Shown here: in pieces, positions 1 to 64,000 of the stretch
Position numbering within the stretch: position 1 is the stretch's first letter
Layout: every line of letters begins with the position of its first letter
Source of the DNA: Mobula hypostoma
Lineage: Eukaryota
DNA length: 64,000 nt
Direction of reading: 5' to 3'
Assembly (NCBI RefSeq): GCF_963921235.1
Contig: NC_086108.1
Span: 22,258,001 to 22,322,000 of the forward strand
Translations under genes and position numbers: made by a program
Notes under the pieces: generated by a model
What the model was told of the DNA's origin: nothing
Seen by the model: the letters and a program-made list of their open reading frames with translations, nothing else
Database searches by the model: none

Positions 1-584
1 AGAATGTAGACATGTTCGATGCTGAGATCTCTGTCAATCTCATTTTAAGACTGTGGATAGGAAGAGCAGGGAGGATATTCTCACCTTTTTTTTCGCTGCC
101 TTGCATTACCAAGCAATCTGCATACTGCTATCTGGTTGAAAGTTACCTTTGATTAAAGTAATCATAACGTATTACAGATGGGGAAATAATGAGAAAGCTT
201 TAGCTGAAGATGATAGAAATTTTGGTTACGCCCCTGAATGTAAGTAAAGCCAGTTAATTGGTTGATATCTGGTTCAGGACTGTGCTCTGTTATTTTCCAT
301 GAAGTTCAGCTATTTGGTAGAACATTTAATTGGCTTCAGAATAGCATCAATACTCTTTATAGACACTGCTTTTCTGCTGAGTTGTACAAGATTAACATAC
401 AAATTAGTGAAACAGTTTTGAACAGAGGTGGGAACTAATTCATATTGCTGCTCTTTTTCTCAGTGGATTCCTGTGCTTGATTTACTAGTTGTCCAGCTGG
501 TTGCATCTTCCTATTATACAAGTCAAGCCCTGTTTTGTGTTTATGTCTAGTTGCCAATAAATCTCCAGACAATTTTCTTCTCCG

Positions 585-950
585 TTCCCCATTTTGGCTC
601 CCCTCGTACCCCTTCCTTTCCAGCCGCTCATCACCTCCGCCCCCCCGGTGCCACCACTCCTTCCGTTTCTCCCATGGCTTACCCTCCCCTCCTATCATTT
701 TCCATCTTCAGTCTTTCACCTTTCCCACCTCTCACCTCACCCACCCACTTTCCCCCTTGGCTGGCTTCACCTATCACCTTCTAGCTTGTACTCCTTTCTC
801 TTCCCCCACCTTCTTATTCTGGCTTCTGTCCCCTTCCTTTCCAGTCCTGAGGCAGGGTCTCGGCCGAAACGCCGAATGGTTATTTCCCTCCATGAGTTCT
901 TCCATTATTTTGTGTGGGTTGCTCTGGATTTCCAGCATCTGCAGAATCTT
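585..950 (+). mobile_element. Penelope-like element terminal-repeat fragment
   Basis: Pyrimidine-rich tract plus cagtcctga..gggtctcggccgaaac..ttccagcatctgcaga, shared with 46580-47030. Confidence 0.7.
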
Positions 951-1120
951 TTGAGTTCTTGAAAGGATCTTGATTAGAGTTCAGTCAGCAATCATGTTTA
1001 TGCAAAGATTTTATATTTGCAGAGAATGTTCATTGTTATGAGTTGGCACCATTTTGATTAATAACATGTCTGTATTTGGAACTGTGCTAATCATTCTTAG
1101 TTTTATTTCTGTTTCCCTAG

Positions 1121-1225
1121 AACCCATGAATGAAAAATGGAGACAAGATGAGATACCGACAAATGCGCAAGACTTGAATTGCTCCAAGGATCCAAAAGAA
1201 ATTGACATTGAAGAAGAGAATAAAG
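1121..1225 (+). CDS. Internal exon of the TOR1AIP-like gene (EPMNEKWRQDEIPTNAQDLNCSKDPKEIDIEEENK)
   Basis: tttatttctgtttccctag| acceptor, AAG|gtaaaa donor, 105 nt, phase 1-1, open frame, charged low-complexity peptide. Confidence 0.75.
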
Positions 1226-3338
1226 GTAAAATGGAAAGAGCAGGGTTGCTTAATTGCCTGTGTTGGGCCTGATACACTGCTCCCACCACACGCACATGCC
1301 TATCTGTTGTATAATCAAAAATACTCTATTATGGAGTTTGTACTTTGTCATTCCTTACCAGATGCCTGTTCAGTTCTCAACAAAACCCTGCAGAGACACA
1401 TTAAACATTGAGAACTCTTTCAATCTAATTTGAAACCCGAGGTTTTGGAGAATGGGAAGGAAATTTTCTCCCTACGCTTTGCCTTCCTACATGACCAAGT
1501 ATACTTAAAGTTCTGTCTGTTTTTATCTGTGACCAGATTCTATACCATGTTCCCAATATAAATTCCCAATGCGGACACACAGTTTACAGTTAAATCTCTA
1601 AAGTATTCATAGTATATTAAAGAACGGCAAATATTAAATGTGTTTGAGCAGGATAGTGAAAGCCTTTTGTCACTGTGACCTATCTATGGGCTCTAATATT
1701 GATTATCGTGCAGTTCTGTGATTAAGAGCAAGTTTCAGAAAGGCATCAGTATTGTTTATGGGATTATATCATCACTGATAAGTGACAGATTTATCATACT
1801 CAACTATTTAAAGTATGTTGAATGGAATTCGGATTGATTTCCAATCACCTGCTCTTATTCCAGATAGGTTCCTGGGCCTTGTTCATCAAGCTGCTGACAA
1901 ATTGCATCATCGAAGTTTAAATTTTGCTTCCATGTCCAGGGAACCACAGAACTGTAGACGGCTTTCGATTCAGCTGATAGTTCTGTTTATTTGATAACCA
2001 ATCAGCTTCAAGATTCCTTCTGTGGTTTCATAGAAAAATGTTCAGGAGCTAAGATCATTCAACGTGTCGTATGTGAATTGGCCACTAGATTCTGTCCCTT
2101 TTGTTTAAGACAGTTTTACAGTGAATGCCTTGTAGATGTTGTAATAAGTTGCCAACCAATCTTTTTGTCCTTGCTTCCCAATGTTCCCTCTGTGGATTGT
2201 CACAAATTGTGCAGGAAAGGAAATGATACAAAAAGACTTTTAACAGCAAAAATAGTGAGAAGATGCAGATTTGTTTTTCATTTACATGTATTTCAGTAAC
2301 ATTCTCTGTGTTCTCTGTTTTGTGATTGGGCGCCTTGCAACATTCCAAATTCAAAAATGTAACTTGGTAAATTTTTTAAAAGTTTCACCAGGATGTGAAA
2401 ACCTTCAGTTACTTTGCCTGATCTAATCAAAACCTCCTACCCGTTGAAATCCTACACGCACATACTACCTTATAGATTACCTTGTAGTTCCAGATTGGAG
2501 AAGAATTCCAATGGCTTGAGAATCGCATTGGTGGGGACCACTGGATGGCTGATCAGTGAAAAAGAAACATGGACAACTACATCAAGTTTTAGTCTATTCT
2601 GGATCAATACCAATTCCAGTGCATCAACAGATAATGTCCCTCTTGTGTATTGGATTGCTGAATACCTTTAACTCTAAGTTCCAGTCAGCCTTTCAAAGAA
2701 ATGTGAAAGTGAAAGTAAGATTATTATCACACATTAAAGTGAGCTTGCTGTTTGTCTTAGTGCCAGCTAATCTCCCTATTTTATAGACCTTCAACAAGCA
2801 AGCCTTCAACCAGGATTCTTCACTAGGCTTCGATTGTATCCTGAAGAGCAGTCTCACTGAACAGGATCATGTTGCATCAGCGTAGACATTGTCATAAATG
2901 TCTCTAAAACATTGTGGACACAAATTCCAGTCTAGGCAGTGTACATTGCCGAATCAATTGCTAAGATGGAGCCACAGACACAATTACGAAATGACTCCCA
3001 AAAGATATGTGTAGCTTGGCAACTTATAAACATTATTGTTCTTTTTGGCATTGGCAGGTATGCACTTGAATATTGCCAATTTGTAAGTCAGCAATGACAT
3101 CACATTCAGAATAATTTATGACTTGTAATAGCAAATTGCATAAATCTTGCCACACTTTGTAGTGCAACGGTTCATATAGCCTTACAAACAAAAAAATCAT
3201 CCTTTCTGCCTTTAGACCAGGAATTTGAAGCTGCAGACTCTTTGTTTTATTGAAAAATCATGATCATAATCATAAAACTTCTCAATATTTGGAATATTCA
3301 CTGATTTTTCTTGCCTTTATTTATTCTGGTTCTCTCAG

Positions 3339-3443
3339 AAGCCACTCCTGAAGACCACAGTGACAAGAAGCCAGTAAGAGATGTGGAAAGTTCACAATGT
3401 GCTAAGAAGCCAGACCAAACACAGAATGAAAGGGCAAATACAG
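3339..3443 (+). CDS. Internal exon of the TOR1AIP-like gene (EATPEDHSDKKPVRDVESSQCAKKPDQTQNERANT)
   Basis: ttctctcag| acceptor, CAG|gtaaaa donor, 105 nt, phase 1-1, open. Confidence 0.75.
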
Positions 3444-4768
3444 GTAAAATAGAGAGAATTTGCAGAGGCATTCTTCTGTTGAGCCTGTTGTATTCACAAC
3501 AATTCATTTCTCATTGAATTAAAAATGCTCCGTTTTAGATTACACACCATTTGGTAAGCACAGTTCTCACTGGAAGAACTATTTGCCATCCCGTGTGAAT
3601 AGGTAATTAAGGTCAACATATTCTGTTCTTGATCAGATGTCTTTCAGTTTTAACAATGCAAGAATGTGGTATAGAATTTACTGAGAAATCTCCGAGGTCT
3701 TTAGAATGATAGGCAAGTTTCAGCAGATAAGAATGAGTCTTCAGTCACAAATTCTAATGCTATCTATGACCTGTTAACCTGTCAATACAAGTGCTGTACA
3801 CTTGGCTTCAGTTGTCCTTTTGTTTAAGCCAGTCTAAAATTAATACCTTGCAGCAAATACATTCTAAACAATATTAAAGTTTGTCAGCTATCTGCTAGTC
3901 TTTGCTTCTCCAATGTCCTCTGAATGGATTATCACAAACACTGTCAAATTGCCCCAGCTCTGAGCAATGCAGCCTTCTTAAAATTGGAAGAGATCCTCAG
4001 AGTAGATTCGCCTTAAAGAAAATCATATCAGTAAAGAGTCAAACAATCTCCCTAAAATTGTAGCACTTATTTGGCAATGAATTAGAACTATCCTAAACAG
4101 TCCTGAGGAACAATGCTATCAAGCCACACAAATTCTTTAAATAAAATTATTGAGTAAGGGTCATAAAATGTGTCCTGGACTTCGTGATTTGATCTACAAG
4201 GCTCATACAGCCTCAGAAACTTATCTTTTCAAGTGGCAAGAAGTACGAAGAGTTCAATAATGAAGGATGCTAATTAAAGATGAATAAATAAAGGATAAGT
4301 ACAAAGGGTGATATAGTGGATGATGGTGGAGGAGGAGGACTGAAAAAAATTGGATGCCAAATGGAGGCAGATTTGTATATTGCAGGTTTGAGTTAGATTG
4401 ATCTGTGCTGCTTTGAAATATCCGGAGCACTTGGAGATTTGTTATAAAAAGAGAACACCACTGTCTCCAAATTATTCCCTTGTCTGCATTGTATATATTG
4501 ACTGTGGCCCTCATTGTTACGGAATCTACTTCCTCAACACCCTAATAAAGCACTAGAGAACTTGTGCCGTATTGATTCTAGTGGTTTCCTATCTCTTCCA
4601 TGTGGACAATTAGGAACAGACAATAAATGCAAGTTCATGTGAATGTCTAAACAGAAAAATGTGTAACTTATCTGAAAGTAGTTGATCAGATTGCAGCATC
4701 AGTTTTTTTTATTGTGTGCAGATCTCTACACGAGTTGAGGACCGGAAAACTGCATGGTTAGAATTAAC

Positions 4769-5206
4769 AAGAATTGGGCATTGATTTCTTGACCTTCCAG
4801 AAATTGACCCCCCCAACTCCCCTTCTCTATTCCCCATTCCCATTTCCCTCCCTCAACTTATCCTTTTACCATCCTATCACCTCCCTCTGGTGCCTCTCCT
4901 CCCTCGCTTTCTTCCATGGTATTCTGTCCTCTGATATCAGATTCCCCCTTCTCCAGCCCTTTATCTCTTTCACCAGTCGAATTCCAAGCTCTTTATTCCA
5001 CCCTTCCCCCTCTCCCGGTTTCATCTATCACCTACTACCTTGTACTTCCTCCCTTCCCCCCAACCTCTTACTCTGTCTGACTTCTCATCTCTCTTTTTAC
5101 CAATCACCATGAAGGGTGTTGGCCCAAAAGCTCGACTATTTAGTCTTTTCCATAGATGTTGCCTGGCCTGCTGAGTTCCTCTCGCATTTTGTGTGTATTA
5201 CTTTGA
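4769..5206 (+). mobile_element. Penelope-like terminal-repeat fragment with 11-bp target-site duplication
   Basis: Same repeat family; TTAGAATTAAC at 4758-4768 and 5207-5217. Confidence 0.75.
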
Positions 5207-5248
5207 TTAGAATTAACCTTGCCTGGTAATTTTGTTCTTTTCATTCAG

Positions 5249-5347
5249 AATCCTGGAATGAAAAATGGAAACATGCCAAGAGTTCAATAGAAAGTGTGCC
5301 AAAGTCACATCTTACTGAAGAAGCCAACAAACATCAAAGTGATGGAG
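5249..5347 (+). CDS. Internal exon of the TOR1AIP-like gene (ESWNEKWKHAKSSIESVPKSHLTEEANKHQSDG)
   Basis: ttcttttcattcag| acceptor, GAG|gtaaaa donor, 99 nt, phase 1-1; splices in frame to 6870. Confidence 0.78.
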
Positions 5348-6159
5348 GTAAAAACAATATGGAAATACATCTGTTTTTAAGGATTATTTGGAATTTAGAG
5401 AGATTTGATGTCTGATTTACCAAGTTCCAATTAGGAAAAAGTAGCAAAAGCTAAAAGAGAGGGGAGCTGAATCTATCTTCTTAGACCTTTGGCTGCTGCC
5501 ATTGTGGTTGACCTTTATCTGGCTTCTGAAATAACTCAGCAATGAGGGATGGGTAATATCTAGATAGAAATGGTTCAATCAGGAGTACTCCCAGAACACA
5601 CAGTGCAGTAATTCAAGGAGAATGTAATGCCACTTTCTCAAGTAAAGGTGGGATGCCTAATTAATGCTGCCTTGGCCATCACCCTCACTTCCCAAGAACC
5701 ATGTAGCTCGTCCTTCCTTCTTCCTGTGGTGCACTATGGCTGTTCTGCACACTATCTACTAAATACACTGTCGTTTCTGTGATATCGCTTCCAAAATTCC
5801 CAACCTGGAAAGACGAGCAAAGGCTGCATGGGAGTGGCACCGGTTAAAGTCACATGGATTCCAGAATTGAGGAATATATGACTCTTCCTTCATCAGTGGG
5901 TCTAAATATCACTACGTGGACTTCGGCCGTAACAGAGATAGCTTATCGCCATATTTATGAATGCAATTAGAAAAGCTAAATAAATTCCAGCCTTGTCCAG
6001 AATACCTACATAAAGGATGAGTTTGAATGGCAAATAAAGGGAAAGGACCAACAAGGATTTAAAGGAGAAAGCTATCTACTGCAGTAAGGTGTAATTACTT
6101 GTCTAGAATGCTGGAGGTGAATGGGCTGTTTTTAAGTTCAGTATTTTTGTAATTGCCTA

Positions 6160-6560
6160 CAGCCTAAATGGACTTTGAAGCCTTGGACACTACCTCATTT
6201 TTTTTTAATATACAGTATTTAATTTTTGCACGTTTTTAATCGATTCAATATATGTATACTGTAATTGGTTTATTTATTATTATTTTATTTTAATTATTAT
6301 TTTTTCTCTCTTCTATATTATGTATTGCATTGATCTGCTGCTGCCAAGTTAACAAATTTCATGTCACGTGTCGGTGATAAGAAATAACCATATAACAATT
6401 ACAGCACGAAACAGGCCATCTCGGCCCTCGTAGTCCGTGCCGAACGCTTACTCTCACCTAATCTCATCTACCTGCACTCAGTCCATAACCCTCCATTCCT
6501 TTCCTGTCCATATACTTGTCCAATATTTTTTTTAAATGACAAAATCGAACCTGCCTCTGA
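6160..6560. repeat. Adjacent LINE 3'-end fragments (Rex1-like +, CR1-like -)
   Basis: Matches the reverse complement of 32410-32640, and CR1 3' ends such as 16527-16690. Confidence 0.55.
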
Positions 6561-6869
6561 TGCTGATTCATTAGATGTTACACTCTGGGAATAGTTTTCC
6601 AACATACAAATACCCCAATTAAACTCTGCAATATGTTTGCATCTATTGTGTAATGTAGACCTTCTGAACACCTTGATACAATAAAATATTTATTAGTGTT
6701 GTTTTTATGTTTGAAATATTTTTGTGCTTGACTATTTAACTTACTGTATATGACAGAACTAGCTCTGTTTTTTTTAGTTTGCAACTTCGCACTACATTTT
6801 GAGTTGTTGCTATTGTGTTAATATTATCCCGGGTACCTGCATATCTTCACAATTTCCATCTTTTTAAAG

Positions 6870-7642
6870 GGAAACAATCCGATTTTGGTTTTGTCTGGAT
6901 AGGAGTCCTCGTGGTGCCTCTTTTCGCCTACTTTCTGATGAATTTTCAAAGCAGTCAGGAACCTGCAGATGATAAACTACTCCACGTGTTCTTGAATAAT
7001 TTTGAGCAAGTTCAGAGGGGTTTTCCTAATCAGGAAGAACAGTTATGGAACAGAAGCAGGATAATGTTGCAGAAACAAGTTATCAAGACCGTGCACTCTG
7101 AACCATCCATCTTAATGTTTGCAGCTGCCTGGGATGCAGAGGAAACCATGCGGTGCCTCACAAGTCGGATAGCTGGAGCTTATGCCTTGTCCTTCAGTTC
7201 CAGGATTCTGGAAATTGATGGAACTGATAAAAAATTTCTAAACAGTGACCAAGCAAAGTTGGATCTTGACAATCAGTTGTCATCGGGCTTCAGAGAAGGC
7301 AGAAAGTCAGCCATTATTCATCATTTCCAGGAGCTCCCGCCTGCTTCTACACTTCTGTTTTACAAGTACTGTGATCATGAAAATGCAGCCTTCAAGGATG
7401 TCTCGTTACTGATCACAGTTTTAGTCGATAAGCCCAGACTAGATCCACACTTGAGCCTTGATGCTCTTCAAGAGACAGTTCATGATTTCCTCATAATGAA
7501 ATTCAACGTCTCGAGTGAAAGTGGACAATACGATGTTCTGGATGTTGACAAGTTCAGTGGGTTGTGGAGTCGTATAGCTCACGCCATTTTGCCTGTTCGG
7601 CCCGAAAGGGAAATTGAAGAAAACGGCTGTAAGCAAGAATAA
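6870..7642 (+). CDS. TOR1AIP1/TOR1AIP2: Terminal coding exon of a torsin-1A-interacting protein (LAP1/LULL1 family): TM helix plus luminal AAA+-like activator domain
   Basis: ORF 6815..7642. Acceptor tccatctttttaaag| at 6869 (phase 1), hydrophobic FGFVWIGVLVVPLFAYFLM, family motifs FYKYCDHENAAFKDV and DKFSGLWSRIAHAILPV (arginine-finger region), C-terminal GC. Which paralog cannot be resolved by eye. Confidence 0.93.
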
Positions 7643-7800
7643 AAATGACTTCAAAAAATTTAAATGTTGACTGGGTTTGTGAGAAACTATGTGCACAGGG
7701 AACTAATAAGTAGGAAGTTCAGTTTGTATATGAAATATTCAACTTCTGATTTGATGAATTTTGATCAAATATTTCACCTGAAATTGGTGTATTTTTGCTT

Positions 7801-7806
7801 AATAAA
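7801..7806 (+). promoter_or_regulatory. Candidate polyadenylation signal in the TOR1AIP-like 3' UTR
   Basis: AATAAA about 160 nt after the stop in an AT-rich UTR. Confidence 0.35.
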
Positions 7807-8009
7807 TTGGCTGGATTGCTACATGTTTTAGTAGGCTTTGTGCATAGTTCTCTTTATTTATCATTAATGAACCAATCAACCGCTGAAGAATATTTTTGCA
7901 ACTGCATTAATGTTTTATGGAATTTTATGACAATTTACATTTTTTCAAATACCAATTTCCTATGACATTGAGTTAAATCAGAATAAGTTTTTAAAAAATG
8001 GAATTAGTG

Positions 8010-8470
8010 AGTTGTGGCCAAGAAAGGTTCCCTGAGTCGATCTGTGGAAGTTCCTACACAAGAGGATGCAATTCTGGATCTCCTCTTGGGGACCGAGTCC
8101 GGGCAAGCAACTGTGGTGGCAGTCAGAGAACTTCCTGGCTCCAGTGACCTCGATTCTATTAGTTTTAAGATAGTAATGAAAAAGGACAGGGAAGTTCCAT
8201 GAGTTAGGGCCCTAAACTGGAGCAGGACAAATTTTGGGAGAAACTAGATAGGATCTAGCATTTTAGATTAGGTGAGCCTATTTGAAGGGAAAGGAATGAA
8301 TGGCAAGTGAAAAGTGTGATAGCGAGAGTCCAGGAACAGCATTTTCCTGTTAGGATGAAGGGTAAACCTGGCAAGTTTAGGGAATCCTGGCTGATGAAAG
8401 GCATTGAGGCACTGGTCAAGATAAAGGAAGTATACTTTGGGTTTCGGAGTTTGGGATTGAGCAGATCCAT
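8010..8470 (+). mobile_element. Old CR1 LINE ORF2 fragment (end of endonuclease)
   Basis: PTQEDAILDLLL...GSSD motif; degraded. Confidence 0.65.
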
Positions 8471-10118
8471 GAGACCATAAAAAAAGACGAGCAGTATTAG
8501 GCCAATTTGGCCCATTGAGTCTGCTCTGCCATTCCATCAAGGCTGATTTATTATCCCCTTCAATCCCGTTCTCCTGCCTTCCCCCCCATAACTTTTGACA
8601 CCCATAATAATTAAAAACTTATCAACCTCTGCTTTAAATGTACCCAATGATTTATCCTCCACAGCTGTATTTGGTAATAAATTTCACAGATTCACCATCC
8701 TCTAGCTAAAGAAATTCCTCCTCATCTCTGTTCTAAATAGATGTCATTCTATTCCAAGGCTGTGTCCCATGGTCCTGGACTTCCCCCACTATAGGAAACA
8801 CCCTCTCCACGTCCACTCTATCTGAGTCTTTCAATATTCAATAGGTTTCAATGAGATCCACCCTCTTTCTTCTAAACTCATTTCCAAGATTATTCTGGTG
8901 GACTGTTTCCAATGCCAGCACATCCTTCCACAGATAAGTGGCATAAAGCTACTCACAATACTCCTAGTGTGATCTGACCAATGCCGTAAAGCACCCTTGC
9001 TTTTGTAATCCAATCCCTTCAAAATGAATGCTAACATTGCATTTGCCTTCCTTACCACCAACTCAACATGCAAGTTAACTTTTAGGGAATCCTGCACAAG
9101 GATTCCCAAGTTCTTATGCACCTCTGATTTCTGAATTTTCTTCACGTTTAGAAAATAGTCTACACTTTATTCTTATCACCAAATTGCATGATCATACACT
9201 TCCCTGCACGATATTACATCTGCCATTTCTTTGCCCATTCTCCGAAGCTGTCATTCTGCAGGCTCTCTGCTTCCTTAACACTATCTGCCCCTACAGCTGT
9301 CTTTGCATCATCCACAACTTGGCCACAGAGCCATCAATTCCATCATCCAAATCATTGACAGATAATGTAAATAGAAGCAGTCCCAACACTGAGCCCTGCG
9401 AAATCACTAGTCAACAGCAGCCAACCAAAAAAGCCCCCTTTATTCCTACTTTCTGCCTTCTGCCAGTCAGTCAATCTTCTAACCATGCTAGTATCTTCCT
9501 GTAATACCATGGGTTCTAATTTTGTTAAGCAACCCCATGTGCAGCACTTGTCAAAGGCCTTCCTAAACTCCAAGAGAACAACATTCACTGACTCTCTTTC
9601 GTCTGTTCTAGGTGTTATTTCCTCAAAAAATTCCAACAGATTTGTCAGGTAAGATTTATTCTTAAGGAAACCATGCTGAATTTGGCCTATTTTATCGTGT
9701 GCCTCCAAGTACCTCAAAACTTCATTCTTAATAATGGAATCCAACATCTTCCCACCCACTGAAGTTAGGTTAACTGGCTTATAATTTCCTGCATTTTGCC
9801 TCTTTCTCTTCTTAAAGAGTGGAGTGACAATTGCAATTTTCCAGTCTTTTGGAAAACATTCCAGAATCTATTGATTCTTGAAAGATCACTGCTAATGCCT
9901 TCATAATCTCTTTAGCTACCTCTTTGTAGCCCATCTGGTCCAGGTGACCAATCAACCTTCAAACCTTTCGGTTTCCCAAGCTCCTTCTCCTTCGTAATAG
10001 TGATTACACTCACTTCTGGTATAGAGCTGGTATTTTCCATGGTGAACTTTATCTGCCATTTCTTTGTCCTCTAGTAGCCTGATATCCACTCTTGTCTTCT
10101 TTTTTCTTTGTGTATCTC
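8470..10118 (-). mobile_element. Degraded CR1 LINE ORF2 3' part; resumes at 19980-20075 after the ERV
   Basis: RT remnants (QHGF, LTNLLEFFEE, FRKAFDK); continuation aligns with the uninterrupted CR1 at 21840-21960. Confidence 0.85.
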
Positions 10119-10552
10119 TATATTATGAAGGGTTAACTTAGTGGCCAATCAAAAGCTGCTTCCACTGTGCCAGTCGCTGTTAGGCCCATTGGAAGGATGG
10201 GCCACCTCTCTGCCATTTGCGGGTCACAGCCCCGGCTTCTGGTTTTGAGCATCCCAGGGGTATGCGAATAGTGTGCACAAGACAGTCTGTCTCTTAGCTA
10301 GGGACTCCGTTCAGTCTGGGTCATGACCAGGGTTGAAGAACCATTGGGAAGGTGTGCTACAGATAGGAGGGCTATGCACACATTTAGCTAAATACCTCTT
10401 TGTTGAAAGTTTAGTGTCATAGGTTTGTAACTTGGGACTTAACAAAGTACCGGTTTGAGTTAGAAGTGTTATTGAATGTTTAGAGTCATAATTTTCTAAC
10501 CTTGGGAGGGGGGTGCTTAGATAAGGACTTGTTTCACTTAGGTGCTTGGTTG
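10119..10552 (+). repeat. 5' LTR (3'-truncated)
   Basis: Colinear, diverged match to 19471-19887 (tgaagggttaactta, aagctgcttcc.ctgtgccagtc, gtaacttgggacttaa). Confidence 0.82.
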
Positions 10553-10599
10553 ATGGGGAATTTGGGTGTCTCACCAACCTACTGCTGGACTACAGGACG

Positions 10600-10836
10600 C
10601 CCATAGAGTGGTGAGATAAATGGAACTCATGTGGGGTGAAAATGGGACACCACATCATGTCTGTACTTGATAAGGCAGGGCTCCCCAAGAGGAAGGGGAG
10701 CCAGAGGGATGTTTTCTGACTGCTGGCTGCAGGAGTGAAGCAGCAGCTGGAGATAATCTCAAAAAAGGAGAAAGAGATACATAGTTTGAAGAATAAGATA
10801 GAATCGATAAACATAGAAGACCTGCAGCATAACCAG
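10600..10836 (+). pseudogene. ERV gag remnant, N-terminal part
   Basis: F*LLAAGVKQQLEIISKKEKEIHSLKNKIE coiled-coil-like segment; continues in register after 16928. Confidence 0.6.
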
Positions 10837-13800
10837 GATCAGATGGATATACGGCAGAGCGGTATAAAGAGTTTAGAAGTGAGTTAATTCCTGTTTTACT
10901 CCCCACACTGAACTGGGCTCCAAGAAGGGCGCAAATGCCACCCAGCTGGAAGGAGGCGATAATCTCAGCTATACCGAAAGAAGGCAAGGAGAAAATGGAA
11001 TGTGGGTCATTTAGACCAATATCTGTTCTTAATGTGGATTATAGAATATTTACCTCCATCATGGCCAAACCATTAGAAGAGTTTCTACCTACACTGATAC
11101 ATAATGATCAGACAGGTTTTATACAACAACACCAAACACAAGACAATATACGAAGGACACTTCACATTATCGATCATATAAAACAAATGAAATTGAAGCA
11201 ATAGTGATAAGTGTGGATGCTGAAAAGGCATTTGATTCGGTTAATAGGAATTTTCTTTACAGAGTTTTACATAGATTTGGTCTACATGACACAATTATTA
11301 AAACTATACAGGCACTATATGACAAGCCTACTGCAAGGATTAAAATCGATGGATATTTATCTAATAGTTTTACCCTAGAAAGGGGCATGAGACAGGGTTG
11401 TGCATGGTCACCACTACTCTTCGCATTATATCTGGAACCGTTAGCTCAATACATCAGACAAAACGAAGATATCAGGGGAATTGCTATTAAAGGGTCAGAG
11501 CATAAATTGGCCTGTTACGTGGATGACATTTTGATCTATCTAGGGCAACCAACATACTCTACCTAAGTTGATGCAATCCTTTGAACAATATGGCCAATTA
11601 TCAGGATGCAAGATCAACATAGATAAAACACAACTACTTTAATATAACTAGCCCACCAAGAGAAATTGAAAGTAGATATCATTGGGCATGGCAAACAGAG
11701 TCCGTCAAATATTTGGGCATCATTATGCCAAAAGATTTGGCAAAATTATCAGAATGCAATTTTCAGCCTATATATATACAAAAAAAAGGAAGATATTAAC
11801 AAGGTGGAACCTAATTCCTTTTCTTGGTCTCAGTTCAAGGATTGAATCTATTAAAATGAATATGCTGCCCAGACTACTATATCTCTGTTAGACACTACCA
11901 ATGGAGATCAATTCAATGAATGGAACAAGATGGTATCAAGATATATATGGCAAGGTAAAAGGCCTAGGGTTCGTCTCAAAACTCTGTAGTTAGCCAAGGA
12001 AAGGGGGGGATGGGGCCTACCTTCTCTTAGAGATTATTATTTTGCAGCACAGTTGAGAGCTGTGATATGCTGGTGCAACCCATCATATGATGCTCAATGG
12101 AAAAACATTGAGGAGAGGATACTTTCCATCCCCATACAGGCAATTTTGGCTGATAATAACCTACAAAGTTACATAAATAATATTGACAGCCCGTGGGTGA
12201 AATGGACTCTTAAAACATGGAAACTATTATAAAAGAATATAAACTAGAGAGAGACATTGCAATTCTTAAATGGTGTGCATATGACTCGGATTTTATGCCG
12301 AATAAATTGGATGCTAGATTTAAGGACTGGACAGCTAAAGGAATAACAGTTATTTGCAATATTAGGAAAAGAACACTGTTCAGTTTTGAAATGCTCAAAG
12401 AGAAACACTTATTAGAAAAAGAAGACTTTTACCGGTATTTACAGATGCGACAGTATGTTAATAGGACGGTTAAAAATGTAACCAAGGCAAGTACATGTCT
12501 GATAGAGCTATTTAGAAAAGCATATAATTTAGACAACGGTAGTAGAATAATTTCAAAGATTCAAAGATTCAAAAAACTTTATTGTCATTCTAACCATACA
12601 TCAGCTCTGCAGGGCAGAATGAGACAGCGTTTCTCAGGAGCAGTGCAATCATAACATAACAAAGGCAACACTGAATAATAAACATAACAATAAATAGTAA
12701 AACACAACAGCCACATGTCAGTTAAAATCAAGTTATTAGTGTCCAGTGCAAGTTAAAAGTGTCTAAGCAGAGTCAGGTAGAGCAGCTATTTAGCAGTCTG
12801 ACTGCCTGTGGGAGGAAGCTGTTTAGTAGCCTTGTGGTTTTAGTTTTGATGCTCCTGTAATGTTTGCCTGATGGCAGAAGAACAAACAGTTCATGGAGAG
12901 GGTGTGAGGGGTCTTTAATGATGTACCGTGTCTTCTGGAGGCATCGACTCTGAAAGAGGTCTTGGACAGAAGGTAAGGAGACCCCAGTAAGCTTCTCTGC
13001 TCCCCTAACCACCATCTGCAAGGCTTTTTTGTCGACAGCGCTGCAGCTGGAGTACCAGGTTGTGATGCAAAAGGTCAGCACTCTCTCAACCACGCCTCTG
13101 TAGAATGTAGTTAAGATGTTAGTGGGGAGTGATGCTTGTTTAAGCTTCCTCAGAAAGTGCAATCTCTGCTGGGCCCGTTTCACAATCCCAGTGGTGTTCC
13201 TGGACCAGGTGAGATTATCTGAGATCTGCACTTCAAGGGACTTAATGTTTTCCACTCTCTCCACTGTGGAGCCGCTGATGCTGAGGCGTGTGTGCTCAGG
13301 CTGAGACAGTCTGAAATCGACGATCATCTCCTTGGTTTTGGTGACATTAAGCATCAAGTTGTTATCCCTGCACCAGCTCTCTAGGTGTTTGACCTCCTCC
13401 CTGTACATTGTCTCATCATTTTTGCTGATGAGCCCCACTACTGTGGTATCATCTGCAAATTTAATGATCAGGTTCTCCTTGAATCTGGCTGCACAGTCAT
13501 GTGTTAGCAGTGTAAACAGCAATGGGCTAAGCACACAGCCTTGTGGGGATCCGGTGCTCAGTGTGATGGAGTCAGAGATGTTCTTGCCAACACAGACTGA
13601 CTGTCTGTCAAGAAATCCAGAATCCAGCGACACATGGCAGTGCTAAGGCCAAGCAGCGACAGTTTCTTCACTAGTCTCTGAGGGATGATGGTATTGAACT
13701 CTGAACTGAAATCAATGTACAGGATTCTGGCATAAGTGTCTTTGTTGTTCAAGTGAAAGAGAACTATGTGCAGTGTGGTGGATATTGCGTCCTCCGTAGA

Positions 13801-16517
13801 GCGATTTGGACGATAAGCAAACTGCAGAGGATCCAGTGAGGAGGGGAGGCTGACTGTGATCTGAGGCTCGACAAGCCGTTCAAAACATTTCATCACTATG
13901 GGGGTCAGGGCAACGGGACGGTAATCATTCACAGGCTACAACTGATTTCTTTGCTACAGGGATGATTGTGGAGGTTTTGAAGCATCTGGGGACAATAGCT
14001 TGACTAAGGGAGATGTTGAAAGTGTCTGTCAGGACATTTGCTAATACATCAGCACATTCCTTGAGTACACCTCCAGGGATGTTGTCGGGACTTCCGGCTT
14101 TTCGTGGGTTGACCCTGGCAAGGGTCCTCCGTGTTTGCTCTGGATCAATGATTGGAGCCGGCTGGTCGGATGGTAAAAAGGGACTGGCTCTCCCCCTTGC
14201 TGTAGTGTTTGATGCTTCGAACCGGGCAAAGAAATTATTAAGCCTGTCTGGTAGAGAGGTGTCGCTGTCATCAGTTTTCTGCCTGATCTTGTAGTCCGTT
14301 AGAACTTTAATTCCCTGCCACATCCGTCTGGTGTCACCTGTGTCAAAGTGTCCTTGTATTTTGCCCGCGTAGGCCCTTTTCGCTTTCCTGATCCCTAGTG
14401 AAAGTGCAGACCTGGCTGAGCGAAGCACACTCCTGTCCCCTGATCTGTAGGCTGTGTCACGGGCCTTCAGTAGTGAACGCACCTCTGTTGTCATCCATGG
14501 CTTTTCATAACCACGTGCGGTGAAGGTTTTCATCACAGTGACATCCTCCGTGCATTTGGCTATGTAGCTGATTACTGCCTCCGCATACTGCTCAATGTCT
14601 GTATGGTCGTCATAGGAGGCTGCTATTTTGAATATGTCCCAGTCTGTGTGCAGAAGACAGTCTTGTAGTGCTGAGGCTGCTCCTTTTGGCCAGACCCTTA
14701 TCTCTGTTTTCTCTGCTCTCACACGTTTAAGCTGTGGTTTATATGCTGCTGTTAGCATAACAGATAGGTGGTCAGAGTGGCCGAGATGGGGGCGGGGGGC
14801 TGCTTTGTATGCCTGTGGTGTGTTGGTATAAACCAAGTCCAGCGTGTTGTCTCCCCTGGTTTTGAAATCCACATATTGCAGGAACTTGGGAAACACGGTC
14901 TTTAAGCTGGTGTGGTTAAAGTCCCCAGCAATCACCACAAAGCTGTCAGGATGTGTAGTCAGTAGCTCACTGATGGCTTCATGTAGGCCTCCCAGTGCTT
15001 CGTTAGCATTAGCCTTAGCACTGGCACTGGGAGCTACGTAAACAGCTGCCACAAACATGATGGTGAATTCCCTCAGCAGGTAGAATGGCTGGCATTTCAC
15101 AATGAGAAATTCAGCCAGCGGTGAGCAGTGTTTAGCAGCTACTGTAGCGTTCACACAACAGCCTTTGTTTATATAAATACACAGACCTCCTCCTCGGCTC
15201 TTACCGGAGCTAGCTGCCTCTCTGTCCGCATGAAACGATGTCATTCCCTCTAGCTGTATCGCCGCGTCCAGTAGTTGTCATGGAGCCAGGATTCCATTAA
15301 GACATACACACAGCAGTCTTTAAATTCCTTGCGTGTTTCTCTCAGCAGACGCAGCTCATCCAACTTGTTGTCGATGGAGCGGACATTTGAGAGCAGGAGG
15401 GACAGTACCGCTGGCCTGGTGGGGTTAGCTTTTAGCCGAGCATGGATGCCGGCCCTCTTACCCCTCCTCTGTCTTCTCTCACAGCGCTTTCGCTTCCTCC
15501 TGCCTCGGGAAGCAGCCGGCTTGGTAGCGGGTAGTAGTCCGTAGCAGCGTAAACTGTCCATGTCACACCAGAACTCGTCAGTATTTCCAACATAGTATGC
15601 CCTGATGTTAACGAGCATATTCCGACTGTATGTTATGCGTCCAGGACAAACAGAACAAACACTAGATAGCATGTATAAGGGTTTGTCAAATCTTAAAATA
15701 TATTCGACTTCACACATTGAAACAAGATGGGAGCAGGAAGGAGGGATAATTATATCTGAGGAAGACTGGACAATAATATGGAGGTATCAATGGAAGTGTA
15801 CCAGTTCACAGAAATGGAGCGAGTTCGGGTGGAAAACCTTGATAAAATATTTTTATTACACCCTCCCAGAAATCCGATAGTAACCCCCCTGTTTGCTGGA
15901 GAAATTGTGGAAATCAAAATGCAAACCATTATCATATTTTCTGGGAATGCCCCATTATCAAAGACTACTGGAGTGGGATACATAATGCCCTACAAGACAT
16001 CTTTAAATGTGAAATACCCTTAGAGAGCAAGACCATATATTTTGGGTATATACCTCAAGAATGGTTAAAAAGAGATAAATATTTAATGAATATACTGCTG
16101 GTGGCTGGTAAAAAGGCCCTTACCAGGAAATGGTTATCACAGGAGAGCCCAACTTTAAATGTATGGATGGAAATTACAATGGAGATTTACAAAATGGAGA
16201 AGATAACAGCATTTGTTAATCATGAGTTGGAACAATTTTATTCATACTGGAAAAAATGGTTTAACTACATAACACCTCATAGGCCTGATTTTATTCTCAC
16301 AAGTCAATGAATATGTTGTAAAAAAAAATCACTCCCAACTTTGTACATAGTTTTCTTCTTTCGATTGTTCTTTCTTTCCTCTCCTTTCTATAAGTGTGTA
16401 CCTCAGATAAATATTATGTGGAGATTTGTGACAATATATGTACAGTATCTGAAATACATCTTATGGAAATGTTCGATGATGAAATTCAATTAAAAAAAAT
16501 AAATTACAAAAAAAAAA
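10837..16517 (+). mobile_element. 5'-truncated L1/Tx1-clade LINE (RT plus Cys-rich C-terminus, poly-A tail), split by Rex1
   Basis: PGSDGY, FRPISVLNVD, DAEKAFD, RQGCAWSP, YVDD, CWRNC..HIFWEC; stop 16310; A tail about 16508-16517; frameshifted. Confidence 0.9.
12557..15667 (-). mobile_element. Near full-length Rex1/Babar LINE (APE plus RT, frameshifted)
   Basis: ORFs 13925-15244 (GDFN, LGHSDH), 13558-13932 (NDYRPVALT), 12773-13633 (PQGCVLSP, FADD); (TTCAAAGA)n tail; host L1 reads ..GSRIIS|SMYKGL across it. Confidence 0.92.
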
Positions 16518-16526
16518 CCTGCAGCA

Positions 16527-16927
16527 CAGTACAGGCCCTTTGGCCACAAATCTGTGCCGAACATGTCTTTACCTTAGAAATCACCTAGGGTTACCTATAG
16601 CCCTCTATTTTTCTAAGCTCCATGTACCTATCTAGGGGTCTCTTAAAAGACCCTATTGTATCTGCCTCCACCACTGCCGCCAGCAACCCATTCCATGCAC
16701 TCACCTCACTCTGCGTAAAAAAACTTACCTGACATCTCCTCTGTTCCTGCTTCCAAGCACCTTAAAACTGTGCCCTTTTGCGCTACCCCCTTTCAGCCCT
16801 GGGGAAAAAGCCTCTGACTATCCACACTATCAATGCCTCTCATCATCTTATACACCTCTATCAGGTCACCTCTCATCCTCTGTCACTCCAAGGAGAAAAG
16901 GCTGAGTTCACTCAACCTATTCTCATA
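16527..16927 (-). mobile_element. CR1 LINE 3' fragment
   Basis: cagtacaggcccttt start; same family as 62775-63180. Confidence 0.75.
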
Positions 16928-17560
16928 AACCAGCTGCATCTTACCATGGCAGAGGTTGCACAGACAGCACAGACCTGGGCCAGAGAGTTAGAGGATAAGA
17001 TCTCAGAGATAGCCTATTGCTTAGTGAGGTGCAGGGCTGACTGCAGGGCTAATTGGCCACTGGACCTCATTAAAGTCTGAGCCCTGATGTTGTGGGGTGG
17101 TGACCCCGACACGTGGAGTGGGATGGGGAACTTTGGTTAAATAGTAAGGGTGGGGGAAGTGAAGTTAGAAGAGAGCCTTGGGGTTTCCCCTCTGAGTGAG
17201 TGCCTTTCCCCCTCTGCACCTGCACCACGACAGGCCAGAATGGTGGCCAGGCGGTCCCAGACCCGGCAAGGGGGCTGTCTGCCCATTGCCCCTCCAGCCT
17301 CCATGGAACGGCAGAAGCTAGGGGATCCTCTGCCCATGTGGTTGCTGAGGATCTGGGACGCTGGGTTGCTGGAGTGAATCTATCCAACAGGGAGATGGGT
17401 GTCCCAGGGAGCCCGTCACTCTAACACCACACCCTTAGGCAGTGCGCTCTGGTCATAGGGACCTATCATGGCAGCGACAAACCACCAGAGGGCAGTAAGT
17501 TAACCTCGACCCTGGTGGGGTGGTTAAGGCAGCAGCTCCAGGTTTAATGGGGGTGGTGCT
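16928..17560 (+). pseudogene. ERV gag remnant (ERV-L-like)
   Basis: IKV*ALM..GDPDT / EWDGELW (compare ERV-L KVRALIGKEWDP.TW.GDVW) and QKLGDPLPMWLLRIWDAG (compare WILRVWDNG). Confidence 0.75.
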
Positions 17561-18039
17561 GTCTTTATGTGGACAGCGATAGGAGGCACCATAGACGCTG
17601 CATCAGATTATTGGTGGGATTAGAGTACACTGGGGGGAATCTCCCTGTAGCTGAGTGTGCAAATTAGACAAGCGGCCTGGGAGGGAATGGTGAATGGTGT
17701 GAGTTATTAAAAATGTTGCATAAGGTGAGGTCACACGAGTTCGCTTGTGTGCGAGTCCAAACTCTCTTGTGTTTGATATCTGTATCGACAGGGTGTCTGA
17801 ATAATCCTGTGCTTCAACGGAAAATGTAACGGATTGAAGTATTTCACTTCTCAGTGAAGTGAATTTGCAGGAGCTCTTTATCCTTCAAGGGGGCGGTGCC
17901 TTTAAGCTGCTGTGTGGGTGTGTCGGGGGCGCCCACCCAATCGTTTTTTTTTCTTTCCCTTTGTTCTTTGGAAAATGCATTAAAGTTTTCCACTGTGGAA
18001 ATTGATTGTTTGTTCTAAATTTTGCAGTTACTTATGAAA

Positions 18040-18441
18040 GTTCTTTAGGACGGATTAAATTTGTTTTGCGGGGGAGACGAGTCCGGCATTATGTGGGTGT
18101 TCCACATCACCTGGTACCCACAGGCGGCTGGGCAAATCGAGTGCATGAACTGGCTGTTGAAACAGCAGATGAAGTTATTGCCCCCCCCCACCCACAGCTT
18201 TCCAGGGTGGCTGAGTGTGCAGCAGCAGGTAGGGGACAACCCTGAACTCCCGGCCATAGGGAGTCCTCGATGTCCCTGCACTTGGCAGCGCCGGACCATC
18301 CCAATGTGGAAGAAGTGGAACTGGAGGAGAAGTTCGGGAAAGGTTTGGGTGCAGCACCCAGAGGAGCCACCGTGGCGCGTGGGTACAGGATGGGTGGTGT
18401 TACCGAGGCAACACGGAATGGTCTGTCTAAATACCCAGTGA
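18040..18441 (+). pseudogene. ERV integrase C-terminal remnant
   Basis: WVFHITWYPQAAGQIECMNWLLKQQM (compare class III H.P.AAG.IERWNGLLK.QL); GKVWVQHP. Confidence 0.75.
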
Positions 18442-18482
18442 CTAACCAGGATAGAATGAGTTCATCTCTCCCTACATTACAG

Positions 18483-19425
18483 ATGGCAAAGTAGTGGATG
18501 GTGATAGCAGTGGCGATGATGGTGGGTCGGTGTGAGATCCTACGATGGTGTACGAATCTGCGAACCACGCCAATGCTTTACATTGTCGGGTCTGCTTAAA
18601 GGTGCCATCATATGGTGCCGCTGATGTCAAACCCCTTTAAAGATGAAGAACAAGACTGTTGGAGGAACTTGTCCAGCTTCTCGGGTTTCGCCATTCTGGG
18701 AGGGAGTAGTTGATTCTAGCCAAACTCACCCCACAGTATGGGAATGGCCTTATAGAAGTTCAGTAACCCCCGGTGGAGTGAGCATTTTAAGGGCTGGTAC
18801 AATTTGTCTAATCCTAAGGTCCTGACTTGGAGAGTAATTCCTCTGCCAAGAGGGTAGGGGAAGGAGTGTTGCTGCAGGCAGTACCATGAGCACAGGTCCA
18901 GCCAGTCAGTGAGGCACAGCGAGTTTGAGCGGGCATGCTCTGGGAAGCTAAATGGTACATACTGGATATTTGGCGCCTGGGCCTACCCGTGGCTTCCCAC
19001 AGGCTGTTGTTACCTGAGTACGTGGTACCGTACATATACCACCTTCAGTGCCTGGTTGGCGTAGTAAGAGGTGTATCACAGAGGCATAGCCTTTCCCCTG
19101 TATGGCCCTCAGACTACCTGCTCACAGAGAAAGCTGCTACTGTGCTTGTGCTGCGATCATCAATAATGCTACGCCTACATTCTTGACGATTCGGGGATCA
19201 TCACCCATCTGGCTGATCAATCCGACAGGCGGAGGATAAGATTAAGAAAGTGGAGGGGGGGTGTGGCATTTCCATAGCTATTACACTCCAAGGGGAAGCT
19301 GGTGGCCTTTTGGGGTGCTAGGAGGTTGGTGGACAACCATAGCACATTGGGTAGTGACTCTTAGTCTTGTAGTACTGGGTATTGTAGTCTTGCATTCTAT
19401 ATGTAGTTTACAGGGGTTACACTAG
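18483..19425 (+). pseudogene. ERV env remnant (gamma-type TM)
   Basis: Signal-like WMVIAVAMMVG; ISD-like MAL/DYLLTEK (19102-19130); CYAYILDDSGIITHLADQ; TM anchor VVTLSLVVLGIVVL. Confidence 0.68.
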
Positions 19426-19470
19426 CTCGAGGGTGGAATTATCATAAAATCTTGACTTTCGAGGGGTGGC

Positions 19471-19979
19471 TGTAAAGTGAAGGGTTAACTTACCTGCTGA
19501 TCTAAAGCTGCTTCCTCTGTGCCAGTCACTGACTGTGCAATTCAAAGGATAGTTCTCCACCACTGGCGGGTTTTCACACCATGGCACCGACTTCCGGTTT
19601 TGGGCACCCCAGGGTATAAGAATAGTGCATGCGAGATGGTCTGTTTCTTAGCTCGGGGCTCTCTTCAGAGTGGCTTGAACCCAGGGCATCGGGAAAGGGT
19701 GCTACACATTGGAGGGCCCACACACACGCTTCGATAACTACCTGTTTGTTCAATGCTTGGTGTTGTAGTTGTGTAACTTGGGACTTAAGGTACCTGTTTG
19801 AATTGTAAGTGTTATTAAATGTTTAGTTTCATAGTTTTGTAACTTAGGGGGCTTAGGTAAGGACATTTGACTTAGATGCGTGGCTGAACGTTTCATTATT
19901 TTAAATAGTTAACGTGCTTACTGGCAATCAGTGTCTTCTATCCCACTTACTGAATCCACAAATCTGCTTCCGCAAAACA
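19471..19979 (+). repeat. 3' LTR, TG...CA
   Basis: Starts TGTAAAG after the purine tract and ends AAAACA; TATAAG near 19614, ATTAAA at 19814. Confidence 0.85.
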
Positions 19980-20089
19980 GTAACTGAAAAAATCTTTTGA
20001 TATCCTTTTATGTTATTGGCTACCTTACCTTCATATTTCATCTTTCTCACCTTATTGTTTTTTTAGAGTTGTTTCTATATATTTAAAGT

Positions 20090-22960
20090 AAAAGGATTAG
20101 GCCATTTGGCCCATCGAGTCTGCTCTGCCATTCCATCATGGCTAATCCTGGATCCCACTCAACCCCATATACCTGCCATCTCACCATATCCTTTGATGCC
20201 CTGACCGATCAGGAAATGATCAGCTTCCACCTTAAATATGTCCACGGACTTGGCCTCTACTGCAGAGCATTCCACAGATGGTCCGCTCTCTGGCTAAAGA
20301 AGTTCCTCCTTACCTCTGTACTAAAGGGTCACCGCTCAACTTTGAGGCTGTGCCCTCTAGATCTGGATACCCCCACCATAGGAAACATTCTCTCTTCGTC
20401 CTCCCTATCCAGTCCTTTCAACATTCGGTAGGTTTGAATGAGATCCCCGTGCATTCTTCTAAATTCCAGTGAGTACAGACCAAAGCTGTCAAACACTAAC
20501 ACCATAACGCCTTCATTCCCACAATCGTCCTCGTGTACCTCCCCTGACTCTTTCCAATGACAACACATCCCTTCTGATACGGGGCCGAAAACTGTTGATA
20601 ATACTCTTCAGTGCGGTCTGACTAGTGTCTTATAAAGGCTCAGCAATACCTCCCTGATTTTATATTCTATTCCACTGGAAATAAATGCCAACATTACATT
20701 TGCCTTTTTTACCTCAGACTCAACCTGTAAATTAACCTTCTGGGAGTTTTGCACGAGGACTCCTAAGCCCCTCTCCTCCTCTGATGTTTATATCTTTTCT
20801 CCACTTAGATAATAGTCCACACTATTGTTCCTTTTACCAAAATGCATTATCATACATTTCCCAACACTGTATTCCATCTGCCACTTTCTTGCCCATTCTT
20901 CCAATTTGTGTAAGTCCTGTTGCAAATGCACTGCTTCCTCAGCACTACCTACCCCTGCACCTATCTTCCACAAACTTTGCCACAAAGCCATCAATTCCAT
21001 TATCGAAATCATTGACCAACAATGCAAAAAAGCAGAGGTCCCAACTGACTCCTGAGGAACAACACTAGTCACCGGCAGCCAATCAGAAAAGGCCCCCTTT
21101 ATTCCCACATGCTGCCTCCTGCCTGTCAGCCATTCTGCTGTCCATGCCGGTATCTTTCCAGTAATGCCATAGGGTTTGATCTTGTTAAGCAGCCTCATGT
21201 GTGGCACCTTATCAAATGTATTTTGAAAATCCAAGGAAATGACATTCACTGCCTCTCCTTTGTCCACCTTGCTTGTCACTTCCTCGAAGAACTCTAATAG
21301 ATTTGTCAGGTAAGATTTCCCTTTACAGAAACCACACTGACTTTGACTTATTTTATCATTAGACTCCAGGTACCTTGAAACCTCATCCTTAATAGACTCC
21401 AACATTTTCCCAACCACTGAGGTTGGGCTATCTGGCCTATAATTTCTTTTCTTTTGCCTTCCTCCCTTTCTCAAAGAGTGGAGAGACATTTGCAATCTTC
21501 CAGTCCTCCGGGACCATGCCAGCATCAAGTGATTCTTGAAAGATCGTGACTAATGCATCCGTTATCTCTTCTGCAATCTCTCCCAGGACTCTGGGATGTA
21601 ATCCATCTGGCCCAGGTGACTTATCCAGGTCAAGACCTTTCAGTTTGCCTCGCAGTTTTTCCTTTGCAATAGCAATGGCACTCACTCCTGCTCCCTGATG
21701 CTCACAAACCTCTGGCACACTGCTAGTGTTATCCACAGTGAACACTGATACAAAGTACCCATTAAGTTCATCTGCCATTTCTTTGTCCTCCATTACTACC
21801 TCACTAGCATCGTTTTCCAGTGGTCCAATATCAACTATCACCTCCCTTTTACCCTTTATATAACTGAAAAACTTTTGGTATCCTGCTTTTTATAATTGGC
21901 TAGTCTGTTCACATACTTAATCTTTTCCATTCTTATAACTTTTTTAGTTGCCTTTTGTTGGATTTTAAAACCTTCCCAATCATCCAACTTCTCACTCACT
22001 TTTGCTACATTATATGCCCTTTCCAGTCCTTAACTTCCTTTGTCAGCCACGGTTGTCTACCCCTGCCATTTGAGAACAACTATGGGACATATTTATCCTG
22101 CACCTTATGAACTATTCCCAGAAACTTTAGCCATCACTGCTCTGCTGTCATCCCCGCCAGTATCCTCCTCTAATCCACCTGGGCAAACCCCTCTCTTATG
22201 TCTCTGTAATTCCCTTTATTCCATTGTGATACTGACACGTGCTTCCCCCTCTTAAATTACAGCATGAATTCAATCATATCATGATCATTGCCTCCTAAGG
22301 GTTCCTTTACATTAAGTTCCTTAATAAGATCTGGGCTATTACACAACACCCAATCTAAGATAGCCTTTCTCTGAGTAGGCTCAAGCCCAAGCTGCTCTAA
22401 AAAGCCATCTCAGAGGCATTCAACAAATTCCCTCTCTTGTGATCTGACAGCAACCTGATTTTCCCAATCCCCTTGCATATTTAAGTCCCCCGTTACAATT
22501 GTGTCATAACCCTTATTACATGCCTTTTCCAGCTCCCTTTGCAATCTCAACCCCACATCTTGGCTACGATTTGGAGGCCTATATATGATTCCCATGATTT
22601 TTTTTACCCTTGCACTTTCTTAACTCCACCCACAAAAAATTAACATTCTCTGACCTTATACCACCTCTTTCTAAAGGTGTAATTCCACCTCTTACCAGCA
22701 AAGACACACCACTGCCTATGCCTTCTTTCTTTCAACCATGACTCAGTGATGCCCACAATGTCATACCGACCAATCTCTAATTACACCATGAGTTTGTCCA
22801 CCTTATTCTGAATGCTACACACATTTAAATACAGCACTTTCAGTCCTGCATTCTGTGCCTTTTTGAATTTTGTCTCTGTGGTACAATTTAACTCTTTGTT
22901 CTATCTGCATTTGTACCCAATCATTGGCTTGTCCTTCCTTACATTCATGTTACACCAATC
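20090..22960 (-). mobile_element. Degraded CR1 LINE ORF2 (APE plus RT)
   Basis: ORFs 22410-22595 (IYRPPN, GDLN), 21437-21841 (KSPGPDG), 20788-21528. Confidence 0.9.
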
Positions 22961-23921
22961 GTCTACTCGTCCCTTTGGTGGAGAATAGCAGGGTTGCCTA
23001 CGTCTTGAGCAGCAAGAGATGGTGGGATTTTTAATGAATTTTGTTCCTCTGAGTTTACTGTGGAGAATATCATAATTGCTCAAAATGTAATGGATATTCA
23101 CTTTCCAGATTCTGAGAAGCTTATTGCTAAACTCAGCTTTCTCGCACAGCGGTAAGACTTTTCCAAAGGGTCAGATTTCTTTGTTGAACTTTTAACAAAT
23201 ATTCTTTGCTCAGTGTTTTTGTTGTATACAAGAACCAGTCTCCAAATCTTAATGTAAATTGCAAGCAGCAATCGCTTAGAAGTTGGAGACACAGCTTTTC
23301 AAGGTGAAGTGACTTCTCATCTACATTAGCCAATGCAATATGGGTTATATCACTTTGCAGATCAAACATAGTTATAGGTTAGGATGTTTGTGTACTCAGT
23401 AGCGTTAATTATGGATGTTTGGGATCTCTGTCACCAGAAGCTTTTAAGGCCATCCCAGCAAAGGCATATGGAAAACATCACATGCAGATAATGTGATCTA
23501 GTAGAAAACAGAATAAATATCAGAAGCATTGGGTTGTTAGGAATGACAAGGCGAATGACAGAAAGATGGGGTTACAGAAAAGAACTAGAATTCATTCCTC
23601 AACCATTGGTTTCTGTGATGGACGACTGGTTTGTCTGCAACTCATTCGTATATTTTTCTAGTTTGTAAAGATTGTACCTGTGTTGGGAAATACTTTGTAG
23701 TTTGTAAACCTTTAATAAATTTGAAGTCTCCTGTGAGTGTTCAATGTGTGTTAAGAACCATTAAATTTAATTGTGCGTCATTAAAAATAAAATAAACTGT
23801 TTAAACTACTTTGTTAGCTGGATATAGAAACATAGAAACATAGAAAATAGGTGCAGGAGTAGGCCATTCGGCCCTTCGAGCCTGCACCGCCATTTATTAT
23901 GATCATGGCTGATCATCCAAC

Positions 23922-26900
23922 TCAGAACCCCGCCCCAGCCTTCCCTCCATACCCCCTGACCCCTGTAGCCACAAGGGCCATATCTAACTCCCTCTTAAAC
24001 ATAGCCAATGAACTGGCCTCAACAGTTTCCTGTGGCAGAGAATTCCACAGATTCACCACTCTCTGTGTGAAGAAGTTTTTCCTAATCTCGGTCCTAAAAG
24101 GCTTCCCCTCTATCCTCAAACTGTGACCCCTCGTTCTGGACTTCCCCAACATCGGGAACAATCTTCCTGCATCTAGCCTGTCCAATCCCTTTAGGATCTT
24201 ATACGTTTCAATCAGATCCCCCCTCAATCTTCTAAATTCCAACGAGTACAAGCCCAGTTCATCCAGTCTTTCTTCATATGAAAGTCCTGCCATCCCAGGA
24301 ATCAATCTGGTGAACCTTCTTTGTACTCCCTCTATGGCAAAGATGTCTTTCCTCAGATTAGGGAACCAAAACTGCACACAATACTCCAGGTGTGGTCTCA
24401 CCAAGGCCTTGTACAACTGCAGTAGTACCTCCCTGCTCCTGTACTTGAATCCTCTCGCTATAAATGCCAGCATACCATTTGCCTTTTTCACCGCCTGCTG
24501 TACCTGCATGCCCACTTTCAATGACTGGTGTATAATGACACCCAGGTCTCGTTGCACCTCCCCTTTTCCTAATCGGCCACCATTCAGATAATAATCTGTT
24601 TTCCTATTTTTGCCACCAAAGTGGATAACTTCACATTTATCCACATTAAATTGCATCTGCCATGAGTTTGCCCACTCACCCATCCTATCCAAGTCACCCT
24701 GCATCCTCTTAGCATCCTCCTCACTGCTAACACTGCCACCCAGCTTCGTGTCATCCGCAAACTTGGAGATGCTGCATTTAATTCCCTCATCCAAGTCATT
24801 AATATATATTGTAAACAACTGGGGTCCCAACACTGAGCCTTGCGGTACCCCACTAGTCACCGCCTGCCATTCTGAAAAGGTCCCGTTTATTCCCACTCTT
24901 TGCTTCCTGTCTGCTAACCAATTCTCCACCCACACCAATACCTTACCCTCAATACCGTGTGCTTTAAGTTTGCACACTAATCTCCTGTGTGGGACCTTGT
25001 CAACAGCCTTTTGAAAATCCAAATATACCACATCCACTGGTTCTCCCCTATCCACTCTACTAGTTACATCCTCAAAAAATTCTATGAGATTCGTCAGACA
25101 GGATTTTCCTTTCACAAATCCATGCTGACTTTGTCCGATCATTTCACCGCTTTCCAAATGTGCTGTTATCACATCCTTGATAACTGACTCCAGCAGTTTC
25201 CCCACCACCGACGTTAGGCTAACCGGTCTATAATTCCCCGGTTTCTCTCTCCCTCCTTTTTTAAAAAGTGGGGTTACATTAGCCACCCTCCAATCCTCAG
25301 GAACTAGTCCAGAATCTAATGAGTTTTGAAAAATTATCACGAATGCATCCACTATTTCTTGGGCTACTTCCTTAAGCACTCTGGGATGCAGACCATCTGG
25401 CCCTGGGGATTTATCTGCCTTCAATCCCATCAATTTACCCAACACCACTTCCCTACTAACATGTATTTCGCTCAGTTCCTCCATCTCACTGGACCCTCTG
25501 TCCCTTACTATTTCTGGAAGATTATTTATGTCCTCCTTAGTGAAGACAGAACCAAAGTAATTATTCAATTGGTCTGCCATGTCCTTGCTCCCCATAATCA
25601 ATTCACTTGTTTCTGTCTGCAGGGGACCTACATTTGTCTTTACCAGTCTTTTCCTTTTTACATATCTATAAAAGCTTTTACAGTCCGTTTTTATGTTCCC
25701 CGCCAGTTTTCTCTCATAATCTTTTTTCCCCTTCCTAATTAAGCCCTTTGTCCTCCTCTGCTGAACTCTGAATTTCTCCCAGTCCTCAGGTGAGCCACTT
25801 TCTCTGGCTAATTTGTATGCTACTTCTTTGGAATTGATACTATCCCTAATTTCTCTTGTCAGCCACGGGTGCACTACCTTCCTTGATTTATTCTTTTGCC
25901 AAACTGGGATGAACAATTGTTGTAGTTCATCCATGCAACCTTTAAATGCTTGCCATTGCATATCCACCGTCAATCCTTTAAGTGTTATTTGCCAGTCTAT
26001 CTTAGCTAATTCACGTCTCATACCTTCAAAGTTACCCCTCTTTAAGTTCAGAACCTTTGTTTCTGAATTAACTATGTCACTCTCCATATTAATGAAGAAT
26101 TCCACCATATTATGGTCACTCTTACCCAAGGGGCCTCTCACGACAAGATCGTTAATTAACCCTTCCTCATTGCTCAAAACCCAGTCCAGAATAGCCTGCT
26201 CTCTAGTTGGTTCCTCGACATGTTGGTTCAAAAAACCATCCCGCATACATTCCAAGAAATCCTCTTCCTCAGCACCTTTACCAATTTGGTTCACCCAGTC
26301 TACATGTAGATTGAAGTCACCCATTATAACTGCTGTTCCTTTATTGCACACATTTCTAATTTCCTGTTTAATACCATCTCCAACCTCACTACTACTGTTA
26401 GGTGGCCTGTACACAACTCCCACCAGCGTCTTCTGCCCCTTAGTGTTACGCAGCTCTACCCATATCGATGCCACATCTTCCCGGCTTATGTCCTTCCTTT
26501 CTATTGCGTTAATCTCTTCTTTAACCAGCAATGCCACCCCACCTCCCCTTCCTTCATGTCTATCCCTCCTGAATATTGAATATCCCTGAACGTTGAGCTC
26601 CCATCCCTGGTCACCCTGGAGCCATGTCTCTGTGATCCCAACTATATCATAATCATTAATAACAATCTGCACTTTCAATTCATCCACCTTATTATGAATG
26701 CTCCTTGCATTGACACATAAAGCCTTCAGGCGCTCTTTTACAACTCTCTTAGCCCTTATACAATTATGTTGAAAAGTGGCCCTTTTTAATGCTTGCCCTG
26801 GATTTGTCGGCCTGCCACTTTTACTTTTCTCCTTTGTACTTTTTGCTTCTACGCTCACTTTACACCCCTCTGTCTCTCTGCACTGGTTCCCATCCCTCTG

Positions 26901-26954
26901 TTGTGAACTAACCTCCTCACGCCTAGCCTCTTTAATTTGATTCCCACCCCCCAA
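23922..26954 (-). CDS. CR1 ORF2: APE endonuclease plus reverse transcriptase, uninterrupted 1010 codons
   Basis: NARS, ETW, YRPP, GDFN, SDH; PQGSVLGP, FADD; annotated start is TTG, first AUG about codon 211. Confidence 0.93.
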   Translation of the reverse strand: MGGGNQIKEARREEVSSQQRDGNQCRETEGCKVSVEAKSTKEKSKSGRPTNPGQALKRATFQHNCIRAKRVVKERLKALCVNARSIHNKVDELKVQIVINDYDIVGITETWLQGDQGWELNVQGYSIFRRDRHEGRGGGVALLVKEEINAIERKDISREDVASIWVELRNTKGQKTLVGVVYRPPNSSSEVGDGIKQEIRNVCNKGTAVIMGDFNLHVDWVNQIGKGAEEEDFLECMRDGFLNQHVEEPTREQAILDWVLSNEEGLINDLVVRGPLGKSDHNMVEFFINMESDIVNSETKVLNLKRGNFEGMRRELAKIDWQITLKGLTVDMQWQAFKGCMDELQQLFIPVWQKNKSRKVVHPWLTREIRDSINSKEVAYKLARESGSPEDWEKFRVQQRRTKGLIRKGKKDYERKLAGNIKTDCKSFYRYVKRKRLVKTNVGPLQTETSELIMGSKDMADQLNNYFGSVFTKEDINNLPEIVRDRGSSEMEELSEIHVSREVVLGKLMGLKADKSPGPDGLHPRVLKEVAQEIVDAFVIIFQNSLDSGLVPEDWRVANVTPLFKKGGREKPGNYRPVSLTSVVGKLLESVIKDVITAHLESGEMIGQSQHGFVKGKSCLTNLIEFFEDVTSRVDRGEPVDVVYLDFQKAVDKVPHRRLVCKLKAHGIEGKVLVWVENWLADRKQRVGINGTFSEWQAVTSGVPQGSVLGPQLFTIYINDLDEGIKCSISKFADDTKLGGSVSSEEDAKRMQGDLDRMGEWANSWQMQFNVDKCEVIHFGGKNRKTDYYLNGGRLGKGEVQRDLGVIIHQSLKVGMQVQQAVKKANGMLAFIARGFKYRSREVLLQLYKALVRPHLEYCVQFWFPNLRKDIFAIEGVQRRFTRLIPGMAGLSYEERLDELGLYSLEFRRLRGDLIETYKILKGLDRLDAGRLFPMLGKSRTRGHSLRIEGKPFRTEIRKNFFTQRVVNLWNSLPQETVEASSLAMFKRELDMALVATGVRGYGGKAGAGF

Positions 26955-26959
26955 CCATT

Positions 26960-27957
26960 CTAGTTTAAAGTCACCTCAGTAGCCCCCGCTAATCTCCCTG
27001 CCAGGATATTGGTCCCCCTAGGATTCAAGTGTAACCCGTCCTTTTTTTACAGGTCACGCCTGCGCCAAAAGAGGTCCCAATGATCCAAAAACTTGAATCC
27101 CTGCCCCCTGCTCCAATCCCTCAGCCACGCATTTATCCTCCACCTCATCGCATTCCTACTCTCACTGTCGCGTGGCACAGGCAGTAATCCCGAGATTACT
27201 ACCTTTGCGGTCCTTTTTCTCAACTCCCTTCCTAGCTCCCTATATTCTCCTTTCAGGACCTCATCCCTTTTCCTACCTATGTCATTGGTACCTATATGTA
27301 CCACGACCTCTGGCTCCTCACCCTCCCACTTCAGGATATCTTGGACACGATCAGAAATATCCCGGACCCTGGCACCAGGGAGGCAAACTACCATCCGGGT
27401 CTCTGGACTGCGTCCACAGAATTGCCTATCTGACCCCCTTACTATCGAGTCCCCTATCACAACTGCCCTCCTCTTCCTTGCCCTACCCTTCTGAGCTACA
27501 GGGCCAGACTCTGTGCCGGAGGCACGGCCACTGTCGCTTCCCCCGGGTACTCAACAGTACTCCCAACAGTACTCCCAACAGTACTCCCAACAGTACCCCC
27601 AACAGTACTCAAACAGGAGTATCTATTGTTAAGGGGCACAGCCACCGGGGTACTCCCCATCACTTGACTTTTCCCCTTCCCCCTCCTAACCGTGACCCAC
27701 TTGTCTGCCTCCCGTGGCCCCGGCGTGACCACCTGCCTTCCACTCCTCTCTATCACCTCCTCGCTCTCCCTGACCAGACGAAGGTCATCGAGCTGCAGCT
27801 CCAGTTCCGTAACGCGGTCCCTTAGGAGCTGCATCTCGATGCACTTGGCGCAGATGTAGACGTCCGGGAGGCTTGGAGACTCCAGGGCCTCCCACATCCG
27901 ACACCGAGAACAGCAAACTGCCCTCACAGTCATAATGCCCCTCTCCTCAAATAGCAA
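26960..27957 (-). pseudogene. CR1 ORF1: zinc finger, leucine zipper and SGNH/GDSL esterase; disrupted
   Basis: CCSRC..CAKC, LRDRVTELELQLDDL, IGDSIVRG, HIGTND, DGLH; frameshift at the 12-mer repeat and TAA at 27047-27049. Confidence 0.88.
27547..27611. repeat. 12-bp tandem repeat (CCCAACAGTACT), about 5 copies
   Basis: Directly visible. Confidence 0.9.
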
Positions 27958-28559
27958 CAGAAAATGAATGTCAAACCTTCCTCGCCTCGCCCGCTTCCGC
28001 CTAAGCCCGGTGAGCCGAAGCCCTTAAGTCTTCACTCTGCTCCCGGCTCACTCCGCCGCCCGCAAACTACGCTGCCCGCTCTATGAGGCTTTGTTCCTTT
28101 TAAATCTGCCAAGCTGCACTGCCCGACGTCACACGCCTGCGCAGTCCCGCCTCTCAGAAAGCCGTTGGAGGAAAAAAAAAATAACGAAAATTTCAAAAAT
28201 GTCTTTCTCGGCACTCCCACTCAGACGCTCAGACTCCTTCTTCGAATCAAACCCGAAGCAGGATGTCTGCCCTTTGAAATCTGCCGCGCTGCACTGCCCG
28301 ACATCACACGCCTGCTCAGAAATATCTCCTCTTTGGTAGAGAGAGGAACCTACCACTCAAGCAGTGGGCATTGGCAGCTAGACCTTGCCCCAGAGACTAG
28401 ACAGGGTAGTATGTTAGTTCTCAAGAGCAGGTTGATACAGTATAACCTCTCTACAGTAAGGGTATCCATAGATACTGTCTGCATATTGGATAGGGCTTAA
28501 AGTCTTCGTTTAATTTTAGGGCTTTGTGGCAGGGAACCAATACCATCACAATGGGATAA

Positions 28560-29930
28560 AGGAAACAACTGGAGATATTCATATTACCAGGGAGGAGGGA
28601 GAAGCCTAACAGCATATTAAGGTGGACTAACCTCCAGGATCTGACAAAGTGCATACTCTGAATTTGTGGGAGGCCAGAAAGGAAATTGAGGAGGCCCTCA
28701 CAGGTATTTTCTTTATTGTTAGTCACTGGTACAGTTGTAGAACAGTGAAAGGTGGCCAAGTTGTTCTATTGTTTAAAATGTCTAGCAAGGACAAGCCAGG
28801 GAACGACAAGTAGGTCAACCTGACATGAACAATGGCGAAGTTAATGGAGGCTGATTCTGGGGGACAGGATCTACCAGCACTTGGATAGATAAACCATGCT
28901 GACAGCTCCTGGTCAGAGTCTATGTGTGGGAAGTCATACCAGATGAACCTTAGAGCTTCTGAAGAGGTAACCAAAAGGGTAGTTGAAGGTAGAATAATGA
29001 ATGTCATTTAGACTTGAGAAAGGCCTTCGACAAGATCCCGTCACGTTGGCTGGTCTGGAAGGTTACATCCCATGGAAATCCAGGAAGTGTTAGCTAGGTG
29101 GATTTAAAATTGGCTTAGAGGTGGAAGGCAGAGGGTGGTGGTTGGACATTGTTTCTCAAATTGGAGGCTAGTGGCGTGCCGCAGGGATCAGTGTATGGAA
29201 CCTTGTTATTCATTATTTATGTAATAATTTGGATGTGAATGCACAAGGCTTGATCAGTAAGTTTGTGGGTGACATGAATTTACAAGGCATTGTGAAGGAT
29301 GTTATTGTAGATTACAAGGGGATCCGGATCAGTTAGGGAAGTGGGCTGAGGAGCAGCAAATGGATTTCAACTCAGCTATGTGTGAGGGCTTCCATTCTGG
29401 AAGGTCATACCAGCATAAGTCATACCATATAATAAAAATTGCTGGTGAACGCAGCGGGCCAGACACTCTTATAGATGCTGCCTGGCCTGCTGTGTTCACC
29501 AGCAACTTTTATGTGTGTTGCTTGAAATTCCAGTATCTGTAGAATTCCTCGTGTTTAAGTCATACTATGAATGGTAGTAATCCAGGGAGTGCAATAGAAC
29601 AGAGGGGAATTAGGGATACAAGTGCACAGTTTATTCAAAGTGGCATCACAGGTAGACAATGTGGTGAAAAGGAATTTAGCAGTCTGTCAAGGCACTGAGT
29701 TTGGTGTTGCAGATGTATAAGTCGTTGGTGATGCTGCATTTGGAGTACCATGGTCACACTGTTAGTGGAAAGATGTGGTAAGCTGGAAAGAGTGCAGAAA
29801 AAAATTATCAGAATGTTGCCAGGATTAGAGGGCCTGAATCATAGGGTAAGACTGGCCAGGCTGTATTCCTGAGAACATAGGAGGATGAGGGGTGACCTTA
29901 TAAAAGTTAAAATTATGAGAGCAATTGAGG
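28560..29930 (+). mobile_element. Old CR1 LINE RT remnant; resumes 32116-32400; carries a small Penelope fragment near 29430-29555
   Basis: Degenerate KAFDK, GVPQGSV, QMDFN motifs. Confidence 0.7.
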
Positions 29931-32115
29931 TTCTAAACCGGAAAAAAGGCCAAATTTGAAGAAATGAGAAAGGATCTAAAAAACATGGATTGGAACAGGT
30001 TGTTCTCTGGTAAGGATGTGATTGGTAAGTGGGAGGCCTTCAAAGGAGAAATTTTGAGAGTGCAGAGTTTGTGTGTTCCTGTCAGGATTAAGGGCAAAGT
30101 GAATAAGAATAAGGAACCTTGGTTCTCAAGGGATATTGGAACTCTGATAAAGAAGAAGAGAGAGATGTATGACATGTATAGGAAACAGGGAGCAAATAAG
30201 GTGCTTGAGGAGTATAAAAAGTGCAAAAAAACTTAAGAAAGAAATCAGGAGGGCTAAAAGAAGACATGAGGTTGCTTTGGCAGTCAAGGTGAAGGATAAT
30301 CCAAAGAGCTTCTACAGGTATATTAAGAGCAAAAGGATAGTAAGGGATAAAATTGGTCCTCTTGAATTTCAGAGTGGTTGGCTATGTATGGAACCAAAAG
30401 AAATGAGGGAGATCTTAAATGGGTTTTTTGCATCTGTATTTACTAAGGAAACTGGCATGGAGTTTATGGAAATAAGGCAAACAAGTAGTGAGGTCATGGA
30501 ACCTATACAGATTGAGGAGGAGGAGGTGCTTGCTATCTTGAGGCAATCAGAGAAGATAAATCCCCAGGACCTGACAGGATATTCCCTCGGACCTTGAAGG
30601 AGATTAGTGTTGAAATTGCAGGGGCCCTGGCAGATATATTTAAAATGCCGATATCTATGGGTGAGGTGCCGGAGGATTGGAGAGTGGCTCATGTTATTCC
30701 GTTATTTAAAAAAGGCTCTAGAAGTAATCCGGGAAATTATAGGCCGGTAAGTTTGACGTCGGTAGTAGGTCAATTATTGGAAGGAGTATGAAGAGATGGG
30801 ATCTACAAGCATTTGGATAGACAGGGACTTATTAGGGAGAGTCAACATGGCTTTGTGTGTGGTATGTCATGTTTAACCAATCTATTAGCGTTTTTCGAGG
30901 AGGTTACCAGGAAAGTGGATGAAGGGAAGGCAGTGGATATTGTCTACATGGACTTCAGTAAGGCTTTTGACAAGGTCCCGCTTGGGAGGTTAGTTAGGAA
31001 GATTCAGTCGCTAGGTATACGTGGAGAGGTAGTAAATTGGATTAGACATTGGCTCAATGGAAGAAGCCAGAGAGTGGTAATGGAGGATTGCTTCTCTGAG
31101 TGGAGACCTGTGACTAGTGGTGTGCCACAGGGATCAGTGCTGGGTCCATTGTTATTTGTCATCTATATTAATGATCTGGATGATAATGTGGTAAATTGGA
31201 TCAGAAAATTTGCTGATCATACAGAGATTGGAGGTGTAGTGGACAGTGAGGAAGGTTTTCAAAGCTTGCAGAGGGATTTGGACCATCTGGAAAAATGGGC
31301 TAAAAAATGGCAGATGGAGTTTAATACAGACAAGTGTGAGGTATTGCACTTTGGAAGGACAAACCAAGGTAGAACATACAAGGTAAATGGTAGGGCACTG
31401 AGGAGTGCAGTGGAACAGAGGGATCTGGGAATACAGATACAAAATTCCCTAAAAGTGGCGTCACAGGTAGATCGGGTCGTAAAGAGAGCTTTTGGTACAT
31501 TGGCCTTTATTAATCAAAGTATTGTGTATAAGAGCTGGAATGTTATGATGAGGTTTTATAAGGCATTGGTGAGGCCGAATCTGGAGTATTGTGTTCAGTT
31601 TTGGTCACCAAATTACAGGAAGGATATAAATAAGGTTGAAAGAGTGCAGAGAAGGTTTACAAGGATGTTGCTGGGACTTGAGAAACTGAGTTACAGAGAA
31701 AGGTTGAATAGGTTAGGACTTTATTCCCTGGAGCGTAGAAGAATGAGGGGACAGTTGAGAGAGGTATATTAAATTATGGTGGGTATAGATAGAGTGAATG
31801 CAAGCAGGCTTTTTCCACTGAGGCTAGGGAAAAAAAAACAGAGAATATGGGTTAAGGGTGCAGGGGGAAAAGTTTAAAGGGAACATTAGTGGGGGCTTCT
31901 TCACACAGAGAGTAGTGGGAGTGTGGAATGAGCTGCCAGACGAGGTGGTAAATGTGGGCTCACTTTTAACATTTAAGAAAAACTTGGACAGGTACATGGA
32001 TGAGAGGTGTATGGAGGGATATGGTCCAGGTGCAGGTCAGTGGAACTAGGCAGAAAAATGGTTCGGCACAGCCAAGAAGGGCCAAAAGGCCTGTTTCTGT
32101 GCTGTAATGTTCTAT
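29930..32115 (+). mobile_element. 5'-truncated CR1 LINE inserted in an older CR1
   Basis: ORFs 29964-31772 with RT motifs; 3' end ctgtgctgtaatgttctatg. Confidence 0.92.
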
Positions 32116-32402
32116 GAATGGATAAGGTGGATGGTAACAGTCTTTTCTCCAAGGCTGGGGAATCCAAAACTAGGGTCATTAACTTAGGGCGAGTGGGGAA
32201 AGATTTAAAAGGGACTTTAGGGGCTACTTTACATGCTGAGGGTGGTGATGATATGGAATGAACTGCCAGAGGAAGTGGGTGAGTCAGGTACAATAGAATC
32301 ATTCAAGAAGGAATTGGATAACTACATGGAGGGGTAGGGTAAACTGCAGGAGATTGGGATTAGCTGTGTCACATGGACTCACTGGCTAAAGTGCCTTTAT
32401 CC

Positions 32403-34170
32403 AGAATCAGAATCGGGTTTATTATCACTGGCATGTGACATGAAATTTATTAACTTAGCAGCAGCAGTTTAGCATCAATACATAATATAGAAGGAAAAAA
32501 AATAAATAAAATAAAAATAACAATAAATAAGTAAATCAATTACACTATATGTATATTGAATAGATTTAAAACATGCAAAAAACAGAAATAGTGTATATTA
32601 ATAAAAGTGAGGTAGTGTCCAAGGATTCAATGTCCATTTAGGATTCGGATGGTAGAAGGGAAGAAACTTCCTGAATCGCTGAGTGTGTGCCTTCAGGCTT
32701 CTGTACCTCCTACCTGTTGGTAACAGTGACAAAAGGGCATGGCCTGGGTGCTGGATGTCCTTAATAACAGATGCTGCCTTTCTGAGACACCACTCCCTGA
32801 AGATATCCTTGGTACTTTGTAGGCTAGTACCCAAGATGGAGCTGACTAAATTTACAACCCTCTGCAGTAGCACCCCCGCCCCCCCCCCCCCACCAACCAT
32901 ACCAGACAGTGATGCAGCCTGTCAGAATGCTCTCCACGGTACATCTATAGAAGTTTTTGAGTGTACTTGTTGACAGGCCAAATCTCTTCAAACTCTAAAT
33001 GAAGTATAGTGGCTGTCTTGCCTTCCTTATAACTGCATCGATATGTTGGGACCAGGTTAGATCCTCAGAGATTTTGACACCCAGGAACTTGAAACTGCTC
33101 ACTCTCTCCACTTCTGATCCCTCTATGAGGATTGGTATATGTTCCTGTGACTTGCCCTTCCTGAAGTCCACAATCAGCTCTTTCGTCTAACTGACGTTGA
33201 GTGCCAGGTTGTTGCTGTGGCACCACTCCACTGGTTGGCATATCTCACTCCTGTACATCCTCTTGTCACTACCTGAGATTCTACCAACAATGGTTGTATC
33301 GTCCACAGATTTATAGATGGTGTTTGAGCTATGCCTAGCCACACAGTCATGTGTATATAGAGAGTAGAGCAGTGGGCTAAGCACACAGCCCTGGGATGTG
33401 CCAGTGTTGATCGTCAGTGAGGAGGCTACGTTATCACCAATCCTCACAGATCGTGGTCTTCCGGTTAGGAAGTCGAAGATCCATTTGCTGAGGGAGGTAC
33501 AGAGGCCCAGGTTCTGCAACTTCTCAATCAGGATTGTGGGAATGATAATATTAAATGCTGAGCTATAGTTGATGAACAGCATCCTGATGTAGGTGTTTGT
33601 GTTGTCCAGGTGGTCTAAAACCATGTAGAGAGCCATTGAGGTTGCTTCTGCCGTTGACCTATTGTGGCGATAGGCAATTTGCAATGGGTCCAGGCCCTTG
33701 CTGAGGCAGGAATTCAGTCTACTCATAACCAACCTCTCAAAGCATTTCATTACTGTAGATGTGAATGCTACTGGGCGATAGTCATTAAAGCAGCTCTTAG
33801 GCACTGAAGAAGAATTATTCTTCTTAGGCCCTGGTATAATTGTTACCTTTTGAAGCAAGTGGGAACTTCTGCCCGTAGCAGTGAGAGGTTGAAAATGTTG
33901 TTGAATACTCCATCTAGTTGTCGCACAGGTTTTCAGAGCCTTACCAGGTACTCCATCTGGACCTTCTGCCTTGCGAGGGTTCACTCTCTTTAAATACAAC
34001 CGAACATTGACCTCTGAGACGGAGATCACAGGGTCATCAGGAGCAGCAGGGATCTTCACAGCTGTAGTTGTGTTCTCCCTTTCAAAGTGGGCATAGAAGG
34101 CATTGAGTTCATCTGGTTGTGAAGTATCGCTGCCATTCATACTATTGGGTTTTGCTTTGTAGGAAGTGCA
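32403..34170 (-). mobile_element. Rex1/Babar LINE 3' half
   Basis: ORF 33187-34140 (NDYRPVAF, SQGCVLSP, VDD); (AGAATC)n tail. Confidence 0.88.
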
Positions 34171-34329
34171 TTGCTCTATGACTCAAGAGGACTTGAGTTA
34201 TAAGGAGAAACTCAATAAAGTGGGAGTCTTTTCCTTACTGTGTAGGAGGTATAGATATTTAAAATTCTTATAAACTGTTATATTTTTCCAAAAAACCTTA
34301 TAGAGTTTTATAAAATTGTTAGGTATGTC

Positions 34330-35810
34330 CATGAAGGATTCCTGACACAATATGTAACAGCCCATTCTGGATCTGGTAATAGACAATGAGCCTAGTCAGG
34401 TGACGTATCTCTCTGTGATTGAGAATTTGAACCACAATTCCCTGATCTTTACCATAACCTTGGACAGGGATAGGAACAGATGGTATGGGAAAGTATATTT
34501 AATTGGGAGGAGGGCAAATTATGATGCTGTAACACAGGAACTTGGGTGTGTAAACTGGGAACAGATGTACTCCAGGATATGCACAATAGAATTAAGAAGA
34601 TTGTTTCGGCAGATTCAGGAAGTCAGGAGGTGTGTAATTCGGGAAAACCTGGCTGCGTGGATTCAGAATTGGCTTGCCCACAGAAGTCAGAGGCTGGTAT
34701 TAGATGGATGGAGTGTATTCTGCCTGGAGTTCGGTTACCAGTGATGTTCCACATGCATTCCTGCTCTTTGAAATTTTTATAAATGATTTGGAAGAGGAAG
34801 TAGAAGGGTGGATTAGTAAGTTTTTGGATGACACCAAGCTTGGTGGTGCTGTGGGTAGTGTAGGAAGTTGTCACAGGTTACAATGGGACATTGATAGGAT
34901 GCGGAGCTGGGCTGAGAGTTCAATCCAGGAAAGTGTCAAGTGATTCTCTTTGGAAGGTCGTACTTGGAGGCAGAATCCAGGGTTGATGGCTGGATTCTTA
35001 ATTGTGTGGGGGAACAGAAGGATCTTGGGGTCCATGTCCATAGATCCCTCAGATTTACAGTATGAGTTGATAGGGTGGTTAAGGAGGTTAATGGTGTGTA
35101 GGCCCTCAATAGTCAGGGGATTAAGTTCAAGAGCCGCAGGCTAATGTTACATCTCTAACTACTGCACCTGGGAGTATTGTATTCAGTTCTGATCAACTCA
35201 TTATAGGAAGGATTTGGAACCTCTAGAGTGAAGAGGAAATTTACCAGGATGCTGCCTGGTTTAGAGACAGTATTTTATGAGTACAGTTGAGTGTGCTAGA
35301 GCTTTTCTCTTTGGAGCAAAGGAGGATCAGAGGTGACTTGATAGAGATGTACAAGATCAGTGGAGGCATAGATTAAGTGGATAGTCAGAGATTTTCTCCC
35401 AGGGTGGAAATGGCTAATAGGAGGGGGCATAACTCTAAGGGATCAGGGGGTATGGAGGGAAGGCTGGTTCGGGGTTCTGAGTTGGATGATCAGCCATGAT
35501 CATAGTGAATGGCGGTGCAGGCTCGAAGGGCCGAATGGCCTACTCCTGTACCTATTTTCTATGTTTCTATGTTGGGAGGAAAACATAAGGGGGATGTCAG
35601 AAGTAGGTTTTTTACACAAAGCGCAATAGTTGCATGGAACATGCCGCAAGGGGCGGAGGTAGAGGCAGAAATATTGGGGGCATTTAAGAGTCTTATATAG
35701 CCACATAGATGAGTGAAAAATGGAGGGTTATGTGGGAGGGAAGGATTAAATTGATCTTACAGTAATTTAAAGAGAGGCATAATGTCCTGAGCCAAAGTAC
35801 CGTTCCATGA
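34330..35810 (+). mobile_element. Old, internally deleted CR1 LINE
   Basis: WIQNWL, IFINDL, KFLDDTKLGG remnants. Confidence 0.75.
35451..35571 (+). mobile_element. Short 3' stub of the same CR1 family as 23824-28325
   Basis: Near-identical to the reverse complement of 23830-23951, ending tttctatgtttctatgt. Confidence 0.85.
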
Positions 35811-36969
35811 TCTACTGTAAGTCTTGAGAGGTGTAGGAAATGTGGATGTTCATGGTCTTTTTTTTTCCATAGAGGATGATGAGTATTTGGAATAAGCTGC
35901 CAGGGAAAAGGTATAAGTGTGTATATGTACAATGCTTAAAAGACATTTGGACTGTTACTTGGGTAGAAAAGATATAGAGGATATAGGTCAAATGCAAAGT
36001 AATAGGATTAGCTCACTTAGGCATCTTGGTTGGCAAGGACAAGATGGACCAAACGGTCTGATCCAGTTCTCTAAACTCTAAGAGATCAAGGAAAACTAGT
36101 GGAAGTGTTGCAAGGATTACCCCTTAGTAATAATAATGGGTCAGGCATGGAGAGAATCTGCATTTACTGACCCTTTATTGGCTCAGTTGACAAGTGCGTG
36201 AATTTACACAACCTGTGTGCACACTACTAAGTTTCCCTGACCCTCGTGAACGGTAAAAGAATAGAATATGTAATGCCTGGGAAAGGAGTCTGCATGATCC
36301 TCATGGTTCCGATCTAATCTCCACATGTCCAACATGGGCTCCTCCATATCTGCGATGGTTGGTCTCCAGAAAGTTATTGCTGCTTGAGGCCCCAAAATAA
36401 TCTATTTTTATACTTTTCCTTATTAGGTAAATCTATGATAATAGATTTGACTGCCTGATTCCCGCCAGATCTAGCCCAGGGCTACAGGCAGTATTGTTCA
36501 ATGGCCTTCACCTTCAAATTTGTGTGTTAGGTGACTTCCTTTGTTCTATTCAACTCTAACTGGTTCAAACCAATCAAACCAGCTCACCCCGACAGTGGGC
36601 CCAGATGTCAAAGTTACTTTGAAAATCTGCCATTTTACTCAATAAACAGCTGCTGAATTAGAATAGTCTCAGGTTTACCAGATTATTAGCAGAAACTTTT
36701 GTGCCCACGTTCAATTGCTCTGATTAAGTTATCCCAGAGCCAGAATCAGTTAAATAGTTCACAAAATGGCAACTGCAAGGACAGTGTCATAAAATGGCTG
36801 CCTCCATTCCTGTTCACTGATTGCCATTGTTTCTGGCCAATGTCTCCCCCCTCCTTGATCCAAAGATATTTATATTAGGATCATTATCCTTCTCTTATTC
36901 TGTTGACTGCCCATAGGACTGTCATGGTCCCCAATAGGCCCCAATTATATAAAGATAATGGTAACATTT

Positions 36970-37833
36970 ACCAACAAGAGAAAATCAGCAGATGCTGGAA
37001 ATTCAAGCACACACACAAAATGCTGGAGGAACTCAGCAGGCCAGGCAGCATCTATGGAAAAGCTTCGGCTGAGACCCTTCAGCAGGACTGGAGGAAAAAA
37101 GATGAGGAGTAGAGTTAAAAGGTGGGGGGTGGGGAGAGAGAAACAAGGTGATGTGAAACCAGGAGAGGGGGAGGAGTGAAATAAAGAGCTGGGAAGTTGA
37201 TTGGTGAAAGAGATACAGGGCTGGAGAAGGGGGAGTCTGATAGCAGAGGACAGAAGGCCATGGGAGAAAGAAAAGGAGGGAGGCGCACTAGAGGGAGGTG
37301 ATGGCGGGCAAGTAGATAAAGTGAGAGAGGAAAAAAGAGGATAGGGAATTCTGAAGGGGGGGGGCATTACCAGGGGTTCGAGAAATCATTCATGCCATCA
37401 GGTTGGAGGTTACTCAGATGGTTATAAGGTGTCATTCCTCCAACCTGCGTGTGGCCTCATCATGACAGTGGGGCAGGCCATGGATAGACATATCAGAATG
37501 GGAATGGGAGGTGGAATTAAAATGGGTGGCCCCTGGGAGATCCTGCTTTTTCCAGCAGATGGAGCATTGGTGCTCGGCGAAGCAGTCTCCCAATCTACAT
37601 CGGGTCTCACCGATACACAGGAGGCTGCACTAGGCACAGTATATAACCCCAACAGACTCACAAGTGAAGTGTCACCTCATCTGGAAGGGCTGCTTGGGGC
37701 CTTGAATAGTAGTGAGGGAGAAGGTATAAGGGCAGGTGTAGCACTTGTCCCGTTTGCAAGGATAGGTGCCGGCAGGGAGATCAATGGGGAAGGACAAATG
37801 GAGAAGGGAGTTGTGTAGGGAGCGATCCCTGCA
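36970..37833 (-). mobile_element. Penelope-like element 3' fragment (GIY-YIG region plus terminal repeat)
   Basis: Reverse match to 46180-47030. Confidence 0.8.
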
Positions 37834-39039
37834 GAATTTACTTACAAGATATTTTTTTCCTTTATCGTGGGTTAAGCGAACTATTGTGTTTAAAGGTTTA
37901 CATTTTGTTTATCCTCTCCCAGAGCATTTTCAGCTACCTGGTAACTCCATAGGTCATGGAACTAGTGGGTCATTTGGTTTCATTCCCTCCTAGAACAGCA
38001 AATTTCACATAAGAATGCTCAGTCTTTAGTAAGCACTCCATTGTGCTCCTTGTACTGTTCTGAGCCTATTTCTTCTATCAGTCATTGTAATTTCACCTTT
38101 CTCCTCGTAAATCCATAACCTTAACCTGTAGCTCAATTCCACGTTATCACAGCTGAAACGCAGATTTGAGCACTGTACCGGGATGTTTGCCCCCAACAAC
38201 AGCTTCACTTGATTGGGTGAAGGTGCACTCCAGTGCTGTGTTACTTCTCTGCAATCTCTCTGCTGGCTTTGACCCTGGCCTGCATTTCTCCACACAATCC
38301 CCATGTAGTTACATGAGGGGAAATTACTTCAGCTGCCTCTGACGTATTTCTAAAGTTAAAATCTAGCTCCTGCACTTCCTCTCCCATGATTTAATCATCT
38401 TCCTAAGCACCCATGCCTCAGTATGTATAGGGTCACTGGGATCAAACAGTTTTAACATCTTTCTAGATTTCTTGGTGCTACAAGATACTAATCATCTCCA
38501 TGCAGGTTCTGGTTCTAAATGATCTTGATCTAATGTTAATCCATATACCCCTTGAAACACCATCCATAGACGGGATACAAATGTAGGAAGATGTTCTCCT
38601 TTCCTCTGGTGACATCTACTTAACTCATTTATTGGATCACTGCTGTTACAGTATTACATGTAACAGTATCACATTCCTTAACTCCTCATTTGTGCCCCAG
38701 CACATCTCTGTGCTTCTGTCAAAGTGGAGTGCATGTTCAGATGCAAGCACTTTATAATCAGTCTCCTTTCCTCGGCATCATCCAGATCGCGTATTGCTCT
38801 CTGGTAATTAATTGCCTGGTACAGCTCCCTATGATTAATTTCAGGCAGATGTACTGTATCCCAATATCTTTAGCAATATCCCTCAGCTACTGTACCCTGA
38901 ACAGGATAGTGGATGTTATATTTTGGTTTTGATTACCTGCCCTGGCTCCTCCCTCTCTGATAATTGTGTGTGTGGGTGGGGGGGGAGTGGTGAGATTGTG
39001 CAGCCATCGACACGGGCTCCTTTTGGTTTTGCATCAGTG

Positions 39040-39760
39040 AGGGCATCAGCAGTGAGCTGCAACTGGAGATATGTCCATGGCTCCACAATCTCTAAGGCTT
39101 TGCACAGAAAGGGTATTTATGGAGAATGGCAAGGAAGAAGCCCTGGCTAAAAAAAAAATGCTATCCTTGCCCATTAAGACTTTGCAAAGTGTTACTTAGA
39201 AGATATTGTAAAGATGTGGAAGGTATCGTGGTTAGATGAGACTAAAGTGCAACGTTTTGGTGTCAACAGTAATGCTGTATGTGTGGCATAAATTTAATAC
39301 TGCGCATCAGTCAGGTAATACCATCCCTACTATAAAGTATGGTGGAGGTAGCATCATGCTATGGCCATATTTTTCAGCAGCAGGGACGGGAAATCTGATC
39401 AGGATTGATGGCAAGTCGAATGCTGCTAAATCCTGGATAAAAACCTGTTAGTCTCTGCCAGAGCAACCATGGAGTGGCTTCAAGTGAAGAAAATTGACGT
39501 CCTTGAGTGGCCCAGAGTCCTGCCATTAAATCGATCGAACATCCCTGGCAAGGCCTCAAGATTGCTGTCTACCACCACTCCCCAGCTAACCTGGCATGGC
39601 TTGAGCAATTTTGCAAGGAGGAATGGGCAAATCTTGCTCCATCATGTTGTACAAAGCTAATAGAAACTTATTCAAAAAGACTACTGGCTGCAATAGCTGC
39701 GAGAGATGGTTCAACTAAGTACTAGGCAAAGGGGGATGAATACCTTGAACTGCTAACATT
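39040..39760 (+). mobile_element. Tc1/mariner transposase remnant; terminal part probably resumes near 40098-40230
   Basis: KYGGGSIMLW, IEHPWQGLK, CKEEW, ARDGSTKY. Confidence 0.8.
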
Positions 39761-41309
39761 TCATTATGGGGACCCTTTGAGTTATTTTCATAATCTTTGA
39801 ACTGTTATTAAAGTATGGATCTGCCATTATTATAATAATATTATATGCTAAGACATTTTTCTTCTTTTTTTTTTAACCAATCAGCTCATTTTGGTAGTGG
39901 GAGTAGATTTTTTTTAGTAAGATAAAATTATTTTATTTCATTTCATAATTCAATTTTTTTCCTGCATGATTGATTTGGAATATGGGATACTGTGATTTAA
40001 ATGTAATGTAATTCATATTACTTACTTGTATCCTTATGAATTTTGTATTTGTATTCATGCAATTTATATAATATTAATAAAAATATTGAAAGAGAACTGC
40101 TAACATTTCAGTTTTTGAATTCTTAATTTTTCATGCTTTCCTGTTTTTTTGGGCTCTACTGTGAAGCAGGTGATTCATAAATAAAAACTTTGAGTTAAAT
40201 TATCAAAATTCCCAGTTAGGTGGCTGAATACCAGTACAAGGCGCTGTAATTCTCCAATTGTAGCCTGAAAAATTAAATTATTTTAAAATTTGTTCCTTGT
40301 TCTTTCCTGATTCAGCAGCAAGAAGTATTTGCAAACAAAGAGGTCACTATACATGTATTGAAAATTTAAAATCTACTTTATTAGGATTAAATAAAGATTG
40401 CTTATTAACCAGTCAATTAAAATACATAAAAAATTACTTATCAACCAATCAATGAATGAACGGATACAGCGTTGGAGGGAGCCCCAGGTGTCCAAAAGCA
40501 TCTTATCAGTTTTCTCTCCCTTCCTCTCTCTGCTCGATGACAGTCTGGTATGACTCCAGCCTAAAGTGAGATTCCGATTTGCACACAGAAGTAGCCCCTT
40601 TTTAGACTCAACATTACAATCAGCAGTGTAAAGCAGATTCTAAAAATACCAGGTCCTTGGCTTTCTAGATCACCACATCTGGTAACATATGGGACCTCTG
40701 ATTAACATCACTCAACAGTTAACCTGAAGCTTAAAGGCCCCAAGTTCCAGAATTCTGCTCTGAACCTTTCTGGACTCATCTTGTTTTCAATAAAAACAAA
40801 GTGTTGGGAGATATTCCACATGTTCGACGCAAAGGGAAACAAACAATGTGTCGGGTGTGAAATTCCAACGCAACCTCTTCCTTCCTTTAGGAACATTCTT
40901 TGAAACTTACTTTGTTGATGGCTGGTGCATATTTATCAATGGCTCGGGAACCGGCTCACGGCAGTCATGCCACTTATCAACCAGGGCACACATTTCATTC
41001 ACAGCCATGCAAGGCTCACCGTTCTCTAATCGATCGGGGCGAGTGGCCGGGTGCACAATTCATTAATGGATCGGGAACAAGGAGTGGGTGAGCACAGGAT
41101 GCATTAACAGTCCATGAAGCATGGGTGCCCCAGCATTTGCTTTGTTAACTGTCCGGACACACGTTAACAGTTCAGGAACCACCAGCCATCAGGAACATTG
41201 TTCACTAACGGCACAGCAACTGGGATCACACAGACACAGCTTATGATATAAACAACTTTGTTGTGACTGATCACAACATGGTTAGTAAGTTTGGGAATGA
41301 TACTAAAAT

Positions 41310-41515
41310 AGAGCAACACACACAAAATGCTGGAGGAGCACAGCAGGCCAGGCAGCATCTGTAGAAATTAATATACTGTACAGTCAACCTTTCAGGACAA
41401 AACCCTTTTACAGGACAGGAAATGGAGGGGAAAGACACCAGAATAAAAATGGTGGGGAGGACAGGAAGGAACACTAGCTAGAAGGTGATAGGTGAAGCCA
41501 GATAGGTGGGAAAAG
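41310..41515 (-). mobile_element. Penelope terminal-repeat fragment
   Basis: cacacaaaatgctggagga..ggccaggcagcatct. Confidence 0.7.
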
Positions 41516-42752
41516 TAAATAAATTACAATACCCATATATTGAATAGATTAAAAATTGTGGAAAAACAGAAATATATATTTAAAAAGTGAGGTAGTGTTC
41601 ATGTGAGGTAGTATCCATTTAGGAATCAGATGGCAGAGGGGAAAAATCTGGTCCTTAATCACTGAGTGTGTGTCTTCAGGCTTCTGTACCACCTAACTGA
41701 TGGTAACAGTGAGAATAGGGCATGCCCTGGGTGCTGGTAGTCCCTAATAATGGATGCTGCCTTTCTGAGACACCGCTCCCTGAAGATCGAGTCATAGTCA
41801 GAGTAATACAACACAGAAACAGGCCATTCACCCCAACCCGTCCATGCCAACCCAGGTGCCCACCTAAGCTAATCCTACTTGCCCATATCCCTCTATCCAT
41901 ACACTTACCTTTCCTATCCATACACTATCAAAATGTTCAAAGTTCAAAGTAAATTTATTATGAAAGATTCAAGATTTAAAGCACATATATTATCAAAAAT
42001 TTATAAATCATACACTGTGAGATTTGTCTGCTTACAGGCAGCCAGAAAGCAAGAAACCCGAACAATCCAATTTAAAAAAAAGACCAAACACCACTGCACA
42101 GAGAAAGAGGGGAAAGAAAAACACGAATCACACAAACAATAGAAGCAAGCCAACAGCATTCTGAACCAGACTGAGCCCCCAGATCTGCTCCCGGGGTAGC
42201 CAGAGTAGGCCCAAGCCTCGGTCCCAGTTCATCACAGTACTTTGTAGGCTAGTACCCAAGATGGAGCTGACTAGATTTACGACCCTCTGCAGCTTCTTTC
42301 AGTCCTGTGCAGTAGCCTCACCCCGCCCCACCCCTGCCATACCAGCATACCAGACAGTGATGCAGCCTGTCAGAATGCTCTCCACGGTACATCTATAGAA
42401 GTTTTTGAGTGTATTTGTTGACATGCCAAATCTCTTCAAACTCCATTGAAGAATATATTCAAAGTACAGCCGCTGTCTTGCCTTCTTTATAACAATGTGT
42501 TGGGACCAGGTTAGATCCTCACAGATCTTGACACCCAGGAACTTGAAACTGCTCACTCTCTCCACTTCTGATCCCTCTATATGTTCCTTCATTTTACCTT
42601 TTCTGAAGCCCACCATCAGCTCTTCTGTCTTACTGACGCTGAGTTCAAGGTTGTTGCTGTGACACCACTCCACTAGTTGGTATATCTCGCTTCTATACGC
42701 CCTCTCATCTCCATCAGAGATTCTACTAACAACGTCTGTACCATCAGCAAAT
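41515..42752 (-). mobile_element. Rex1 LINE 3' fragment, interrupted (about 41790-42235) by CR1-end and other LINE-tail fragments
   Basis: Homologous to 32530-33310; FADGT, CTVESILTGCITVWY. Confidence 0.75.
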
Positions 42753-42753
42753 T

Positions 42754-43062
42754 GGGCAAGAGGTAATGTGCACCTGCTTAGCCCCCCATCGCCCCCATTA
42801 GCTTCACGGGAATCCATGGGAGCAGGTAGGGGATGGTCGTGTGAGCAGCTGGTGCATATCACAAGTCCTGGTTATTCAACCACTGGCGCCAGGCAGACAA
42901 TCTCTGAAGAGTATTGATAATGGCTGGGGTCACCCGTCTTGTAACAACACTGCCCAGCTGAAGAGAATGGCAAACCACTTCTGTAGAAAAATTTGCCAAA
43001 AGACAATCTTTATCATTGCAAGACCATGATCGCCCACGTCATATGCCATGCACATAATGAAT
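42754..43062 (+). mobile_element. RTE-related SINE-like element
   Basis: gaagagaatggcaaaccacttc resembles the Bov-A/RTE 5' motif (recalled, not searched). Confidence 0.5.
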
Positions 43063-43729
43063 TAATTGTGCAGCACTTTATTAAAGGCCATTTGAAAGTC
43101 TAAATCCATGGCATCCACTGGTTCCCTCTGTTCTGTTAGCTACTAGAAAAAAAAGTTCAAACAAATCTGTTAAGCATGATTTCCCTTTCATAAATACCTC
43201 TAGACACTATCCAGACCGATTATAATTTATAATAAGAACATGACAGTGTGTTGTAGAAAGCGTAGACGATTGTGGAACAAGTAAGTGCAGGGAAAATTTG
43301 ATCAGCTACGCCAGTGGGCTGAGGACTGGCATACGGCTTTAAATTCAGATAAATGCGAAATATTATGTTTCGGAAAATCACCTCAGGTAGGACATACAAT
43401 GAATGGTCGGGCCCTGAGGAGTGTTATGGAACAGAGGGACCTTGGAGGGCGAGTGCACAGTTCGTTCAAAGCGGTATCTCAGTGATCAAGCAGCTATGTG
43501 GCATCAGCCTTCATCAGTCACTGAGTATAAGGGCAATAAACAATCCACAGAAGGGTCTGTGGGTAAAAATGCCGAAGAGAGAGACTACCCCGGTGTTCGG
43601 TGGTGTCTGGGCAGAAGACAGTGGCCGCGATCCTAAAGGGTGTCCTTCACTGGTACAAAGTACGTCCTGCCACCCTCGCAGATTCCTGACCTGTTCATGC
43701 TATCTGCTCCCACTTGACACCAACATTTA

Positions 43730-43878
43730 GCACGGAAAAATGACCCACAAAAGTGCCAGGAAGCGGAAGTTGCAGCAAGCTGTTCCGCCGCCCCGTCCGG
43801 AGGGAAACGGGGGCCTATCAGAGAGGCCGTGGGGATACGTTCCATCGGGGGAAGGGAGGAAAGCGGACCGGCGACAAG
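43730..43878 (+). promoter_or_regulatory. CpG-rich promoter/5' UTR of a second gene
   Basis: Tandem ETS sites GGAAGCGGAAGT (about 43759-43770), GC box CCGCCCC, high CpG density outside any recognised repeat. Confidence 0.65.
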
Positions 43879-43906
43879 ATGAAGCGGAGGTCAAATAGAA
43901 ATAAAA
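43879..43906 (+). CDS. Putative first coding exon of the second gene (MKRRSNRNK)
   Basis: aagATG with A at -3; donor A|gtgcgt in phase 1. Confidence 0.5.
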
Positions 43907-44807
43907 GTGCGTAACCAAAATCAGATTAACAAAAGTATTTCTATTGTGTAGTTGGGGTTTTACGAGAAAATGATCGATTTTAATTGTTTATTTGTTTACG
44001 GTGCGATTCGACACTGAATTCTCTCCCATGAGGATGCGAACTGGAGCGGTTTTGTCTCCAATAGAGCACACAACTCATGGCATGGGGATCAGAACACACA
44101 ATATAACGTTTCCGAAATGCGCTAATCATCTGAACCTTTAGTTAAAATCGCTGTTTTGCCTTAACTAATTAAACATTGAAAGCTTGTTCGACACCTTTTT
44201 ATAATCCTGGACAGAGTACAAGAATAAGCTGTAACTATTTTGTTTCTCTTTGTCTTCCATCTTCCTTCCCCGTTGCGGTTTTTTTTTAGCTGCATTATAC
44301 TAATATTTTTATGACTCATTTTCGCTCCATATGTGCTTTCACGTTCTATGCAACTGTTTTTTTTTATTAAAATGTTGCTGTTTGTCAAACTTTGGATCCA
44401 GAACCTTCCAATTACCTGTTAGAAGTTTATAAAATTATGAGAGGCGGAATCTTATTTGTTTACTTTTATTGTTCGCTCGATTTATTCCCCCTCCCCCGCA
44501 CTTTGGGTATTTTTGATGGTCTTTTTTAATGGGTTCGATTGGGTTTCTTTGTTCTGTGGCTGCCCATAAGGAAACGAATCTCAAGGTTATATATAGTATA
44601 CAAATTTTGATAATAAATGTACTTTGACTCTTTTCAAGCAGAGAATGTCAAATTCAAGGGAAATACTTTTAAGATGAGATGGGGAAAGTGATAGGCTGCT
44701 GCGAGAGTGATGAAAGCAGATACGTGAGTGGGGTTTTAAAGACTGTTAGACACATGGATATGCAGGTAATGGAGAGAATATGATTTATATGTCGGCAAAA
44801 AATATTT

Positions 44808-47035
44808 ACAAAACGCTAGAGGAACTCAGTAGGTCAGGCAGCATCCAGTAAACAGTGTGTGTTGGACCAAGACCCTTCATCAGGACTGGAAAGAAACAGA
44901 AGTCAGAGTAGGAAGGTGGAGGGAGGGAGGAGGAAGTACAAGGTAGCAGGTGATAGGTGAAACTGGGGGGGGGGGGTGAAGTAAAGAGCTGGGAAGTTGA
45001 TTGGTGAAGGGGATAAAGGGTAGAGAAAGGAGAATCTGATAGACCATGGAAGAAAGGGGAGGAGCAGCACCAGAGGGAGGTGACTGGCAGGTAAGGAGAT
45101 ATGGTGAGAGGGGGAAACAGGAATGGAGAATGGTGAAGGAGTCAGTGGGGGGGGGCAGTTACTGGAAGCTGGAGAAATTGATGTTCATGCCTTCAGGTTG
45201 GAGGCTGCCCAGACAACATATAAGGTGTTGCTCTTCCAACCTGAGTGTGGCCTCATCGTGGCAGTAGAGGAAGCCGTGATCCTTTCAATTACTTCAAACT
45301 CCCTGGCCCCAATCATCGCATTTTCACTATGGATGTCCAGACCCTATACACCCTCATCACTGATAGGAGGGCCTTACAGCTCTCTGCTTCCTTCTGGACC
45401 ACAGAGCTAACCAGTACCCCTCCACCACCATTCTCCTCTGCCCTCTGCCTGGCAAATCTGGTCGTCACCCTCAATAAATTCTCCTTTAGCTCCTCCCATT
45501 TCCTTCAAGCAAAAGGTGTGGCCATGGGCACTCACATGGGTCCCAGCTAAGCCTGCCTGATTGTCGACTACGTGGAACAGTCTATGTTCTAAGCCTACAC
45601 TGATATCGTTTCCCAACTCTTCCTACATTATATTGACGACTGCATTGGTGCTGCTTCCTGCACCTGTGCGGAACTCATTGACTTCATCCACTTTGCCTCC
45701 AACTTCCACCCTGCCCTCAAATTTACCTGATCCATTCCTGACACCTCCCTCCCCTTTCTCGATCTCTCTGTCTCTGTCTCTGAAGACAGCTTATCTACTG
45801 ATGTCTTTTATAAACCGACTGATTCTCACAGCTACCTGGACTATACCTCTCCCCACCCTGTTACTTGTAAAAATCCCATCCCCTTCTCTCAGTCCCTCCG
45901 TCTCCGCCGCATCTGCTCTCAGGATGAGGCTTTTCATTCTAGAACTACTGAGATGTCCTCCTTCTTCAAAGAAAGGGGCTTCCCTTCCTCCACTATCAGC
46001 ACTGTTCTCAACTGCATCTCTTCCATTTTGCACTCACTCCATCCACCTGCCACCCACTAGGGATAGGGTTCCTCTTGTCCTATCTACCACCCAACCGGCC
46101 TCCGCATCCAGCACAAAATCCTCCATAACTTCCACCATCTCCAAAGAGATCCCACTCCCCCCAACCCCGCTGCTTTCTACAGGGATTGCTCCCTATGTGA
46201 CTCCCTTTTTCACTCGTCCCTCCTCACTGATCTCCATACCTGCCCCATATGTCCTCTCTCAGTACCATTCAGAGCCCCAAACAGTTCTCCCAGGTGAGGG
46301 GACACTTCACCTGTGAGTCTGTTGGGGTCATCTACTCAATCTGGTGCTCCCGGTGTGTCTTCCGTTATATCGGTGAGACCCGACATAGATCGGGAAACCA
46401 CTTTCCCGAGCACCTACACTCCATCTGCCAGAAAAGGGTGGGATCTCTTGGTAGCCACCCGTTTCAATTCTACTTCCCATTACGACATGTCAATCCATGG
46501 CCTCCTCTACTGTCGTGATGAGGCCGCATTCAGGTTGGAGGAAGAACACCTATTTTCTGTCTGAGTAGCCTCCAACCTGATGGTATGTACATTGATTTTT
46601 CAAACTTTCAGTAATGGTTCCCCCCCCCCCCCACTTCATCATTCCCCATTCTCATTTCCCTGTCTCACCATATCTCCTTTCCTGCCCATCACCTCCCTCT
46701 GGTATTCCTTCCCCTTCTTTTTCTTCCATGGTCTTCTGCCCTCTCCTATCAGTTTCCCCCTTCCCCAGCCCTTTATCTCTTTCACCAATCAACTGCCCAG
46801 CTCTTTACTTCACCCCTCCCCCTCGCCTGGTTTCACCTATCACCTGCCACCTTGTACTTCTTCCACCCTCCCCCCACCCTCTTACTCTAACTCCTTTCCT
46901 TCCAGTCACGATGAAGGGTCTCGTCCTGAAACGTCGACTGTTTACTCTCTTCCATAGATGCTGCCTGGCCTGCTGCATTCCTCGAGCAGTTTGTGTGTAT
47001 TTCATTGGATTTCCAGCACCTGCAGATATTCTCAT
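44808..47035 (+). mobile_element. Penelope-like retroelement: RT plus GIY-YIG, with an inverted copy of its terminal repeat at 44808-45270
   Basis: KGVAMGTHMGPS, YIDD (about 45630), GVIYSIWCSRCVFRYIGET; 44810-45270 is the reverse complement of about 46515-46990. Confidence 0.88.
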
Positions 47036-47292
47036 ATCTCAAAAAATATTTAGTTTAATTCGCCATCAATTTCATTGTTTGAGAATATTTTGTTTTTCAG
47101 TTGTTTTGATATATAAATTAGTTTTACAGTGTTGGAAGGCTTTTGAAGACATACAAAATCCGTGACAGCTGATGAAGCCAGTGAGCGTGGCTTAATTGGC
47201 CCTGAGTTTTCACTCAGGTGGATTTGTGGGCATTTTTCATTTTGGCTACCCCACAATATGACATTTATACCTGAAGGCCCTGCTGCCAGGTA

Positions 47293-47410
47293 AAGCCACA
47301 TGGAAACTGGATGAAGTGCTCTTTGTGTACTACCGTAGATGTTTCTACTGTTATGTAATTCCGTGTAAGCCACATGGAAACTGGATGAAGTGCTCTTTCT
47401 GTACTACCGT
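47293..47410. repeat. 44-bp direct repeat, two copies 74 bp apart, one mismatch
   Basis: aagccacatggaaactggatgaagtgctcttt(g/c)tgtactaccgt at 47293 and 47367. Confidence 0.9.
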
Positions 47411-47659
47411 GTTTAAGCTTCACCAGTGTGTAGCTTATTTTTTGGTATTCTGTGCAATCTTTGGCACTCATCGTTGGAGCTACACTTGTTAGCAGTTGAT
47501 TTCCCATATAAACTGATGTGGAAGTTAGTCATTTATCTGCTGGCTCTAAATCACTTCCATTCTTGATGACACCTTTACATGTTTACTTTGTCCAGTGCAG
47601 TTGTGTTTTTCTCAGAGTCATTAATACTACTGAAACAGCTCCATTGACCCATCCTGTCA

Positions 47660-48250
47660 GATTTCAAAGTGAAGTCATCATCAAAGTACATATATAACCG
47701 GGAGGCTCATTTTCTTGCGGGCATACTCAATAGTCCATCATAGAATCAATGAAAGGCTGCTCAACGTTGCACATTCAACCAGTGTGTAAAAAAACCAGAA
47801 TGTGCAAATACAAAAAGAAATAAATAATGATATAAATAAATAAGCAATAAATATCGAGAACATGAGATGAAGTCCTTGAAAGTGAGTCCATAGGTTGTGA
47901 GAACCCTTCAATGATGGGCAGGGGAAGCTGAGTGAAGTCTATGCCAAACTATTATCCTGCCTAGTCTCATCGACCTTCACCCGGACCTTGGCCCTTCTTC
48001 CTCCTCCCATCCAAGTACTTATCCAATTTTCTCTTACGTGTGGAAAATGAACCTGCATCGACCACTTCTGCTGTCAGCTTGTTCCATACTGACACCACCC
48101 TCTGAGTGAAGAAATTCCCCCTAAACATTTCACCTTTTACCCTTAACCCATGACCTCTAGTTCTAATCTTACCCAACCTCAGTGGAAAATCCTGTTTGCA
48201 TTTACCCTATCAATACCCCTCATAATTTTGTATACCTCTATCAAATCTCC
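47660..48250 (-). repeat. Rex1-like tail fragment plus CR1 3' fragment
   Basis: ttcaaagt tail; RTRGHGLRVKG..FFTQRVV. Confidence 0.6.
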
Positions 48251-48492
48251 TTGTGGGATGTTAAAGAATTTCTTCTATTATTACTTTATTTCTGTTGTCT
48301 ACAACTTTTCCTCATTTCTATCAAGTTTCTTCTAATCTCTGCCTGCTGTTTACCTCTGCCTCTTATTGCTTTAAGACTGCTGCTGGACTGTCTGTGTTTC
48401 TCACAGGTACAAGGAAGGGTAATGCAGGTGAAAATTCAATTGTTTGAAAGTCAGTTTTGCTGTGTTTATAATTCTTCTCATTTCTTTCTTAG

Positions 48493-48540
48493 ATCAAGAA
48501 CATTCAAGTTCCTCGGAAAACCCTAAGAAGTCTCACAAAG
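48493..48540 (+). CDS. Putative internal exon (xQEHSSSSENPKKSHK)
   Basis: tttctttcttag| ... AAG|gtacct; 48 nt, phase 1-1, open. Confidence 0.6.
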
Positions 48541-48629
48541 GTACCTTTTTTGTCTTTTACTGATTATGGCATGGAAACCATATGAGCATTGACCAAGCTA
48601 AATAAACTTACAGTTGATGGCATTCCTTC

Positions 48630-49040
48630 CTCCAAGAAGACCACAACCCTGTCGTAGTTTGGGGTCTTGCGTGTTTTAATGACCTGGAGAGCTATGTTGG
48701 CTTGTGTCAGGACTTTACGCTTTGGCTCTTCATGGGGTTACCATGCCAAACAGCCAGAGGAGAGAGGCCAGACTAAGAGTGGTCCACTGGTCCTCCAGGT
48801 TCAGGGGTTCAGCTCAGGCCCAGTCAACTACCCTGACAGATAAAACAAAATTGTGACAGACACAGCAATGAAGAATTCTACACCTGAGTTTGACGGTATC
48901 CCTGAGTCTCCACCCAGGATTCGCAGGACTAACAGTAGTGAAAATCAAAGGAAGCCACTGGTACGATGAAGGAAGCCCTGAACACCACGGAAGGTGGAGG
49001 ACCTTCATTGCTGCCCTAAATGCCAGTTGCATAACAAGCA
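48630..49040 (+). mobile_element. Non-autonomous RTE-derived element (RTE-like 5' UTR fused to RTE 3' end)
   Basis: ggccagactaa..ggtcctccaggtt..gggg; WRTFIAALNA terminus. Confidence 0.55.
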
Positions 49041-49721
49041 AAAGAGAAAGAAAGAGTGGCATTCCTCAGTTCGTGACCCACCTAATTCCCTTAAAACCGA
49101 ATTTCAACTATTTTTGATGTACCAATTGGATACCACAATTGCCCCTCCCACATGTAAAACCTGGATCACCAAATATTGTGACATCTTCTCTTTAAGAAAT
49201 CACTTTTGTGGTTCACTGCTCTTAAGGAAAGTGGAAATCCAACACATTTTGAGCCTGTAGTTGCAATTTTGTTTACCTACCACCCTCTAGGAAACAGACA
49301 GGGCTACTGTTGGAATTTTTTCTTCATGGTCACGTGGGGAGGAAAAAAACTGGGCCAGTGATTGATGAGGATCCCGAGGTGTGGAGCAGATCTACCTGGT
49401 TCCATTGTGGCACTCTGTCCGATCCAGATCAACCACGACAAGCACAGTGCTACTTTGCTGCAGAAGAGAGATCGAGGGAGGAAGTAGAGTTGGAGGGACG
49501 AGGAAGTGTCAGCACATGGGTCTCCAGATGGAAAAGGCCCACCTTTTCTTCCCCCCATCCCATCCTCGCCCATGACAGCACCTGAACTCACCAACTGCAC
49601 CTGTGCTGAGGCTGACCCCAGACCAATGAGGGCAACAGTTGTGTCGTGACTATAGATTAAGATCTGAAGATAATGGAGGGTTGCTTGTGCGATTTTCTTT
49701 TTTAATACACTATAAAATCTA

Positions 49722-51667
49722 CAGTGGCATGCAAAAGTTTGGGCACCCCCGGTCAAAATTTCTGTTACTGTGAATAACTAAGTGAGTAAAAGATGAACTG
49801 ATTTCCAAAAGGCATAAAGTTAAAGATGACACATTTCTTTAATATTTTAAGCAAGAAAACTTATTTATTTCTATCTTTTACAGTTTCAAAATAACAAAAA
49901 AGGAAAAGGGCCTGAAGCAAAAGTTTGGGCACCCTGCATGGCAGTACTTAGTAACACCCCCTTTGGCAAGTATCACATACCTTTGCTCATTGCGGCCAAA
50001 AAGTTCTATTCAAAAGGTTCAAAGGAACATCTAAACAAGCCTGATGCATTTTGGAAATAAGTCCTGTGGACTGATAAAGTTAAAATAGAACTTTTGGCCG
50101 CAATGAGCAAAGGTATGTTTGGAGAAGAAAGGGTGCAGAATTTCATGAAAAGAACACCTCTCCAACTGTTATGCACAAGGGTGGATCGATCATGCTTTGG
50201 GCTTGTGTTGCAGCCAGTGGCATGGGGAACATTTACTGGTAGAGGGAAGAATGAATTCAATTATATACCAGCAAATTCTGGAAGCAAACATTACACTGTC
50301 TGTAAAAAAGCTGAAGATGAAAAGAGGATGACTTTTACAACAGGATAATGATCCTAAACACACCTCAAAATCCACAATGGACTACCTCAAGAGGCGCAAG
50401 CTGTAGGTTTTGCCATGGCCCTCACAGTCCCCTGACCTAAACATCATCGAGAATCTGTGGATAGACCTCAAAAGAGCAGTGCATGCAAGACGGCCCAAGA
50501 ATCTCACAGAACTAGAAGCCTTTTTTAAGGAAGAATGGGTGAAAATCCCCCAAACAAGAATTGAAAGACTCTTAGCTGGCTACAAAAATCATTTACGAGC
50601 TGTGATACTTTCCAAAGGGGGTGTTACTAAGTACTGCCATGCTGGGTGCCCAATCTTTTGCTTCGGGCCCTTTTTAGTCATAGTCATAGTCATACTTTAT
50701 GAATCCCGGGGGAAATTGGTTTTCATTACAGTTGCTCCATAAATAATAAATAGTAATAAAACCATAAATAGTTAAATAGTAATATGTAAATTATGCCAGT
50801 AACTTATGAAATAAGTCCAAGACTATTGGACCAGCCTATTGGCTCAGGATGTCTGACCCTCCAAGGGAGGAGTTGTAATGTTTGATGGCCACAGGCAGGA
50901 ATGACTTCCTGTGACGCTCTGTGCTGCATCTCGGTGGAATGAGTCTCTGGCTGAATGTACTCCTGTGCCCACCCAGTACATTATGTAGTGGATGGGAGAC
51001 ATTGACCAAGATGGCATGCAACTTAGACAGCATCCTCTTTTCAGACACCACCGTGAGATAGCTCAGTTCCATCCCCACAACATCACTGGCCTTACGAATG
51101 AGTTTGTTGATTCTGTTGGTGTCTGCCACCCTCAGCCTGCTGCCCCAGCACACAACAGCAAACATGATAGCACTGGCCACCACAGACTCGTAGAACATCC
51201 TCAGCATCGTCCAGCAGATGTTAGAGGACCTCAGTCTCCTCAGGAAATAGAGACGGCTCTGACCCTTCTTGTAGACCGCCTCAGTGTTCTTTGACCAGTC
51301 CAGTTTATTGTCAATTGGTATCCCCAGGTATTTGTAATCCTCCACCATGTCCACACTGACCCCCTGGATGGAAACAGGGGTCACCGGTACCTTAGCTCTC
51401 CTCAGGTCTACCACCAGCTCCTTAGCCTTTTTCACATTAAGCTGCAGATAATTCTACTCACACCATGTGACAGAGTTTCCTACTTTTCTTTTTTGTTATT
51501 TTGAAATTGTAAAAGATGGGAATAAAGAAAAGTTTTCTCGCTTAAAATATTAAAGAAATGTGTCATCTTTACCTTTATGCCTTTTGGAAATCAGTTCACC
51601 TTTTACTCGCTTAGCTATTCACTAACAGAAATTTTGACCGGGGTGCCCAAACTTTTGCATACCACTG
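49722..51667 (+). mobile_element. Tc1 (IR/DR-type) transposon, internally deleted, TA TSD
   Basis: TA|CAGTGGCATGCAAAAGTTTGGGCACCC ... GGGTGCCCAAACTTTTGCATACCACTG|TA; long TIRs; QQDNDPKH, WPSQSPDLNIIENLW. Confidence 0.92.
50676..51482 (-). mobile_element. Rex1-like LINE 3' fragment inserted in the Tc1 right TIR
   Basis: ORF 50836-51435 (YKYLG, RLYFLRRL); (TAGTCA)n tail; related copies at 57402-57670 and 61960-62000. Confidence 0.88.
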
Positions 51668-52413
51668 TATGTCCCACTGAGTACATTTTAACTGATTGTC
51701 AGCATGAACTGAACAATGGTGTACATTGCAAACTTCAGTCTGACTTCTGCTTAGTGGCCAAACTATTTCACCATCAAGAGAAATTTCTTATTTTTCCAGC
51801 CACTGCTCTTCCCCACCACCCCCACCCAGCTACTTCTGCTAATTTGTTTTTCTTTCTAGAATCATAGAGAAGTACAGCACAGAATCAGGCCCTTTGGCCC
51901 ATCTAAGTCTGTGCTGAACCTTTTAAATTGACTACTCCCATTGGACTGCACTGAGACTATAGCCCTAAATATCCCTACCATCCATGTACCTATCCAAACT
52001 TCGATTAAACATTGAAATAGAGTTTGAATGCACCACTTTTCTCGGTTCTGATGAAGGGTTTCGTTTTTCTTTCCACAAGCATTGCCTAACCTTCTGAGTT
52101 TTCTAGCATTTTCTGTTTTTATTGAAGGTTTCCAGCATCTGCATTAAAAAGTATATATATTTAGAGCTCTGAAACATTTTTCATTCTCCTTCTTCCCCAG
52201 TTGTTCCCCTACATGGCAGGAAAGCAACTTCCAAATTGCAGTTCTGTCAGGCTAAAGAACTAGATCAATGCCTCTTCCACTAATCTTATGTTTTTAACTT
52301 GTTAGTCCTACAGAACAATATCTTTGTATCTAAGAAAATATTATGTTAGCAAAGCAACTTAATTGATTAAGATATATAAAGTTAATTAAAAAAGAAGTTC
52401 ATTTTTCCTACAG

Positions 52414-52494
52414 AAATGAGTCAAAGCTCATCAAGAAGAGCTAGGTCCACTGAAGGCCAAAGCACTGACCAGCTCAGGATACCGACAATCATTA
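52414..52494 (+). CDS. Possible internal exon (EMSQSSSRRARSTEGQSTDQLRIPTII); donor uncertain
   Basis: Strong acceptor tttttcctacag|; weak donor A|gtaact; 81 nt. Confidence 0.35.
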
Positions 52495-53079
52495 GTAACT
52501 GACAATGAGTCGCCTTAAGGTTTAGTATTTCTTGCTGCAAGTTTCTAATTTGTAGAATGAGGTTGTGATGTGTCCCATGGATTTCTATTTTCAGAGTGGT
52601 AGATAATTAAATTAAGTTTGTTTCCTCTGAGGGAGTGTAGGGCAGATGCAAGCACATTATCCACAGGGTAACGATGGCACTGGATGAAATGTTCTCTCAA
52701 ACCACTGTCTCTCCTGAATCTTCCTCTTTGATCCTACCTCTTTCAATGCATTTCCCACTCGTGTCGAGGAGTTGTCTGCTGGCACCTCTTTGAAAATACT
52801 TAAACCTGTCAATATTAGAAACTAGGTATATTTGGAGCCTAATTAGTTTTGGATAGGAGACAGCCTAGTAATCCTGCATCCTGTAATCCTGCCTTTGTCT
52901 GAAAAGAAGATGAGTACCAACTGTTGGGTCACTCTGATAATCCCCTCTGACGTTGTAGCATCTAGGATGCTCCAGTGGGTATAGTAAGTACCTTTGACTT
53001 GGAATTTGCATCTGAATTACTATTGTGCTTGAGAAAAACATCACAAAATAGATAGTAACTTTTTACTGTCAGAGTTCAG

Positions 53080-53310
53080 TTCCCGTTACTGTCTGTAAAG
53101 AGTTAGTGTGTTCTCCCCGTGACGGCGTGGCCAGGTGCTTCAGTCTCCTCCCACATTCCAAAGACGTACTTGCTAGGAGTGGTATGCCACGATGGCGCTG
53201 GTAGTGCGATCACGCTCGCTGGGCTACCCCAGAACATCTTCGATGCAATTGATGCATTTCACTGTATATTTTGGTGTTGGAATGTGCATGTGACAAATAA
53301 AGTTAATCTT
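53080..53310 (+). mobile_element. V-SINE/HE1-like SINE remnant
   Basis: gttctccccgtg..ctcccacattccaaagacgt central domain. Confidence 0.6.
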
Positions 53311-55045
53311 TGCCAATGTTTCTCCTTCGAGAAGGTTCCTAGCAAAGAATTGTGTATTATCTTGAAAATAGAACACAACCCAATTCAGGCTAAAATAATA
53401 TTGCAGCTTTATTACCTGATTAATAATTAAACAAAATGAAATGAAGCAAAAAAGTTGACAATATAATTATTGGGTACTTGAGAGGGAACATTGAAATAAC
53501 TTTTGTACACCTCATGTGCTATAGTTTCCTCAAGTCCAAATTAAGTGTCTATTATTTTGAATAACAAATGACCCTTCACGGTGTCTGCTGACTTTATATT
53601 TAGAGCTATTTTCCAGCTGTTATTTCTAACCTTTAGTCACAAGTTTTGCCAGTGAAATTGCAGAATATCTTACAATTCTTATCCTTGGCGAAATTATAAG
53701 TATCATCAAAAATAATACATGATCTATGACTTCTAAATCAGGCATTTACCCCAAGCCATTTGAGAACAGTAAAGTACTTTAGAAAACTCGCTTTCTTGAT
53801 AGATAGCCCTTGGGCATTATCACTGTGGGACCAGCTAGTTGCTCTCAACGATTCTGGAGAGCCATGGTAAACAGCAAAAAAGAGAGATTAATTCATTAGT
53901 CTTGACAACAATGGATCTAACGTAAGCCTCTTTACCAATGTGACACAGTACATTTTTTAAATTCCCTTACTCCTAAGACTACCTTACCTCCCACTTTTGC
54001 CATTTGTGCCTTTGGGGCCACTCAGGTCTTTCGTCTAATAGCTTCCAAACTGCTTGAATTGTATTTTAGTGTTCAACATTTCCAAAAGATCTCCACTTCT
54101 TAGCTTACCCACACCTTCTTCACACCTCCATAAAGTGTGATTTTTTCAGTTACCTGTACTGTTCAAAATTCAAACACATATCTGCCAAGTGTGATGCACC
54201 ATTGAAGCCTGGTAGCTCTCTTGGGCATCTGTATTCCGGGATGTCTCTTTATATGTTGAGGCTGAGAAACTTCTGTTCCAAAAATTGATTATCCTAGAGT
54301 TGAGCAATATTTTCTGTTTGTTGGGAAATTCACCTCTTGATTTTGCAGAAATTTTTGTTTCAGAAGTGAAACATACACAGGTTCTTTGCCATGTGAATTG
54401 CCCTGCCAAATAGTGACATATCTTGTTTATTCATCGACCCAGGTCCTTTCTCCTGATAGTTTCAGATTGTTTCTCCTGAAACACTGCATTTCAAAGAGTC
54501 TGCTTACTGTATTTCTTGTCTACCTCCGGCATCGGCCCCCACATTGAGCCTCACTAATGTCCTTGGATTGTTTCGTGCAGGGAGATCATGGTACTAGAGG
54601 TTCACAGCTTTGAGATTGTTCTGTATTTTTGCTTACTGTAGTATTTAGGAGGTCACTCAGCTTCATTACTCAAAGGGTTGAGAAGACTTCATTTAGCGCA
54701 TACACAATGCACAGGCAGGGAGAGGGCTCGTCTGCAGTCATTCATGGATTACAATTGTTTAGTAATACTTTATGGAGTAACTCCCAACACCACTTGTTTG
54801 TACCCCTGGAGGATCTCTGTAATCTGTGCACAAAGAACATGCCTTTGTTTGTGCTCTATTCTCATCAGTCTGTCCAGATCCTTCCAACACTCTGGGAGCA
54901 CTCTGCTCTCAACTTCTTGTCTCTGTTGCAAATGTTCTTTAAATAGCCTAAATGCAAGCAGCTGTGAGGAGTTGCAAATGAGAAGTAGAATAGACAGCTG
55001 GAAATGACACAATATAACTTTACCCAGCATTGCTGTCCTACGAAT

Positions 55046-56812
55046 TTCAAGTTCAAGTTTATTGTCATACCCCACACCCCCACACGTATACCATCAAATG
55101 AAACAATGTTCCTCTGGGCCAAGGTGCACAACACAGTACATAGACTTGCACACAACATATAAAGTAATATTACCACAAGATGCATTTAGGACACAAGTGA
55201 AAATGTAAACAGTGTGATGCAACTGGCAGTTCATACACGATGAGACCTGGGAGGTGGCAGGGAGTTCAGCAGTCTCACCGCCTGGGGTAGCAAGATGTTT
55301 CCCTTCTTTGTCCTTGTCCTAATGCTATGGTAGTTCATGCCTGATGGTAGGGGGTCAAAGAGATTGTTGGACGGTTGGGAGGGATGGTATAAATAATACC
55401 AAGAGCACTGTGTATGCAGCACTCCTGATAAATATCTCTGATGGGTGAAAAAGAGACCTCAGTGATCCTCTCAACAGTCCTTGCAATCATTTGTAGGGCC
55501 TTGTGGTCATATGCCTTGTGATTCCCACACCAGATAGTGATGCAGCTGGTCAGGACGCTCCTAGTGGTGCTCCTGCAAAAAATAATTAAAATGAGGGGTT
55601 GGGGGAACCTCGCTCGCCTCAATCCCCTCTGGAAGTGGAGATGCTGCTGTGTTTTCTTGACCAAAGAGGTGGTGTAGGGGACCAGGTGAGATTGTCTATT
55701 ATGTAATCACAAACAAGAGAAAACCTGCAGATGCTGCAAATTGAAGCAACACGCACAAAATGCTCAAGGAACTCAGCAGACCAGGCAGCATCTATGGAAA
55801 AGAGTACAGTCGACATTTTGGGCAGAAAAATAAGTTCCTCCAGCATATTGTGTGTGTTGTCCATTATGTACGCTCTCAGAAACTTGGTACTCCTAACTCT
55901 CTCCACAAAGGAGCCGATATATGCAGTGAGGAGTAATGAACCTGCACTTTCCTAAAGTCCACAAGCATCTCTTTGGTCTTGTCCACTATGAGATTCAAGT
56001 TGTTATGCTCGCACCATGCTACAAGCCGCTCAAACTCCCTTCTGTGTAGTCGTCATTGCTGATGAGACCAACCATTGTTGTGTCATCAGCAAACATGATG
56101 ATTGGGTTTGAACTGGATCGAGCAGTACAATCATGTGTCAGCAGTGTGAACAGCAGCAGGTTGAGCACACAACCCCAGAGGTGCCGGTGCTCAGCGTGAC
56201 GGAGCTGAAGATGTTACTGCCAACATGGACTGACTGTGGCCTTTCTCTCAAGAAGTCCAAGATCCAGTTACAGAGAGAGGTGTAGAGACCCAACGAGGTC
56301 AGCTTACTCCTCAGCTTTTAAGGGGTGATTGTATTAAACACCAAGCTAAAATCGATAACCAGCAGCCTGGCATATGAGGCACCATTTTCCACATGGAATA
56401 GGATTAGTGGAGTACAGAGGGCTTGGCATTATCAGTGGACTTACTTGAGTGATAGAGGAGATGGAAAGTGTCCAATGTAGCAGGAAGATGGGATTTACTA
56501 TGATCCATAAACAGCCATTCAAAGCTCTTCATTACTGTTGAGGTTAGTGCCACTGGCCAGTAGTCATTGAGGGAGGTTACTGTCACCCTCTTGGGCACTG
56601 GGATGATGGTGGCCACCTTGAAGCCTGCGGGGACAGTGGACTGTTCCAGAGAGATTTGAAGATGTCTGTTAGAGCCTCTGTCAACTAGGCTGCACAATCC
56701 CTCAGCACTCGGCCAGGTACGTTATCAGGCCCCACAGCTCTATGTGGGTTGACCCTGGCTAGGGTCTTCCTCACATCAGCTGCGGCCACACAGAGTGCCT
56801 GCTCCTCGGGGA
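55046..56812 (-). mobile_element. Old Rex1 LINE; contains a Penelope stub at 55705-55857
   Basis: LNDYWPVALTS; ttcaagttcaag tail; stub flanked by tgtc(t/c)attatgt. Confidence 0.85.
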
Positions 56813-57280
56813 GCAATTCAATTTGAATCTTTAATTTGCAGTAAAAGGTTGTGATTGTTATGGGATTTTTCCCAAGGTGATTGACAATGCTGTTTCATTG
56901 CCATAAAAATAAAATGTATCTATTTTCTGAGTTTATGTATGAAGTATGTTGTGTCCAAAGTTGTTTGGTGGAATGATTATATGATTCGTAACAACATCAT
57001 AATTCCTAACTTCAATTCTCTAGATCACACTAAAAATCCAAGGGAAAAGAGAGCTCGAGTCTTTTATGTATGTGTTGAAGCAATCTGTTTCATTGATATC
57101 ATTGGAGACATATGGTGTCCCCTGGTCTGTCTCCTTTGTCCATCCTGCTAAGGATTGTATCAGGATGCAAAGTAAATGTTCGATTCAAATAACTTCAGAG
57201 TAAACTGGTTTATGGTCTAGTCTTTTCGTAATTCGATGTTTTTGTTCAAAAGTTTCTTTCTACTATTTTCTTCCTTTAAG

Positions 57281-57358
57281 ACGTTGAAACCAATGTCACT
57301 AGTGCACCTCATGTTGCACTAAACCTTGAGAAATGCAAGTCACATCAAGCTGGACATA
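57281..57358 (+). CDS. Possible internal exon (xVETNVTSAPHVALNLEKCKSHQAGH); donor uncertain
   Basis: Strong acceptor ttttcttcctttaag|; donor A|gtactt; 78 nt. Confidence 0.35.
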
Positions 57359-57401
57359 GTACTTATTAATGTAAAGTGAATGTTCGTAATTTATTGTCTT
57401 T

Positions 57402-57672
57402 TAGTCATAGACATACTTTATTGATCCCGGGGAAAATTAGTTTTTGTTACAGTTGCACCATAAATAATAAATAGTAATAAAACCATAAATAGTTAAATAG
57501 TAATATGTAAATTATGCCAGGAAGTAAGTCCAGGACCAGCCTAGTGGCTCAGGGTGTCTGACCCTCCAAGGGAGGAGTTGTAAAGTTTGATGGCCACAGG
57601 CAGGAATGAATTCCTATGACGCTCTGTGTTGCATCTCGGTGGAATGAGTCTCTGGCTGAATGTACTCCTGTG
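57402..57672 (-). mobile_element. Rex1-like 3' stub
   Basis: Near-identical to 50676-50967. Confidence 0.85.
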
Positions 57673-58417
57673 CATTTGCCACTGATAGTAATAATTAAAG
57701 TTAAAATGGCACTATATTTTGGATTCAGCATTTCAGAGCAGTGGCTCTGTATGCTGAAATGCAAATGTCTAGCTGATGAAGAAACTGATTGCTCTCAGAG
57801 GTCATAATTGGTAACTCCGGCTGTTTTTGTCTTTAACAACCATAACTTTTCTCACTGAACTTGTGACTTTTACCTTGTGTATCATGGTGCTGTCCTTGCC
57901 CTCTGGCCCTGGAACTTCAGAACAATTCTGGAATTATTTCACAATTAAAATACTTATTTCTAACTGTTTTTAATGGAAATTTTAATGAGCTGGTTACTGC
58001 ACTGAATGGAAAAAAATGGAAGTTTTATTTTTTAATCCTGCCCACACAAAGTTAGTCACTGTAATTATGCAACCTACACTGCTGGTATTAATCTGAAGTC
58101 CAGTGCAGGCAATTCATTTTAGAACTTGTTCCAGTCTTTAAAGAACAAAGAATGTCGTGTATAATTAAAAAAGTGGCTCGGTCACTGTTGCATCCATGGT
58201 AATTGTGCAGTTACTAATGGATACTCTGGTACACACAGGTTCCTTCATAACAAATGAGACTGACAAGATAGTAACACCACGTCCTTCGATAAGGAATGCA
58301 AGGAAAAGAAATGCTGGTAAGCTGTGCTAATCACCTCATTCTGTTGACACTTCAAAGCAGTTTATGAACTAGTCTTCAAGACATTTGATCTTAATACTTT
58401 AGGACTGGATGTGCTTT

Positions 58418-59220
58418 TTCAAAGGGTTCAAAGATACATTTAATGTCAAAGATATGTATACAATATACATTCTGAAATGCTTTTTCTTCGCAACCATCCA
58501 CGAACACAGAGGAGCCCCCCCAAAGTTAGAACCCCAAAGCCCCCCCCCAAGTTCCCCCCTTCCCGCGCATAGGCAGCAGCAAAGCAACGATCACAACCTC
58601 CCACCACCAGCAAAAATAAAAAGCATTGGCACCCGCCACCGAGTACTCAAGCGTGCAGCAAAGCAACAGCAAAGACACAGATTTGCAGTAGCCCAAAGAC
58701 TACTCGTTCACCCAGTATTCGACATACCACAGGCTCCCTCTCCCTAATAAGGGAGAAAGAGGTGTCTCCATTTCACAGTGAGAGGGGAGACGTAACAAAC
58801 AACCTGCTGGTTTACGATGTTAGAAGTCCATTGCGTTGCTTTTTCTGAGCTCTGTATCCAAAGAGCTCGGGTCTCTGGGCATATAGCCAGAGATCTTCTG
58901 TCTCCCAATGTATCGATTTTCTGCCGGGACACCGACCTTCAGTATGCCGTCTCCAGAGCCACAAGATCCCCAAACTCCGAGGGCAAGCTAATCTCTTAGG
59001 CCACATCCTTGGCATATTGAATAACGGCCAGTCACGAAACCCCGACTGCGGTTCCCATTCCCGCAAAGAATGGAAGTCAGCGTGTAACTCCAGGTCAGGG
59101 TCTTCAAAAGAACCCTGAAAGGGAAAACTAGAGATATTAAAGATGGAGATAGAGCTGTTTCCGAAGATGCAAGCAAAGGAGTCTCCGTTAGGCGCCATTG
59201 TCCTCCTAAGCTCCTCCTCC
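58418..59220 (-). mobile_element. Non-autonomous LINE-derived element (Rex1-like tail)
   Basis: ttcaaag tail motifs, 5' caatggcgcc; no RT motifs. Confidence 0.5.
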
Positions 59221-59795
59221 TTGTATTCATCCTTCAATTGTTCATTTCATTGTGTGCAAAAGTTCTTTGTAGAAAAAAGTGAGAAGATTTCACTGCTTTC
59301 TGTGTGAGAGAAACTGGGAAATTTAAGAATTGGAACTGTTTTAAATTCATTAATCTGGAACATAATGGAAGATAATAAACTTCTGAATTTATTCTGGCTG
59401 AACTCAAAGAGGGTTCCATGTTAATAGTATTAGAAAGTTGTCTCTTCAGTAAAATTGAAATCGTTAAGGTAAAAATGTCAGGTATTTAAAAGGGCTTTTA
59501 AAAAATCTTCATTTTAATTCATGCAGGGGATTTTTTTTTGTTTTTGACATATTTGTGTATTTACACTTATTTGGAAAACTTGAGTCATCCATTGTATTAT
59601 TAACTTCCACTACATGAGAGGTAACATAACCATCTGGAGGTATTGAAGAAATCATGTAAACAACAAGCGAACAACAATTCAAATGAAGTTTACCATCAGT
59701 AGCATGTCATCACTATAATGTATACTTAACAAAGCAATTGATCAGCAGTTTGTATGGGCATTTGATTATTTGCAACATGTTATTTTGTTTCTCAG

Positions 59796-59846
59796 ATCAT
59801 GGACCTGGTTCAGAATCTTCAGAGCCTCAAAAGAAGTCTTGTAAAG
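59796..59846 (+). CDS. Putative internal exon (xHGPGSESSEPQKKSCK)
   Basis: ttttgtttctcag| ... AAG|gtacat; 51 nt, phase 1-1; resembles 48493-48540. Confidence 0.6.
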
Positions 59847-60459
59847 GTACATTCTTACCATTTACTGTTAAATTCATTTCTAACTAAAGAGGTTTGTTCA
59901 TGAAGTGCAAACAAGTGAACAGTGATTCAAGCTCAAAAAGTAATGCAGTTGGTGCCCACTCACATAATTGGTTGGTGAGAAACAGATCCGCACAGTTAAA
60001 GTGACCTTTCATGGTTGTCATGGAGGTGAGGAGAACTGGGATAGGGGTTATCAGGAGTCCCCGTGTCACCTTGCAGTCTGAGTAGGTTATATCACAGAAT
60101 TATCAAAAATCCATAAAAATAATTCATAACACTGCAGAGGAGTAAGGGAGTAGATAAGTGGGAGAGTGAGAGATGTAAAAGTGTATGAGCTCCAAATAGA
60201 AAATCTCCAAAATGTGTTACTGCCAATTGCATTGTTTTGCATGACTGGCCCTAAACGAGAAAGGTGGTGGTGCACTGAAGGCTGTAGCCTGAAACATTTA
60301 TGTGACAGTGCAGACATGCTTTAATCTGTGTAATTTTTTTTAAAAAATTGCATTACAAATACAAAGTTCCATCAGGACCACTTTAATTCAGACATGATTC
60401 ACAGCTTTCAGCATCTGACCTTGCTGAACTGACTTTATAACAAATTTCATCATCTTTGT

Positions 60460-61200
60460 CAATAAGCCAAACACTGCACAACATTAAAAACACTCCATCC
60501 CTATCGTGAAGCATGGTGGTGGCTGCATCATGTTGTGGGGATGCTTCACTGCAGCAGGCCCTGGAAGGCTTGTGAAGGTAGAGGGTAAAATGAATGCAGC
60601 AAAATGCAGGGAAATCCTGGAGGAAAACCTGATGCAGTCTACAAGAGAACTGCAACTTGGGAGAAGATTTGTTTTCCAGCAAGACAATGGCCCCAAGCGT
60701 AAAGCGAAATCTACACAGGAATGGCTTAATGACAACAAAGTTAATGTCCTGGAGTGGCCAAGTCGGAGTCCAGACCTCAATCCAATTGAGAATTTGTGGC
60801 TAGACTTGAAAAAGGCTGTTCACTCATGATCCCCATGCAATCTGACAGAGCTTGAGCAGTTTTGTAAAGAAGAAAGAAGAAATATTGCAGTGTCCAGATG
60901 TGCAAATCTGATAGAGACCTATCCACACAGACTTAAGCTGTAATTGCTGCCAAAGCTGCATCTACTAAATACTGACTTGAAGGGGGTAAATACTTATGCA
61001 ATCAATTATTTTGTGTTTTATTTTTGTAACTAATTTAGATCTCTTTATAGAGAGCTATTTTCACTTTGACACGAAAGAGTCTCTTCTGTTGATCAGTGTC
61101 AAAAAAGCCAAATTAAAGCCACTGGGATTCAATGTTGTAAAACAATAAAACATGAAAACTTCCATGGGGGGGGGCGGGTGAATAGTTTTTATAGGCACTA
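60460..61200 (+). mobile_element. Tc1 transposon 3' half
   Basis: KHGGGCIMLWGCF, FQQDNGPK, WPSRSPDLNPIENLW; TIR-like end ataggcacta. Confidence 0.88.
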
Positions 61201-61709
61201 TACGTTCCTATTATGGGTATGAACAAGTGAAAATGAAGGAGAATGAAGTGTATTTGAGGACTGGACTCTCAAACCAGTCCCCACTCTGTAGAGTGCTGTA
61301 TTACACCAATGTGTGCCTTTGTTCTCAACTTAGAAGCCATATATAGCTCACGTACAATGTGGTCTGCAGTGCCTCCAAGGACATGGTAGTAATGTAGAAA
61401 TAGCTTTATGGTGTGTGGCAAGAATTTGGAAGGTGAGCTACCCTTGTGATAGTGAAAAATTTGACTGTCACAGATGTTTCTGCATGACATGTTGGGTATT
61501 TTGCATGAAACATGATGCAACTATGGTTCTTTTTGCTGTCAGGATGTTCGTGAGTATTTTATTCAGAAGTTACCTTCCCTTTGACAAGGACACGTTGTCT
61601 GTCTTGAATGCTATTTGAAGCATGAATGCTGTATTCCACTTATTTGGCAATGCCTGAATGTCATCCATGTATTGCTCGAGGCAGGCATGGATTACACCAT
61701 TAACTGATA

Positions 61710-62112
61710 AATGCACAGGATCGCAAGAGGCTACAGAGTTGTAGGCTCAGATGGCTGTATCAAGGGCACTTCCCTGTCCCACCGTTGAGAACATCTTCAG
61801 GAGATGGTGCCTCAAGGAGGGGATAGCATTCCTAAGGACCCTCCCCCTTTCTCATTACCATCAGGGAAGAGGTACGGGAGCCTGAAGATGCACACTCAAT
61901 GTTTTAGGAACAGCTTCTTCCCTTCTGCCATTCACCACCTTGTTACTCCTTTCTTGTACTAGTCATAGTCATACTTTATTGATCCCGGGGAAAATTGGTT
62001 ACTATGTTATTTATTTATGTAATTTGTAGTAACTTTATGTGTTTGCATTGTATTACTGCCACAGAACAAAAAATTTCATGTCATATATGCCAGTGATAGT
62101 CAACCTGATTCT
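61710..62112 (+). mobile_element. Old Rex1 3' fragment
   Basis: SGKRYGSLK..RNSFFPSAI. Confidence 0.6.
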
Positions 62113-62771
62113 GACCACGTGCTGGAAAGTGGGTCATTAGCAGAACAATTGAAACTTGATGGCTCCAGGACACTGGGTTGAACTTCTGCAGCAAAGTCCT
62201 AGAATAGCTATGAACTTTATCTATTATTCTGAGCCAATTGACTATGAATGAGGAATGACAGGAAATGTAATTTTCCTGTTGATTCTCATTTGCTTCAATT
62301 TTACGAGGCCCTTGAATTCACAAAGCTGCCGAGAGATGAAAGATAGTAGCTTTCATCTAACCTCAGTAATTAAGCATTTTTGTGCGGGTAAATTCTGGAG
62401 CATAGGCTTTCAGTCCTGTGGATTTTGTTCTGTGCTGGGGATTTCTTGATGTCAAGTTGAATCAAAGCAGTTAAATTATAATTCACCCAAGCTTGGTGAA
62501 TTAATCATGTTTCTTAATGCTTCAGGTTTACCCTTTGAATTTTTGTGTTGACATCTATCATCTTTAAGAAGAGGGATGCTCGTGGGTTCTGGTTCATTAT
62601 GAAATCACTAATTGGTCTGTATCATGCTGACTTTAACTGCATTCTGCAAACTTGTATTTTAACTTCACCATTCTCGTCTTTTAAATTAGTTATGTCTGAA
62701 GTTGCTCCTATCATGGCCTATCCAGTCCTCGTTAAATCATTCTAACAGTTAATATTCACACTAATTATTTA

Positions 62772-64000
62772 CATAGAACATAGAATAGTACAGCACAGTA
62801 CAGGCCCTTCGGCCCACAATGTTGTGCTGGCCCTTAAACCCTGCCTCCCATATAATCCCCTAATTTAAATTCCTCCATATATTCCTGTCTAGTAGTCTCT
62901 TAAATTTCACTAGTGTATCTGCCTCCACCACTGGCTCAGGCAGTGCATTCCACGCACCAACCACTCTCTGAGTAAAAAACCTTCCTCTAATATCCCCCTT
63001 GAACTTCCAACCCCTTACCTTAAATCCATGTCCTTTTGTATTGAGCAGTGGTGCCCTGGGGAAGAGGCACTGGCTGTCCACTCTATCTATTCCTCTTAAT
63101 ATCTTGTTTACCTCTATCATGTCTCCTCTCATCCTCCTTCTCTCCAAAGAGTAAAGCCCTAGCTCCCTTAATCTCTGATCATAATGCATACTCTCCAAAC
63201 CAGGCAACATCCTGGCAAATCTCCTCTGTACCCTTTCCAATGCTTCCACATCCTTCCTATAGTGAGGTGACCAGAACTGGACACAGTACTCCAAGTGTGG
63301 CCTCACCATAGTTTTATAGAGCTGCATCATTACCTCGCGACTCTTAAACTCTATCCCTCGACTTATGAAAGCTGACACCCCATAAGCTTTCTTAACTACC
63401 CTATCTACCTGTGAGGCAACTTTCAGGGATCTGTGGACATGTACCCCCAGATCCCTCTGCTCCTCCACACTACCAAGAATCCTGCCATTTACTTTGTACT
63501 CTGCCTTGGAGTTTGTCCTTCCAAAGTGTACGGCCTCACACTTCTCCGGGTTGAACTCCATCTGTCACTTCTCAGCCCACTTCTGCATCCTATCAATGTC
63601 TCTCTGCAATCTTCGACAATCCTCTGCACTATCCACAACACCACCAACCTTTGTGTCCTCTGCAAACTTGCCAACCCACCCTTCTACCCCCACATCCAGG
63701 TTGTTAATAAAAATCACGAAAAGTAGAGGTTCCAGAACCGATCCTTGCAGGACACCACTAGACACAACCCTCCAATCTGAATGTACTCACTCCACCACGA
63801 CCCTCTGCCTTCTGCAGGCAAGCCAATTCTGAATCCACCTGGTCAAACTTCCCTGGTTCCCATGCCTTCTGACTTTCTGAATAAGCCTACCATGTGGAAC
63901 CTTGTCAAATGCCTTACTAAAATCCATGTAGATCTACTGCACTACCCTCATCTATATGCCTGGTCACCTCCTCAAAGAACTCTATCGGGCTTGTTAGACA
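62772..64000 (-). mobile_element. CR1 LINE ORF2 3' part, continuing beyond the window
   Basis: ORFs 62860-63561 and 63565-63765; catagaa tail. Confidence 0.92.

Follow-up and report, generated by a model that had tools for sequence, protein, structure and literature searches.

A conserved slippery heptamer and G-rich motif at the ORF1/ORF2 junction of CR1 retrotransposons from rays and bird-type relatives: a predicted −1 frameshift signal

The CR1 element of the window and its junction

The stretch of DNA analysed here (the window, 64 kb from the ray Mobula hypostoma) carries on its minus strand a full-length CR1-type LINE that runs from about 28310 to 23823 (Table 1). By Pfam (PF03372, PF14529 and PF00078), its ORF2 encodes an APE endonuclease and a reverse transcriptase, and its 3′ end consists of three TTTCTATR units (23846-23823) without poly(A); a 3′ end made of short tandem repeats, with no poly(A), is a hallmark of CR1 elements. 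ORF1 is intact in a sister copy, L043, where it encodes 311 residues with a PF13472 domain (E 8e-16) and matches a relative among the SGNH esterases, PDB 4C1B, at E 1e-26 (1.3e-26). The nearest named homologues of this protein are ray proteins (94% to a Mobula protein), and a 79-residue piece of ORF1 drew 73,770 first-look candidates from the ray genome. Two ORFs, an SGNH esterase in ORF1, an APE-RT ORF2 and a tandem-repeat tail are features shared with vertebrate CR1 (chicken CR1 and, for the esterase, ZfL2-1, PDB 4C1B); turtle PsCR1 is likewise a CR1 LINE with an esterase ORF1. By its sequence, the element is an ordinary vertebrate CR1 LINE. The clade name is assigned provisionally, from the domain layout and general features of CR1 elements, and the tree built here is an APE tree of the loci gathered in this analysis.

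In the 5′ UTR, a motif of about 27 nt is present twice (28311-28285 and 28140-28110, minus strand), and the GTGACGT core of one copy resembles a CRE/E-box site. Elsewhere in the window lie many other LINE fragments in a decayed state, which their translations divide into at least three kinds, at 9352-9867, 20788-21889, 30792-31772 and 62860-63564, at 12773-15786, 33187-34182, 42299-42871 and 50836-51453, and at 11108-11566 and 15846-16310; we provisionally label them CR1-like, Rex/L2-like and L1/Tx1-like. An open frame of 279 codons at 6803-7642 on the plus strand looks like a host exon, presumably akin to the luminal domain of torsin-interacting proteins.

Table 1. Parts of the CR1 element and of its ORF1/ORF2 junction in the window
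Feature	Position	Strand	Basis or remark
5′ UTR of CR1	27934..28311	−	from sequence; 5′ end approximate; L043 alignment extends to 28247
ORF1: Cys-X2-Cys zinc-finger-like N-terminus and SGNH/GDSL esterase, C-terminus ...EVTLN*; broken in this copy	26960..27933	−	
Net 38-nt tandem insertion, shifting the ORF1 frame	27550..27595	−	pairwise alignment with L043
Premature TAA in ORF1, 28 codons upstream of the normal stop	27047..27049	−	
TGA closing the ORF2 frame upstream, by which the overlap is 16 nt	26976..26978	−	
Slippery heptamer U_UUA_AAC, predicted −1 shift site	26963..26969	−	
ORF1 stop TAG, adjoining the heptamer; TAA or TGA in other lineages	26960..26962	−	
G6-T-G3 motif, starting 11 nt past the heptamer (10-nt spacer), candidate stimulator	26943..26952	−	
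AUG-less linker from heptamer to endonuclease, open in the −1 frame, 80 codons from the heptamer	26730..26959	−	
ORF2 frame, 1015 codons counted from the heptamer	23922..26969	−	
APE endonuclease within ORF2	from 26729	−	
First ATG within ORF2	26324	−	
Reverse transcriptase within ORF2	about 25253-24600	−	
3′ UTR with terminal tandem repeats of the TTTCTATG type	23823..23921	−	sequence and tail motifs

The sequence-only reading of this DNA had pointed to a UUUAAAC slippery site linking ORF1 to an AUG-less ORF2, and its description of the junction is borne out. On the minus strand ORF1 ends in GAG GTG ACT TTA AAC TAG, with T TTA AAC in the X_XXY_YYZ register immediately before the stop. The −1 frame at the heptamer is the ORF2 frame, which is closed upstream by TGA, as a result of which the two ORFs overlap by 16 nt, and is then open for 1017 codons to 23925; a G-rich tract (GGTTGGGGGGTGGG) begins 6 nt after the heptamer, as had been read from the sequence. 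The first AUG of the ORF2 frame does fall inside the endonuclease domain (Pfam 100-286), at codon 216 from TTT rather than about 211 (26324-26322; codon 218 from the TGA). The transframe peptide would not start with F but would read ...EVTLN-LEWLGGG (or ...TL-KLEW).

ORF1 of the window copy is broken upstream of the heptamer by the premature TAA and by the 38-nt insertion. At the position of the TAA a sense codon is found in all 30 family loci, Tyr in 29 of them, and contigs from four public runs show another letter at 27047 in more than 98% of the depth. With both lesions, ribosomes that initiate at this copy's ORF1 AUG would not arrive at the heptamer in the ORF1 frame, and the frameshift claim therefore concerns the family and not the window copy. 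To judge by these lesions, the window copy is a relic that is unable to make the fusion, since its broken ORF1 does not run into the site in frame. The occurrence of one heptamer with its stop is within chance: TTTAAACTAR is found once in the window against 0.44 expected, a count reached in 30 of 100 shuffles, and TTTAAAC occurs seven times. The significance of the site lies in the conservation of its position across lineages.

Conservation of the heptamer, the −1 frame and the G-rich motif

Conservation was followed first within the family of the window copy, where TTTAAAC stands in register in 27 of 30 loci chosen for protein identity upstream of the junction. A wider set of DNA loci came from three divergent queries against the ray genome and from a broad alignment against metagenomes; 28 of the 174 loci, being cut or without an anchor, were left out, and 146 were counted. 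The junction position was predicted from ORF1 residues −60 to −9, an anchor that leaves out the heptamer site itself. Exact TTTAAAC is present in the predicted register in 112 of these 146 ray and bird-type loci and within 20 nt of it in 120. The initial DNA search returned an excess of copies with breaks at the LYKK codons, probably owing to skipped common words, and the less biased copy set was taken instead from the search with the 79-residue ORF1 piece. A fish-type esterase query (distant, not ending in LN), meant as an L2-type control, drew nothing but CR1-type loci from the ray genome: 12 of its 15 loci have exact TTTAAAC, one has TTTAAAG and two stop short of the junction. In 14 of these 15 the −1 frame is shorter than 75 codons, which suggests decay. 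A GTDB scan gave one locus and a viral scan two, none of which extends to the junction.

Several other sequences were met on the way. Two loci, L067 and L132, carry G_TTA_AAC, presumably the arterivirus heptamer, in place of TTTAAAC. The first of them (L067:1-3650) is a divergent metagenome CR1 with an intact ORF2 of 973 codons and a G-run one codon closer to the heptamer, and in the APE tree it forms a long branch outside the ray and bird-type groups. CR1 ORF1 also turned up in a Providencia assembly, on a contig of 506 bases (L097), and in a protein labelled Pseudomonas aeruginosa (P0021), both of which are probably animal DNA contamination. Seven host-named gene models (P0026, P0056, P0057, P0082, P0083, P0110 and P0111) contain pieces of CR1 ORF1 (and APE), and are either exonised copies or annotation errors.

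At the protein level, 52 of 108 ORF1 homologues end in LN, named shark, ray and frog proteins among them (the frog support consisting of protein sequences), and the spacing between the esterase His motif and the Leu-Asn end hardly varies; the unnamed LN-ending proteins were assigned to the bird type on the assumption that their CR1 features place them there. Unlike ray CR1, fish-type esterase homologues of the ZfL2/L2 kind show no LN ending among the 108. The residue before LN can be encoded by a codon ending in T in 51 of the 52 LN-ending proteins. The corresponding control, that is, the number of residues unable to end in T (n=52), is 28 at −4, 14 at −5, 3 at −6 and 1 at −7, and is uneven.

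A further comparison is offered by the DNA of 17 lineage representatives, grouped by hand. Positions 2-8 (TTAAACT) are invariant in them, and 16 of the 17 have T at position 1, the exception being G_TTA_AAC; the flanks are far less alike, with a mean identity of 44% in the 45 nt upstream and of 37% from +23 to +45. Eleven representatives have an open ORF1, and their ORF1 proteins are 18-78% identical (mean 38%); among these the terminal Leu is TTA in 11/11 and the terminal Asn is AAC in 11/11. The other 11 conserved ORF1 columns each use two to four codons; TTA is used at other conserved Leu positions in 4/42 cases and AAC at another conserved Asn in 4/11. The residue before the terminal Leu varies (T, A, G, S, C or D) and its third base remains T, against a background of 79/330 T at four-fold sites. 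Multi-copy representatives were chosen for the commonest junction of their lineage, so that the codon-usage and wobble-T counts are inflated; the raw count of 112/146 is free of this bias, and the lineages are related by descent, so that none of these counts is independent. A variable residue with a fixed wobble T, followed by fixed TTA and AAC, is not explained by protein constraint. Judged from these alignments, the heptamer is conserved beyond amino-acid need, and the check proposed in the sequence-only reading, conservation of heptamer and register, came out in its favour across ray lineages and bird-type CR1s.

The linkers that join the heptamer to the endonuclease are 33-89 codons long and mostly have little sequence in common. 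In 18 of 19 lineages the modal linker length is divisible by 3, and the one that departs from this is an old, decayed family. Over about 929 codons the linkers share a single stop in the −1 frame, as against 65 and 95 in the two remaining frames. Together, these lengths and the near-absence of −1 stops imply that ribosomes read the linkers in this frame from the heptamer onwards. On the upstream side, most representatives close the −1 frame within 1-5 codons. Of 139 single copies, 104 have the endonuclease in the −1 frame and 35 have it in another frame, the latter suggesting decay of dead copies. No Met precedes the endonuclease in 7 of 17 representatives (one of the seven is open for only 31 codons), nor in typical copies of the window family, where an in-frame AUG ahead of the APE domain had been named as the adverse outcome and the first Met is codon 216. 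None of the seven ray representatives has an in-frame AUG within the first 15 codons.

Subfamilies R1 (L001) and R1b (L018-L029) are almost base-identical at the ORF1 end and the junction but part from each other after about 25 codons of linker, and the endonucleases of the two stand on different branches. These sequences suggest that recombination within the linker may exchange ORF1-plus-junction modules among ORF2s. A scan for naturally fused lineages gave two matches in 811 longer-protein candidates, both host gene models. The stingray proteins P0110 and P0038 read esterase, FKL and APE in succession; each is probably a lone copy, mutated or corrected by the gene model, and neither was counted.

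Downstream of the heptamer, 98 of 145 loci have a G-run of at least four that begins at +11; in another 12 it begins at +10, and 15 lack it. In the L067 lineage it starts at +8. The lineage-weighted frequency of G is 0.93-0.99 at +11 to +15, and what is conserved is a linear motif, G5-N1-3-G3, behind a 10-nt spacer. The codons across the G-run encode several amino acids, which indicates a constraint on nucleotides. No shared fold was found in the next 60 nt of the 17 representatives (z −2.0 to +1.6, by a program blind to pseudoknots) or in the next 100 nt (z −3.0 to +1.4), where three fall below −2.4 with differing folds. A local hairpin or pseudoknot 5-9 nt downstream was accordingly rejected as a common structure among the 17, within what this program can see. 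A duplex scan of 19 elements, several of them decayed or truncated, found no constant site for a long-range partner of the G-run, the 3′ UTR included.

The stop codon and a G-quadruplex had been proposed as possible stimulators. It can be seen that the stop does adjoin the heptamer. A two-tier quadruplex is predicted on the G-motif in 4 of 17 representatives, and a conserved four-tract quadruplex found no support, the conserved tracts being G5 and G3 only. Because two G-tracts alone are conserved, a quadruplex stimulator is doubtful and weakly supported by these predictions. As a separate observation, the CCLPGARV codons of ORF1 (window about 27390-27365, minus strand, and homologous sites some 413-416 nt upstream of the heptamer) look conserved at the DNA level between ray and bird-type elements; TGC CTC CC is present there in 10 of the 15 representatives in which the motif was found, and it recurred as a G-run partner in the duplex scan. 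Its sequence makes it a possible RNA element.

Routes to the translation of ORF2

Taken together, the junction consists of a heptamer in register, an adjacent stop, an open −1 linker, no AUG in most ray lineages and a G-motif. We consider it probable, at roughly 80%, that the CR1s of rays and their bird-type relatives make a Gag-Pol-like ORF1-ORF2 fusion by programmed −1 frameshifting on U_UUA_AAC. It is from the conserved sequence that we infer the slippage, its efficiency and the action of a stimulator, and the fusion proposed in the sequence-only reading is upheld on this ground for the family, the window copy excepted. Most ribosomes would terminate at the stop and release ORF1p. A minority would slip, with tRNA-Leu re-pairing on UUU and tRNA-Asn on AAA, and would continue as ...TLN-LEWLGGG... 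through the variable linker into the endonuclease and the reverse transcriptase, to yield a predicted fusion of about 1,324 residues (311 + 1,013). Slippage of a minority would also set a high ORF1p:ORF2p ratio. The weakest step is the pause, which would combine slow termination at the stop beside the heptamer with the effect of G5-N1-3-G3, the latter probably bound by a protein and not folded into a pseudoknot. On mammalian ribosomes, U_UUA_AAC is one of the heptamers most prone to shifting (PMC5009743).

The strongest competitor, which we regard as unlikely, is termination followed by reinitiation of the L1/SART1 type at an AUG or a non-AUG codon, releasing free ORF2p, with the conserved bases acting as the reinitiation signal. 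Mammalian L1 and silkworm SART1 resemble CR1 in having a bicistronic LINE RNA, their ORF2 depends on ORF1 translation, and ORF1-dependent unconventional initiation is the route described for both (PMC2881922); reinitiation in mammalian LINEs is AUG-independent (PMC5009743). An open linker would also fit a restart beside the stop, and an in-frame AUG at codon 4-5, once as TAATG, is present in 5 of 9 bird-type loci. However, no common start is apparent, codon 5 of the −1 frame being TGG, AGT/AGC, TTG, ACA or TGC in ray lineages, and in the window family the sole AUG beside the stop is out of frame and opens eight codons only. Restart in L1 and SART1 gives a separate ORF2p, whereas the two ORFs of CR1 overlap in the −1 register at a slippery heptamer, and ORF2 often lacks an AUG. 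Reinitiation predicts neither X_XXY_YYZ in exact register, nor a constant −1 overlap, nor retention of the heptamer where an AUG exists.

The same bird-type loci raise a mixed case, in which frameshifting would be ancestral and some bird-type lineages would have added reinitiation or switched to it. The AUG at codon 4-5 of B063, B064, B065, B068 and B086 would fit this, but B062, B070, B075 and B078 have GTG, TCG, TGG or GAA in its place, and all retain the heptamer. That reinitiation dominates in such lineages appears to us a slender prospect. Least probable of all, and very unlikely, is a motif that is not translational (a Leu-Asn protein constraint, or a signal in RNA or DNA, for instance a splice acceptor or a site of transcriptional slippage, with ORF2 made from processed RNA): LN is invariant in the protein, CTAG resembles a 3′ splice site and many copies are decayed, but a constraint on the protein can account neither for fixed TTA and AAC nor for the constant wobble T of a residue that varies, the AG of an acceptor is not retained (several lineages have TAA), and TTT and AAA are short tracts for slippage by a polymerase. 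Splicing at the junction was likewise rejected, no canonical ends being present among the 15 joints shown of 55 (contigs from four runs not recorded as RNA); one such contig skips 248 nt with AT..TT ends. A look for expression listed no run recorded as RNA, which speaks neither for nor against transcription of the element.

Relation to known systems and significance

Programmed −1 frameshifting is not new to non-LTR elements. The Dictyostelium APE-type LINEs TRE5-A and TRE3-A require a −1 frameshift for ORF2, according to a figure legend in a review (PMC5911963). These are amoeba elements whose ORF1 is unrelated to that of CR1 (PMC5006619), and they are compared here by description only. No description of CR1 frameshifting was found in the literature covered, outside which lie the founding 1997 chicken and turtle CR1 papers, Repbase-type notes and supplements; a term search met no mention of a slippery site or of programmed frameshifting in the portions of three CR1 papers that it covered (PMC2734521, PMC3905857 and PMC11835228), and the term 'CR1' is absent from the portions covered of a frameshifting review (PMC5009743).

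The heptamer and register are identical to those of IBV and other coronaviruses (PMC5009743). As in viral frameshifting, retroviral gag-pol included, a structural protein is encoded first and the polymerase follows it in the −1 frame (PMC5009743). Viral sites usually have an RNA structure 5-9 nt downstream (PMC7618472), whereas none was found in CR1, and in CR1, unlike the viral sites, the stop adjoins the heptamer. The closest parallel for the G-motif is the nsp2 site of PRRSV (nsp1beta + PCBP), at which a structure-free motif behind a 10-nt spacer, efficient at 9-11 nt, stimulates frameshifting through a bound protein (PMC4937337). Both motifs are short, linear and two-patched at a 10-nt spacer with no obvious structure (PMC4937337), and in CR1 too the G-run of most loci keeps to this range of spacing and no RNA structure was found. 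The PRRSV motif is C-rich, goes with another heptamer and is viral, whereas that of CR1 is G-rich and belongs to a non-viral element. By analogy with this spacing, the CR1 G-motif is a candidate stimulator, probably bound by a protein. No natural case of frameshifting driven by a G-quadruplex is given in the 2016 review, in the parts covered (PMC5009743).

More tentatively, and at rather less than even odds, the findings may amount to a major vertebrate LINE clade with a Gag-Pol-like RT fusion that predates the shark/tetrapod split, together with a new, structure-free −1 signal, either protein-bound or a G-quadruplex. Such a signal would combine the heptamer, an immediate stop and a G-rich motif at a 10-nt spacer, and the binder of the motif would be a host G-run binder or ORF1p itself, the latter as feedback on the dose of ORF2.

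How ORF2 of LINEs is translated is a standing question, for which the described answer in L1 and SART1 is reinitiation. CR1 is reported to be the most abundant interspersed repeat in the chicken genome (PMC11835228), and the ray genome holds tens of thousands of candidate copies. If the frameshift reading is true, the active CR1 enzyme would be an esterase-endonuclease-RT fusion, ORF2 annotations that begin at an internal AUG would be wrong, and retrotransposition assays of CR1 would need the native junction. Host factors that act against frameshifting, for example Shiftless, could then conceivably restrict CR1. The whole signal spans 30 nt, and its G-rich motif may represent a new type of stimulator.
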